Shown piece by piece: positions 1 to 64,000 of a stretch of DNA of 64,000 nucleotides. The first letter of the stretch is position 1; every line of letters starts with the position of its first letter. The position numbers and the translations under genes are program-made. This DNA comes from Fimbriosthenelais zetlandica (lineage: Eukaryota): assembly GCA_977030845.1 (NCBI GenBank), contig OZ365113.1, forward strand, positions 17,670,001 to 17,734,000, written 5' to 3'. The notes beneath the pieces are model-generated. The model saw only the letters and a program-made list of their open reading frames with translations. It had not been told where the DNA came from and made no database searches.

Positions 1-28
1 TAAAAAGTGATATTTATTTGCCTTGCAG

Positions 29-544
29 ACACTTCCTATGAACCCCAAGCCATTTCTGAATGGCCTCACAGGGAAACCGGTCATGGTAAAGTTAAAGTGG
101 GGGATGGAATACAAAGGATACCTCGTTTCAGTCGACACATACATGAATCTCCAGGTAACCATTACTCAGTCTCTTCTATGGTCCCAACTAGTTCTGCCAT
201 GTGGCTTAATCAGATTTTGAAACATGACACCCTGATATTCTATATACGTAGGCCTATAAATATGTGGAATTAAATTTACTTTTTTTGTTTTTTTTTTAGT
301 TGGCAAACACAGAAGAATATATTGACGGAGCAATGGTAGGAAACTTGGGAGAAGTCCTCATCAGGTATGGAAATAACCTCAGGATTCATGTTAATTAAAG
401 ATTTAAAATCAATTTATTAATTAATGAACCTGTGGCTATTTTGCGACTTCACCGTTTACTGTGTTTTTATATTTCAGATGCAACAATATTATGTACATTC
501 GAGGTGTGGAAGAAGAGGATGAGGAAGGAGAAATGAAAGAATAA
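29..544 (+). CDS. SNRPF: Small nuclear ribonucleoprotein F (Sm-F). Coding exons 29-154, 300-364, 478-544; the initiator Met exon lies upstream of the window
   Basis: Spliced translation [42 protein letters not shown]|[22 protein letters not shown]|[21 protein letters not shown] is near-identical to metazoan SmF; GT-AG introns with consistent phases. Confidence 0.97.
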
Positions 545-3370
545 AACCTTCGGGACTAATTTTATGACGCCTTCATATTCATCAGTCATCAAGTTCATAA
601 TCATCATTCGCTCTGTGTATCAAATTTTATCTGTCTGAGAGAAGATATAAATCTGGACTGCTTCCTCAATGAAAATAACTACATACGTTGTGAAATTTAA
701 GTTGCATAACGACACGGGGAATTGACGTCTAAAACATCTTTCTAAATTAGGAGTTTACTTGTTCGATTCGCTTTTTGACTGGTAAAAGAAATTGTTGTTT
801 TGGCAAAATCTTGTCCGCTATGTTAGTAGCAGTTTTGGCCACCGTGTTGTAGGTTTTAAGTATCATTCCTTTTGCATACATATTCCGAGAAAAATAAATT
901 GTCATATAACCAGTTATTCTAATATTGAGTCATTAGTTTTCATTGACAAATTATGCAAATAAGGAGAGATCCAAATGTAATTTATTTTCCATAATTTAAT
1001 AAAGCAAAGAACGTTCATCAGTAACAAATTACCAATTCGTCTCAAACCGGGAAGAATCCTTTTGAATATTCCTGACAAAAAGATACGGCAGAGGGAAATC
1101 GAGACCAACAAAATTAAACTTACAAGCACCTTTTAGCCTTATTTGGCTTTTGGGTTCATCCCTGTCCAACAAACTTACAAATATTCATTTAGTACCGTTC
1201 AAAAAACCAAACATTGTGTTTTGAGAGGGTTGAAGCAGAAATGTAATAAAAACTGAACGGATGACAATAAGCACGCAAACAGGAATAATGTGTCAAAAAT
1301 TGACCACTAAAAATTCAAAAAGCAAAATTGCCAAATTATATCGACCCTGCAAGGCTTTCTTTCGATGGCACAAATTCATTGCAAGAAAGAACATCAAAAA
1401 TATCAAATTACAAACATCACGTCCTAATACCTCGTATTCTTAATTCAAAATCTTAAATACTTAATTTGCGCATCAACAAAACTATGAATCAACTTAACAT
1501 TACTCAAGTCTAAAATCTGTCAAATGTGACAGAAAAACAGATGAACAGTTAAACAAGAAACAGGCAAGGTAACTTCACTTGCCAAAACATGGCTGCCAAG
1601 AATCAAAAAAATAATCTCAATTTAATTTTTTTTTAAAGACCGTTACGCATTTACTCTTTATTGGAGACAGATATGTCACCATACACTATTTCAAGGCATT
1701 CAATCATGAGTCATGATTTACAAAAATAAAATAGAAACAAAATAAGCATAGTAATTTCAGCAAACTGAGAAGCAATGAGAACAGGATTTCTAAACGCCAG
1801 ATTTATCCTCTCCGGTTATATTAATAGTCGGTTAATGCCTGGACTAAGCATGAACTCGGATCATTTTAGGATTATTATACAAAAGGCATATTGTATAATG
1901 GATCTAGAACTGTACAGCATGAGCTACAATATAAACTGATAAGGATGGATAATTTAGACAATACTTACTTCATACCCGGTATGAGCAAAGACAATTACTG
2001 TTGAACCAGTGTTTTCAAGGGTTTAACGCAAAAATAAGGACAAAGGGACAATGACATGGTAATATTTGGAATTTTTAACTGGATCAAAGAACCGATAATC
2101 CTTAAAATTGAATACTTGCAATGTTACAGGTATAGAAGTCACGGAGGACATGTACACCTACTAGAAGCAGTATTGGGATCATGGGATGCCCAAAGGCAGT
2201 GACATATTATTCAATTCAATAAATATTGGCACATTATTGTCATAGTTTCGAGAATGTACCAAATCGATTTGATCTAATCCGGTATTGAAATTTTCTCTGG
2301 TAATTACAATGTGTACAGGGACAAAACTCAACTGAAGTCAATAAATGTACAATTATGTGTTATGCCGATCCTTCTTGGAAAGGTGGCCACCAACGTTGCA
2401 AAAGGTTAATCCTTTCAAGAGTAATAGCATATAGGGTAACCTCCATGAAGTAACGTGCCGAAATTTCCTTATGCTCCTTAATTTCCTTATGCACCCCCCC
2501 CCCCCCCCCCCGCGAACCCAAGAACAACCACCACCAAAACAGTCTCAGAATAAATAACTCAAACATTCGGTCAGACATAGTACTGTTTGTTTCATACATG
2601 ACCAGAATTTAGGTTGAAGTTTAACCTCCATTTTAAAACAGATCCTGCTAAGTACATATAGATAAATGCATACAATTTTTGTTTCTTAATTGATCCCCCG
2701 ACCAAAACAATAACAAAATATTTAAAAAATATGAAAACAAAAATACATACTTGTGAAAACAAGTAGGGATTAACATCAAAATACCTGGACAGGGACAGGC
2801 AAATCTCTGTGGGCCACCTTCAAGGTAAGGATCGACTAAGTACAGACACATCTCCAGATATAGCATCATAGCAACCGATCACACAGTTTTTACTGTACAA
2901 AGTCTTCATCTAAAGACTACAAGCTCCATGTAGGATTTCAGGGTAACCATCAAAGCCATTTCTACGAGGCATGGCCTGATCTAACATAAGCACGATATAC
3001 TCAATGAGTGTTTTTAACTCAATCTGATCATGTCAAGTTTTCATGTTAACATATTCACACAGCTATTACTATTGACATAATGTTCAGTTTAATGTAGCCA
3101 CCGAGTTCATTTGATTCACAAAGATTTATTTGGTGAATACACAGAATACTTGGTGAATATACAGTATTTACCAGTTTACTGATAATAATCTATCTTGGTA
3201 AAATCACAAGCAAGCAAGTGCTGCTCTGTAGTTTCACTGATGTATTTCAAGGTAACTCGAAATAACTCGATGTTTGTGCTCAGACCAGGGACATCTACAT
3301 GTACAATAAAACTATCAGTAATATCTTAGACAGCCCTCCGACCACATCGTCATGGACCCTAACCGCCAAA

Positions 3371-6300
3371 TTAGGCGGGGACGCTCAGCTTCAGAATGAA
3401 GCATGATATGGGTGACATTGTGGGGTTCAAGCCACATATAGCTTCTGCTTTGACATGGTCGGGAAGCGCTGGGATAAGGTCTATGACGGAGGAGACCCCC
3501 TCCAGATGGTCCACGTCTAAAACACAATAGACCGGGTAATCATGTCTTAAGTCTTCCTGGACAAAGGCAGATATAACTGCTTGGCAGTAAGGTCCATAAC
3601 TCATGATTTGTGTATCGACTGGCAGCAGGAATATAACAGTGCTGTACGCTTTGTTATTGGATGACCTGTGCTGATCCTGTAGCCGAGTACAAATCAAACA
3701 GGTAGTGGAGTCCATGGACTTCTCGCGCAAGATCATCTCTTTGGGTCTTATTCTGATTCTTGGTGCTTTGACCATCTGGCGATCCAGCCATCCCAAAAGA
3801 ACCTCTTTTTCGGTATTCGAGTTCCTCGCGTGCTCTTCTTTGCTGAGCTGGGCACGTTTGGGGTCCAGAAGTTGTTGCTCACAGTCTAGTTGATAAACAT
3901 GACACGGTTCACTTATAAAGCGGCGGATCTTATGGTTGGGGTCGATCAAATCGTTGAGCGTCACAGCTACAAACATGGTTTCAACTTCACTTAAGTAGTA
4001 ACCAGCACCACAGTCTATGCCACTGGTGTTTCGTTTATGACAAAAATAAACGCCTATGTTGTCCCTTAATTTAGTATAGACATTCTCTAAGAGGTCTGTG
4101 TCCATGTATTCAGCGTTAAAACGTACATTGTGGTTGTACTTATCGACATCTGACTGGGAGGGACTGATGATTATCCTTTCAAGGGACTGTGTGTTTGAAT
4201 CGCTGGAAGGAATAAAGACAAATATTAGGATATGATTGAATGGGTCCAATATGATTCAACACAAAAGAGAATTTGAACTAAGAGGACATACAAAATCACA
4301 ATATTATAAGAAATTTAATAACACTGACAGAGCAGTTATAAAGCGTCCGTGGACATATTTAGTGGATATATCGAGAAATAGTGCACATTAAAAAGAGAGC
4401 AAAGTCAGTCCAGTCATGGAAGATTTATCAGAAAGTGTAAAAGTATTATCTAATGTGATAAGCATACTGACAACTCTTTTCACTGAACAGAACTGCACAT
4501 ATTCATTTCATCTTAGAAACCATATACTCGTGAAGCATTAAGGCTGGGGGTACTATACTGGCTCATGAGAAAGAAGGCACTACCAAGAATATAATGTAAC
4601 CACGAGAAGAATCAACCCAAAAGATGAAATACAGAAGGGACATGCAGCACATGTAAGTACACACATGATCAACTAAAATAAAGTCTGATTCAGGGCATAA
4701 GTTATTTTTTAGATGTCCTATTACTATATTAATCTATGATGGGTTCCCCCCGCCCCCAATTTACTGTCCATAATGTCCCTTAATCCTACAACATGCTAAA
4801 TTCTAAATCAGCTTGATAACGTATTCAGTACAGTTACATTTGTAGAGTATTAGATTAAATGGGATATTATAAGCCCTCGAGGCCTATAAAGGTTTTTCTC
4901 ATACATACTGGACATACTGCGCCACGTCCTTGAGGAAGTAAATCATATGTTCTTTGCGGAAAATATTTTGGCTATGATCGGACCAAAAATATATTGCAGA
5001 CTCAGGGACGTTGTATTGTGAAGCGACGATCTGTCGTATACGGTCTTCAAGTTTATCCTTCAGATCTCGCTGCTCCATGATACACAGAAAAGTATCGGTC
5101 ACTGTAAAGCAAATACTGGTACTACTAACCCAATCACTGGCAGCTTGGTAATTTTCAATCAATAGTCTTTACCCAAAAGCTTAATAAATTATGCCCCTTT
5201 CTTCTAGTACTGAAAAATGAACATAAGAATTTAAAAGATATGGCATCAAAAGGGATTTTAAGAGCATGTTTTATCATGAGGATTTCGACCCACTTGGGGA
5301 TAATTCAAGACATCTTTATATGATGGGAGTTTGCATTAGTCAGCTAAAATAAAGGCAACCACACCACCTCGCATAGCATTAATGGGGAGGCTTGTTTGAT
5401 ACCATGCCCGTTTCTCTTAAATGCTCACAAACAGGGTTTATATTCAATACAGCACCGTGCCACATTTAAAAAGCAAGAGCAGACGAGGGAATTAAACCAT
5501 TAGAAAAATCATAAGAACTTGAAGTATACCTAACGTGCACAAGATTCACACAACAAATCACATGACATGCAGTGTAAGGTATTACATCATTCTCCCGTAC
5601 CGGTACTTACCTGGTTTCTCAGTATCTGACGGACCTTCTGGTGGAAGCTCTTCTTTCGTTCGCATTGAACTATCTGCAAGGGCAACGACTTTTAACTCAG
5701 TACCAGTAGAATTGTCCTTCTTGATTTTCTTTGGAGTGTCCGTTACAGTGGGACTTGTTTCTTCCTTAAATGAATCCTGCTTACTAATTTCGCTCTCTGT
5801 TTCAATTTCATAATCAGCTTCACTTTCAGAGCTCTCCTCTTTAGCTTTCCTCTTTTTTGAGGAGGAGGCTCTGGATTTGTTATTCCTCTTTCCAGATTTT
5901 GGCGTCTCACGTACGTCAGAGGCACTGTCCTCGTCTTCCATGTCTGACTCCGAATCAGAACTACTGTCATTATAGTTGAACTTAACACCTGAAAGTAAAT
6001 ATAAGTTTGTGTAACAGTCTGCGACATTAACCGGTAGCCCGAAGCCCGGGGCAACCAAATTCCCTGTTCGGGCAACCAAAACTCTAGTCCATAGCAAGCC
6101 CGACGGGCAAGTGCGTCGGGCTCCAGTGAAACAGAGGGGCTGTCATTGAACTTAAGGGGTTTTCCCTCTCCTCATGGCGAGGAGAGGAAAAACTGTTTTA
6201 AAACTGAACTTTTTCCTTGTCAATGCACTTTAAAGTTTATGTCTAAAATTCCAAAATTTTCCGGGGGGGCATGCCCCTGGAACCCCCTAGCAGGGCTGTA

Positions 6301-8836
6301 TTTAGGGGGGTTACAGAGGTTCTGTAACCCCCCTGCTGATCCAAAAGGTTATAACTGGAACTGGACTTGTTTGTCAAGAAGTCTATTTTAGTCTAAATAT
6401 TACATGGTGTCTTTTAGGCTTCACTGTGTTATTACCTGTCATTGTGTTCATTCTTTGACTTCTTTTAATTTGCAGTCATTTCCCCTTTGTCACTTTCAAT
6501 TTTCTGGCCCCTACATAACATGTTTCTGTTATTTCCACTAGCTAATCTAGTTTATCCCATTTGAAGCCGCGCAATGCTATCAAAAATAGTTCTTTGTTTT
6601 CCCAGACTCTCTGAAAACTTTGAAAACTTTAACACCTAGCGCTGCTTTGTTTCTTCAGACTATAATACATATTTGCCCATGCTGTAACCCCCCTTAAAAA
6701 TCCTGCATACAGCCCTGCCTAGGAATGATTCGCGCCTCCGGCCCTTGCAATCGAGTGCTTTTGGCGCTCAGACAAATGTTTCCTCACAGGCAATTATGAA
6801 TTAGAAACCTTGAAATTAATTTAGATTTTTTTTTCTGAAACTGGATAGTTTATTAACGTTAAAAGTAAACTTGTATTTATAATATTATGCCAGGACAAAA
6901 AATTATTTTCACTATAGGCCTATAGGGTTAGGACCCCAAAATTATCCCCCCCCCCCCCCCCCCCCCCCCCCATCAACAATTTCCTGGCGGAAACACTTAT
7001 GATAATTTAACAATATCTAATATTTTCAAAATAAGGCCTATCCACGATCTTCTAGCTTAAAATATGACTGATTCATTTATTTTCTGCGCCAAAATGTCCT
7101 AGATATAACTAAATTACACTTAAAATCTCAAGATTATCCGGGGGCATGCCTAGCAAAGCTTCAATCCTTTGGCTTTGCAAGTGCCTTTGGCACGAAGATG
7201 TGGCGCCTATGGTGCTATTTATAAACCTCACGGAAAATTGACTCCTCCAGGTTGGCAACACTGAAATAATCCTATTCAAAAGAATAATAAATTGATTTCA
7301 ATTACAGTTTTAATGTAATGTAATTTTTATGTCTACTCTGAAATACACTACCGAAAGCTACTTTTTTGTGACAGATTCGGGCAAGTATATTTTCGGAGGG
7401 GCAACCATTTTTAACTGAACAACTTGCCCGACGGGCAAGTGACAATCCCAACCTAGTTTCGCAGACTGGTGTAACGGTATAATCGCGGATGGTTGTTAAA
7501 ATTATTTTCTGTCTTTGTTCACAGGGATTTACACATCTAATACTGGTAAGTTACTCCACACATGCGGCTACTGTCAAAATCCTTGCTATTTTTTTCAGAT
7601 ATATACCGTACAATCTTTACCTTTTTCGCTATTCTCATACTTCCTTCTATGTTCATCACTGCAGAAAATTCTGAAATGGATACCATTGCATGGACTTAAT
7701 TATAATGTTAAGTAAAAATCACATAAGTATATATAGAAGCTTTTAGCCTAGACTATACCGGGTACTGATTACTGTATATTAACAAAATGTAAATGTACCG
7801 TACCTGTACTGAACGGCGGCTTTTCCAGTTTTGTTCATAACTTCTATACGACGACACTGCGTTGAGGAGTCGGTGCTTGCACAATAATAATGGTAGGTTT
7901 TTCGACATGTACCTATGGCACAGCCACACGAAGCTCCAGTAGGCCTACCTGGACAGCCGCTTTTTGTCTTTGATTTCTTTCGACTTTTGCAAAGGGAACA
8001 TGACTGAAAGGAACAGAGAGGCAGTTTCAAGATTACGGCATCATGCACATTCCTCCAAGTACATGACTTGGAATTGTTGAGGATATGTAGCCTATTATTT
8101 ACTTCTAAATGAATTGAGTTAATTAATTATATGATATTACTTGATATCTAACGGTTACTTCACCACAATTGAATTAAGGAAGTCCACTTACCAAGTTCCG
8201 CCCTCGCTTGATTTCCTCCATCACCTTATGCTTTTTAAAGCCGCCAAATGTCTTTGCTCTATATTGTACTAGGAGCGCTGAGTATTGCTGAAAAGAGAAA
8301 AGCATTGGCGTATTAAATATGGGATAAAACTACATACCGGTATTCTAATAATCTTGAGACTTGAGAACGGTACCGGGAGGCCTAGATCTACTGAATATTA
8401 TTATTTAAATTATTCATTCAAATACGATGAATTATGAAGTGGGGACCAAAGGCCAGGCCCTTGATCTAATAAAAAAAAAATAGAAAATAATTTAGGCTAT
8501 AGCTGGATACCAATATTGAATTTATTGTCTGCCTATATTAAAAATAGATAGTCTAGGCCTATATCACTTGACATATTATTTGTAGACACTAGTTTTATAT
8601 CGCATCTATTCACTATTGACATTATTGTCAGTCAATATTGATTTTAATGATAACAAATGAACTCACTGCTTAGGCTTTGCCAGCAGACGTCTAATCTTTG
8701 TGTAACTTACCATACACTTTTTGTGAGCGTTGCAGACATCTGATGTATACAGGGGCCCACAAACATCTTCAACTTCTTCCCCAAGGCGGCAAAACCCGCA
8801 AACAAGTTTAGCCTTAGATTTTGCTGCAACCTCCAT
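3371..8836 (-). CDS. PHF6/PHF11-like extended-PHD (ePHD) zinc-finger protein, about 621 aa. Exons 8836-8711, 8287-8192, 8003-7804, 7670-7621, 5988-5611, 5101-4918 (or 4909), 4202-3371
   Basis: CGFC...AHKKCM|QYSALL...FGGFKKHKVMEEIKRGRNL|SCSLC...GASCGCAIGTCRKTYHYYCA...|IFCSDEH matches the PHF6-type ePHD pattern. It is followed by an acidic/basic linker and an unrecognised C-terminal region. All junctions are GT-AG and phase-compatible (sum 1866 nt). Confidence 0.82.
6291..6717. mobile_element. Non-autonomous MITE-like DNA element (427 bp) nested in an older repeat
   Basis: Terminal inverted repeats CAGGGCTGTAT (6291-6301) / ATACAGCCCTG (6707-6717); subterminal GGGGGGTTACAG / CTGTAACCCCCC; direct repeat CCTAG at 6286-6290 and 6718-6722. 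Confidence 0.7.
6946..6971. repeat. Poly-C tract (26 nt)
   Basis: Direct reading; another C18 run at 2494-2511. Confidence 0.95.
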
Positions 8837-8906
8837 CTTCGACTTCAAGTGCTCTAGACCTAGTCCTAGTTGCCAGACTTGGCTTCAGCCAGTTTAGGAC
8901 ACCAGA

Positions 8907-9575
8907 ACTGTAACAACACAAGATCATTCAATTTGGCGGTGATTTTACAGCTGCATCCAATTACGCGGGAAGTTGAGACTGAATCATGTCTGGGAGACTT
9001 GCCCAGTCAATCACGGGGCGGATAACTCAGCGCGTTTGTTTACATCGATTCTAAAGTAATACAACTATATCACAACTTAGGTCGATAGTTGAAATACCCA
9101 TCTATAATTGGGAGTAAAAATAACTCTTAAAATCACGTACCTGTTGCGACAAATAATACAAATATCTTCATTGATCAGACGCCTCTAGATATCGTACGCG
9201 GAAATTTGAATTGCATTTAGGTCTCACTACGTAAAATTTAAATATAATATAGGTGCTATATTTAAGAGTATGTATAATCGAACATTTTTCGTCAGATTTC
9301 AAGCGAAAATAGTTTAACTAGTCTATTTCTTTTAATTTATGACCACATAAACGTCTATTAATCTCGTCCTATTAAATTTCGATTACATAAAAAACTGCAG
9401 AGCGGAGGGAGCCCTATCTTTGCTTAAAGTTCAATGTCAAGGTCGTTTACATGTCGGAAATTGTACGATGCTGCGACAAGTGACGATTCCTGGAACTATA
9501 TTACGCAGTTGCGACAGAATTCTACATCCGGAATTGTCAATTATCGCCCAGTCGGTAAAACCGAAGTCGCACTCG
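8907..9575. promoter_or_regulatory. Probable bidirectional promoter/5'UTR region between the PHF6-like gene (-) and DALRD3 (+)
   Basis: Minus-strand non-coding exon donor CAG|GTACGT at 9141/9140 and acceptor TTACAG| at 8908/8907; DALRD3 ATG at 9576 (or 9468) on the plus strand; divergent orientation with under 450 bp between donor and ATG. Confidence 0.5.
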
Positions 9576-9971
9576 ATGGATTTCTCAAAAGAAATTAGCA
9601 GTTTTTTGCAATTGAGCGTATCACAGACATTGAATCTACCAATTGAAAGTGTCAAAGTTCTGAAGAGGAACAGGAATCTGAAGGAAGGTGATTTTTTCCT
9701 CCCAAGAATAGGCCCCCTGTACCGTCAATATCATCATCCAGCTGCACCATCATGTCCATGTCCATGCGAATGTCAAAATGGATCGGTTCCGTGTGAAAGA
9801 TGTTGCAGCGCATGCAAGAGTGTCCAAAGGAATCTTGATGAAAAGGTAACATTAGGCATTTCGTTAACAATTAGTCTCTATAGACACAGTCAATATGACA
9901 GGATTTTTGTAAAGGTGGTGGGGGTGATTATTACTAGAATAATTTAATAAAGTGAGTAGGGGAAGGGAGGG

Positions 9972-10006
<35 letters not shown>

Positions 10007-13000
10007 AAGGTGGCACGGGGATTGGGGGCCAGTTTCAGTTTTTGTCTGGCCAATTTGACATAATTCAGAATAGAGATGGACATTTTTAAAATTTATTTCA
10101 CAATAAAAATGGACAATTTTTCAGAATAGAGATGGAGAATTTTAGGGGCCCAAATTTGTAGGCCTATTATTTCCTGGCAAAATTGGCACTCAATATGGTA
10201 GGCCTACCGTAGCCCAAAATTTACAATGACCTAAATTTCTGAATTTTTCAGTTTGCAGTCGACGATGCAGCTGGACTATATAGATTTCATTGGGACGCAA
10301 AAAACACAGGTTTGCATGGATGGATTAAAATCCAAAGATGGTTAATTAAAAACGATAGTGATATACACATCATGATTGATCGAAGCAGCCTATTCCTACA
10401 CATACTCCGTAATTTTGCCACCTTCACTGATGCAGCCCAGTCGAAAAAACAGAAGGTCATCATTAATTGTACAGAAGCCCATAAGTCTGAAGACGCCCCC
10501 ATGAATATTTCTGAGTTGCGAAGTATCCTTCTTTGTCGACACATAGAAAATCTTCTGAATGCAAATGGGTAAGTTTAACCTGATTGCAATTTCATCTAGA
10601 TATATTGAGATAGCATTGAGATACCTGGTAGTGAGGTGGTATTTGCTACTATCGGTGTACTCAATTTGCCTGCTGTGTTCCCACATGTTGCTATATGAAA
10701 ACCTACAAAATTTCTTTTTGAAAATGTTTTGTATATTTTCTATTGGCGTCTAAACTGTCCTCCTTATTTCACTTCAGGTATGCTTGTGAGAGACAACCGA
10801 AATTCCTTCCAGATGTTTGGAAGGATATTTGTCCTAATTTTAACATAGCCGCTAATACTGGAAAGTTAAACAATGAGAATGAAGGTTGCAGTTCCTCTAA
10901 TATGGACCATTTTGCGAAATCCCCATATAGAATATGCATAGAAGGCTCATCTGATTGTAAAAACCCTAATGATGGTGAAAGTGCAAAGGAGAAAATAACT
11001 TTGGATCTTAAAACCTTTATTTCTGATAACAACCTCCCTGTTGGAAAAAATGGGTTTGACAAGAATATCGATAGGATCACATGTGAGTTTCTAATTCTCA
11101 CCACTTATTCACTCAGAGTGCCTTTCTATCATGAGGTTTTCTATCACGTTATTTCCTTTTAGATTTAGATCTGCCCTGAACGTGAAATTTTGACCAACTT
11201 ATTAATTTTACAGTGCCAGCTGGAGACATATTGCATCATTTAACCGAGCTAAAATCAACTGTAGAAAAGACGGTGAGTCTCCCTAATAAACCATAATAAT
11301 AAGCTGATTGTGTAGAAGGATATGCTATTCTGGAAATCATGTAATGTCGATCACTGCGATACTGAGGTCAGCCGTTTTTTATTAAAATTGACAGGGGATC
11401 CGTGCTGCCAAATGCTTACACATAGGCGCGAAGTCACGCAGTTTTCAGATACAACAGCTTCACCTGCTGTGGCGAATGATCTCAAATAGTGAAGAAGTGC
11501 CTAATCAGGTAATCTATATGCCAGTCTTTTAAATCAGTGAAAACTCTTCCTCTGTATTTTAATTTCGATTTCATTATTATAATATTGGAAAAGAGATGAT
11601 ACTATTCTATCATTAAACAGGTGCATCTCGTTCATGGTGGTGTGAGCCAGAAAGGGTCCTCTTCGTCAGTGAGTTCTGTGACAGTTGACGAATATTTAAG
11701 GTAAATAAAGCTACACAGACCTGTACATATCCAGTTTTTCGGTGGAGGGAAGTTTAGACAAAAGGACTTTCAATGAAGGAATAATTTATTTTGATTCAGA
11801 TCGAATCCTAACAATCCTTTTAACATCAATTTAAGAAGACGTATTTATAACCCATAAGGATATACTTTTTTTTCTCTCTCTCTCTCTCTCTCTCTAGGAT
11901 TACAAGAGGAGAGATTGAAAATGCCTTCCTCCTAAAGTATGGTGACGTTGTTCGAGGTGAAAATCATTCCAACATTCAACCATAAGCAATTATCAATATT
12001 TTGCAGAATATAGTATATGTACTTAACTATATCCGTTTCTTACTTGATTATAATTATATGGAGTATTAAAATTAAGTATTTGAAGTATTAAAATTAAAAG
12101 CTTTTAAGAATAGTTTTATGCTTGACCGGTCTCTAGTATTTTTTATTATAACTGTCATGCCTTGAGCAGGAAGTGGTTGGCAAGATACTATTGATCAATT
12201 ATCATCTGCTGTGATCTGTATGGAACTGCTCAACAATACCAGTACTTCACAGGTTAGTAAGATCTTCAGTTTCACTTATTTTCTTTCACAAAACAATGTT
12301 TGCAATCTCCTTTAATTTATTGATTTATTTTATTCTGCATTAAAACCCGATTTTATTTTATATTTCCTAAGGTTAAGATTGACACGAGTCCATGTCAGGA
12401 GATAGACACTGCAGCCTCTAGCAGTCCTGGTGTCTTTATCATGTATAATTATGCCCGCCTCTCCACACTCCTCCATAACTTCCACAAGGCTGTTTCTGAT
12501 TGTGAGTACTTGTATCCTTCTCTCAGCATCACATATATTATATTTAAATAGATCTATTACTTTAAAATGGACCCTCTATATAGAAAGTATTTAATCTACA
12601 GATTTGTCTTCTATTACAGCTGTATACCCACCTTTGCCACCCATAGAATCAATAGACTTCAGTTATTTACGTGAAGAGGTATGTCTTAGTACGGACCATA
12701 CTGTTCTTATATTCCATATATATTTATAAATCCGCGAAGTTCGATGTATTCCCAAATTATTGAGTATCTGTTTTTTTTTCTTTCAGGAAGAATGGTCCCT
12801 TCTCTTCAATTATTTATTACCTTACCCAACTATGATTGCCGATACAGTGAGAGAAATTGAGGTGGACAAACTGCGACCGAACATACACACGCACAAGGCA
12901 AGAAATTATGTATAAAAGTAGGGGATGGGGAATTCAAGTGTCAATGTCAAGAAATTTCCTGCAATTCTATGTTTCTGTTTTAATCAGGTTTGCCAGTTTC

Positions 13001-13284
13001 TTCATGACCTCAGCAGAGACGTGAGCTCCTACTATAGCCGTGTACACATTCTCACAGTAAGTTATTTAATATTTGGCCAATTAAATTGCTATGCCTGTTA
13101 TAATGCATATTTTCCCTGAAATAGACCTTCTTAGTGTCACTATATTTCGTGATTTAATTTTCAGGAATGTAGGGAACAGTTATTACCAGTGATGTTTGCC
13201 CGCCTTCACCTTCTCCAAGTCATTCATATTTGTGCTGGACACGGATTACAGCTGCTTGGTATTAAACCTATGTCACAGTTATAA
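9576..13284 (+). CDS. DALRD3: DALR anticodon-binding domain-containing protein 3; 13 coding exons (first 9576-9845, last 13165-13284); alternative in-frame ATG at 9468
   Basis: C-terminal exons GVFIMYNYARLSTLL...YPPLPPIESIDFSYLREE|EEWSLLFNYLLPYP...|VCQFLHDLSRDVSSYYSRVHILT|E..QLLPVMFARLHLL...GLQLLGIKPMSQL* match the DALRD3 DALR domain; N-terminal KRNRNLKEGDFFLP matches the family; phases are consistent. Confidence 0.93.
9973..10005. repeat. Poly-G tract (33 nt) in DALRD3 intron 1
   Basis: Direct reading. Confidence 0.95.
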
Positions 13285-13559
13285 ACCAGTTTCTAACACG
13301 GTCTTCTCTTTATGCAAGACTGTAGTGGTTAGATGAGGAACTGTGATTATTAACTACAAGTATTACACAATATTAATCATGTGCATTGGGATAGATTAAA
13401 CATAATCTAATGTTCAGATGCCATTATAGTTCATCTGTATCAAGATTGAAACGTCTATAATTTTGTCAAAGTTTATTATCCAAATACTCATAAACAGGAA
13501 TCAGTTTAAATTGTTTTTAAATGCAGAGGAACAAAATGATATTAAATTGTAGTGTAGTG

Positions 13560-15710
13560 CTATCTTAAAAATCCAACCCTCTCTCCCTTGTTTAATAGCT
13601 TCTCGTCCTCCTCTAACTTGAGCCGGACTGATTTATTTAGAGCCATTCCTACACGTCTGCCACACTAGAAATGTGAAAGAATCATACAGTATAAGTATCG
13701 TACAGTACGGTATAAAATACAATAGTCCCGACACAACAGCGCATATCTATATCCCCAGAAATTTTAAGTAACATAACCTGTGATTATTTAGGGGTAAAAA
13801 CCTGACAACGGTAGCGTAGAGTTACATACCTCCATCATATCATATATACTATCTGGATCTAGACTGCCCACTCCTTCTTTGTTAATGGCAGTCACGGTTC
13901 CCTGTTCAGTGACTCCCATCATTAAACTGCGGAAAAAAAGTAGTATCTATTATCAGGAGATATTCCTCAGTGCTCGCCAAGAATATTAAATGAAATTATC
14001 AAAATAACAGATTCTTAAATGAAAACTGCCATTGTATACATGTATAGGGGAAAAACTTTACCTTGCTACGGAACAAGCCTCTTCTTGCATTGAAGCATCC
14101 ACTACATGATTCATTCCAATCTACAAAGTAAAGAAACTTCTCATAAACACAACCATGGTCAGCATTAAATATAGCACTGAGATGAAAGTGAATAGGACCT
14201 ATACTCATCATAACTAAAATGTTTAAAAATGTTTAAATTCTTCGACTTACTTTGTTTAAACTGACTGTGCAAGGTGCCTTCGTTGTATCAATCCTGATGC
14301 AATTGTAAGGATCATCTGACAGCTCCAGCTCCATATATCCAGTCTCGCCTGATGTAACTGTCACATTAGGTATTCTGAAAGGAATCATTTTATTCAATTT
14401 ACATCAATATTCAGATATCAATCAATGGGAGTAGAAGATATATTGGCAGCTGTTTATTTTTCAATAATAATAATTTTCACTAAAAAAATTTTAAAAGTCA
14501 CTTACTGGGTATTGTAAAGTGCACATTTCACGGCTACTGATGCAGCATCAAACAAAGTTCCTCCACACTCAAGTATCTGAATAACAGAACGATATCAAAA
14601 AGGACTAAAAATGTCCCTCTGAGAATATAATTCAGTGTTTCTCCCTTGCAGAAATAGTTTTCTGTTTATCTGACTTAGAGAGTAGCTGGTATACCCGAGG
14701 TAAAATGACAAAATAATATCATCTTAATTTGTAAAATAAAACCATACCAAAATGTCCACATACAGGACCCAGCATTGTTGCCTGGGGATGACACACAGAC
14801 TCTGAAGGTCCAAGCTCTGCTGATTGTCATACATCCTGGCAAAAACGTTACTGATCTGCTGCGCCAGTTCTTCACCGCCTCGACCCTCAAACTTTGGTGT
14901 GGCATTAGCAGAGCTACAATAAATGGTGTATTTACAATTTAGTATAGGAATGCAGTATAGATATTTTATAGTTTTGTGATATAAACTTTTCCCCTCTAAC
15001 TGTAGTGTAAAGTACAGCGTATGGATTTTTTTTAAATTAGATTAAATGATCCTAAGATAATATATTCTCCTCCGAGTCCTCAAACATACCAATCAACAAA
15101 GAATTCCAATCTGCCTTCATTGGGACGATCAGGTAAAGGATCACCAAGTTCTGCTTTAACACCGACCAGTATATCTGTGTGGGACTGTAATCAGAAGTTG
15201 AAAACCTTAAAAATACACTGTATAAGCAAAAAAATCAAACAAATCATTTAAAATAAATAGACCTGACCTATTATGCCTTTAGCAAGTTTAGGCTTTAACT
15301 GTTTAAGCCTACTTACTAATCTTACTCTCGCTGAACCACTGCTATTTGACACGACATCTTTTTCTATTTCAATCGCACGAAAATCCTCACATCCTCGACC
15401 ATCGATACGTAAGTTATCCTGAATGAAATAGTAAAATATTAAACATGAATAGGTAATGCCATTGGTAGGCCTATAGGCTATACTATGCCAAGTTCTACAT
15501 GCATCTGCGATTGATGAAAACCTCTATTATCGCTCACATCCACTTGGCGATGAAAATTAAGGGTGGACCATAAATAATATTGGCTTTAAGAGAAATAAAT
15601 TTTGACCACAATAGCTTTTATATCTAAGGATGACATATATTTGTTTTCTTTACCTGAACTCCGTGCAAAATAAAAGTTCTTTCGGCCTCACTCAACAGAA
15701 TCTCAGCCAT
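13560..15710 (-). CDS. EXOSC7: Exosome complex component RRP42; 9 coding exons
   Basis: MAEILLSEAERTFILHGVQ|DNLRIDGRGCEDFR...|SHTDILVGVKAELG...GRLEFFVD|CSANATPKFEGRGGEELA...WVLYVDIL|ILECGG.LFDA.S.AVK.AL.NT|...SDDPY...|IG.NHVVDA.MQEEAC|...GSLDPDSIYDMME|...RVGFLR*; TAG at 13560-13562. Confidence 0.96.
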
Positions 15711-16076
15711 GCTGCTGGTACAGGAAGTAGCATCTGTGTACACAATACGATGGCCCAAATGTACCAAGGCTTAAACTGCTAAATTGCAAAATATAACCAT
15801 ATTTTAAAATTTTTAACGCATCTGATATAATTTAGAAAAACACTTTGTGAAGTATAGGTTACTATTTGATGAAATTTTCTCGTTTCTGTAGAATATATTG
15901 AACATATTCTATTTCAACCTTTTGGGTACCGTACTAAATTCACTCAGAGCACAATTTCTGATGACGTTTATCACATGTGCGCTGGGTTGACTGAAGAAAT
16001 TTAGCGACGGTGCTTAGGATTTTCTCGGACTATGGGCCTTTTCTGTTGAAATTGGAGGGTATAATCGTAAAAAGAT
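15711..16076. promoter_or_regulatory. Bidirectional promoter region and inferred first exon of the zDHHC gene, ending AAAAAGAT|GTAAGT
   Basis: EXOSC7 ATG at 15710 (-); perfect plus-strand donor GTAAGT at 16077-16082 preceded by AT (16075-16076). Confidence 0.6.
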
Positions 16077-19000
16077 GTAAGTATGAGGAATGTTTTAATT
16101 GCGTTATAAGTGAAATTACCCGATTATTTTAATATGTATGATTAAATCGGTCATACTGGATTTGTTCCTGGTCCGGTGCTGACCCGAGACCGAAGGCGAA
16201 GATGAAGTGCCGAACTTGTCGGTCTGGCCTTGTCGGCCTGCACGATCGCTCATGCATGTTGAGTTGTGTTGATGTTGACACGATTCCCTTGTTAACGCCC
16301 ATGGTGTGACACGTAGTTGTAGTCTCGTAGTGTCCCATGTGAATTTCTTGGAGTCCCAGAGAAATTATATAATGTACTAGCTTTGAAGCTTTATATTGAC
16401 TGACACTGTCATTTCCGGCAGTAGTACTCGTAGTAATAATAGTACGGTACCCTACAATTGCCATGACTGAGATGGAGGTGTGACTCCTGTCAGTGTCAGG
16501 TGTATGAAATTCATGGCCCAGTTTTTAAAGTCCCTATGTCTATGACTATTAGGTATTCTTTGCAGTTTCTAAATAGGGAAAATGAAAGTAACATTTCAGT
16601 GTAGAATGCTGCACAATTATTAAACATAGGCCTACCGTACCAGTAATTAAACATGCAAGAAAAGTCCAACTGTATTATTAAAAGAATATTTAATGATGTT
16701 AAGACCATACGTTTAAGTGTGTTTTTGATCATTTCTCATGCGACACTCACAGGAAAGATCGATTTGTTTGAGATACCTGGTTGCATTTGATAGGCTTAGA
16801 TTCCTATTACCGGTATCTATTATTAAAATATAATGAGTATTGAAATGTCTAGTTTGGCACTGACCTTTGAAGCTTTCTCATGAGCTTTTCTGATATGAAA
16901 ATCAGAAAAAAATAAGGAAATAAGATTGCATACAGAAATTCTTGTGTTTCCCTCTTGTTGTCTATCTTGCTGTGAATATGCTATGTTTTTATGATATTGT
17001 TACTGAATTGTTAGTCCTAGATGTGTGCACGCTGACAATACTGCTTCTACTAACAGGATACCTCTCCACTCTCTCGATAAATAATTATTTTTTGTTGAGA
17101 CATTGCGCATGTTCATGTAGTTGCAAGCCTTTCAATTAATTTTTTTCCATTGTTCCCAGTGCCCTGTGATCATTCAGTATCATGAAGCGAACACAGTACG
17201 TGTACCGGTATCAGCATTGATACCGATTGTACTCGTATATTTAATATATCGCACTTAATGATAATATACCGTAAATATGATAACATATATTCCCAACAAA
17301 AAAACATCACACATGAAGAAGAGAAAATGGGATGCAACATTCACGCTTTATCCACGGGGATGGGATAAATAGAACTAACATTTGCAACAGTGATAGAGAT
17401 TCTATTCTTATTTCAAGTCTTAGTTTTGTTGCATGCAACCCTTTCAGTGGAAATACCCGCATTTTGGAACCCGGCTCTGGCTTAGCTCAAATGTGTGTTT
17501 TATTTAAATATGTATTGGCTTCTATATGCCAAATTCTTTGAATGTGTTGGAGACATTTTTTTATAGGCACACAAGCAACCAGTTTTATAGCCTCGATTTT
17601 CGAGTGCTTTTTTAACATTTGTAAAGAGAAAGCGGGAAGGGCTGTGTGGTGGGACGGCATCTAATGTTTCTATGTGTTTGTGTCCATGTTCCAGGACCCT
17701 GGGTTCTGAACAGGGTGGGACCAACGGTACCACGGGTCCAGTGATCCGCACCTTCAAGTCAAGTCGCCAGGGTGCGGGCGAGATCCCCGACTACCAAGAC
17801 GCCATAGCACTGATGGACTGTACGCCTTTTTGGCGGAAACTTGGCATTCGCTGGTCCATTTGCCAGCGTGTCTGGTTCGTGAAGGATGTCTGTGGTCTAA
17901 TTTGTGCCCTCTTCACCTGGGGCCTCCTCCTCTATGCTGAATATGTCATCACTTTTGTGATGCTCCTCCCTTCCCCTGACACTCTTCATTCCCTTGTGAA
18001 TGGAATCATGTTCCAAGTTTTAATTTTTCTCGCCATAGCATCCCATCTTCGAACAATGCTAACTGATCCGGTAAGTGAGCCCCAAAAGTGCATCCAAGTG
18101 ATGTTGATTCTAGTCTGTGTTTCTCCATGCGCTAGCCCGTTTATAGCTCAATGGTTATGGACCCCTGAATGTATATATATTGGAGACAAACTGTCCTTCG
18201 TGTTTGTGCTATCTCCAGTACCTTACACTTTACTAATACACTGGCCTTGCTAAAATACTGCTACTCACTGGATTGGCTCTGCTATACCTTTAGGATGCAT
18301 GCTTAGTTTAGAATCTTTAATCCTTACTTCCACAAATCACAAATCCTGAGAATGTTGACCATACCAAGAATTGCCTTCATTTTATCATTCAATTGGATTT
18401 TCTTATTAACTGACCGATGTAGGAAAAAGTCAACCTTGGAATCCCCTCCCCTTGTTGTTAGTTTTTTATATTCTGGAATTCCTGGTTACTGTGGACATTC
18501 TTCCCGGATTTGAGAAGTAGTTGATATAAGTGATGCAAGTGCGAGGGGTTAAATTCTCTTACAGGTAGGTCTCAAGTCTCTTTATTTTCAGCAAGCATCC
18601 TCAGAGTCTGTACCTTTCAGACTCTAAATATTTCAGAGCGTGTTGGTCAGTCAGCACCTACTCCCAGGAGCACTCAAGATGACCTCCCCCATGGTGAAGA
18701 TCATGCCCAAAATTGTTTTCCCTCCTAAATAAATTTTGGCCATTTATCAAAAAATAATAAAAATAAACCTGTCGTGTGCCGTGTTGTTGTTTTCGCCAGG
18801 AGTCTATTAGAAGCACGGTCAACCCAGGCGGGTACAGGTCCGGCTATAAGGGCTTCCTGGTCCAACCCCACAGCGGCCACTACTTATGCACGACACCCCA
18901 TCAACTCTGCCAGTGTGCCTTCTTCAGCTTCCATCCTGCCCGGCAATATGTCAGGCAATCTGTACCCACCAGCTTCAGCCGAGTACCACGATGATCTGTC

Positions 19001-22000
19001 CTACCAAGATAACATCACCATTATGGACTGTAGTGAAGCTGCCAGGATCCTTTTTCCTGGTCGGGTGGAGACCTGTAGGCTCTGGTTTGTACGAGACAGT
19101 GCAGGCGTCTTTGCTTGCGTGTTCACCTGGATGCTCATATTTGGTGGAGAACTGCTGCTCATCTTCGGCATTTTGGTGCACTTCCACAACGGGTACTATG
19201 CATTTTTGCAGGGAACAATCAATATGTTCTTTGCCATGTTAGCAGCTGCCTCACATCTCAAGACCATGTTTACTGACCCGGTGAGTTTTTCTTCTGAGCC
19301 TAACTTTAGTGAGCTCAGAGAATTCTTATAGGAAATATTAATAGGAGATGGGTCACACTCTGGCCCATCTAATCTGGTGTCCTCTGTTATTTTTCGAGTT
19401 AATGTGCCCTGATTGTCTGTTACCACTTGTAGATATCGCCTTGGATAAGATACATTTCTTTTTCTGGCTGGACAACAAATTTCCCTAAAAATACCTGTCT
19501 AGGATTAGGTTCAATTTTATGTTCATGCACTCTCATCTAATAATCCTACTGTAGATAAAATTTTTAAATTCATTACTTAAAAGCATGTAAGATAATGCTT
19601 TATATTTGATATTTTGGACACATGTGTATATATATGCCTGTGTTGACTGAATTATATATGAGCACCAATATCTCACTATGCAAAAGAGATAATGAATGCA
19701 TTCACCCGCACATTGAAAAGCATGTTGAAAATTCTTTCATTTGGCATTAGGCCTAACCGACAGGTTTTTATACCTATGTTAAATTTATTTGAACTTTCAG
19801 TTGGGATTTGTGTAAAGGTTTTAACTTGGTAAATACATGGGAATTGTTTATCATCTGGAGTATTTTTTCCTGCGGGCAATTATCTTGACCAATATCAAAG
19901 ACATAGATCACCATATTATTCAATCAGAGGACTCTTTTAATCAGTATTAGATTTTTTGGCCAAATTAAATACAATAGTAAGTATCGCTCATGCAGAACAT
20001 CAAGATAAGTGAGGAATGACGAACGGAAGATATGTCGCTACTGAAAGGTGTTGCTATTCTTTTACAATATTTTTCTTAAGTATCTCTTTGACTGACGTTT
20101 CCGTCTATGTGAGATCCAAGGTGAGGTCCTTGAAGGAAACTTTCTCGAGGCAAACTTTTACCCTAATTACTCCGACTTTACTTTACTACTACTAAACAAA
20201 GTGAGTGTTTCCTAAACTAGCTGTTAAGGTTTGTAACCCTTTCTAATCAGAAATCCTTGTTATTTTTTATTATTCGCACCTCATATGTTTTCTTAGCACA
20301 TATTTAGCATGCTCTGCATAGTTTAGTCCTTCCCATGGTCTATGTCGGTTTGTCCTATTGAATTGTATTTGGTAAATGTACAACGAAAAATCTCATCTTT
20401 TTGAAGTATCATCGGTAATATTCTGTTGTACCTAATTCTTGTAATCTTTTTCACTTATTAATTAATTTGTGAGATGTCACCCAGCAGAGAGTAGTTGTCT
20501 AAGAAAGGCACCTAGCTGTCCCCTTGTACAAAATATCTTCAATTAAATTTGTAATATGTTTATGATATCTTTGCTAATTGTTATCTATCAATCATTTTAC
20601 AGGGGGCTGTTCCGAGAGGAAACGCAACAAAGGAAAATATAGCTCGCATGGGACTCAAGGAAGGACAAGTTGTCTTCAAATGTCCAAAATGTGTATCTAT
20701 TAAACCTGATAGGGCGCATCATTGCAGGTAAATCAATCTAAGTCATTATCTTGATCATTTCAGTTATCGAGTTGGTTATAATACATCTTGTAGAATCCAG
20801 ATTTCAACGTTTAAAATCAGTTTCCGTGATGCGATTTATGTATGCAGGGGTAGAGAAATCCACTGGTCCGAGGACAAGGACCAGTAATAATTTGCTTTGG
20901 TCTTGTAAAAAAATAACCTTACTAGCCCGATGTCCAGCATGAGATAAATCGGGATAGTAATTAACAGTACACCAGTAGCCAAACAATCTGCTCTATTCCA
21001 TTATAAGGCTTGTGGTCGGGGTTAGGTTTCTTTTTTTTTTTTGTGAAACAGTAATGACAAATTTCAGACAATATATTTTATATTTTACTGGTCCTGACCA
21101 GTGGACTAAAAAATTATTTCTCTACCCCTGGACTATGTTTAGAGGAGTATGTAGGAAGGGATACAATTGTAAAAAGAGATATTCAGGACATAATCAATCC
21201 AATGGCCAGTTGTTGCGAACTTCAAGTTCATTCATGTATTACGTTAGATAAAGTACGGAGGAACTGACCTCTGAGCAAAAGTGAGCTGCTCAATCAGAAC
21301 GTGCTGCCGTCCTGTGGTAGACTGATGAACCATCACTCATCACTATTACTGCACGGCCTCTACCCAGGTCGGGGTTGAACCGTCTGATTTTCAAGACGTG
21401 CACTGTTTTGATTCTAAGACTATGAATCGGACGGTTAAACACAGTAGAATTGGGAAGAACTCTCAAAATAGTGAAAGGCATCTTGCATGTTATGTGACTT
21501 TAACACTGACTTTGAAGCGATTTTGAATTAAGAAATTGATGGTCCAATGTTAGGTTCTGAGTTTGAAATACCACCAGCCATATAGATCTATCAATTGATA
21601 CATTTCTCTTGGGAGTTCCCCTCACACTCAGTTCTTTCTGTGAGAAAATTATATTCCTTTCGCAGGTTATGCCCTCACAGCAGGTGCTTAGCTAGAATAA
21701 TATGCCATACATAATTATATACTTGTAGGATAGGCTACTAGATTCATGCCTTCCTGCCCATTTTAGACTGTCCTTCCTGATCACCTATAAGCAATACACC
21801 GCCATCAAATCTTTTCAGCCAATTGATACAGGGCACTGAGGGCTGCCACAAGCACTTAACATCAGTAAAGCACATGTGACCTTCTTATTAAACACCCTCT
21901 CCTGCTCGTAGAACTATACCCCAGCCCCAAACCGATTATTAGATTGCTTCCGTTGGCCTCCACCAGAGTCCACTGGCGTGCCCATTACTGGCCTCTTAGG

Positions 22001-25000
22001 CGGGAAGATGTATTCCAAAGAGGCAAGGGTCCACACTTGTTATCTGAGTGGGTGGACGTCTGGGATAGGTGGTGCGAGGGGATCACTATAGCAAATTATG
22101 GGAGGAAAATGTCAAAGGCGTGCTCTTTCTCTGGGCAAGCTGTAGGTTAAGTTACTATATGTGGTCTTATTAAAGTGGCGCTACCACCAGCCTCCTCAAA
22201 GCAAAAGGTCATATGACTCTTTTCACCCTCATTTTTGAAGCAGTGCTCTTTTATATAGTTTTGATGTAGAGCCTCCTAACCCTCAAGTTGCTTTAACAAA
22301 CAGGAATATTTGTGTACTGCAGTGTACAATTTCACTTCCATTCCTTAGCATTTCGCCTCCTTTTCCTCTGGGGACCCTCTCAGAGTCTTTGACCTAGAGA
22401 TATGTATATAAAATATTTGGTACTGGTGTGTCAAGTAGGAGTTGGAATTGTCTAAGGAACATTGCAACTACTGCCTGTGAACATGTACAAAGAACTGATC
22501 TGAAAGTTCACCGTTTCATGCAAAGCACGGAAGTTTTGGTGGGATGGATCAGTGTGCTATCCTTTTAGTCCTCCCATAGATCAAGGCATGGCAGAGGCAG
22601 TGGTTATGCTCTGTTAAGTGCACTTAGCCTACTCACTTAATACCAAGTGACAGCCCAAAACACAGCCACAAGGCAATCGACAAATCTAATTCTGCTTTTA
22701 TCCAAATCTAATCTTGCCTTATTGAATAACTTCAGTCACATGAAGCATCTGCCCATTCCATATTCACCTAGCACCCCCTGCTAGGGGTGGGATAGGGTTG
22801 TTTTACTCCAGGTCCCATACCATATTACCTCTTTCCCCCATTTCCCTGAGCCCTCTTCCTGTTGTCACATAGGATATGATAACATGAAAAGCCTCTTTTT
22901 TTAACTTGATGGAACCAGTTTCCTCTGGGCCTGTCGAAAGGAAATAAAGAAATTGCTCGGCATTGCTTCCTATTAAAGAAGTGATATATAGTTGCCACAA
23001 ATAATCAATGCTTCTTATTTTCGGCAGTCACTCCATTTGGAGCATTATGTTCTCCATTCCAGACTTATACTATTGTAGTTAGGAAGTTATAGTTACTTAC
23101 TCATATTACTTATTTACTCCTTTCCTTCTTAGTTAATCTTACTTTCTTTCATAATACTTGCCTCTCTATCACTGTCACAGTGCCCCTATTCCGTCAAACC
23201 TACCCACTCTATTTCCTCGCTTCTCCCCTAGTATTTCCGCTAACTCTTCCTGCTTCTTTTTCTATCGGCCTCCCGCCTGCCTATTATAGTATGTATACAT
23301 TTTGTCCGGTAATATAAAGTGTTCCCATGTTGCTGACCACCTGCTTTCTCTCACTTTCTTAGCTAGTTATTCTCGGTATAAAATCTCTTCACAAAATGCT
23401 CATGAATCACACCTAACAATCCAACTGTCACCTGTCAGTGCTTTTCTACTGAATTCAATTACATTAATAGTGATATGAGCTCCCGAGCTGATGAAAGTTT
23501 AATGCGCTTATCTGCTCCCATATATTTTCACCTTATCGGCCGAATTGCTTTAAATTTGCATGGGTGTTTGGCTGACATTTTGAGAGAGACTTGGTGTGAG
23601 TAGGTGCCTTTAATTAAGGTGCTCAATTCGCCTCACCCACCGAGGCATGAATGACATATCAAGGCTTCAGGGTGATCCAGTAGCATCTCACTGGGTGAGG
23701 CGACTGGATCGCTTTAATAATCGGTCACTCAATGAGGGCTTCTTCAATGTTTTAGAAGACAGCTAAAAGAAAACCCTGAGATAAAAATGGAAAATTGCAA
23801 AAAAGAATTTGAACAAATGAGGTTAATTCGAATCCCCTGAGGCGCGTGTTTTTATTAGCATGCATATTTCATATTCCGGGGTATTGAGTTTCCTGGGTTT
23901 GAGAACTAAAAATGAAGATAAGGGTGTTAAGAAGGGGGTGGGGGATTCGATTTTAATATAAAATTGACGATATTCCCTTGGTATCCCTGCCACTTGATTC
24001 TTTTAACTTTTAAGTCAGCGTGACTGCCGACACAAGTTTATGTACTTTCTGGCTCAGCATGACTGTTGGGAGCCTCAGCAGGTGGTCTTATCAGATAAGG
24101 ATTCTCTCTTGGGTATTCTCCACCTTGGTCCATATCAGATAAGCCTATTGTTATCCCATGAAGCACAGGGAATTGTCAGCACATAGTGGGGTTTCGTAGT
24201 CTACTGATCAAACAATTACAAAATCTTTTCCTTTGCAGATTTGTGTCACTGATACTTAACTTTTATTATGTCTCCTCGGTTTTTAAAGTACCTTGATGTT
24301 ACTCTCCATATATTATTATTTGAATGGAAATATTGCAACATACTGACAGATATATGTGCCTGGATCCTTTTTTAAAATAAACTCATTTGACATGGAGGCG
24401 CCTGGCCTGTGAAGCCTCATCCTCATTTAGGTTAATGATTGGATTAGAAAAAAAACTAATCTGGGAAACGTAAAAATGGCTTCCAGAAATCACCTAGTGT
24501 CAGGACACGTAATGGTCATGGCCTTTCAGAAGTCTTTAAATAATGACAAAATCCTCAATTCCTCTTATTGTGACCGGATTTATGACCAATGAATCCTGTT
24601 AGATGGTTGGACTTTACTGTCAAATATTGAAGTAACGGGAAATTGTCTCCCTATTGCAGACTTTGAGAGAACACTTTCCACAAGGAAATGAAAAGAAGAA
24701 TTCTGCTTGCACGCCAGGCTCAGAAAACAATTTCCTCAATAAAATGATTTTTTTGTTTCAAAGTACACGATCCCTCAAGTCCCTATATGTCAACTCTCGA
24801 GATGTGTACAGGGATTGTGCATTTGCCAAAGCCAAGGGATCTGTACACTGCCCTCCAGGCCTTAGGCACTAAGGGAAGTAAATATTGGATTATTTCATCT
24901 TTGCATTTTGCAACATAAAGTGTCATGACTGTTTTCCTTTATTTGACCCGGTCACCAATAGGTTTTGGATACATACGTACTATATATGCGTTTCTAAGAA

Positions 25001-28000
25001 AAGTGTTATTGATCAAACTTTATTAGTCCATGGGCCCTGGAATGCAAACAAGTTATTTGGGCTCATTTGGTGGTAAAAAGCACTGGGAACATTCAAGGGG
25101 CATTTTTGCATCAGCACCAGTTGCAACTAGATGGAAGTTGGCTGCGGGACTGATGGAGGTGAGCAGGAAAATAATGGATCCCTCAGTTGGTAATTGGGTT
25201 TGGGGATTGGTGATAACAGAGGAACGGATAAGATAGGTCTACAGGTCTACAGTCTTCACAGACCTGTCTATTCACAGGAGCAGTAGTCAGTTACCATGGC
25301 AACATAGGGGCCACACTTAAAGGGCTAGAGCATCAAAGGCTCATATTGCTTTGATTAATCCGTATCAATCACTCATTGGCTTAATCTTCATAAATCTTTT
25401 GACCAGTCTTTATAGACCGCTAGATAATCCCAGGAGGAAACGGTTATAACCTTGTATTTTACGTCCATTTCCCCTTGCTAGATTGGTACGGATATGGTGT
25501 ATGGGGTAGTCGTATAAATACAGATATATAATCTGGATGTGAATGATAGCTTTGTATGTAATAACAATGTCTGGATATTGGAGGAATAAATCTCCCTATC
25601 TCCCCACCTAGTCAGATAACTGTGGCTCCCCTATTGTCATAACATCATGTCACGACATAATTATCCCATGTATTAGGCACATGGGACTGTTGGAGAGTTA
25701 TTTGCTATGTAATATTGGAACATTTATAGAGGTATTCTAGATGGTCCAGCGTGTCTGGACAGCGGCCACCATCCTGTGAGAATGCCAGCTAATACCCTGC
25801 TATTGATTTTTAAGTCACCCTATCTCCCACAATTTCCATTGTCAGGAAACCAATATGTTGTCAGCAAAAAACTCCAGCTGTTTCATATCACGGGATATTT
25901 TCAATTCAGCTGCCCTTGGAAAGTATAATCACTACCATGTTCTGATCCTGAATTGGACATGAACATATCGATAATGATATTAAATGTATGACTATATTCT
26001 TGGATTTTCAATGATGGCCTCTTGGCGGAGAATAAGGAATGAGTTATCCAGAAGTGTCCAAATTATAGGGCTATCCTTGCTGGCCATAACTGCCAAGAAT
26101 CTCCCATCAGCGCCCATCTATTGGTGTTAATGGGACAGTTACCCCCTGATGTACCCTCTACATACCACCTCATATCGTGTAATCCACCCACGCTTTGTTG
26201 TTGAGACGGAGAGTTCATAATTGGCTCCATAGGCATATAATGTACATAATATAGACCTACTTGTGAGGTGTATTGGTGCTCATATGCATTGTTTTGCCCC
26301 TGTGGTTTCTATAATAAATCAGCCCCACGAGGGGAAAAAACAATTACAAGCAGTTGGCCTATACCTTCCGTTCCCTCCGACTTTGTTTTTTCTGTACAAT
26401 GAATTATCAGTAGGCCTATATATTTATAAAATATAAAGCTGGGAGGCTTTTATTCACAAGAGTACAGTTTTTGCCTTCTACTTTCCATTGAGCAAATTGA
26501 TCTTTATGGGAATGTAGGGACTGTGCCCACCTCCTAAGCGAGAGCATCTCCCTTATGTCCTCGGGGATATGACCCCATCTGTATCCCCCTGACCTGTCTC
26601 CGCTTTAGACATCCAGCTACCAAACATTTACTGCGTCTCTCTAGAGTTCGGCCAGGGAACTATATGGCGTATGTACTCTCACTATTAATTGCCTTGTTTG
26701 AGGCACGTCTTCTCTCCTTGATTAAAAGCCTCTGCCTCTTCTACCACAGGTCTACGTGTTTGTCCTTCCCACGCTATGTATTGGCCCGAGGCAATAGTGA
26801 CTTATGTTAACTCTATGAGACACCAGTTACAAAGCAGATAGAATAGGCCCACATATAAGAAGTGACAATGACAGGTCTTTTAGTAACCATGGCTAAATAT
26901 GGGTAACTGTGACAAATAGCTGCACGCTCGATTTATTTGGCGCTGGATTTTACACGTTGAATAAAAAGATTTATTTAGGCGTTATGAAAATATTGCTATT
27001 CGATGGATGTCATCCATATGATTGATTGTTTGGCCAAAATGTAAATATCATTGATAAAGGATGTCAAATTATAAAAGACAAGATAAATGGCAAATGGATA
27101 CTCCCATTTTTCATGTGGTCTGATTTCCCCCAACACATCAGATATACTGGTCATTGATGCACCACTCCTGAGGGGTGGGCTGCTCTTGAATGGATGGCTT
27201 TCTAGTGACTGATTGTTTATTGCTGCGTTCTGAATACCATTATTTAGGATGTCAAATGTTGTTTCACACCGTGAGATATTTCCCATGCAACAGTGTTCTG
27301 CAAAGATAAAATCACAAGGGAAGCCTTCCATGGGCTCTGAAAGGCTGTGTAAGCACACATTGATCATTCTCACTAGTAAAACACTACCTGCAGTGCTCTT
27401 TTAAAGCAGAGTCTCATTACCATCATTTGAAAACCTCTTTATAGTCTTATCGAAGTTTTCTTTATCTTTTCGGCGATTGTAACTTGGGGGATATTTTGTG
27501 AAAAATGATCAGAAGAGAAGACTGTATACCAGAGTGTGCTGGCTGGCCTATCACTATGTGGTACAAGATGGATGTCCAGCTTGGCATATGGGATAAGGCC
27601 TTCCTCCTCCAAGATCCCAATATTTGATCAGAAACAGTAGACGTCGGTAGTAGGGCCAACTTATTGAACGGGAAGACGCTCCATCCCACTCCTGGTATTG
27701 AATTTGTAGCCTATGACACCCTCGTGAAATAAATATACAGAATATGAAGAGTCCGGAATATAAAATGGCCCTTCATCACCTGCTCGATACAATTTCAAGG
27801 TCGGATTCTTTCGCTGGCATCAATTCTTATAAGCTATATACATGAGAATTCCTTTAAACATTGCTGCGGCAATCTGTCATCCCAAATATATTAAAGCTGA
27901 GGGTATCAGACATTGGATATTGATTCTGTGGTTCTTGTTATTCTGGTTTGAAAGTCTGTTTAACCAAATCATTGATAGGCCAGTTAATGTGGATGCCAGA

Positions 28001-31000
28001 GGAGTCGGCCTCCAAGTGAGCGCGTGGGGAAAAAGTCTCATGAGCATAATTGAATTACTCTTTTTAGGCTTTCAAAATTAAGCTCAGCAATTAGGCTTTA
28101 TTAATTACAGTAGATCCTCTTGATGTACCGAGAGGGCTGTCATTATCTTTTTCTCTGCTCTTGGCTGTTCTTTCACACTGTGTCATTGTAAGGTTTTGAA
28201 AACAAAAGAGTGGGAGAAATTAATTTTACTGGCTTTCCCTGATTGATAGAATTACTTGGGCTTCCTGGTGTAGGTATCTGGCTTATTTTATGATCACAAT
28301 ATTTCTTATTTTTCCTAGAAAATAAGCATGGTTTAATTGATACATCCCCAAGTCTCCCGAGTCATTAAAAGATAACTCGATATCTTGTTTTTTAACACGG
28401 AAATAACTATAAGCTGATCCGGGTGATTAGCCAAGCCTAATCCCGAATCCCTAACCACCTGTTATCTCGAAATGTTGCTGGCTTCCCCTCAGCGCTTAAA
28501 CAAACTCTGGCTTCCAGTGTGCCTCCTCCGCCCCAGGGGGCAAGTATTTCCTGCTCGTTTTCACCGGCTTGCTTTAATCTTAGGGAGTGGATATTGAGCT
28601 CTAACTCTAGGCTGCTTAAACAGTCGGTAAGCGAAGAGGGCATCTGAGCTGCTTTTGATTAAAGTCCTTGAGGGCGAAATGTTCCAGACGACAGGATGAT
28701 CAGAATCTACAAAACCCACTCTACAGTATTCCTACTATCCTTACCCCACTCAAGGCTCTATTTTATCTCCGTGATTTATCACAAACGAGGATAGCATTGT
28801 GCTTTCAAGATGCTTTGTCAAATCTCCATCGGGCTTTATTCCTCCATCTGGGTGATTTTTGATCACTTCTGATATTCCCTTCCTTTCGTTCAATCAGTGA
28901 TCTACAATGGGGTTTCTCATACTGTACTGCTATTTCTTGCCAGCTCATTTCATATTGCCCACTCATCGATTGAAAGAAATTGAAGCGGTATTATGCCAGT
29001 GATAAAAACCAATCCCTTGATATGAATGGCATCCTGTTTAAGAAGGAAAAAAGTTACTATCATCGGGGAAATGTAATATAGTAAAAGGCTGCTCTCGTTT
29101 GTTCCAATCGCTGGGGCTTGGTCAAATCGAAGTGGAAGGTGGCAGAGATAGGAGGAATGTGGTTTATCACTGATACCGCCCAAAGGCTTGTTACGACCAA
29201 CTTGATCCCCGGAGATTTCACTCCGGGCCCCGCTCACAAGTCACTGGATTCTAGGCCGGGCTGCTTTGAAAATACTTGGTCCTTGAAGCTGATTTTCCTC
29301 TCAAAAGGTAGATGAATTAGTCAGGAATTTGGTGGGAGCTGATAAATGTTGCCTAGTGATGAAAAGGGTCTGCTTCAATAGCTTGCTGGAAACGCCTTCC
29401 ACTTGTCCAAAGAACTCTCCCAGAACTCCCTCAAGACTAATAGTTCTGCCATGGAATTGGAGTTGATTCTAATGCACAGATCAACCCAAGAGCTGCTGCC
29501 ATGTGTATCTTTCTATGGAACTTGATAGAATTTACCAGATCAATAAAATCTCATTTGGAACATACCCTCCAGAATTAATTGCAACACATTTTGCTATGGA
29601 AAGACATGCACTGCAAATGGGTTGATTGAATTCTAGGACTTTCATTATGTTCGATGGAATTTGCTCTAATGTAAATTCATATACAAAGATGGAGTTGATA
29701 TTGAATATGATATTCTGTGCCACCTTTGGCAATATTAGTTATGTCTCACAGTCTGGCAGGTCTTTGATGTGACTCCTTGAGCACAGCTTGCTACAGAGTA
29801 TAGTATAACCTGTTACCGCTATTTGCCGAAGACCTGCTTGACCTCCACAAGGTCATTACCACTGATGTTGCTGTGTATTCATGGCAGCCAGCCGGTCAAT
29901 ATTCAGGTACCAAGGGATTGAACAGAATCAAGCTCATTTGTTTCGAAATATCTGTCTGGCCTCAATTTTGAATTATCTGAAGATTGGAGGAAGAATACAA
30001 GAAATATGGATGCTTCCCAACATATACCCAACATAATGATATTGATGTACTCTGCTTCCGTATGAATGATAATCAGTGTCCTCTTTATACATCATACCGT
30101 CTATCTAGGCCACATTGAGGAATATCTGCATCAGTAGCACATCATAGCCTTTTGTCCATTGCATTCAGCGAGGGAACCTTGCTCATTTGATCCCGATCTG
30201 TTATTCTGCAATCACTTCATCCCGGCCACACACAGACAGTCACTTGTCCCCGCTCTTCCCCTACCTCCTACCTACTTCCACTCCACTTGAACGCTTCCTA
30301 TAACTAGAGAAAAAGACCCTTACAAAGACGTAAGCCATGTGATGTGGTGCTGACTGCCGAGCACAAAAAGGGCAGAAACAAGGAGGGGAAAATTGCCAAT
30401 CCTACAGCTCAGAGATGCTTCAATGGACCGGGTACTTTGTTAATGCCCTGATAAAGTAGGTCTCTGAGGTGGAGTAGAGTTGGAGAGATCCTCTTTTCTT
30501 CAGAAGAGTTAGAAGAACAAGGGAGCCTCCAACAAATGTCACTTGTAGTAGTTCAAGGACAATGTCTACTATTGAAGAGCAAAGGCTGAGGCTGACTTTG
30601 TAAAGTCATTGTGATAGTCCGGAAATAGATTGTCCTGTATGGTTGTTTATTCAAGGGCTGCCTCAATAGCTTAGCGCAAAATGCAAAAACTATAATGGGA
30701 AAGAGCAGGATATGTCATAAAAAATGGCGCTTAATATATCATTTTGACAATGGTACATAATATAGTTCAATGGTAAATAGAATTAAATTATTTTGCACTG
30801 AGCATTACTTTCTGCCATGACAAAGTGAATACCCTCAGTCCGACTGAATATCCGCTAATGCTGATTGACCTAGAGTTAGATGACTTCTGAGACCTTTAGT
30901 TGATAAAGTTCTGCATGCTCAAAGAAAGCTCAGGGCATTAATGTCTTTCATGGCTTTAAATCCTCCACACATTCAGGTCTATAAGGCTGCCGCTGCACTG

Positions 31001-34000
31001 CTTTTTGCCATTGCCATGTCATATAAATCCTAGCTAAATTGAGCTCCATTTGCCATCGTCAGTACAGGTTATTTCCATCCAGAAAATGTAGGAGCATTTG
31101 AGCCTACAACTGGGAATACCAAATCCACATCTAACCTCCTCTCCTGCTTGACCTTTGACCTGGCATCTGATCTAGTTCCTCCCATCACATACTGTAGTCA
31201 CCCTACCTAATCACTCTCATCACTAGAAACCAATATAAAATATACACTCGGGAGAGCTGGAATGTTGAATATTTAACGCCATGTTTATAAATTGAAAGCT
31301 TTCTATACAAATACTGCATCGATGTCTGCAACCACTTAGTGTTTTTACCCATCACCTTGTAAAATATTCAGCTATTAACTTTGAATGATTCATGTTTTTC
31401 TCGGGTAACTTTGCCTTATTTACGATCAGTTCACTTCGCAAAGTATCCTTTGAAAGGGAAATTGTCCAGGCAGTTTTCTGCGTGAGGTCTGTCGATATTG
31501 ACAGACAGAAGGTAATGAGCAGGATTTTCAACAGGCTCCTCTGCTCGAGCTTCTCCATATTTCAACGAATCGACTCTCTCTGGTAGTGTGGGTGCACGTC
31601 ACCACCATGGTGAAAGAGAAAAAGAGATGTAATGAGCCCACCTTCTATTGTCTTTGCTCCCTCTTGTCGAACGTATTGATGTTCTCTGTATGAGAGTTTC
31701 AAGGCGGGTTTTACGACCTTTCCTGTTACCGGTAGATGTCTGCTTCAGTTTTAGATACTTCAGCATTACATCCATATTTTACATATTGTACACACTATAT
31801 ATCAGACATTGACATTCACATACCCTGTCTAGGGACCGTGTACCCCTGCAGCATACATTAGAGATATGTCCACTGACTACCGAACTATTTATGCAGAAGA
31901 TAATCCACTCATCTCTGCTGCATCACATTAAGACTGGATGTTTTTTCCATCAGTGCCTTTCCAATGACCCCAGATGTTTTACAGCGGGACTATCAGATTT
32001 TCAATTACATTATGCAGTCATGTATGCTGAAATTGTTGCCCTTCTCTATCCCCCATAATATTGAGGCAGCGTTTTTGCCTGACGTTTCGAATTACATGCC
32101 AACAATATTGCAGATTGTAGATAACAGGGGCTATAACTATGACCTTCCCTTGCCTCTCCTTTCATCAGATTTCACAGCCAGCACTTCTGAATTTCCGTAT
32201 CTGTTACTTTCCAATCCCAATTTGAAACCTCTCTTTTGCTTTTCTCGCTTTGTAAGAAAGTCTTCAGTGTTCTTTCTATACAGTTCACCTCTCGGAGATG
32301 GCCTTTCTATACATGTATCTCCTACAGATGTGGATCAGAACCTTTGCTGAGAGGTCATTATACTTCTCGCCCGGTAAGAGGAACTTCTTGCTATCCCTAT
32401 CAGGCATCTATTGACAAGCAAGCCTCCTCAGGACAGACAATCCATTCATTCTATTGGCTCTTTCCCTGCTAGCCCCTCCCAGGGGGGCATACGTGGTGAA
32501 ATCCCCGATTGCTTCCATACACCGCCTTGAGAGCGACAGACTCCTATAGTCCGTGCCAGAAAATGAAGCTGATTCGATTTACAGCCCCCCTCAGGGCCCT
32601 TCCCCCGACTCCTACACCCATCCCCACCCTCAATCCCACCCCCTCGCTTGGTCACCCTTATTTGCTAAGCGAGGAGAGGTTTCATCGACAAATACAAAAG
32701 CCTCAGGGCTATCAAGAGACATGAATGCATCTATGTAGCCATCAATCTTTTTACCCTGATTTCCCGTTGGTATCTAATAGGGAGATGACATGGGGGACAT
32801 GCCTCGAACCTTCAACATTGTCAACAATGTGTCCATTCCTCATATTTCTCTTTTCGCAAATATTTCATGGTTTGCGAGTGGACCTGTTTATCTCTGATGT
32901 TTGTTACTCAGTCATGAGCTCTAATTAAGTTTCAAACAGCATTTGATGAGAAGTATTTAATAAAGCACATAGTGATGCTAATTTACCGTCAAATGAGCAC
33001 AATTCTCGGGACCATTATACGAAAATCAGTTCAGTCAACTCGTTATGAGAAGACTTTTTTTATGGCTCCCAGGGAATTATCTCATGAGGCTAAGACGGAT
33101 TTCGAGGGTAATTATGACAAAGTAGATTCGTCCCATCTCTCTCCCCGCTCGCTGATTCCTTATCTCCTCTTGATTCTCTTCTCTCATCTTTTTTTCGGGG
33201 GGAAGTCCCTTAATTGAGGTATAGTTGCTAAGGTGACAGTACATGGCATTATCTACACAGGCCCGGGAGACTTCATGCCTGTGAACAGCTCCCTTGATTC
33301 CCATTATATACAAATATAAGGTGTAAGCAGACATAAGACTTCCTGGGATGCTGTTCGTATTCCAATTAAAGGTAATTGGGAAAGCTGCATCCAGGGAGAC
33401 GAGAAGGCAAATGCCATAGGAGATTTATATCTGCCATACCATCAGTGTAATGTATTTTATAACCAGACAATATGCAACTTGGACATTCTCTGTATTTTTT
33501 CTTTGTTTTTCAGTGTATGCAGGCGATGTGTAAAGAAGATGGACCATCACTGTCCATGGGTCAATAACTGCGTTGGAGAGAACAACCAGAAATTTTTCAT
33601 GCTCTTTACAGTAAGTTTCCAAATTGTTAATGTCAGTAAGCCTTTAACAAAACCAGTGTAACAACACCAGTGTAACTACTCCCATGTGATCTACGTATAA
33701 TCTGCAGTGTAATTTACATTGTGAATGATTGCCAGTACATTATTAAAACCAATTGAACATTCGTCATTCCAGCTATATATCTGTATCATATCTTGCCATG
33801 CACTCTACATGGCCATACATCACTTCGTTAATTGCATCGGGAGAGATTGGAAAGGTGGGTACATCATTCTTGTTCTTCTATTTAAAATAAGTTATTCTGT
33901 AGAAGGGAACTATGATACTTCACTCTTGCAGTTTAGGCAAGGAATTGTATGAAGACAATGTTTTTGAAGACAAGCATTTTTACAGTAGAAACTGGAATGT

Positions 34001-37000
34001 ATGTTCGTTTCACTTATTTTTTTCTGTGCACTCTGAAATGCTTTAGTACTTTCACTTTAGGATTTATCACCAGACATTGTATTACCATTGTCTTTCAGAC
34101 TGTACATCCTACTCACCTGCAGCAACAACCATATTCCTCATCTTCCTATTGTTTGAAGCGCTTCTATTTGGCATCTTCACCGCCATTATGTTTGGCACTC
34201 AACTGGCTGCCGTATGCAGTGATGAAACGGTAAGGGCATTGATTCTTATTTTTATGTGCATGTGGGAATGAGAGTATAAGTGTATTGTATGTTTGATTAT
34301 TATTCACATAAATATATGACAGGCAAGTATGGTGTTCCCTATTTTCTTACTGAATAGGTAGGTATATCTAGCTGGCCTTTTGAAAGATACTTGTCCCTAC
34401 AGATCCTGTTTCTAGGTGTTTTTGGGGCTCTGGTTTTTTTTTGAACCACTGACATTGCCACGAGATTCTGGACTGTGGTTCCCAACATGGAAACCTAGAA
34501 ATGATCGATTGTGAATACAAATGGGCACGGCCCTTAAGGTTACTTCTCATCGATTTTTGAGCATAAGCAGAAATTACTAACCTTTGATGTTTTTTACAAT
34601 GACTTTGAACTTTCGATTTCTCCTCCAAGCCATATATTTGAACAAATAGTGTTTTTTTAAAGTTTGAAATGCTTCTTCATAACGAGTGTGCTTTGGCGGT
34701 AATTATATCTTCTCTTAATGACAGATATTTTGATCTGTCTGATGAAAACTAAGAAAATAATCACGTCCTTTGTCGACCACAAAGATCCCTGGTCCCAATA
34801 AATAACTTTACCATTTCAAATGTCTTTCAATCCACCCAAAAAATCAAAGAACTAATTAAAGACCAGTCAAGTTGGTCTTTGTGTCGTTTTTAAAGTGTAT
34901 ATGAAATGCAAAGAACGTGTGGAATCACTGGTTCTTGCTAATTAAAGCACTGTTGTTTTTCTTCCCAATAAAGCGCACCACTATTGGGAAAGCTTCCTTC
35001 CATCGATTACCTTGTTTGCTTTGGTTATTAGGCTGTTAGACATGGGAGGAAGCTAGTGGGCAGGAACTCCTCTGTCTCGGGGTTGTTTCCTCTTACAGAC
35101 ATGTCACCTTTTAGGGTGCCAAACAACCTCTGCTAGCGTAGGCAGTGCCAACGCTGTTTTGGAAACTGGTCTTTTTATCTCCAGGCATGCAGTTTTCCTT
35201 TCCATTTGGACTAATTATATGTCGTAACGATGCTGTCCAAGTGGTCATTCAGGCTTTGAAAATTTAATGAGGGTGGTTTTAATATTTTTTTTGTTTCCGT
35301 CTGTGATTCTGACGTCACATCCTCTAGTCGTTAGACACATGTAGTACCAGAAGTCATGCGATGTTGAGTAGCAACGGTCCACTATCTCTCTGAACAAAAA
35401 CCTCGTTAGAGTAGTTACCTATTCTACTCTGTTCTACCTACGTTATCTATCCATTCATTCAAAATCAGATGTGCATGACGCAAGCTCCACAGTTGGTAAA
35501 AAGCTAGGAACGCTAAGTTTCGAACCCCGACTACTCCAGTACATGCGAGTACCTTAATACCCACTGGTCAACCTGAAATTTCTTCGACGTACCCTATATA
35601 TCTGAATTGGGTGCCTGTTTCTAAAATTATAAACGAATCCCTGTGGTAGACATATTCAGTTACAGAAATCATTTGAGGCCATACACGTCTGTCACATGAC
35701 TGAATATTCTACCAGTTTGACCATTTCGTGCTGATTCAGTTGCCTCCTTGGGTTTCATATAAAAGCATTGGTATGAATGCATATATATCTCTGTGGCGAA
35801 GCGACACGATCACCTCTAGCAACACACCTCGTTATGGACAGACTACCAGTCTTTTGGCCTAATGGCATTTTTTTTCCTGAATGGTCAACAGCAATGTATA
35901 CAGTGAACCCGGACACCCAAGTATATTTGCCTGACGATAATGGTTGCTGCCTCACGCGCAGCTCCATTATAATATCATAATGTCACTGTGTAATAGGATG
36001 ACAGCCATGTATGCCTCTGCTGTCCCATCCTCACCCTCTATCCATGAATTATTACCCAGCTTGATGTTGCTCATTTCGCCCTCACAGTGCAATGATCTTG
36101 TGCATGACCCTTTATCCCCCATCCATTAAATCATCGTTTAAAATTGTCAATGCATTATGGTGATGTTAGGCCAAAACGACTTTCAACTGACAACCTCATA
36201 TCACATTAGTACATTTATGGTAAATATTCAGCGAGGGAAAGTTTTTAGGCATAATATTTTTTTTAATCTGTGTTGTATTGTATCGTTATTTTTGAGGCAT
36301 TTTTGTCCCAAGAAGTAACCTTTTGATAATTTGATACTTATGAAGACATTGATGCTGAAATGTAGTACCTGTGTATGTATCATTTTTTTTTTTGAAAAAA
36401 AGCGAAATCGGTAGTTGTCTAACCGAAGCTACATATTATCTGTACAATAGGAGAAAGAAAAATATTTTCCTTCTTCCGAAAGACACCACTCCCCTGAAAA
36501 CTACGATAATATTAGATTTGAAGAACTGGCTTTGCTGACAACCTGCCAAAATGGGGCAGCCATTAGGCCCGCCAAACCAACCAGTCACCTTGCGCATGCC
36601 AAGCATGACACAAATTCAATGCAATTACCACATGACCCAGCTTGACCCATACCCTGGTCTTACTGGGTTGCCAGGCAACTTGTCATTATGCAGCATCCCT
36701 ATATCAACCATTCTCCTGCACTGAATACCTTCCTACAATCTCATTGTCCTGTAATCTGTGCTCCTCTAAGGCTGTAGGTCGTCTTGGGAGAATCATAACA
36801 TGCACTTCCGGCTTTTCTATTGATCTGTTGATAGAATAAATTCCAGCAGACAAGCTGTACTTTGTCTCTTGTTTCATATGTTGTCGAGTCTGACCTTTTC
36901 TTAGAGCCTTTAGGTCTCTTAGTTCACATCACCATACTGTCATTCTCATGTCCCCCTTCCGCTTCTTTTTAATTGCTTTTGCTCAGAATGGATCTTATTT

Positions 37001-37801
37001 AAGGCAGATTGCCTCAATAACTCGGGACTTGGTAGATGACTGTAATTAGTTACCGCCTTCCCTGAGTCCCACTTCTTTCACTGGGATTCAATGATGTTTG
37101 CTTCACTGCTAGTGCCAGTGGCCTGAACGAAATAATTGTCTTGGAGACTCTTTTTACGAATCTTATTGCTCTGGGAAGCAGACAAAAGTTAGTTTTTGTA
37201 TGGATGGGACATGTTGAATGGCTTTTGCTCTTAAGACTTTATTGCAAGTGTTTTACTGCCTCATCTTTTCTGCCTCCAGCACATGCACCTATACCCCTGC
37301 CTGAATGCATGTATTGTGAAGAGAAAATGTTTTTTTGAATATTGTCTGCATGGAGTATTATGTGCACTGCTTATTATTGGTTCTCTTATTGGTAGAAAAC
37401 GTCTTGGGTTATAAGGTACTTTTCTAAATCGGTCTACATCTTTGGTATAGTGTCTTATCATAATGGTTGATGGTGGTGTTGGTAATTTGTCTTCACACTG
37501 AATATGGCACTTAACTTTCACAGCTGGATCATGATTTCATGCCTAATTCAGCATCGCCTTTTGTGTTGTATCTCTCTTTAAAACATGACGTCCCCGAAGC
37601 TCATCTTTTTGCGAAGACTCAACGCCTGCCTATTTTTTTCAGGGAATAGAACAGTTGAAGAAAGAACAGGCAAGGTGGGAGAAGAAATCTCGGTGGATGA
37701 GTATAAAGGCAGTGTTTGGACATCCTTTCTCCTACCGTTGGTTCTCGCCATTCCACGTGGCTCATTTTAGCAAAGAGGAGGTGGACCATTACACTGTTTA
37801 A
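16075..37801 (+). CDS. ZDHHC3: DHHC palmitoyltransferase of the ZDHHC3/ZDHHC7 type. Exons: AT 16075-16076; alternative exon A 17695-18070 or B 18800-19280; then 20603-20727, 33514-33610, 33773-33854, 34099-34229, 37643-37801 (323 or 358 aa)
   Basis: ...[10 protein letters not shown]|[11 protein letters not shown]...[16 protein letters not shown]|[33 protein letters not shown]|...|...[13 protein letters not shown]|GIEQLKKE...[15 protein letters not shown]; exon boundaries correspond to remembered human ZDHHC3. The 5' end (split ATG) is inferred, and ZDHHC3 vs ZDHHC7 is not resolvable. Confidence 0.9.
17695..18070 (+). CDS. zDHHC alternative exon A (N-terminus + TM1 + TM2, canonical-like)
   Basis: Acceptor gtgtccatgttccag|G; encodes ...[34 protein letters not shown]...NGIMF...[11 protein letters not shown]; donor GTAAGT. 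Confidence 0.88.
18800..19280 (+). CDS. zDHHC alternative exon B (diverged duplicate of exon A)
   Basis: Acceptor gttgttgttttcgccag|G; open for 160 codons; [23 protein letters not shown]...[11 protein letters not shown]; donor GTGAGT. Confidence 0.82.
22800..23560 (-). mobile_element. Possible highly decayed non-LTR (LINE) RT fragment
   Basis: Purine-rich minus strand; [17 protein letters not shown] (23058-23008) loosely resembles the K(A/S)PGPDGxxxE motif, followed by ETGS..KKEA; many stops, so the match is weak. Confidence 0.25.
25290..25303. promoter_or_regulatory. RFX X-box-like motif GTTACCATGGCAAC in the large zDHHC intron
   Basis: 13/14 match to the palindrome GTTGCCATGGCAAC; function unproven. 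Confidence 0.35.
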
Positions 37802-40800
37802 GTTCACGCTCCATTTAAAAAAAACTCCCAGACTTCCTAATCAGGGCTCGACTACCGGAGCTCCAATATAACGTTGATAATACAATGCTCTATTTTCATG
37901 AAATTACGATGAGGAACATGAACATAGAATATGATCATATTGTCTTTGTAGATGTGTGTGGATATAATGTTATTTGTAAAATGTTGGATTTTTTTTATTG
38001 ACAAGTTACTACATTTGTCCTCTCGAGACGAGGAGGAGGATATTGTGAATATATCGGTTGTGCCATTTCATTTCATGGTTCGTCTTCTGAATCTTATATA
38101 TTGTATCTAGGACCAGTTCTTTATTTATCTTGGTTCCAAGTGGGGATGTTTTGTAACTTAAACATTGAAGACATAAAGGCATTTACTATCACATAGCACA
38201 CATTGTAGCCTGTTCAAACTGGGGAGAAGCATCCCGGTCCTTGTCAAGACACGGCATATAACCAACACTGATAATCTTTTACATCGACCATCCAATTTAT
38301 TGACTGTGAGGATTTAAATTGCTGATTTCAGCTCTAATTAAGTGAAACGGAGTATAAAGGAGATGTGAAAATAAGTTTTATCCATTTCCAAGTGGTTGGT
38401 ACTTGTACACACTGAGTACATTTGGAATGTATGTTCTGATATCGGAGATTCGTGACTGGACTTTATTATCATTTCCCATTTCCATCTGGCTAAGACTCAA
38501 TGTGAACCATACCTGTCATTGTTATTGTTACTAGTAAATCATTGCAGGAGTCTGTGAATTTATGAAATGTAAAACAAAAGTAAATTGACCTATAGGCCGA
38601 CATATATGCTTAATATCTGTATTTGACATTGTTGGAATCACTTACTCGTATTGCTGTGATAATGAAGATCAGAGGTTTATTCACTTTATTTTATCCCCTC
38701 TCTTTGATTTCCTTATTGTTATTCCCGCAATGCACTTGAAGTAGGAGGGAAAGGATTTACTAGTAATAGAGAAATACATAGATGTCATAGATGAGGTCCT
38801 GTAGTTGACACAACAGAGAAGCAGGAGTGGAAATCAAAAGTAATACCCATTTTTAGAAAGATGATTGAAAATGTGAATCCAAGCACGTCTAGAAACATTC
38901 AAACAAAGGGTTTAATGCAAAGATGTTCCCTGAATGCATATTATAAAAGATTGATGATTATATATTAGCTGATCAGTGTGACAAAGATAATTATTTTATG
39001 TTATCATGAAATGCATGCGGGTATAGCTTAATATGTTTGAGTTCAGCATCAGAACTTGATAATGAATGTGTCGATTTTAGGATTAAACTCACTATTATTT
39101 AGTTATTTAATACGTGAAAGAGTTGTCATAAGAGGTGATAGGCTTATTTGAAGCTGGAGTGTTTTTTTATTTGTCAGCATGTCTTCATTCTCATGTATTA
39201 TTTTTGCTCCTGAAATTAGTCATAAAGAAAAATTATTTAGTATACTGTTATGGTAGCTTAAGGGGTTGCATCCTCTACCAGCTGACCAAGAAGCGACTAG
39301 GGAACAAATGATAAACTCATTCCTATGTAATATGCTTACCAAATCTTTCCTAAGATTGCAATCTGACAAGCAGACAATGCGTATATGACCTTGGGTGTCA
39401 CATATACTGTACTTGGCACATGTTAGCCCTCATTACAAGGTATATGTTAGATCAATTTGGTGTCAGGGAGTATACTATTTCCTTATTAATGTCTCAGGTT
39501 TGCTCCCTCTATGAAGGGCGCATCCTTTGATCCATTCTGTGATTTCTGTTTGCACTGCAAATAGGGAAGTATCTTAGTTCTTCTTGATTACATTTATTGA
39601 ATGCTCGCTGGCATGGACATTTAGTGAGAGTGGTACTTTTAGTATAACATCCCATTGTGTTCATGCAGCATTGCTCCAGAAGCCTAATTGCAGTTTTGTA
39701 TGGGTTGACATGGGGGCAATCTGTTCCCCTGAGATCTTTCATAGCATAATTTTTAAACCAAAACTTGCTAGATGATGTGCTGGAACATTTGATAGGCAAC
39801 CTTGACCCAGCTGGTTACCAAATAGTGCTATCCTCAGCGACCCCGCTCCTATTTTCAGTGGACTTGCTATTTTTATGTACTCCATCGTCTTTGCTGTGAT
39901 TTGTATTCAGGATAGATGTTATTCAGGCGTGTTCTCTAATAGCTTTCTCATAAACATCAACTCAAGCCCATTCACTTACACTTTCTTTACTTGCTTGTTC
40001 ATCTCTTCCTAATCCAAATGAACTTTTTTTTCTTGTCAACTTGAGTCCTCCCTTCGTCTCACAACAATCAGTGAAGGGAGCCCCATGTATTTCCATCTTG
40101 TTGTTCTCTGCCTTGAAAGTAGGGGAAAAAGAACCAACCAACGGTAGATTGGATTTCTAAATAATGACCTGAAATCATTCACGTATGGCCAGAAAGTAAT
40201 ATGAATTTTCTCCTGACTGAAGGAATTACCTCGCTTTAATCCTGAATACTGTTAATTATTCCCATTCATAATTATTTGCCTGTAATTCAATTAGGAATAT
40301 AAGTACTGTTTCACCAACTGGTTATTGTTACATAGTTTGGTGGGCATCCTGTTCTACATTTTGAGATACTTTGGCCCTATTTGGGATTTATGAGAAGCGG
40401 AAAGTTGAGTTTCTCAATGTTGGTAGATCAATCAAATTAGGCCCCGCGAGCAGTTGGGCGGAAAAGGGCACGGATCCTGTTCTAATGAAATTAATCACAC
40501 ACACATGGCTTCACCCATACAGTCATTCTCATACTGTCAGTTTATCAATGTTGTTTTGAATGATCACCCTTGTGCATATATAAATGGAACAAAAACAATG
40601 GTTTTAGATCTCCTGCGTGTGTTGCATTCAAGAATATTTACATTCCACATCATTTAGAATCTGAAATGTAATTTAGCATTCTATTTATGACCTTGCTTAT
40701 TACTGGTTCTCACGAAGTACCATGTGTTATAATATATGTTTTCAATGTTTCATTTCTTTTCTCTCAATATAGATGTAAATAGAGTTGTTGCATTTGATAT

Positions 40801-41846
40801 TCTGCCAATACATAGCATCAGAAGGTATGACCCGAGTGTATTTACGGGTGGTAACTGCTTGTACTCTTTGTAGCCCTATTTTTGTGAATAAAGCACATGA
40901 GCGAACTCGCTTTGTGATTTGTCAGCTCAAGGTTGGTTTAATTCTTTAAATTAGAAAAATGTTGAAATTCGAATGTTATCCTCATCCAATTACAACTACA
41001 TTAAACTTCCTTTTTGTAGCTTACAAATAACGCTTCAGGGCGAGTTCCCAGTCTCGCAGCCTCTCACGAGGCCTGTACTGCTATATATAGGTTGTCTGAG
41101 GATGATTTGCCTGAAATAACTACATGTGAAGGCTCTCCCGTTTCCTCTCTCTTTTTTCACTACATCATCTTTCCTAATATTGTTCTTCGTTACACATATC
41201 TTATTTCAATGAAGCCCGTGTGCCAAAAAATAAGGTCCAACGTGGAGTTCTGGCTGCTGTATGAATACCATCTGGTCAGCTGTACTCATCAGGTGATGTA
41301 CTCTTCATCCATAAACTAATTTTGCTAAAGTATTTTTAATGGGAAAACCAGCCTCCTTCCTGTACATAATATAAGGAAACATCTCCCTTGTGCCCTTTAC
41401 CCGCCTTTCAGATATTCCTCTGGTCAGTATGATGAACCCAATCTATTTTTTCTCGCCAGAGACCCAGCTGATCCTTTTTACATTGATCTATCGATCGATC
41501 TTCTGAAAATATCGGAAAAGTGGTTCCATTTTAGAAACTGGATTAATTACCAAGGCAATAACTTTTTTAAAATCATTTATTTCCTTTACTGTGTTCGTGG
41601 CAGTTGCACAGTCAGCTAGGTCCCTATAGTACCGGTATGTGTACTGCTCGGAAGAATATAGTTATATAGTCTAAGTAATATATATAGTGTCATATTCTCA
41701 GTCGTACCACTCATTCTGCCTTATTATCTTCAGTGCAATATGTAAGGATGGATGTTAATTAATCATGTGCGATCCTGTATATAGCATTCTCACAAAGCTC
41801 ACTTTCAATCCATTTGCTCATTGATCTCCTTGTCTTTCTTCTATAG

Positions 41847-41872
41847 GGAAGCAACATGGCGAACATCGCGAG
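41847..41872 (+). CDS. Candidate 26-nt micro-exon carrying an ATG (41856), probable upstream exon of the GPR158-like gene
   Basis: Strong acceptor (ctccttgtctttcttctatag) and donor (GAG|GTGAGT), Kozak-like AACATGG; in frame with the GPCR if spliced to the CAG at 47329-47331. Confidence 0.55.
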
Positions 41873-43311
41873 GTGAGTTGGTCCCTTTATATAGAATTTC
41901 TATGATCAAGGCACATTAATCTAAGTATACGTTTTTGATAGTAATTTTCTGGTGATGATAAGTTTCTCATTGGATAATTGTAGAACAGCCTATGCATGTT
42001 TCCATGACTATCTGAAATTATGGCCTGGGAAGTGGCAGCATTCAGTAGGGGGGATGTTTTCCCCTTGTCGTTTTTCTCATCTCTCTGCTGGCCCATGAAG
42101 CACCCAGTCTATTTTATCAACACTGTCTATCGATTTCAAGACACAGTTAGGATTCTGTTTGGGTATAGATCAATGTGATAAAGCCCCTCTCTCACACTCC
42201 TACATTACTGTGAATGGAGCCTGGACACGCAACCTTGTACCATACAGTGAGATCTCATTTTCCCTGAGATTTGCTTTATATGCGGGAGAGGTGTGGGTGT
42301 TAATTGGAGTGACTGTATCTGGTGCTTTATGATGTCAGGAAATTTCACACCAATGAATATTAAGATATGACAAATTTAATTTGCATAATATGATGGATTA
42401 GAATCATAATTTGTGGATGGGGATTAAGTATATGTCTATACGTCTATGTGTGAGGAGAATACATAAACCTGGTCCATCTTCAATTTTCTAATCATTTTAT
42501 ACTCATTCAAGTTGTATATCGTGAGGTCCAACATTGGTACTGGTAAAACTTCTATGTATCAAGATTTAAATGTGCAATACCTCATGGGCGGTGCCATTAG
42601 TTTTCCCAGACAGTGCATGGGTCAGATCCCCCTACTGCCAATAGATCTGTCCCACGAGGGAGTAGGAATGAGAGTCATTTGAATGATTTAGTGCTCAAGC
42701 TCAGAAGATCAAAAGCAAGTAGCAGATTCTTTGATCATTTAATATAGCAACAAGCTGAATAGCTGTGCTGACAGGGAGATCATCGCGTCTCGTTTATGAC
42801 ACCTTTTATGTCTGCAAATCCGGTGTACATTGAGGAGTGTCGTTTGATACCATGTGCGCCTTGTAGAGCACTGAGTAATGTTGCAAATTATTGATTTTTT
42901 TTCCTAAAAATGATATACTGGAGGGTGGACGTATACTGGCACCCTGGTCAGTGTTTCTTTATTCCAACCACGACCCGTTACCTCACTCTTTCTCCGTGGT
43001 CCACTGCTCAGGACTGTCCATTTCTACCAATGCTTAGAAACCAAGCAGTGGTGCGTGGCGAGCAGTGGACTGAATGTCTCAGCTTCTGGTCAAGAAAGTG
43101 GAAATTATTCTGTCAACTTGTGTATTAGATAGTACTCGTATGTAGGTCTTCAGGAATACATAATGTTACCGATATGTTATTTGGCTTATGCTAAAACTTG
43201 CTTCAAGTCTACGTACAAAATGAAAGTGATAATTGATCATAATATAGGAAAGCAATTTCTCCAGTCAGAGCCAGGAACCAGTTTAATGGAAATGTAAACG
43301 ATGAGAACCCT

Positions 43312-44006
43312 GTTGCCATGGAGACCCGGAAATGGGTTTCCATCAGGATAATGTAGACAATTATGCATCAGGTTTGGGATGTTGAGAGATCCAGCATGAG
43401 CCTCTCGGCGTTACTGGTGGTAACAGCGATGTTTCAGAAGCCAGGTAATATTACATATATATGGCCTTCACTCGGCGGCACTCAGGTCACAATGTTGGAC
43501 AATGTTTAGTGCTACGGGAATATGCTGGCAAGGTCAGGGGATGGATATATCCTGATGAGAGGTCGCAGTGGAAAATATCTACATCGTAGAAATGGAAACA
43601 ATATTGATTGTAGTGCATGAATACCGTTACCGATAACAATGATCGTGCGCAATCATTGTGGAGATTTGATTTCATCACATTTCTCTTTCCAAAATCAATA
43701 TTCCCACCGATTTAATGGGTGAATTGTCTGGCAGTTTGGGGATAACATCATAGGAGGTCTTCCTGTAAATCAGTAAATGTTTTCACTTTTTCTGGTAAAA
43801 GTTTCTGCATCACTTTGGAATGATAGCTAAATTTAGGGTATTGTAAACAGCACTAATGCCTTCCTGGGCCTCCCTATATGAGGAACCTGATTGAGTCGTC
43901 CCTCTGAACAGATGATGCGACGTGCCTGCTCAAGATGGCCGCCATTGGCTTCTGACATGTGGCTTCCGGTCATAATTACCCTTTGTAGTGCAGGCGTAAC
44001 GATTGG
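43312..44006. promoter_or_regulatory. Motif cluster: X-box-like (43312-43325), ETS-like CCGGAA(A/G), double YY1-like (43931-43946), two CCAAT boxes
   Basis: GTTGCCATGGAGACCCGGAAAT; CAAGATGGCCGCCATT; CTTCCGGT; ATTGG x2; motif reading only. Confidence 0.35.
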
Positions 44007-47000
44007 TAGGGGCCCATGTCATGCGGTGTTAAAATCTTAACAAGAAGAAGCAGACAAAGTGTATACTTGTATAAGATGTTTTGAACAACATTTTAAAGGC
44101 TTGAGCTGATAAGCAGGTGTTTTCTGTAGGTGTATTGAAATTTCCCATAAATCATAATTGAGTAGGCATATACTGCCTTGCTTAACTTTCTCTGAACCCC
44201 ATCGTTTGGCTTCTTATATCTCTGTTAACCAAAATATTTTGACCAATATTCTGATGATAGGGAATATGTTGGCGACATGATCTGTGAAACCGAATCCTTC
44301 CAATGTACTTCATCCATTTTTTGACGGAATGAATCCAATCAGTGCCTGATAGAAATGAAGTCTTCCTTTTACTTTGCTGAAGCCCAGTTGTGCAAGTTGA
44401 CACGGTTTTGCATCTGCAATCATGCTGGTTTGATAATAGGTTTTGATTGAGCCTATTGATAAGCACAGGAATAATGATACAACTTTTTTAAGCAAGGCGC
44501 TGGTTCTGTGCACATCATCCAGGCAGCACTGTTTTTCAGTACATGTATTTACTATTTAGCAACATTAGTTCTGACTATATAGCCCTACATTAGTTTGGTA
44601 TGATCTGTAGTACTTAGAATCACATTGTCGGGTCGAGAGTAGCATTTCCAAATGTTAGTAGTAGACGGAATTGGTCCATTTACCCTGAGTAGTATAGTCA
44701 GTGATTCCAATATCTCGGGTGCTTTTTGAGTAGTAGTAGACTTATGACCGGTGAACTACTATAGGCCTTACTCGACTTCCTGATAGGATTAGTCCAAATT
44801 ATGTACCTATTGATACGCCAAATCAAATCAAATCAATGGTAGATGTCTCCTGAAGTGGCCAATAACTGAGGCGAATATTGAATAGTGCCCGTATTGACCG
44901 GATGGGTCAATTATTCAGGTGCAACCCATGTAAGTAGTATATAAAGATATGGAAGAAATATTACTCTTTAGAAAAAATGGCCTGACTAGATTTAAAAAAT
45001 AATGTGAGTATCCAGATCTGTATTTGGGACTAGACTAGTTTTAGGTATGTAAAGGTATTGGACCTTGGTGGGATAAAGTATGAAGGCATCTTTTAAACCA
45101 TTAACCTGTCTACTGATCCATCACTCTCGCTGCCTTTCTGACAACCTAACTGCCTCTATCAATCTGTCATTGTCTTCCTCCCCTTTCCTCCTCACCCTCT
45201 CACTCCTTACCCCTCTGCATCTCTATGTCCCCTATCCATCCTTCGCAATTTCTCAGGCTTCTCAACTCTCTCTCTTGCCTTTGCATTGCACGTTGATTTT
45301 CCCTGGAAATAGATCTTTCCAAATTAAAATCGCAATTTTTTCAATTCATTGTTTTCGCTCTTCAATCATTTTCTCATCAGCTCATTAATTAATCAATTGA
45401 TTCAGTCATGCGTTCGCTCCCAAACTATCCGTGCCTGACTCCTCTAGTGCACCCCTTCATCGTACCATCAGACATATTTTACTTTAATCTGTCTGTCCAT
45501 CCCTCCTTCAGGTTTTCAAGCTATCCAGTCCATTAGCCATCAGGCATCTGTCAATTCATACCATCAATCTATCCCCTCTTCATATTCTCAGCCTATCCCT
45601 TCCCTTCCCCAAAGCCTACCCCTCTATGTGAAGGCACCACTAGGCGTCAGTGGTGATCGGAAGTGGGCCATAAGCCGAGCGGCTCCTCTCTTCCTCTCCC
45701 CATTGCATGCCTGCCCACACTGCATGGCGTTTGAACACTGGGAGCGCGAGGAGTAGCGGACGATCCCATGTACCTCCAGCTTCATGAATGGTAGTGGGAT
45801 GAGGAGGTGGATAGAACGAGGAGTAGGAACAAGAAGGGAATGGGCAATCTAGTGTTGTTGCTCCATCCAGTGCTCCCTTGACTCTCATAAAACAGGGATT
45901 TATACATTGATAGTCTGCTTGCCATGCAGTTTCATCCGGAGAGTTCGCTTTATGAAGTGGATCCCACATCATCGATTGCTTTACTTGTGCTTTGTGGTGC
46001 CCATTTACAGTTTCTGGTTCATATTGGTACTAGCACGTGGCTGTCAGATTAGATCGTCCATGATGTGGAAAACTCATACTTTATAGCTTCATTTTCTGTA
46101 TGGAATTAAAGATTCAGCATACCTGTAAGCTTTAGGACCTGACAACTGATATGTTGCGGTAGGTACACAGCAATATTTGTACAAAACATTGATCTGTGGG
46201 CTGTATGACATGGGAGGGAATCATGAATAGGCCTACTGTTTTTATTTTCGTTCATATTAATATTATTTACTAGAAAGTTCTAATCAATGTAACTTATCCT
46301 GATACTCAGTCTTACTTTATCTAACATTAGCCTTAACGCCCTCATTTGAATTCTACAATGAACCAAGGTTTCCTCCTGGCCTCTCTATTGACCATGAATT
46401 GCCCAATTTAGAAGCTATTTATGTCTTGGTAACCATGCCTTTTCTCACTTAAGCTTCCCTTTCTGGGGCTAGAGTAAATGTATCTGTTGTCACTGCTAGA
46501 GGCTTACTATATAACAAGGGTTGGATAAGACAGCGGATAATTGAGGAATTTCTATGTAGAATCGGTGGATAGGGTTTAAGGTGACTCCTCTAAATCCTAG
46601 TTTCTCGATAAATATCTCAATGTCTCTTGCTATCTATATCTGGCCTGAAGAATGTCAGGCGTGATTGTATTATGGGGTTCCTGTCGAGTACAGGGCGTGA
46701 GGTGTATCACTAATGGATTGGAATACATGCAGATTAGTCACATAACCAACCATTAGAGGAGGAGGCACGTGGTCTGTAATGAGGTCTGGAGTGATATATC
46801 CTATACACGATTACAACTACAACATATTCGTATATATTTTTGACTATCCTATTCATTTTATTCTAATCGATATATTTCTCCTTTCAACTTGAACTTTGAT
46901 TTTCCTTTCAGGGACTTCCTTTCATGCGAAACCCCCGGCCACGGAGCAAAGCATCGCAACCTAAATAAAACTTGTTAAATATTTCCTTTTTGAAGGGAAA

Positions 47001-47335
47001 AAGTTACTGAGACCAAACCTTGCTTAAAAGGGTACAAGAGAGAAAGTGTGGGTCTTGCCAAAGCGAATCTTTTGGAGAGGAGTGGACTGATCACAATGAA
47101 CAGAGCGATCAGAGGCAGCTTGGCGAGGCTTCATTTCAGCACCGATGCCAATCTCAATTATAAGCTCGCCTCTCTTTAACACTCACCGAGGCCTTCTTGA
47201 GAAAATGTCAGCTGCTTTCTGATGACGTTTCCTACCGTGATTGCATATGCAGGCATGTCTTGTTCATTCACCAGCCTGGTGAATTGTAGTTGTGGCGCGC
47301 CACAGACCAACTCTTCTTGTCGTTTAGACAGGGCC

Positions 47336-50300
47336 ATGGCATGCATACTTCTTCTCTTCCTCCATTTAATCTATACAAGCCTTGCTACTGTTCAAACTTC
47401 CATCATGCCACACAGTTCTGATGGCTCTATTTTCGTCGAGCAGCATCCCTATCTCCATCAGAATCCAAACTCTTCTTGTGAGGACTATGTCACTCATCAG
47501 GCAAGGATCTTTGCTGAAATGGAATTCAAAGGAATCACCTCCACTGTGAAAAGTGTATCTAAAATGTTTGTAGGAAATGTTCTGCATTCTTCCAAAGAAA
47601 TCCCTACCCTTGAGGACAATATTCACACAGTAACATCGTTAATGGATCTTTATGCCAGTTTTGTGAAAGATCAAGACGCCCGGATATTAGAAATTACTTT
47701 TACAGTCCGTTTGAATGATGTTTCTGGAAGCAGGAACAAAGAACCTGTGATACTTCTTCTGAAAATGGAACATTTTAACATGACGTGGCAGACTCAACGA
47801 AACTGGGAAAGGGTTTGTCAACTGAATTCTTCTTCCCTTACTGGTATCAACTTTGAAACAACTGTCAAATGTTCTACAAAAACACAAGAAACTCTCTTGA
47901 TAAATGCCAATGTTCCTCAATTAGTTAGAACTGGGAACGATCGTGACCACAACTCGAGGGCACAGACTTCTTCTGGGTTCTGGAATGTATATTGTTCACC
48001 ACAGACTCGGACAGTTGATTCTGTTCTTTTCATCTACGATGTCCTTGATGAGGAAGTCCAGCAACCTAACAAAAGCATCCCTGAACAATTAAGGTAAGTT
48101 GGTTCTCTTATGTCAGCAAGTTGTTAAAGAGGATATGTGGACTTGAAAGGGTGATATATGTTGGTATAGGCTTCCACTAATTGACACAGTATCATGCCTG
48201 TCAACCACCTTTATACCCCTGAGCAAACCCTGTTCAAAGCCAAGTGATAATTTCTACATATGCCAGCATTGGTAAAAGCATTTCTCGCCTCTTCTAATTA
48301 GAATATATACAAAGCATCTTCACTGCTATCCCATATGCATCGAAACAGGCGTCATCTGCCTAAAATATTCATAAACTTGTCAGCTGAAGTGATGACTTAA
48401 TAGCCTTGTAGCTGTGGTGAGTATGAATGGTATTCATAGCTCCTTGATCACTTCCAACCCTTTCTTACTGTACATTCAATTTCTGGCCTGCTTGTCATTT
48501 ATAAATGCTATAATTTCACAATTAAATGGAGAAGACAAAGGTGCTTGATATGACATTTTGTATTTTGCATAAAATGATACCTCATGCTGTAAATGTATTG
48601 CTAAATATTCAAATAGTACTAGTTCTGTTTCAGCATAGTGATTTTTCCGTTTATAAATTAGGGTAAAACTTTGTGCTCAGAGAGCAATAGTTTTGAGGTC
48701 ACATGTAGCAATCCCTTGGCATACTTTGTCATCAGCCTGTGTACCTGAAAGCAAGCAAATAACACTCCAAGCTTCTATCGCTACCACCAGCTGCTATTTT
48801 CTCGCCAGGTATAATATGTCCCTATGGCCTTGTAAAGGTAGAAGGGGTCTGATCAAAGTGATACACAAGCAGGGAAGGACAAGGATATGAGATCTATGCT
48901 AAGCACACCTGCCCTTGATGCTTGTCAGATACCTGATTCATTTGCATACTTGCCTTTGTAATATACCTCCAACATAATAGTGCATGGTTGTCCCGCTGAA
49001 ATGAAATCCTGCTTCTGTTACAAAAATGTCTCATACAAAACCGGGCCAAGTATTTTGTTCTGGCTCGTTGAGAAAAAACATGTTTTATTCGTTATCCAGG
49101 CCAGTTAACTGATATCCAGGCAACCTTATTACATTGAGGAGAGTAAACTAAAAGAAATCCATTTGCTCAAGGAGACGGTATCGTTAATAGTTATACCCTG
49201 TCATAAATTGACCAAAATGACATTTCCTGCAGCACCGATCATGGCCATAGAATCTATTAACTTAAGCTTTTTAAAATTTGCTGGTATAGTAGTTTTGCTG
49301 CGCTCCGGAACTCGATCCAATGATGGTATATTGGCCATTGGATTTAGCACTTATGCTCCCAAGGTACCAACTTGGGCCAAATGATGGTAAGGAGCTGTTA
49401 TAAGAAGTCTGGCTAGACCAATAAAGGAATGCCAAGTCATGTTGTAACCTCGCAACGGTGCTTTTCCGCAATGAATCTTCCCAGCCAGCGGGCCTGACAG
49501 CTATTTTGGAGTGGTCCATGGCTGCTGCAGACATGCAAGTAAAGGTCAAAATAATACTGCAGATGGTTATTGGCAAGCATTGGATTTTGATCCAATATCC
49601 GTAGCGAGAGATTTAAATCAATTTGATTAAGTTGGTACAGTGTATGACTTTGTATTCAAGACTGGAATATGTTTTGATTTTTTAATTGGTAAAGGTAACT
49701 TATAACAAAACTCATTCAGTGCATATTTCAAATTTTATCTTATAGGTAATTGTTTTTGTCAGTTATTTCAGACTGATATATTCATAATCATATGTGAAGA
49801 GTTTGTTTGTGAGAAGAACAAGCAAGGGGGATGGATATATCCCCAAGGTTAGAACAATAATTTATGGCATTACTTGGTCCAGGCTTAATGTATACATGTC
49901 CGTTGCAAGTGCTTGAGAAAAGCTGCTTGAATTTAATGAGATTCTACATGTATTTAGCTGATTGGAGAAAAAGACTGTTTGGTAGGACCTTCTCAGGGCG
50001 CCTTCTCTACATTAACCCAAGCTCCATGCAACCTGTAATGCCTGTTAGTGCCTAAATGCAGTAACCAAGTCATCCCAGTGATAGAGTGGCCCATTTTAGT
50101 CTATTTGCCACTGGTGTGGATCTCCCTTAATGGGGTCTTCTAACTTCTTTATTGAAGCAACTGTGTCAGGGGATCACTACTGCTGAGATTTATCATTCGT
50201 CAACTGACATGACATGTTTTACACCTTGATACCACAAAATAACAGAGTTCCACACTCTCATTTCAAGGTGAAACATTGCTATCTAATCTGTCAAGTCTCC

Positions 50301-53300
50301 AATAGCACTCGTCATTTACATGTGAAATTAGGTCCTATAATGCACTTTGAAAGCTTTAAGCACAAGTCAAATTCTGTTATGCCAGTCTCTATGAAGTTAC
50401 TTCAAGTACTTAGTCCTAAAGTCTTGCAAAATTTTTCTTTAATTTTTGTTCCAAAACGTCGATTCTTCGTCAGTTGTTGTTGAGGGTAGTCATCTTGATA
50501 TATATATATTACTTGAGTCGGTGATGGATGTGATATGACTAAATTCCCAAAATGGAAATTCGTTAGACATATACTAAATACCAAATACTTCCATCATTCC
50601 ATCATTTCTCATGTAAAAGCCTCTGCTAATGCATCTGTTTACATTAATGATCATAATGGTCATGACACAGGCTCCTGGACACGAGGATTTTGGATAAAAT
50701 TAGGACATCATGAGCTATGTTGAAGCCAATAAAAACCTCATGTCAAATCTAATACCAACATGACATACCATGGTATCTGACAGCTCTATCTGTCATATAT
50801 TCCTCGAGGTATTTAATTCCAGATTCCCAGTCCTGAGATAATGAATCCCAGGAAGCTAATCAAACTAATAACCATATATATTTAAACTGGTATTGGGACT
50901 AGAAAACATCATTAAATCAAAGTTCTCGTCGAAATACCTACCTGTCCCGCTTATTAAATGCACATATAATCGGTAAACACAAGGAAGAACATGTTTGCAT
51001 GATACGTACCCCGCCTACATGAGGTTATTTGCGTATCCCCGCAACTAGCCATCATGGTATCAAATCATCCCTTGCTAAGTACATCCTGCAATTACCCTGA
51101 TGAAGTAAGCATCCTGAAGTTACTAGGTACACTGGAATAAGCCATGTCTGAACCATAATGAGATTCATTTATATATGACCCTATCTGACCCTGAGCTGGT
51201 GACTATAGAGAAATACCAAATCACCTGATGTCAGCCTATCATCTTTCCCTTTCATATTAACACATTTTATGGTTTTATTTGCAGGGGTTCTATCGCCGTC
51301 CGTCTAGAAGTCAATAATGGTTCTTTTAACCAATGTGCCATTGGTGAGAATTCAGGCTTGCCACTTTCACTCAAACACAAATGCAGATCTACAACGAAGG
51401 TATGTTATAAAATACAACATTTTATTAGCTCTGCCTTTTGAAAAGCATAGATAATTGTGTTGAACAAGATGTCGCCTTATTGAGCTAGGAAGACAGTGAA
51501 AGCATTTTACTGCTCAAAGTGGTATGGGTAGAAAAGAGCCCTTTCCTGCATGTATTCCTTCTGTAGTGACCAATTTAAGCTATACATGCATGCATATATA
51601 TCTATTCACTAATGCTATGAAAGCATATTCTAGCGCATCGTGTGTTTTGGGGTATAGAACCTATCATGTTGTGGCTTATTCAGACTTCTTCAGTCCATCA
51701 TCCTCAGGTTACTGCCTGTGGGTTCTAAGTGAGATTTTTTGCCCTGCTCCAAACAGTGTTTGCGAAATATTTTAGCTGAAAAACAGCCCGAGCCACAGTG
51801 AGCATTAATGAATAATGGAAACAATTTCTGACTGAACTACAGCTAGGATATGTAATAATCTGTCCTCCTGTGTATTGTATTGTTGTGTACATGTGACTAA
51901 TAGCTTAATCCTATCATGTCGTACATATGACATAAGAAGCCAATTGAGTTAAGCCGGCATATGTTGGTGGGTGGACGAGATGTAATACCATTTGTCCACC
52001 ACCCATATCGCTGGTGTTCCATTTCTGACGGTGCCAATTGCCCTAGGGACCCATATGCATATATCTATACTCTTGACTCAACCTGAGCCTAGAGCATGCC
52101 TGTGCATTCTTCCATAGGAGGGTGCATGACATGTGCATTAAAACCAAGGATGGCTTTTGGGTTTCGGTTGTAGGATACAACACAACCTTAAAGGATCGGT
52201 CTGTGAGCGTACCGAAAATAAAAGCTGTAGGCCTACAAGAATCCAACTTCTTGGTTTCATCCATGCAGGTTGGACAAGAAATAAATGTCTCAACCAAAGT
52301 GCAGAATCGTGCTGCTCCAATAGAAGCCCCGCATAGCCATTAATCGTTTTAGTTATAATAGAAGTCAGTGTTGTAAAAAAAATGGGAAGTCTTGCAGGGC
52401 AATTTGAATTAAAATGAATAGCCTGAAAAGCAACTGTATAATGCTTCATTGTGTATAATATTTTTGCAACTCGTTGATGGATGTCATATATAGTACTGTC
52501 CCCAGCTGTCATAGGACATGTTCGCCGTCATGAACTGCTGAAGGCTCTTACCACAGTCTCACTTCAGTCATGTCTCATCAGCTTTTCCTTTTCAGGATTT
52601 ATGGCAGGGTTATGTTTTCCCTTTTGTCGGCAGGCTTTTTATCATTAGGGTTAAGGTTTTCTTCCGGTTACATGCATAGCAATGGCGGTGTGTCTGAATG
52701 GTTCTTCCCTTGCGGTATATAGAGCTGTATGATTTATCATGGGGACACAGATGCTGGTAGTATGTTCACTAGTCAGTCAGTTGTAAGCTAGAACTGATAG
52801 CTACATACTCCGGAATATTCCCCTTTCAACAATGTTGAACTGAGGATCCGCTTTTTTATTGCAGACCTTGATATAGACTGTTAATCTGTATTCTGGCTTG
52901 GAGATAAATCAGGGTAATCCTCAAAAAGAATGAGAGTTTATAGGCTCTATTTCCCTTGTAGAGGAGGCAGGAGAAGGGGCGGAGGTAGGTTGACCATGAA
53001 GAATCATGTGATCCTGTGTCCAGCAGGAGGAAGGGGATGGAATGGGGAGATTTAAGGGCCGGGTGGGGAAGGGCGAGGGAGCTATAGTGTCCCTCCAAAA
53101 CAGAATGCCACATTTATCAAATTATTCTCTAAGAGCCCCCAAACCAGCTGCCTTCCCTTGAATTTTCTGCCCCACGATTCCAGGCTAGGGTTAAGTTAAG
53201 GTTAGAGTGGGTATTTGTAAAAGGGGTTTGGGGTTAGGTCTGTGTTATCTATTGTGTCGTTTTGACTGCTTGGAATGTGAAAGGCACTTAGTGATTGGTG

Positions 53301-56300
53301 ATTTGTGGTGAGTGGCTAGCAGCCTGGTTTCATTTTTGTCCATGCTCTCTCTCTCGCTCTGCCAGATATTAAAGGGTAGCTCACTGTGCCAATGAAAGTG
53401 CCATGAGGAATTATTACATCCAGAGTTATATTAGTGGATTTTATGTTTATACCTATCAGAATATATTCTGAAGGTCTCCCTCCCATGGCAGAGCTTAGTA
53501 GGGGATTGTGCCTCTCCCTTTCTGATTTATTATTGGTTCAGGAATCCCACTGTTCCTGTGCCTCTAGGCAGGGGATTTTATTTGGCCATCACATTCTCTG
53601 TTGTATTAGTTGCTAGTAAAACAAATCTACTTTTCAAGGAAAAATGAATGCATAGGCCTATTCATGATACATATCTGACTCAACCTAATGGGTAACATTT
53701 TGTAGATAATATATATCTGATCCCATTATAACTCAAAATATATAGAATTGATAGCATGATAGAATTAAGTTTCTTCTGTTTGAGCTATGGAAGGACGTAC
53801 GTTCATTGTTGCTGGTGTTCTGTTCCTTTTAATTGTTTACACTAACAGCGATGGCCTACACTCACTGCTGGTACAACTGTTGATGTTCATTGTAACATGT
53901 GACTTCCAATCCTCCAAGCCCTCCTTCGGTCAGAAGGCTTTAGTGAGCTTAGGGGATGAGTTGGTCATGAGTCGATTAAGGAAGGTAATGGCTTCAACCA
54001 CACGATGTAGGTCTATCAGTCAGTTTATGAGAAATAGATGGTAATTGTTCAGCCCCGGACTTTCCTACTGGCCAGTTTTCAACCAACAGTCAATATAGCC
54101 CAGAAGGATGAACGTACTTTCGATATGAGGAAAAAAGATCCCAGATGGTATCAGTGCATTCCATCGTCCCGCAGCACTAGATAATCTTCCTTATCATTGT
54201 GTACTTGGTTGGAAGTTTTCATAAACTGAAGGCTGGTCCCCTGAGATTTAGACCCTCCTTGATAATCTCTCTTGACAATGGCACATTCATATATCAGGCG
54301 TCGTGGACTTTGAAGTAAATCCTCAGATTTATCTCGAAGACTGGTCATTTTTATTACCCGGACCCCTAAATTCCCGAAGGCAGAATGATGTCTGGTCTGT
54401 AATCCCCTTCTATATGACATTGTAAAAACTGAAGATGGCATAAATGATTATATATAATCGTCCACGGCATAGAGCACAAGCTCCTAGCTTCAACATACAG
54501 ACCCTGTATGGCTAGCTTAATTTCAGTCCTAAACTATGGACCTCTCCATTATGCTGATTTGAATGCACGAATGGATTCAATAAATGTCAACACCTATACA
54601 TTCCAGTAGTCTTCTAGACAGAATGTAAAGAAAGTGTGAAGCAATTGCAACATGGCAAATACTGTCTTAGGAACATTGAATTTCATCAATCTTTCCTGTT
54701 TTTTTTTGTCCCCGGCTCTTGTCCCGTTTTCCTGTATAAGGCAGCAATATATAATAATCCAACTGAATGTAATTATTTATTTTTCTGTTTTCAGTGTGTT
54801 CACATTCCTACAAATGAGAAAGGCTTTGTGTTGGGATCCTATAAATGTGTCTGCAGTGAAGGAACTACTTACCCAAGTGATATTACTGACAACAACAACA
54901 CCACACGCTTTTTCACTGGTCTCATTATGGAGAAAATGTATTACAACTACCTGATAGGTACAGACTTAACCTATGAGACATCTTTTCAATGTCATCAATG
55001 TGATAAGGTCTGTTCGTGGCCCTTGTGTCTTGACCATATATCCTGTGCCATGCATTATGGATTGTTATACCGGCTACCAATATTAATCATTACCACCATA
55101 GCTCTACTTGGTGTGATTGTACTCATGGGGATGGTATGTAAATATAGGAATGAGAAGGTGAGTTTAATAGTTTTAATTCATGAATATAATTATAGATTCA
55201 TTGTTAAAGCCAGTAAAGCTGCAAGAGATAATTATGTGGACGATTTGCACATGTCTTACTACAATTTAACCCTGGAATGGGTCTAAATGAGGAAAGTGGA
55301 AAAGGTAGTAGGTTTTAACTATACCCAGTAAAGTAGGCAGTATTATTTTCTCATGGGAGAGTATTAATGTGTTGGCTGCCCCTTATTTTCATTTATGTTT
55401 TTTTCAGATTATGAAGGCTTCCTCCCCTGGGCTTTTACTTATCACTTTGTTAGGATCTCTTCTTCTGTACAGCGAAGTAAGTACTTTTTATACGACCTTT
55501 TTATGTTCAAAACGAAAACTATAATTATGTGCACCATGTTCATGTATGTTTTGGTACCGAAGATTTAGAATTGTAACTTCCATTTGTTTATTACATTTTA
55601 CATGTAGATCCGGATTTTAGTCACGATGTGGGGAATAGTTCATATCGCAAACATAATTTCAAGAAAACTCCACAACGCTAGTGTCAGAAATTATCTTTCT
55701 AAACCAGAAGCCTTTCTGGCTGACTTTCTGCTCGGTTAAGATGAGAGCCCTCCTGAGTAATCCAGGTCTTTGACAGCCTGGCAGTGCAGAGCATGCAAAT
55801 CTCATTATTCCACCCAGAAGAGTCTGGTCCTGCAAAAGGTTCATCATTTTAATTGGAGTCACCCGACCACAAGTAGTGAATTTCCCCATGTCCCTCAATT
55901 CGATCTTTACCTCGCTTGTATCTCCGTGCATGCTTAAGTTCGCTCTAGCGGCGTGTTCAATTTCTTTACTCACTTCCATCAAATCCTCTAGTGGACACCC
56001 TGTCTTTGCAGACCGGGTCATATTCCAGTGTCTTGAAGCACACATCTAAAACCTTGTGTGATTTCCATACGCTTGTCTTGCATTTAAGAGTTCTATCTTG
56101 TACACATTTGTTCCCCAAGGCAAAAGCCATTTCGTTGTCAAGAACATTCCATGGGAGCAGTTTTGTTTCTTCTTGAAGGTTGACATGCAAGTACAGCATC
56201 AATTGGTCCTTTTGCTAATTTCTGCTTAGCACTTTACTGGTCCTTCCACAACACCCCAACCCACTGCTCTCAGTTCCCATAGGAGTTTGGTTGTCAGTTG

Positions 56301-59300
56301 ACCCAGCTCTTTAGATTTTTCAGGCATGGCCTTTGCGTGTCTGATAGATAGTCCTGACTTTTTGCTGGAACCTGATCCACGTCCCTCCCAGGATATTCCA
56401 GAAATCTCCATGTTTGCAACCTCTTGCGTGATGGGAGATTTCTTTTTCACAGAAAATAATTATGGAGTGAAATTCCATTTTGCAAAGCCATTTAAGTAGG
56501 AACTAAGCCTACATAGGGACCCCTACATAATGCCTCCTTAGGGCCAGTTTGATTTATGTTTTGAAGAAGATCGTATTTTACCCATGTAATGAAAACTGAT
56601 GCCTTTTCTCATTTCAGATCATCGTCACATCTTGTAGCGTCTCCAATTTCAGGTGCATGTTGCAACCATGGATGAGGCACATTGGATTTTCTCTTGCCTA
56701 TGGTGGGCTCTTATTCAAAACGTGGAGGTAAGGGACTATATATAATTCTGTTCGCAATCTGACATTTTACATATAGTGCCAACATTACTGGCAAATCACC
56801 CTGAAAGAAAGGCTTCCACACCTGTTTCTTTGCCCAGTTTATATGGGAATATATGTAGGAAAGGGCATATCTGCCATATTTATTGTCGGGGAACTGGGTA
56901 TTTCTAACTGTGATGAAACAATTTCTTGGGTCACACGGGACATTAAAAATGCATATATCTGCTTTGCATGCTATTGCTGTAGCTAGGGCATTCAGCAATT
57001 GACTCCATCACATATCCATATACATCACATATGTATACGCTGATCTACTGTCGACTTATAATCCCAGACATAAATTATCTATTCTTAAATGATCGATATT
57101 TCTGCTCCTCGCCAAAAATTGACATTTTTATGAACAGGAACAAAATTAGTACGAAATATTAGTGTGATACATGCTTTGATACAGATGGAAATCGATCATT
57201 CTTGATTGTCTTTCTGATTGCTGGCCATCACGTTATTAATTAAATAATATCAACGGCTGTATTGAAGTTCTTTCAATTTCAGGATCTCAGTTATCATGAG
57301 AGTGTTCAAATCTCGGGCCTTCAAGACACGTAACTCAGAGTTGTACAAAAAGCTCACATTTCTTACCACTCTCTGGGTGATCTATTTGACACTGTGGACT
57401 GTTGTGGAGCCAGTTCGTCCAGTTTCAGCTTTCGGGGACGGTGTTCTCTGTAGCTTAACAGCCTGGGATTTTGTAGGATATGGAGGTGAGTGTGACGCTA
57501 TCCCGAATTGAATCATGAGCCTAATTGTTGTGTTGGTGTTAATGCCATTGCCTGTGTTGTTATAATACATGAGCTGTCACTCGCATACGGAGTAATTGAG
57601 AAAGACTATTTTAAATACAAGACAAGGATTGTAAAAGTATCAGCCGAATCACAGATAATATACTGGTTATGGAGAAGTTGTAAAATGGTGCTCATATATC
57701 TGGTCTAATTAAAATTGGATCTTTTGTAGATTTACTCTGGGCAGAATGTTTTAGCCTGCCTCTTGTTTAGTGTGATTTCTCTGTAACCCGTCTCTGTTCT
57801 TTTAAATTAATCACTGGATTGAGCCTTCCGGTTGTCTGGAGTATTGTCTTTCATTTATCTATTTATCAAACTAATAGACATAATTAAGTCTTCATCAATC
57901 CCGTATTCAATGTAAATTTGCATCAGCTTGATGATATCAAGTCGAGGATGATTGTTGTTTGTGATTCATTAGGAAAGGATTAGGAATCATCATTTTTGAG
58001 GGATTACGAAGAATAACGAATGAACAAAGCTTTCAAATGAAATTGGAACTGAAAGGCTTTATTCTAATTCCTGATACTGCAGATAGGGACTTGAGAATAG
58101 ATTATAATTATCATGATCAAGTATCACACAACGAAATCATTCTTTTATGTTTAGCGGAATGAATAATGTTAATAGTCCTCCCTATACAGTCGTGCTTAGG
58201 ATGTAAATTGTCACACAGAAATATTGTCCTACATGCAGGACAACTTTGATAATGTCAAAGCAGCTTGAATTATATTATATATTCTATGGTTTATGACCTC
58301 TATTGCGTCTGTTTGAGTGGTGTTCTTAAGTAAACTGTTAATATGTTTATAATGACAGGTGAGATGATCCTCCTGGTATGGGGAGCCAGTCTTTGTTATC
58401 AGGCACGGAAGGCACCTCATCTTTACAATGAAACCAGACAGGTCAGCTACGCCTTATGGAATGAGGGAATTTGGGAAATATTCTTAGCACTTTCAAGGTG
58501 AGATATTTTTAATTACATAACAATTATTCCAAATTTTACAACACATTCTCCACAAATACTGTAATAATTGTTGGTTTTGATTTTGCAGGTTCCTCCTACA
58601 TGGCAACCCAGATCCAAATATGATTCTTTTAGTACAGTTCCTACGAACAATGTTAACCGTCACACCAATGCTAATATTAATCTTCATGTCAAAGGTATTT
58701 GGTTCAATAACTCCACACCCGATAATTCACTGTATTTTAATGGATCATGAACACTATAGATGTGGTCCATAATTTCTTGATAATATGACTTTATTTCGCT
58801 TATTCGGATAATTGGTTTCACATATTGTAAATTCCTGCAATCATTCATTGCCCAAAACCCTTCCCCTAGATGGAAATGGAAAGTGCTTCAAGCCAAGTTC
58901 CATAGAAGCATGAGTAAAAATTTAATTGCTGAGGCTGAAACTAGAGCCTATAAATCATTAAAATAAAATCAAAAGTTACAAGCAACGTGAAATTGGGACT
59001 AATTTTATAGTTAGCCTAATACCATTTGGTTTCTCCCAAAAGGCGGTGGAGTCATTCCACTAATGTTAGTTGTTCTATTACTGTAAACCATTTGAAGCAT
59101 AAATGATCGGTCTACATCACTGGATTTGACCATGCAGTTGCAAGGGAAAATCCTGTCCAAATCGTTACTGACTCACCATTCAAGACTTAATTATCGTTAT
59201 CAGCTTCAGTGTGTTTTTAAGACCAGTCAAGTGTGCTAGACTGACAATAGTGATGGCATCGTAATAACTAGGGAACTGGTCAAATTTATTTGCGTTATCT

Positions 59301-60923
59301 AATAGGCTTATTCGCCTCCTGTAGTTTCGATATTACCAATAAGTGGGTAACTTTCTAATTAAAAATGCCCACGTAGAGTGCATGGCCTACTTTACATTAA
59401 TTCCTCCGCTATATCGATTTTGTTTCCTCATGAATCATTATATAAACGAGGTATTATAAAGAATTATAAAACCAATACGAGCCCAAAGCAGAAAAAGCCA
59501 GTCTATAAATTAATGTACGTTCCCCTGATTAAAATCCCTCATGTTTTTTCGGTAACTGATTATTGATCATATATTGGGTTTTCAGTTTCTCATCATGTTC
59601 CGCAAGGTCCGCCAAGTTCATGGTACATTAACCGATGTCTATGGGTCAAAAAGGGTTCACCGCTTATCACTGATGGTCAACAAACAAGGCGAGATCAAGA
59701 CCATTTACTGCACCCCTTGTGGGCCTCTGGCCTATCTCAACCAATCAGAGGAGTCTGATTCAACTTCTCGTGAACCCAATAAGCAAAATGTGAAGGAGGA
59801 CGAATATAGCAAGGTTAGAGAGACACAGTAGCGTTCTTACACTGTTGACTGTATAGATACAATGTTTAGGCTTACTTGCATAAACTTATCCATGTATTTC
59901 ATGTTTACAATTCCTGGCTGAATACTTGTAGTGATAGAGTTTAGACTAAATTGCTTTAATTAAATTTTGATTAAATTTTCTGGTGAGGAATCTTAGAGAC
60001 ACCCTTATCAAAATCCTCTCTTGACAAATCTAAACTATACAAAACTGAGATAAACTTCTTAAAAATACCTACTGGTAATTCTCCTAAATCTGTTTCAGGC
60101 TGAGGTCGACAGTCTGATTGAGTTGGTATCCCGTTTGAAAAGTGAGAGGGCTTTGTATAAAATCCAAGTGAAGAGACTCCTTCAACTTTTACACTCTTCC
60201 AAGCACAGGCCTAATGGGCTCTCACCCTCCCTCGTTGCAGAGGACCCAGATGGATGTAATAGTCAAGTACTTGATCTCGCTACGGGTGACATCAGTTACC
60301 CTGAATGTCCTCCCAATGACGTTTCTGAAGAAGATTTTGAAAAAACTCGCTATTTTCAATGTTCAACCTCCGCAGGTCCTCGAAGCAGTCATGCAAGTAC
60401 TGTAACAACCTTAGTGTCCTCGTCAACACCAGATGACACAAGTTTAACAGAGTCCCGGCTTGACTGCCCTCTGCCTTCAGCAGAAACCACTGTCCTACCC
60501 CATTCATTGGAGCCATGTGGAGAGTCTTCACCCTGTAAAAACTGTCACAAGTCATCAGGTTCTTCATCCACCAATAGTATCAGCCGCTATGCCCTCACTG
60601 TCCTCACACGGAAACTCGCCCAGAATCATGTCATTGGTAAGACAGTACCTCTTGAGCCAGACATAGAGGATTTCCCACAGGTGCTTTATAGCCACGACGA
60701 GACATGCAACAATAACCAATTGTACATGAAAGATTATATTCCAACTGTCTATGGCAATTTCTGTGATACTTTACTTAGTCAACAAAACCGAGAACTCCAG
60801 GAGATGGTACCCACCACTGCAGGTGTCCATAGAAGAACATCATCATCAGCATCTAGTGAATCAGTTGGTCTTAGACCTATCAGAGACTCTTCTGAGAAAT
60901 TGAACTTCATTATGTATATTTAA
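47336..60923 (+). CDS. GPR158/GPR179-like class C orphan GPCR. Exons 47336-48093, 51285-51399, 54795-55157, 55408-55476, 56618-56727, 57283-57485, 58359-58497, 58589-58694, 59586-59813, 60099-60923
   Basis: Signal peptide after GCCATGG; NQC...HKC...CVHIP..KGFVLGSYKCVC EGF-like segment; 7TM with IMKASSPGLL, WMRHIGFSLAYGGLLFKTWRI, WGASLCY..RKAP..YNETR; C-terminal coiled-coil-like segment and Ser-rich tail; phases are consistent. Confidence 0.9.
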
Positions 60924-61530
60924 AAGTACCGGTAGGCCTTCACACTTTTGAAACAATGTGTTCAAATACGCCTGAATTTGTTCACACACTAACGTTATAC
61001 ACTCGTTGAAGAGGAAATTAGGCTAATTATAGATGAATTTCAGAAGCTAGAAAATTCTGTATAATTATAAATACAGGCGAATATCTACTGAGGCTTCTTG
61101 GTCGTATTCTGGAACATACTAGTAGGCCTATAATAGTTTAAATGGACTGAGGAAGGATCAGAATCGGGGCCCACCGACCCACACTATATAGGTTACAACC
61201 ATGCGAAAGGATCTGAGAAATCTCATGAGGGTGAATAGGCCTATTTTAATCTTTGGCAATGTATACTTTTTTCTTCTTTTTTCTTTATACCTATTTTCAG
61301 CAACCAGAATTTATAGTATTAGGCCTGACTTTTTCTTAATGTATTTTTATTTCAGTTTCAAGACAGATAATAGGCCTATCAAGACTACCAATAGGCCTAC
61401 CATACACATCTACTGGTACTGGCACCGGTTTTCAATAAACAAAACATGTGTACCGGTATTTTTTATTTAATTTTTATTTATAAAGGCCTATAAACAATAT
61501 AGCCTTGCCGAGGGATGTACATGCTTATAA

Positions 61531-61542
61531 AATGACGTCATT
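61531..61542. promoter_or_regulatory. Perfect palindromic CRE/ATF site AATGACGTCATT upstream of PSMG4
   Basis: Direct reading; consensus TGACGTCA at 61533-61540. Confidence 0.45.
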
Positions 61543-61548
61543 CAAAGC

Positions 61549-61893
61549 AGACATCTATAGCAAAGACATCTCTATGTCTATGATCTATAGCAAAGGTGCC
61601 TGGTGCCATCGGGCGGCAAAGTTGTGGGTGGAATCACCTGGTGGGGAATAGGGGTACTAGGTTTTACTAGTTTAGCGCCCATACAGGTAGTCCATCTAGC
61701 GGTCCCCCACGCCACTCGCTCGCTCCCTATTCGTAGACGGAGTATCTGTCCCGGTGTAGAGGCTATTCCGGGAGGACGAGGCTTGTTTACAGGCTACCTA
61801 TTCGCGGCGAGGCAGCCCTCAAGCGGACGGGAGTGGTACTACAGTCTACCATACAGGCGGCTCTCGCTTGCTAGTTTTCTTTGCCATAACATC
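61549..61893. other. GC-rich non-coding block with imperfect terminal inverted repeats and internal complementarity
   Basis: TCTATAGCAAAG twice on the left and CTTTGCCATAAC on the right; CpG-rich in an AT-rich context; class undetermined. Confidence 0.4.
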
Positions 61894-62157
61894 ACTCTAC
61901 CATGATAAAGAAACACCGGCGCTTTAGCACGCATCCACGTTTTTCTGAGTGATTTTTAACATTGATCCTTTTACAAGGCCACACTCTGGACAGTGGCAGA
62001 GCGACTGGAGCGCCACTGTGCGGAGTGTGTTGCAAGGCCAATCTCATGAACGGTATCATTTTGGCTGTAAGCTAGACATGAGATCACAGGAAGCCTCTAT
62101 TATCGCTCATGCCATGTTTACATCCATGAGTCTCTACCGGTAACGAATTTATGAAAA

Positions 62158-63039
62158 ATGTCAGATACACAGGTCAAACAACCATCTATTAAGATCCACA
62201 ACTTTTCTGATAAACTTGTGGACACAACAATCCATTTCCATGTGATGAAAATGCAGGACAGTCTGTATTTGTGGATTGGAAAGGACTACAAACTTGGTAA
62301 TTTGGCCGTGGCGATGACCACCAAATATGTAAGTACCGGTACCATAGCCATAGGCTACCCTAAATATTGCCCTAGCTGAAAATCTCATAAGATATAACCC
62401 CCAGGCTGACATTTGCCTAATACCTTACTGTTGAAATCAAATTCATTGTGCTCACTGACTAGGCCCTAGGTTCATAGGCTAGGTTGAGGACTAGGCCTAC
62501 CAGTAGGCCAAGGCTTTCACCAAATTAATGCAATAACGTAAGTGTCAAAACACAGCGTAAAATTTTACATAATTATTACGGTATGTCCATGGGTTCTCAT
62601 GTCATGAGATCACAAATCTAACAATAATTATTTATCATAAATTTATTCCATATATTTCAGTCCTCGATGCCAGCAGGGAATGTCCTTCTAAGTGATGCAT
62701 CCAATGAGACATCCTTATCTCTATCACAAAAGCTAGGTAAGCTACGCAAGCCTATGGTTGTAGGCCTACAATATATTTCATAGCATAAGTCCTACTCAAA
62801 ATGAATAAATACACAAATAATAATTATTTAGCTACGGTACACGTTACCCGGTATGGGATATAGGCCTACTGTCGTGTGATCTGAATTATTTTGTAAAGAG
62901 GTCTTTTATTTTTTTTTTAGCTAAAAGAACAAAGAAGCAGGTATTTGTCAGCAGCAGTCTCCCGCCAGACAGTTATCTCGTACCCCTCGTAGAAAAGAGA
63001 ATAATTGAAGAAATGATGTCTCAGGGCGACTTTTTCTGA
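62158..63039 (+). CDS. PSMG4: Proteasome assembly chaperone 4; exons 62158-62328, 62661-62736, 62921-63039
   Basis: IHNFSDKL....IHFHVMKMQDSLYLWIG....LGNLAVAM|...LL.D.S...S..L.QKL|AKRTKKQVFVS..L.....LV.LVEKRI.EEM matches PAC4. Confidence 0.95.
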
Positions 63040-63464
63040 ATTGTACAGAGTTGATGATAAATTATACAGACTGGGACCATATCATTTTGATATAGGAAGG
63101 TAGGCCTATATATGATTGCCACACATTTTTTCGAAACTCAGAATTATGGTAGGGCCTACTCGGTACCAAGGATAGGCCTTGGATGTGTAACGTTAGTTCA
63201 TATATTATCCATGTTATTCATTGAATAATTGAGTCAAAATATGATTCTAGACCTCATACCTAGGAATCAGGAATGACAATGGAAATAATAATGATTATAA
63301 ATGATATGATTCAGATACTCAATACATTATCATTTAAACTGGGCCTATGTATACAGTGTGACCTTAAAGAGTGTCTCCATAATTATTGTGAATAAAATAT
63401 TTTACCACACAAATGTATACCGTGGTCTAATCATTGTACAATTGTATCGATGTTAGTCTAGGTG

Positions 63465-64000
63465 TTAAACATGTAATGCCGCTGTTTCTGGTGTTGGTGA
63501 CCGTTCTCTTATATCAGGCAAACGACAGATTGGTTTGCTCTTCATTCCACTAAAAGTGGAGCTTCTTTTCCTGAAGGGAATGGCTTGCAATGTCCAACCC
63601 TCATCCAAGCTGAATAGCTCAGCATTTTCATCTACTGCTGACACTGGTGGTTCATCAGGTGCTTCATCCACCACAATGGAAACTATTGGTTCCACCTGCA
63701 TGACAGGAGAGTTGCTATTGTTTATGCTGTTAACTTGATTGAGGTCAGAACAATTTGAATGAACACTTACAGAAGATCTAGATTCATATTGTTCTGTTTT
63801 GGAGAGTTTGGTTTTACTTGTCAGTAAAGGTTGTGTTGGACAATCACCGCTATATTTGGATCGATCTGTTTTAGCATGCTTATTCAATATGAGCGATTTG
63901 GACTCCCCACCATTAAAGCTCTTACTTCTCTGCCTTATTTCCAAAGGAGACACAGGCAGTTTACTCCCACTTAAAGCTCTCCTGTAGAAATCCAACTCAT
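63465..64000 (-). CDS. Terminal coding region of an unidentified gene running off the window; Ser-rich and probably disordered
   Basis: Open for at least 177 codons to TAA at 63465-63467; protein-like composition with RRxS/RxRxxS motifs; no recognisable domain. Confidence 0.6.
   Translation of the reverse strand, partial: ELDFYRRALSGSKLPVSPLEIRQRSKSFNGGESKSLILNKHAKTDRSKYSGDCPTQPLLTSKTKLSKTEQYESRSSVSVHSNCSDLNQVNSINNSNSPVMQVEPIVSIVVDEAPDEPPVSAVDENAELFSLDEGWTLQAIPFRKRSSTFSGMKSKPICRLPDIRERSPTPETAALHV

What the first reader, a model, noticed from the sequence alone, without database searches (positions are those of the whole stretch)
16075..19280. Split start codon (AT|G) completed by either of two duplicated, mutually exclusive exons in a zDHHC palmitoyltransferase
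Seen in the sequence: the exon upstream of a perfect GTAAGT donor ends in AAAAAG-AT. Two downstream exons each begin with G after a good acceptor and end at ...TDP with a phase-0 donor. AT+G gives ATG-ACC-CTG... (A, 376 nt) or ATG-AGT-CTA... (B, 481 nt), both in frame with the shared DHHC core. A and B are clear paralogues ([15 protein letters not shown]; [20 protein letters not shown]; WFVKD/WFVRD; [22 protein letters not shown]). Including both shifts the frame to a stop at 18992-18994, and skipping both gives a stop after 13 codons. Established: vertebrate ZDHHC3/7 encode this region in a single exon. Inference: one gene makes two enzymes with swapped N-termini and TM1-TM2, with exclusivity enforced by frame/NMD. 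I know of no description of this arrangement.
Basis: partly seen in the sequence, partly recalled or inferred. Interest (0 to 1): 0.85.

Follow-up and report, generated by a model that had tools for sequence, protein, structure and literature searches.

The report
Palmitoyl-enzyme gene with two swappable starts
This probable annelid worm's ZDHHC3-type gene (a fat-attaching enzyme) holds two old, still-selected versions of its first coding exon; each completes a start codon begun in the exon before, so one gene very probably makes two enzymes, though RNA proof exists for only one version.

Summary
Exon 1 ends in AT at 16076. Exon A (17695-18070) and exon B (18800-19280) each start with G after a good acceptor, end at ...TDP, and are 3n+1 long. 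Using both, or neither, gives an early stop.

The reading is well supported by comparison.
- A second species keeps A, B and exon 3 in the same order.
- Both exons are under purifying selection at saturated synonymous distance.
- Coding constraint in B starts at its first codon, upstream of any ATG that B itself could supply.
- An mRNA contig from a closer relative joins an exon 1-like leader ending in AT directly to exon A.
- Three more unannotated genomes carry the same A-type, B-type, exon 3 tandem.
- A-type and B-type exons form two separate, strongly supported clades.

Two points temper the novelty. The split AT|G start is older than the exon pair: the public Lineus longissimus gene model already has it, with one exon. 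Mutually exclusive exon pairs are also a known kind, and this scan has noted several others in this genome, though not this one.

No RNA was found showing exon B joined to exon 1 or to exon 3. Verdict: real, a new member of a known kind, moderately interesting.

The parts
15651..15710 (-). First coding exon of the head-to-head neighbour, an EXOSC7/RRP42-like RNase PH gene. It bounds the shared promoter region.
   Evidence: tblastx against the Solemya locus. The same neighbour is annotated with RNase_PH domains in Solemya and Lineus. The element is conserved in L001.
15711..16076 (+). Interval that must hold the start of transcription and exon 1, a 5' leader whose last two bases AT (16075-16076) are the first two bases of the start codon. 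The donor GTAAGT is at 16077-16082. The 5' end of the exon is not defined.
   Evidence: The relative's mRNA leader ends ...CAAGAT. L001 has ...CAAAAT|GTAAGT 240 nt from its EXOSC7 start.
16032..16049 (+). Possible 5-codon upstream ORF in exon 1, out of frame with the main start. It is relevant only if transcription starts upstream of it.
   Evidence: Read from the sequence.
17695..18070 (+). Exon A (376 nt). It supplies the G of the ATG, a 60-aa cytosolic tail, and TM1, loop and TM2 of the canonical ZDHHC3 type.
   Evidence: It is 82% identical in L001 (dN .11, dS 1.1) and 91% identical in mRNA contig L005. It falls in the A-type clade.
18800..19280 (+). Exon B (481 nt). It supplies the G of the ATG, a 95-aa Ser/Thr/Pro-rich tail, and a divergent TM1, loop and TM2 (the B type, with signatures LWFVRDxAG, GGE and HFHNGYYA).
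   Evidence: It is 65% identical in L001 and under purifying selection. It falls in the B-type clade (100/99 support).
18992..18994 (+). Premature TGA that is reached if exons A and B are both included.
20603..20727 (+). Shared exon 3 ([11 protein letters not shown]...HHC), the start of the cysteine-rich domain.
   Evidence: It is 98% identical in L001.
33514..33610 (+). Shared exon 4, carrying the DHHC catalytic motif.
   Evidence: Pfam PF01529, E=5e-17.
33773..33854 (+). Shared exon 5 (TM3).
34099..34229 (+). Shared exon 6 (TM4).
37643..37801 (+). Shared last coding exon, with the TAA stop at 37799-37801.

Best explanation
This is a ZDHHC3-type S-acyltransferase gene transcribed from a promoter shared head-to-head with an EXOSC7-like gene.

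Its short first exon is almost all leader and ends in AT. An old phase-2 intron follows. The next position is occupied by two tandem, anciently duplicated exons, A and B. Each begins with G and so completes the ATG. Each encodes the cytosolic N-terminal tail plus TM1, the lumenal loop and TM2. Each ends in phase 0 at ...TDP, just before the shared cysteine-rich DHHC domain.

Splicing exon 1 to A gives a canonical 323-aa enzyme. Splicing exon 1 to B gives a 358-aa enzyme with the same catalytic domain, TM3 and TM4 but a different front half. Both exons are 3n+1 long, so mRNAs with both or with neither hit an early stop. Such mRNAs should be non-productive and presumably cleared by NMD, which leaves one exon per productive mRNA.

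Shown here: the anatomy, the homology, the frames, conservation of the pair, selection on both exons, and exon 1-A splicing in a relative. Inferred: exon 1-B and B-exon 3 splicing, NMD, and any functional difference between the two enzymes.
For: - Anatomy and frames.
- Homology of A and B.
- A second species (two haplotigs, L001 and L011) keeps A, B and exon 3 in order. Both acceptors are conserved, both exons start with G, and both are 3n+1 long.
- Selection: exon A has dN .11 and dS 1.1. Exon B has dN .23-.27 with dS saturated, and third-position differences of .62 against .19 at second positions.
- Coding signature in B from its first codons: SLLEAR against SVLEAR with 3 synonymous changes. 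The conserved block upstream of B's first internal ATG has 10 synonymous against 4 replacement differences. No in-frame ATG lies upstream of B's acceptor.
- mRNA contig L005, from a relative at dS about 0.44, joins a 28-nt leader ending in AT to exon A. It encodes a 323-aa protein starting MTLGSEQGG.
- Three further genomes (L012, L013, L009) have A-type, then B-type, then exon 3, with all exons 3n+1.
- In trees, all B exons sit on one side of a 100/99 branch and all A-type exons on the other, including vertebrate, arthropod and mollusc ones. The sub-topologies are parallel.
- The EXOSC7-like start lies only 366 bp upstream of the exon 1 donor, so exon 1 sits at the shared promoter.
- Only one copy of exons 3-7 is in the window.
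Against: - No transcript or annotated protein with a B-type N-terminus joined to the DHHC core was found. The best 120 hits of each of two 5.8-billion-protein searches held none, nor did the 150 representatives listed for exon B. The one listed representative that runs a weakly B-like exon into exon-3-like sequence (P0008) is contiguous in the genome, so it shows no splicing.
- The relative's A-type mRNA contig runs unbroken through the A-exon 3 junction. B-containing mRNA was therefore rare or absent in that sample.
- TM2 of exon B falls below a simple hydropathy threshold.
- No conserved docking or selector RNA pairing was seen, so nothing beyond the reading frame is known to enforce exclusivity.
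- Several contigs have a B-type exon followed by exons 3 and 4 but no A-type exon in the 2-6 kb available upstream. In some lineages B may therefore belong to a separate gene.
Confidence: 0.75

Rival explanations
1. A and B are alternative first exons. Exon B (and perhaps A) has its own promoter in the preceding intron, and translation starts at an internal or intronic ATG (18948 for B, 17672 for A). The AT|G join is then incidental.
For: - In-frame ATGs exist at 17672, in the pyrimidine tract before A, and at 18948.
- L001 also has an in-frame ATG in the tract before A.
- In L012 and L013 each exon carries its own ATG within 1-7 nt of the acceptor.
- No exon 1-B junction was observed.
Against: - The relative's mRNA is spliced exactly at the A acceptor to a leader ending in AT.
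- Conservation upstream of both exons stops about 14 nt before the AG, as expected for acceptors rather than coding sequence.
- The part of B upstream of 18948 shows a clear coding signature. It has no ATG available in the genome upstream of it.
- L009 likewise has no Met before TM1 in either exon.
Confidence: 0.1
2. Exon B is not used to make protein. It is either a decaying duplicate or a poison exon whose inclusion, together with A, triggers NMD to tune expression.
For: - Including A and B together gives a premature stop.
- No B-type protein or mRNA is in the databases searched.
- B evolves about twice as fast as A at the protein level.
Against: - A 160-codon frame stays open across saturated synonymous divergence, with dN/dS well below 1 and a 3:1 excess of third- over second-position changes.
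- The B-type protein signature is conserved in at least 6 species and in 18 database clusters. A poison exon needs no conserved protein sequence.
Confidence: 0.07
3. The two exons belong to two different genes, or the tandem is an assembly duplication.
For: Some contigs show a B-type exon followed by exons 3 and 4 without a nearby A-type exon.
Against: - The window has a single set of exons 3-7.
- A and B are only 38% identical, so they are not an assembly duplicate.
- The same tandem appears in independent assemblies of five species and in two haplotigs of one of them.
Confidence: 0.02

Closest known systems
Mutually exclusive exon pairs made by tandem exon duplication, as defined for prediction by Pillmann et al. 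2011 (PMC3228551). Textbook cases such as PKM exons 9/10, FGFR2 IIIb/IIIc and insect Mhc are cited from my own knowledge. Other pairs have been noted by this scan in the same genome.
   Same: The exons are adjacent, homologous and in the same phase, between shared exons. Double inclusion or double skipping breaks the frame. Both copies are under selection and the pair is older than the species.
   Different: The pair sits at the very start of the coding sequence, and both copies complete a start codon begun in the preceding exon. The lengths differ by 35 codons, all in the N-terminal tail. The gene family (zDHHC) has no described case in the papers I could search.
Lineus longissimus 'palmitoyltransferase ZDHHC3-like' gene model (P0281; GCA_910592395.2, locus L027)
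   Same: It has the same neighbour (an RNase PH gene, head-to-head). Its start codon is split in the same way...cactAT|gtaagt, then ttgcag|G GAG GAA. It has the same phase-2 intron and the same ...DP|GAVP exon boundary.
   Different: It has only one N-terminal exon, of the A type. No B-type exon was found in the gene or within 10 kb on either side.
Vertebrate ZDHHC3 (GODZ) and ZDHHC7 paralogue pair
   Same: They are two Golgi-type enzymes with the same catalytic core and different TM and tail sequences. Exon A groups with ZDHHC3 orthologues.
   Different: In vertebrates the diversity comes from whole-gene duplication; here it comes from duplication of one exon. ZDHHC7 was not among my sequences. 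That it is A-like is my own knowledge of its sequence, not a test made here. B-type exons form a separate clade from the ZDHHC3 orthologues I included.
Alternative first-exon clusters with one promoter per exon (UGT1A, clustered protocadherins; my own knowledge)
   Same: Variable 5' coding exons are joined to constant downstream exons.
   Different: In those clusters each variable exon has its own promoter and ATG and no acceptor. Here both exons have conserved acceptors and, in this lineage, no usable ATG of their own.

Membership tests
zDHHC S-acyltransferase, ZDHHC3/7 subfamily | DHHC cysteine-rich domain (Pfam PF01529) with an intact DHHC motif | tested here: met
   Exon 4 peptide matches PF01529 at E=5e-17, 62.6 bits against a cut-off of 28.7, and holds [13 protein letters not shown].
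zDHHC S-acyltransferase, ZDHHC3/7 subfamily | Four transmembrane helices, with the DHHC domain between TM2 and TM3 | tested here: inconclusive
   Simple hydropathy finds TM1-TM4 in isoform A. In isoform B, TM1, TM3 and TM4 pass, but TM2 falls below the 1.6 threshold although it aligns with TM2 of A. No structure was predicted for B, because the spliced product has no reference.
zDHHC S-acyltransferase, ZDHHC3/7 subfamily | Orthology to ZDHHC3 | tested here: met
   All best named hits of the near-identical relative P0152 are ZDHHC3 or ZDHHC3-like. The head-to-head EXOSC7-like neighbour is shared with Solemya and Lineus.
zDHHC S-acyltransferase, ZDHHC3/7 subfamily | Protein S-acylation activity of each isoform | not testable with these tools
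   Needs expression and an acylation assay.
Mutually exclusive exon pair (tandem exon duplication) | Neighbouring exons on one strand between shared exons, homologous in sequence | tested here: met
Mutually exclusive exon pair (tandem exon duplication) | Same splice phases at both ends, with a length class that makes joint inclusion or joint skipping out of frame | tested here: met
   The exons are 376 and 481 nt, both 3n+1, with stops at 18992 and after 13 codons. The same holds in four other species.
Mutually exclusive exon pair (tandem exon duplication) | Similar length (WebScipio default: within 20 aa; PMC3228551) | tested here: not met
   The exons have 125 and 160 codons. The 35 extra codons lie in the N-terminal tail, and the TM1-TM2 core aligns with two single-residue gaps.
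Mutually exclusive exon pair (tandem exon duplication) | Both copies maintained by selection | tested here: met
Mutually exclusive exon pair (tandem exon duplication) | Each exon found in mRNAs, and never both in a productive mRNA | not testable with these tools
   Only an A-type mRNA of a relative was found. No reads of this species are available.
Split start codon | The upstream exon ends in AT before a GT donor, with no in-frame ATG after the last in-frame stop | tested here: met
   Stop at 16015, AT at 16075-16076, then GTAAGT.
Split start codon | The spliced mRNA shows ATG formed across the junction | tested here: inconclusive
   Shown for exon A in a relative's mRNA contig and built into the Lineus gene model. 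For exon B it rests only on selection upstream of any other ATG.

The most novel reading that the evidence does not exclude
The B-type cassette (tail plus TM1-TM2) is an ancient second front half of ZDHHC3. It is older than the annelid radiation and perhaps as old as bilaterians, and was lost in most lineages. By replacing two of the four helices that line the acyl-chain pocket, together with the cytosolic tail, it would give the same catalytic core a different fatty-acid preference, partner set or location. On this reading these animals set S-acylation specificity by splicing.
Probability: 0.3. Interest if true: 0.65.

Novelty: new member of a known kind. Interest (0 to 1): 0.45.

Why it matters
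- zDHHC enzymes choose both their fatty acid and their protein substrates partly through their membrane helices and tails. A natural pair that holds the DHHC domain, TM3 and TM4 constant and swaps only the tail, TM1 and TM2 is a ready-made experiment on what the front half contributes.
- It shows that enzyme diversity reached in vertebrates by gene duplication (ZDHHC3 and ZDHHC7) can be reached by exon duplication elsewhere.
- It is a practical warning for annotation. No gene model among the hits I could see contains the B-type exon. Exon finders that require first coding exons to start with ATG (PMC3228551) would miss a pair that only completes a split ATG.

Tried and rejected
- **Literature.** Searches for mutually exclusive exons with ZDHHC or palmitoyltransferase, and for split start codons, gave only cancer splicing surveys, nothing, or unrelated single cases.
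- **Full-length or spliced B-type proteins.** The best 120 hits of each of a profile search and a single-sequence search held only A-type full-length proteins. Of the 18 B-type-like representatives, 16 are ORFs that read through the exon into the intron and end DPVS.... The other two are P0008, whose exon-3 continuation is contiguous in the genome, and P0107, a full-length protein that is not truly B-type.
- **'Isoform X2' proteins of Lingula and Haliotis.** These could not be traced to their loci, because only the longest product of a gene is on record.
- **JGI metagenome scan for spliced B-type transcripts.** It returned only genomic contigs.
- **Docking and selector RNA pairing.** Only short AT-rich matches were found, and none is shared with L001.
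- **Chain-length idea.** A weak alignment to human DHHC20 puts Gly (A) against Met (B) at the position after the conserved Trp of TM1. A-type exons of other species have Leu, Phe or Met there, so this is not a consistent A/B difference and I do not rely on it.
- **Pfam.** It has no model covering the A or B peptides.
- **Exon 1 in L001.** blastn did not find it. A pattern search, together with the conserved EXOSC7 exon, located a candidate.
Full report
**What is in the sequence**

The + strand of 15.7-37.8 kb holds one ZDHHC3-type gene with seven coding exons, all with GT-AG introns.
- Exon 1 ends ...AAAAAGAT at 16076, before GTAAGT. In its frame there is a stop at 16015 and no ATG, so it contributes only AT.
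- Exon A (17695-18070, 376 nt) and exon B (18800-19280, 481 nt) each begin with G after a pyrimidine tract and CAG. Each ends ...TDP before GTAAGT or GTGAGT.
- Joined to exon 1, they read MTLGSEQGG... and MSLLEARS... Both continue in frame into exon 3 (20603-20727), the DHHC exon (33514-33610; PF01529, E=5e-17), exons 5 and 6, and the last exon (stop at 37799-37801).
- The products are 323 aa and 358 aa.
- Including both exons gives TGA at 18992-18994. Skipping both gives a stop after 13 codons.
- A and B are 38% identical over the 95 residues that span TM1, the loop and TM2 (E=2e-19).

**Setting**

The first coding exon of an EXOSC7/RRP42-like RNase PH gene lies on the minus strand at 15651-15710, 366 bp upstream of the exon 1 donor. 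The same head-to-head neighbour is annotated next to the ZDHHC3-like genes of the bivalve Solemya velum and the ribbon worm Lineus longissimus. Exon 1 must therefore lie in a short shared promoter region, and A and B are internal exons downstream of it. Earlier notes of this scan call the genome a probable annelid. My named best hits are lophotrochozoans at 60-68% identity, with no close annotated relative. I did not test the annelid assignment further.

**Is exon B a live coding exon?**

Yes.
- A contig from an ENA metagenome assembly (L001) and a 99%-identical second haplotig (L011) carry A (82% aa identity), B (65%) and exon 3 (98%) in the same order.
- Both acceptors and both donors are kept. 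Both exons start with G and are 3n+1 long (376 and 538 nt).
- At this distance synonymous sites are at or past saturation. Exon A has dN .11 and dS 1.1. Exon B has dN .23-.27 with dS not estimable, and differences by codon position of .30/.19/.62.

A neutral 160-codon frame would not stay open across such divergence. B evolves about twice as fast as A but is clearly constrained.

**Where does translation of B start?**

- In the window, the frame of B has a stop at 18726 and no ATG before the acceptor. The first ATG inside the exon is codon 49, at 18948.
- Coding constraint nevertheless begins at the first codon. SLLEAR against SVLEAR carries three synonymous changes.
- The conserved block [19 protein letters not shown], upstream of codon 49, has 10 synonymous against 4 replacement differences, with position differences of 4/1/12.

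This stretch is therefore translated, and its ATG must come from an upstream exon that ends in codon positions 1-2. Exon 1 does exactly that.

**Exon 1 to exon A splicing in a relative**

For exon A there is direct evidence from a relative at dS of about 0.44. Logan contig L005 (run ERR14707600) is a spliced mRNA of 5231 nt that encodes a 323-aa protein 91% identical to A over the exon. Its 5' end reads ...GAAATACGTCAAGAT|GACCCTGGG. The leader resembles exon 1 here and not the intron before exon A.

L001 has ...CAAAAT|GTAAGT 240 nt from its EXOSC7 start.

A weak hint from assembly mechanics:
- L005 holds exactly 28 nt of leader.
- Logan contigs come from a 31-mer graph in which every 31-mer occurs once.
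- 28 nt is what one expects if the leader also continues into another sequence that begins GA followed by a base other than C.
- Exon B here begins GAG, whereas the intron begins GT.

This is an inference, not a finding. The same contig runs unbroken through the A-exon 3 junction, so B mRNA was scarce at best in that sample.

**How old is the pair?**

Three more unannotated contigs from other organisms show an A-type exon, then a B-type exon, then exon 3: L012, L013 and L009. All exons are 3n+1.
- In L009 the A-B intron is only about 67 nt, and neither exon has a Met before TM1. This fits the split start seen here.
- In L012 and L013 each exon has its own ATG 1-7 nt after the acceptor. The position of the ATG relative to this phase-2 intron has therefore drifted between lineages.

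In trees of the TM1-TM2 region, all B exons (6 species; 17 rows in the larger tree) sit on one side of a 100/99 branch. All A-type exons, including vertebrate, arthropod, priapulid, mollusc, brachiopod and nemertean ZDHHC3, sit on the other. The branching order inside the two groups is parallel. The duplication thus predates the common ancestor of these five species. Whether it is older than the phylum cannot be told from an unrooted tree with a long B branch.

Solemya and Lineus have a single A-type exon and no B-type exon in the gene or its flanks. Some contigs have a B-type exon followed by exons 3 and 4 with no A-type exon in the 2-6 kb available upstream. In some lineages B may therefore have become a separate gene, or A may lie further away.

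**What tempers the novelty**

- The split start codon is not special to this species. The public Lineus gene model starts with AT before GTAAGT and resumes ...ttgcag|G GAG GAA, giving MEEVNVGG. The Solemya model has the same phase-2 intron with the ATG nine bases further upstream. The duplicated exons inherited an old intron position, and 'either exon completes the ATG' follows automatically.
- Mutually exclusive pairs made by tandem exon duplication are a well-known kind. Earlier notes of this scan report several in this same genome.
- I found no paper describing such a pair in any zDHHC gene. I also found no annotated protein or transcript with a B-type front half.

**Mechanism and confidence**

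The best reading (0.75) is one promoter, one leader exon, and a choice between A and B. Reading frame and, presumably, NMD remove mRNAs with both or neither. The outcome is two enzymes that share the catalytic domain, TM3 and TM4 and differ in the cytosolic tail, TM1, the loop and TM2.

By weak alignment to human DHHC20, the swapped part corresponds to the first two helices of the membrane domain. From my own knowledge of the DHHC20 structure, those helices help form the acyl-chain pocket. A change in fatty-acid preference or partner binding is therefore plausible but untested. The single-residue chain-length argument does not hold up across species.

Rivals:
- Separate promoters with internal ATGs (0.1).
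- A non-coding or poison exon (0.07).
- Two genes or an assembly artefact (0.02).

**Not done**

No reads of this species were available. No structure was predicted for isoform B, because the spliced product has no reference. The organisms behind L001, L005, L009, L012 and L013 are not identified.

Noticed in passing
window 15651-15710 (-), with further exons near 15311-15418 and 15089-15184 (-): An EXOSC7/RRP42-like RNase PH gene lies head-to-head with the ZDHHC3-like gene, 366 bp from its exon 1 donor. The same pairing is annotated in Solemya (L006) and Lineus (L027). From memory, human EXOSC7 and ZDHHC3 are also neighbours, so this may be a very old bidirectional pair.
   Followed up: partly
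window 16032-16049 (+): A five-codon upstream ORF (ATG GGC CTT TTC TGT TGA) lies in exon 1, out of frame with the split start. It matters only if transcription starts upstream of it.
   Followed up: no
L027 13783-14604 (Lineus longissimus ZDHHC3-like gene): A 68-nt unit is repeated 12.1 times at 98% identity. The unit is the last 57 nt of the TM4 exon plus its GTAAGT donor, so the gene carries about 12 tandem copies of an exon end, each with a donor site.
   Followed up: partly
L005 1-31 (Logan mRNA contig of a relative): The contig starts exactly 28 nt before the exon 1/exon A junction. In a 31-mer graph that is the break point expected if the leader also joins a sequence starting GA plus a base other than C, as exon B does in this window. 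It is a hint of exon 1-B splicing, not evidence.
   Followed up: partly
L009 426-492: In this species the intron between the A-type and B-type exons is only about 67 nt. That is short enough that A-to-B splicing might be sterically hindered, which would be a second way of keeping the exons exclusive.
   Followed up: no
window 20728-33513: A 12.8-kb intron separates exon 3 from the DHHC exon. It holds no ORF longer than 128 aa, and its content was not examined further.
   Followed up: partly
L007 2264-2764 (GCA_013332915.1): A weakly B-like N-terminal exon here runs on into the GAIPRGNAT... segment without the ...DP| intron. That otherwise conserved intron is therefore missing in at least one lineage.
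   Followed up: no
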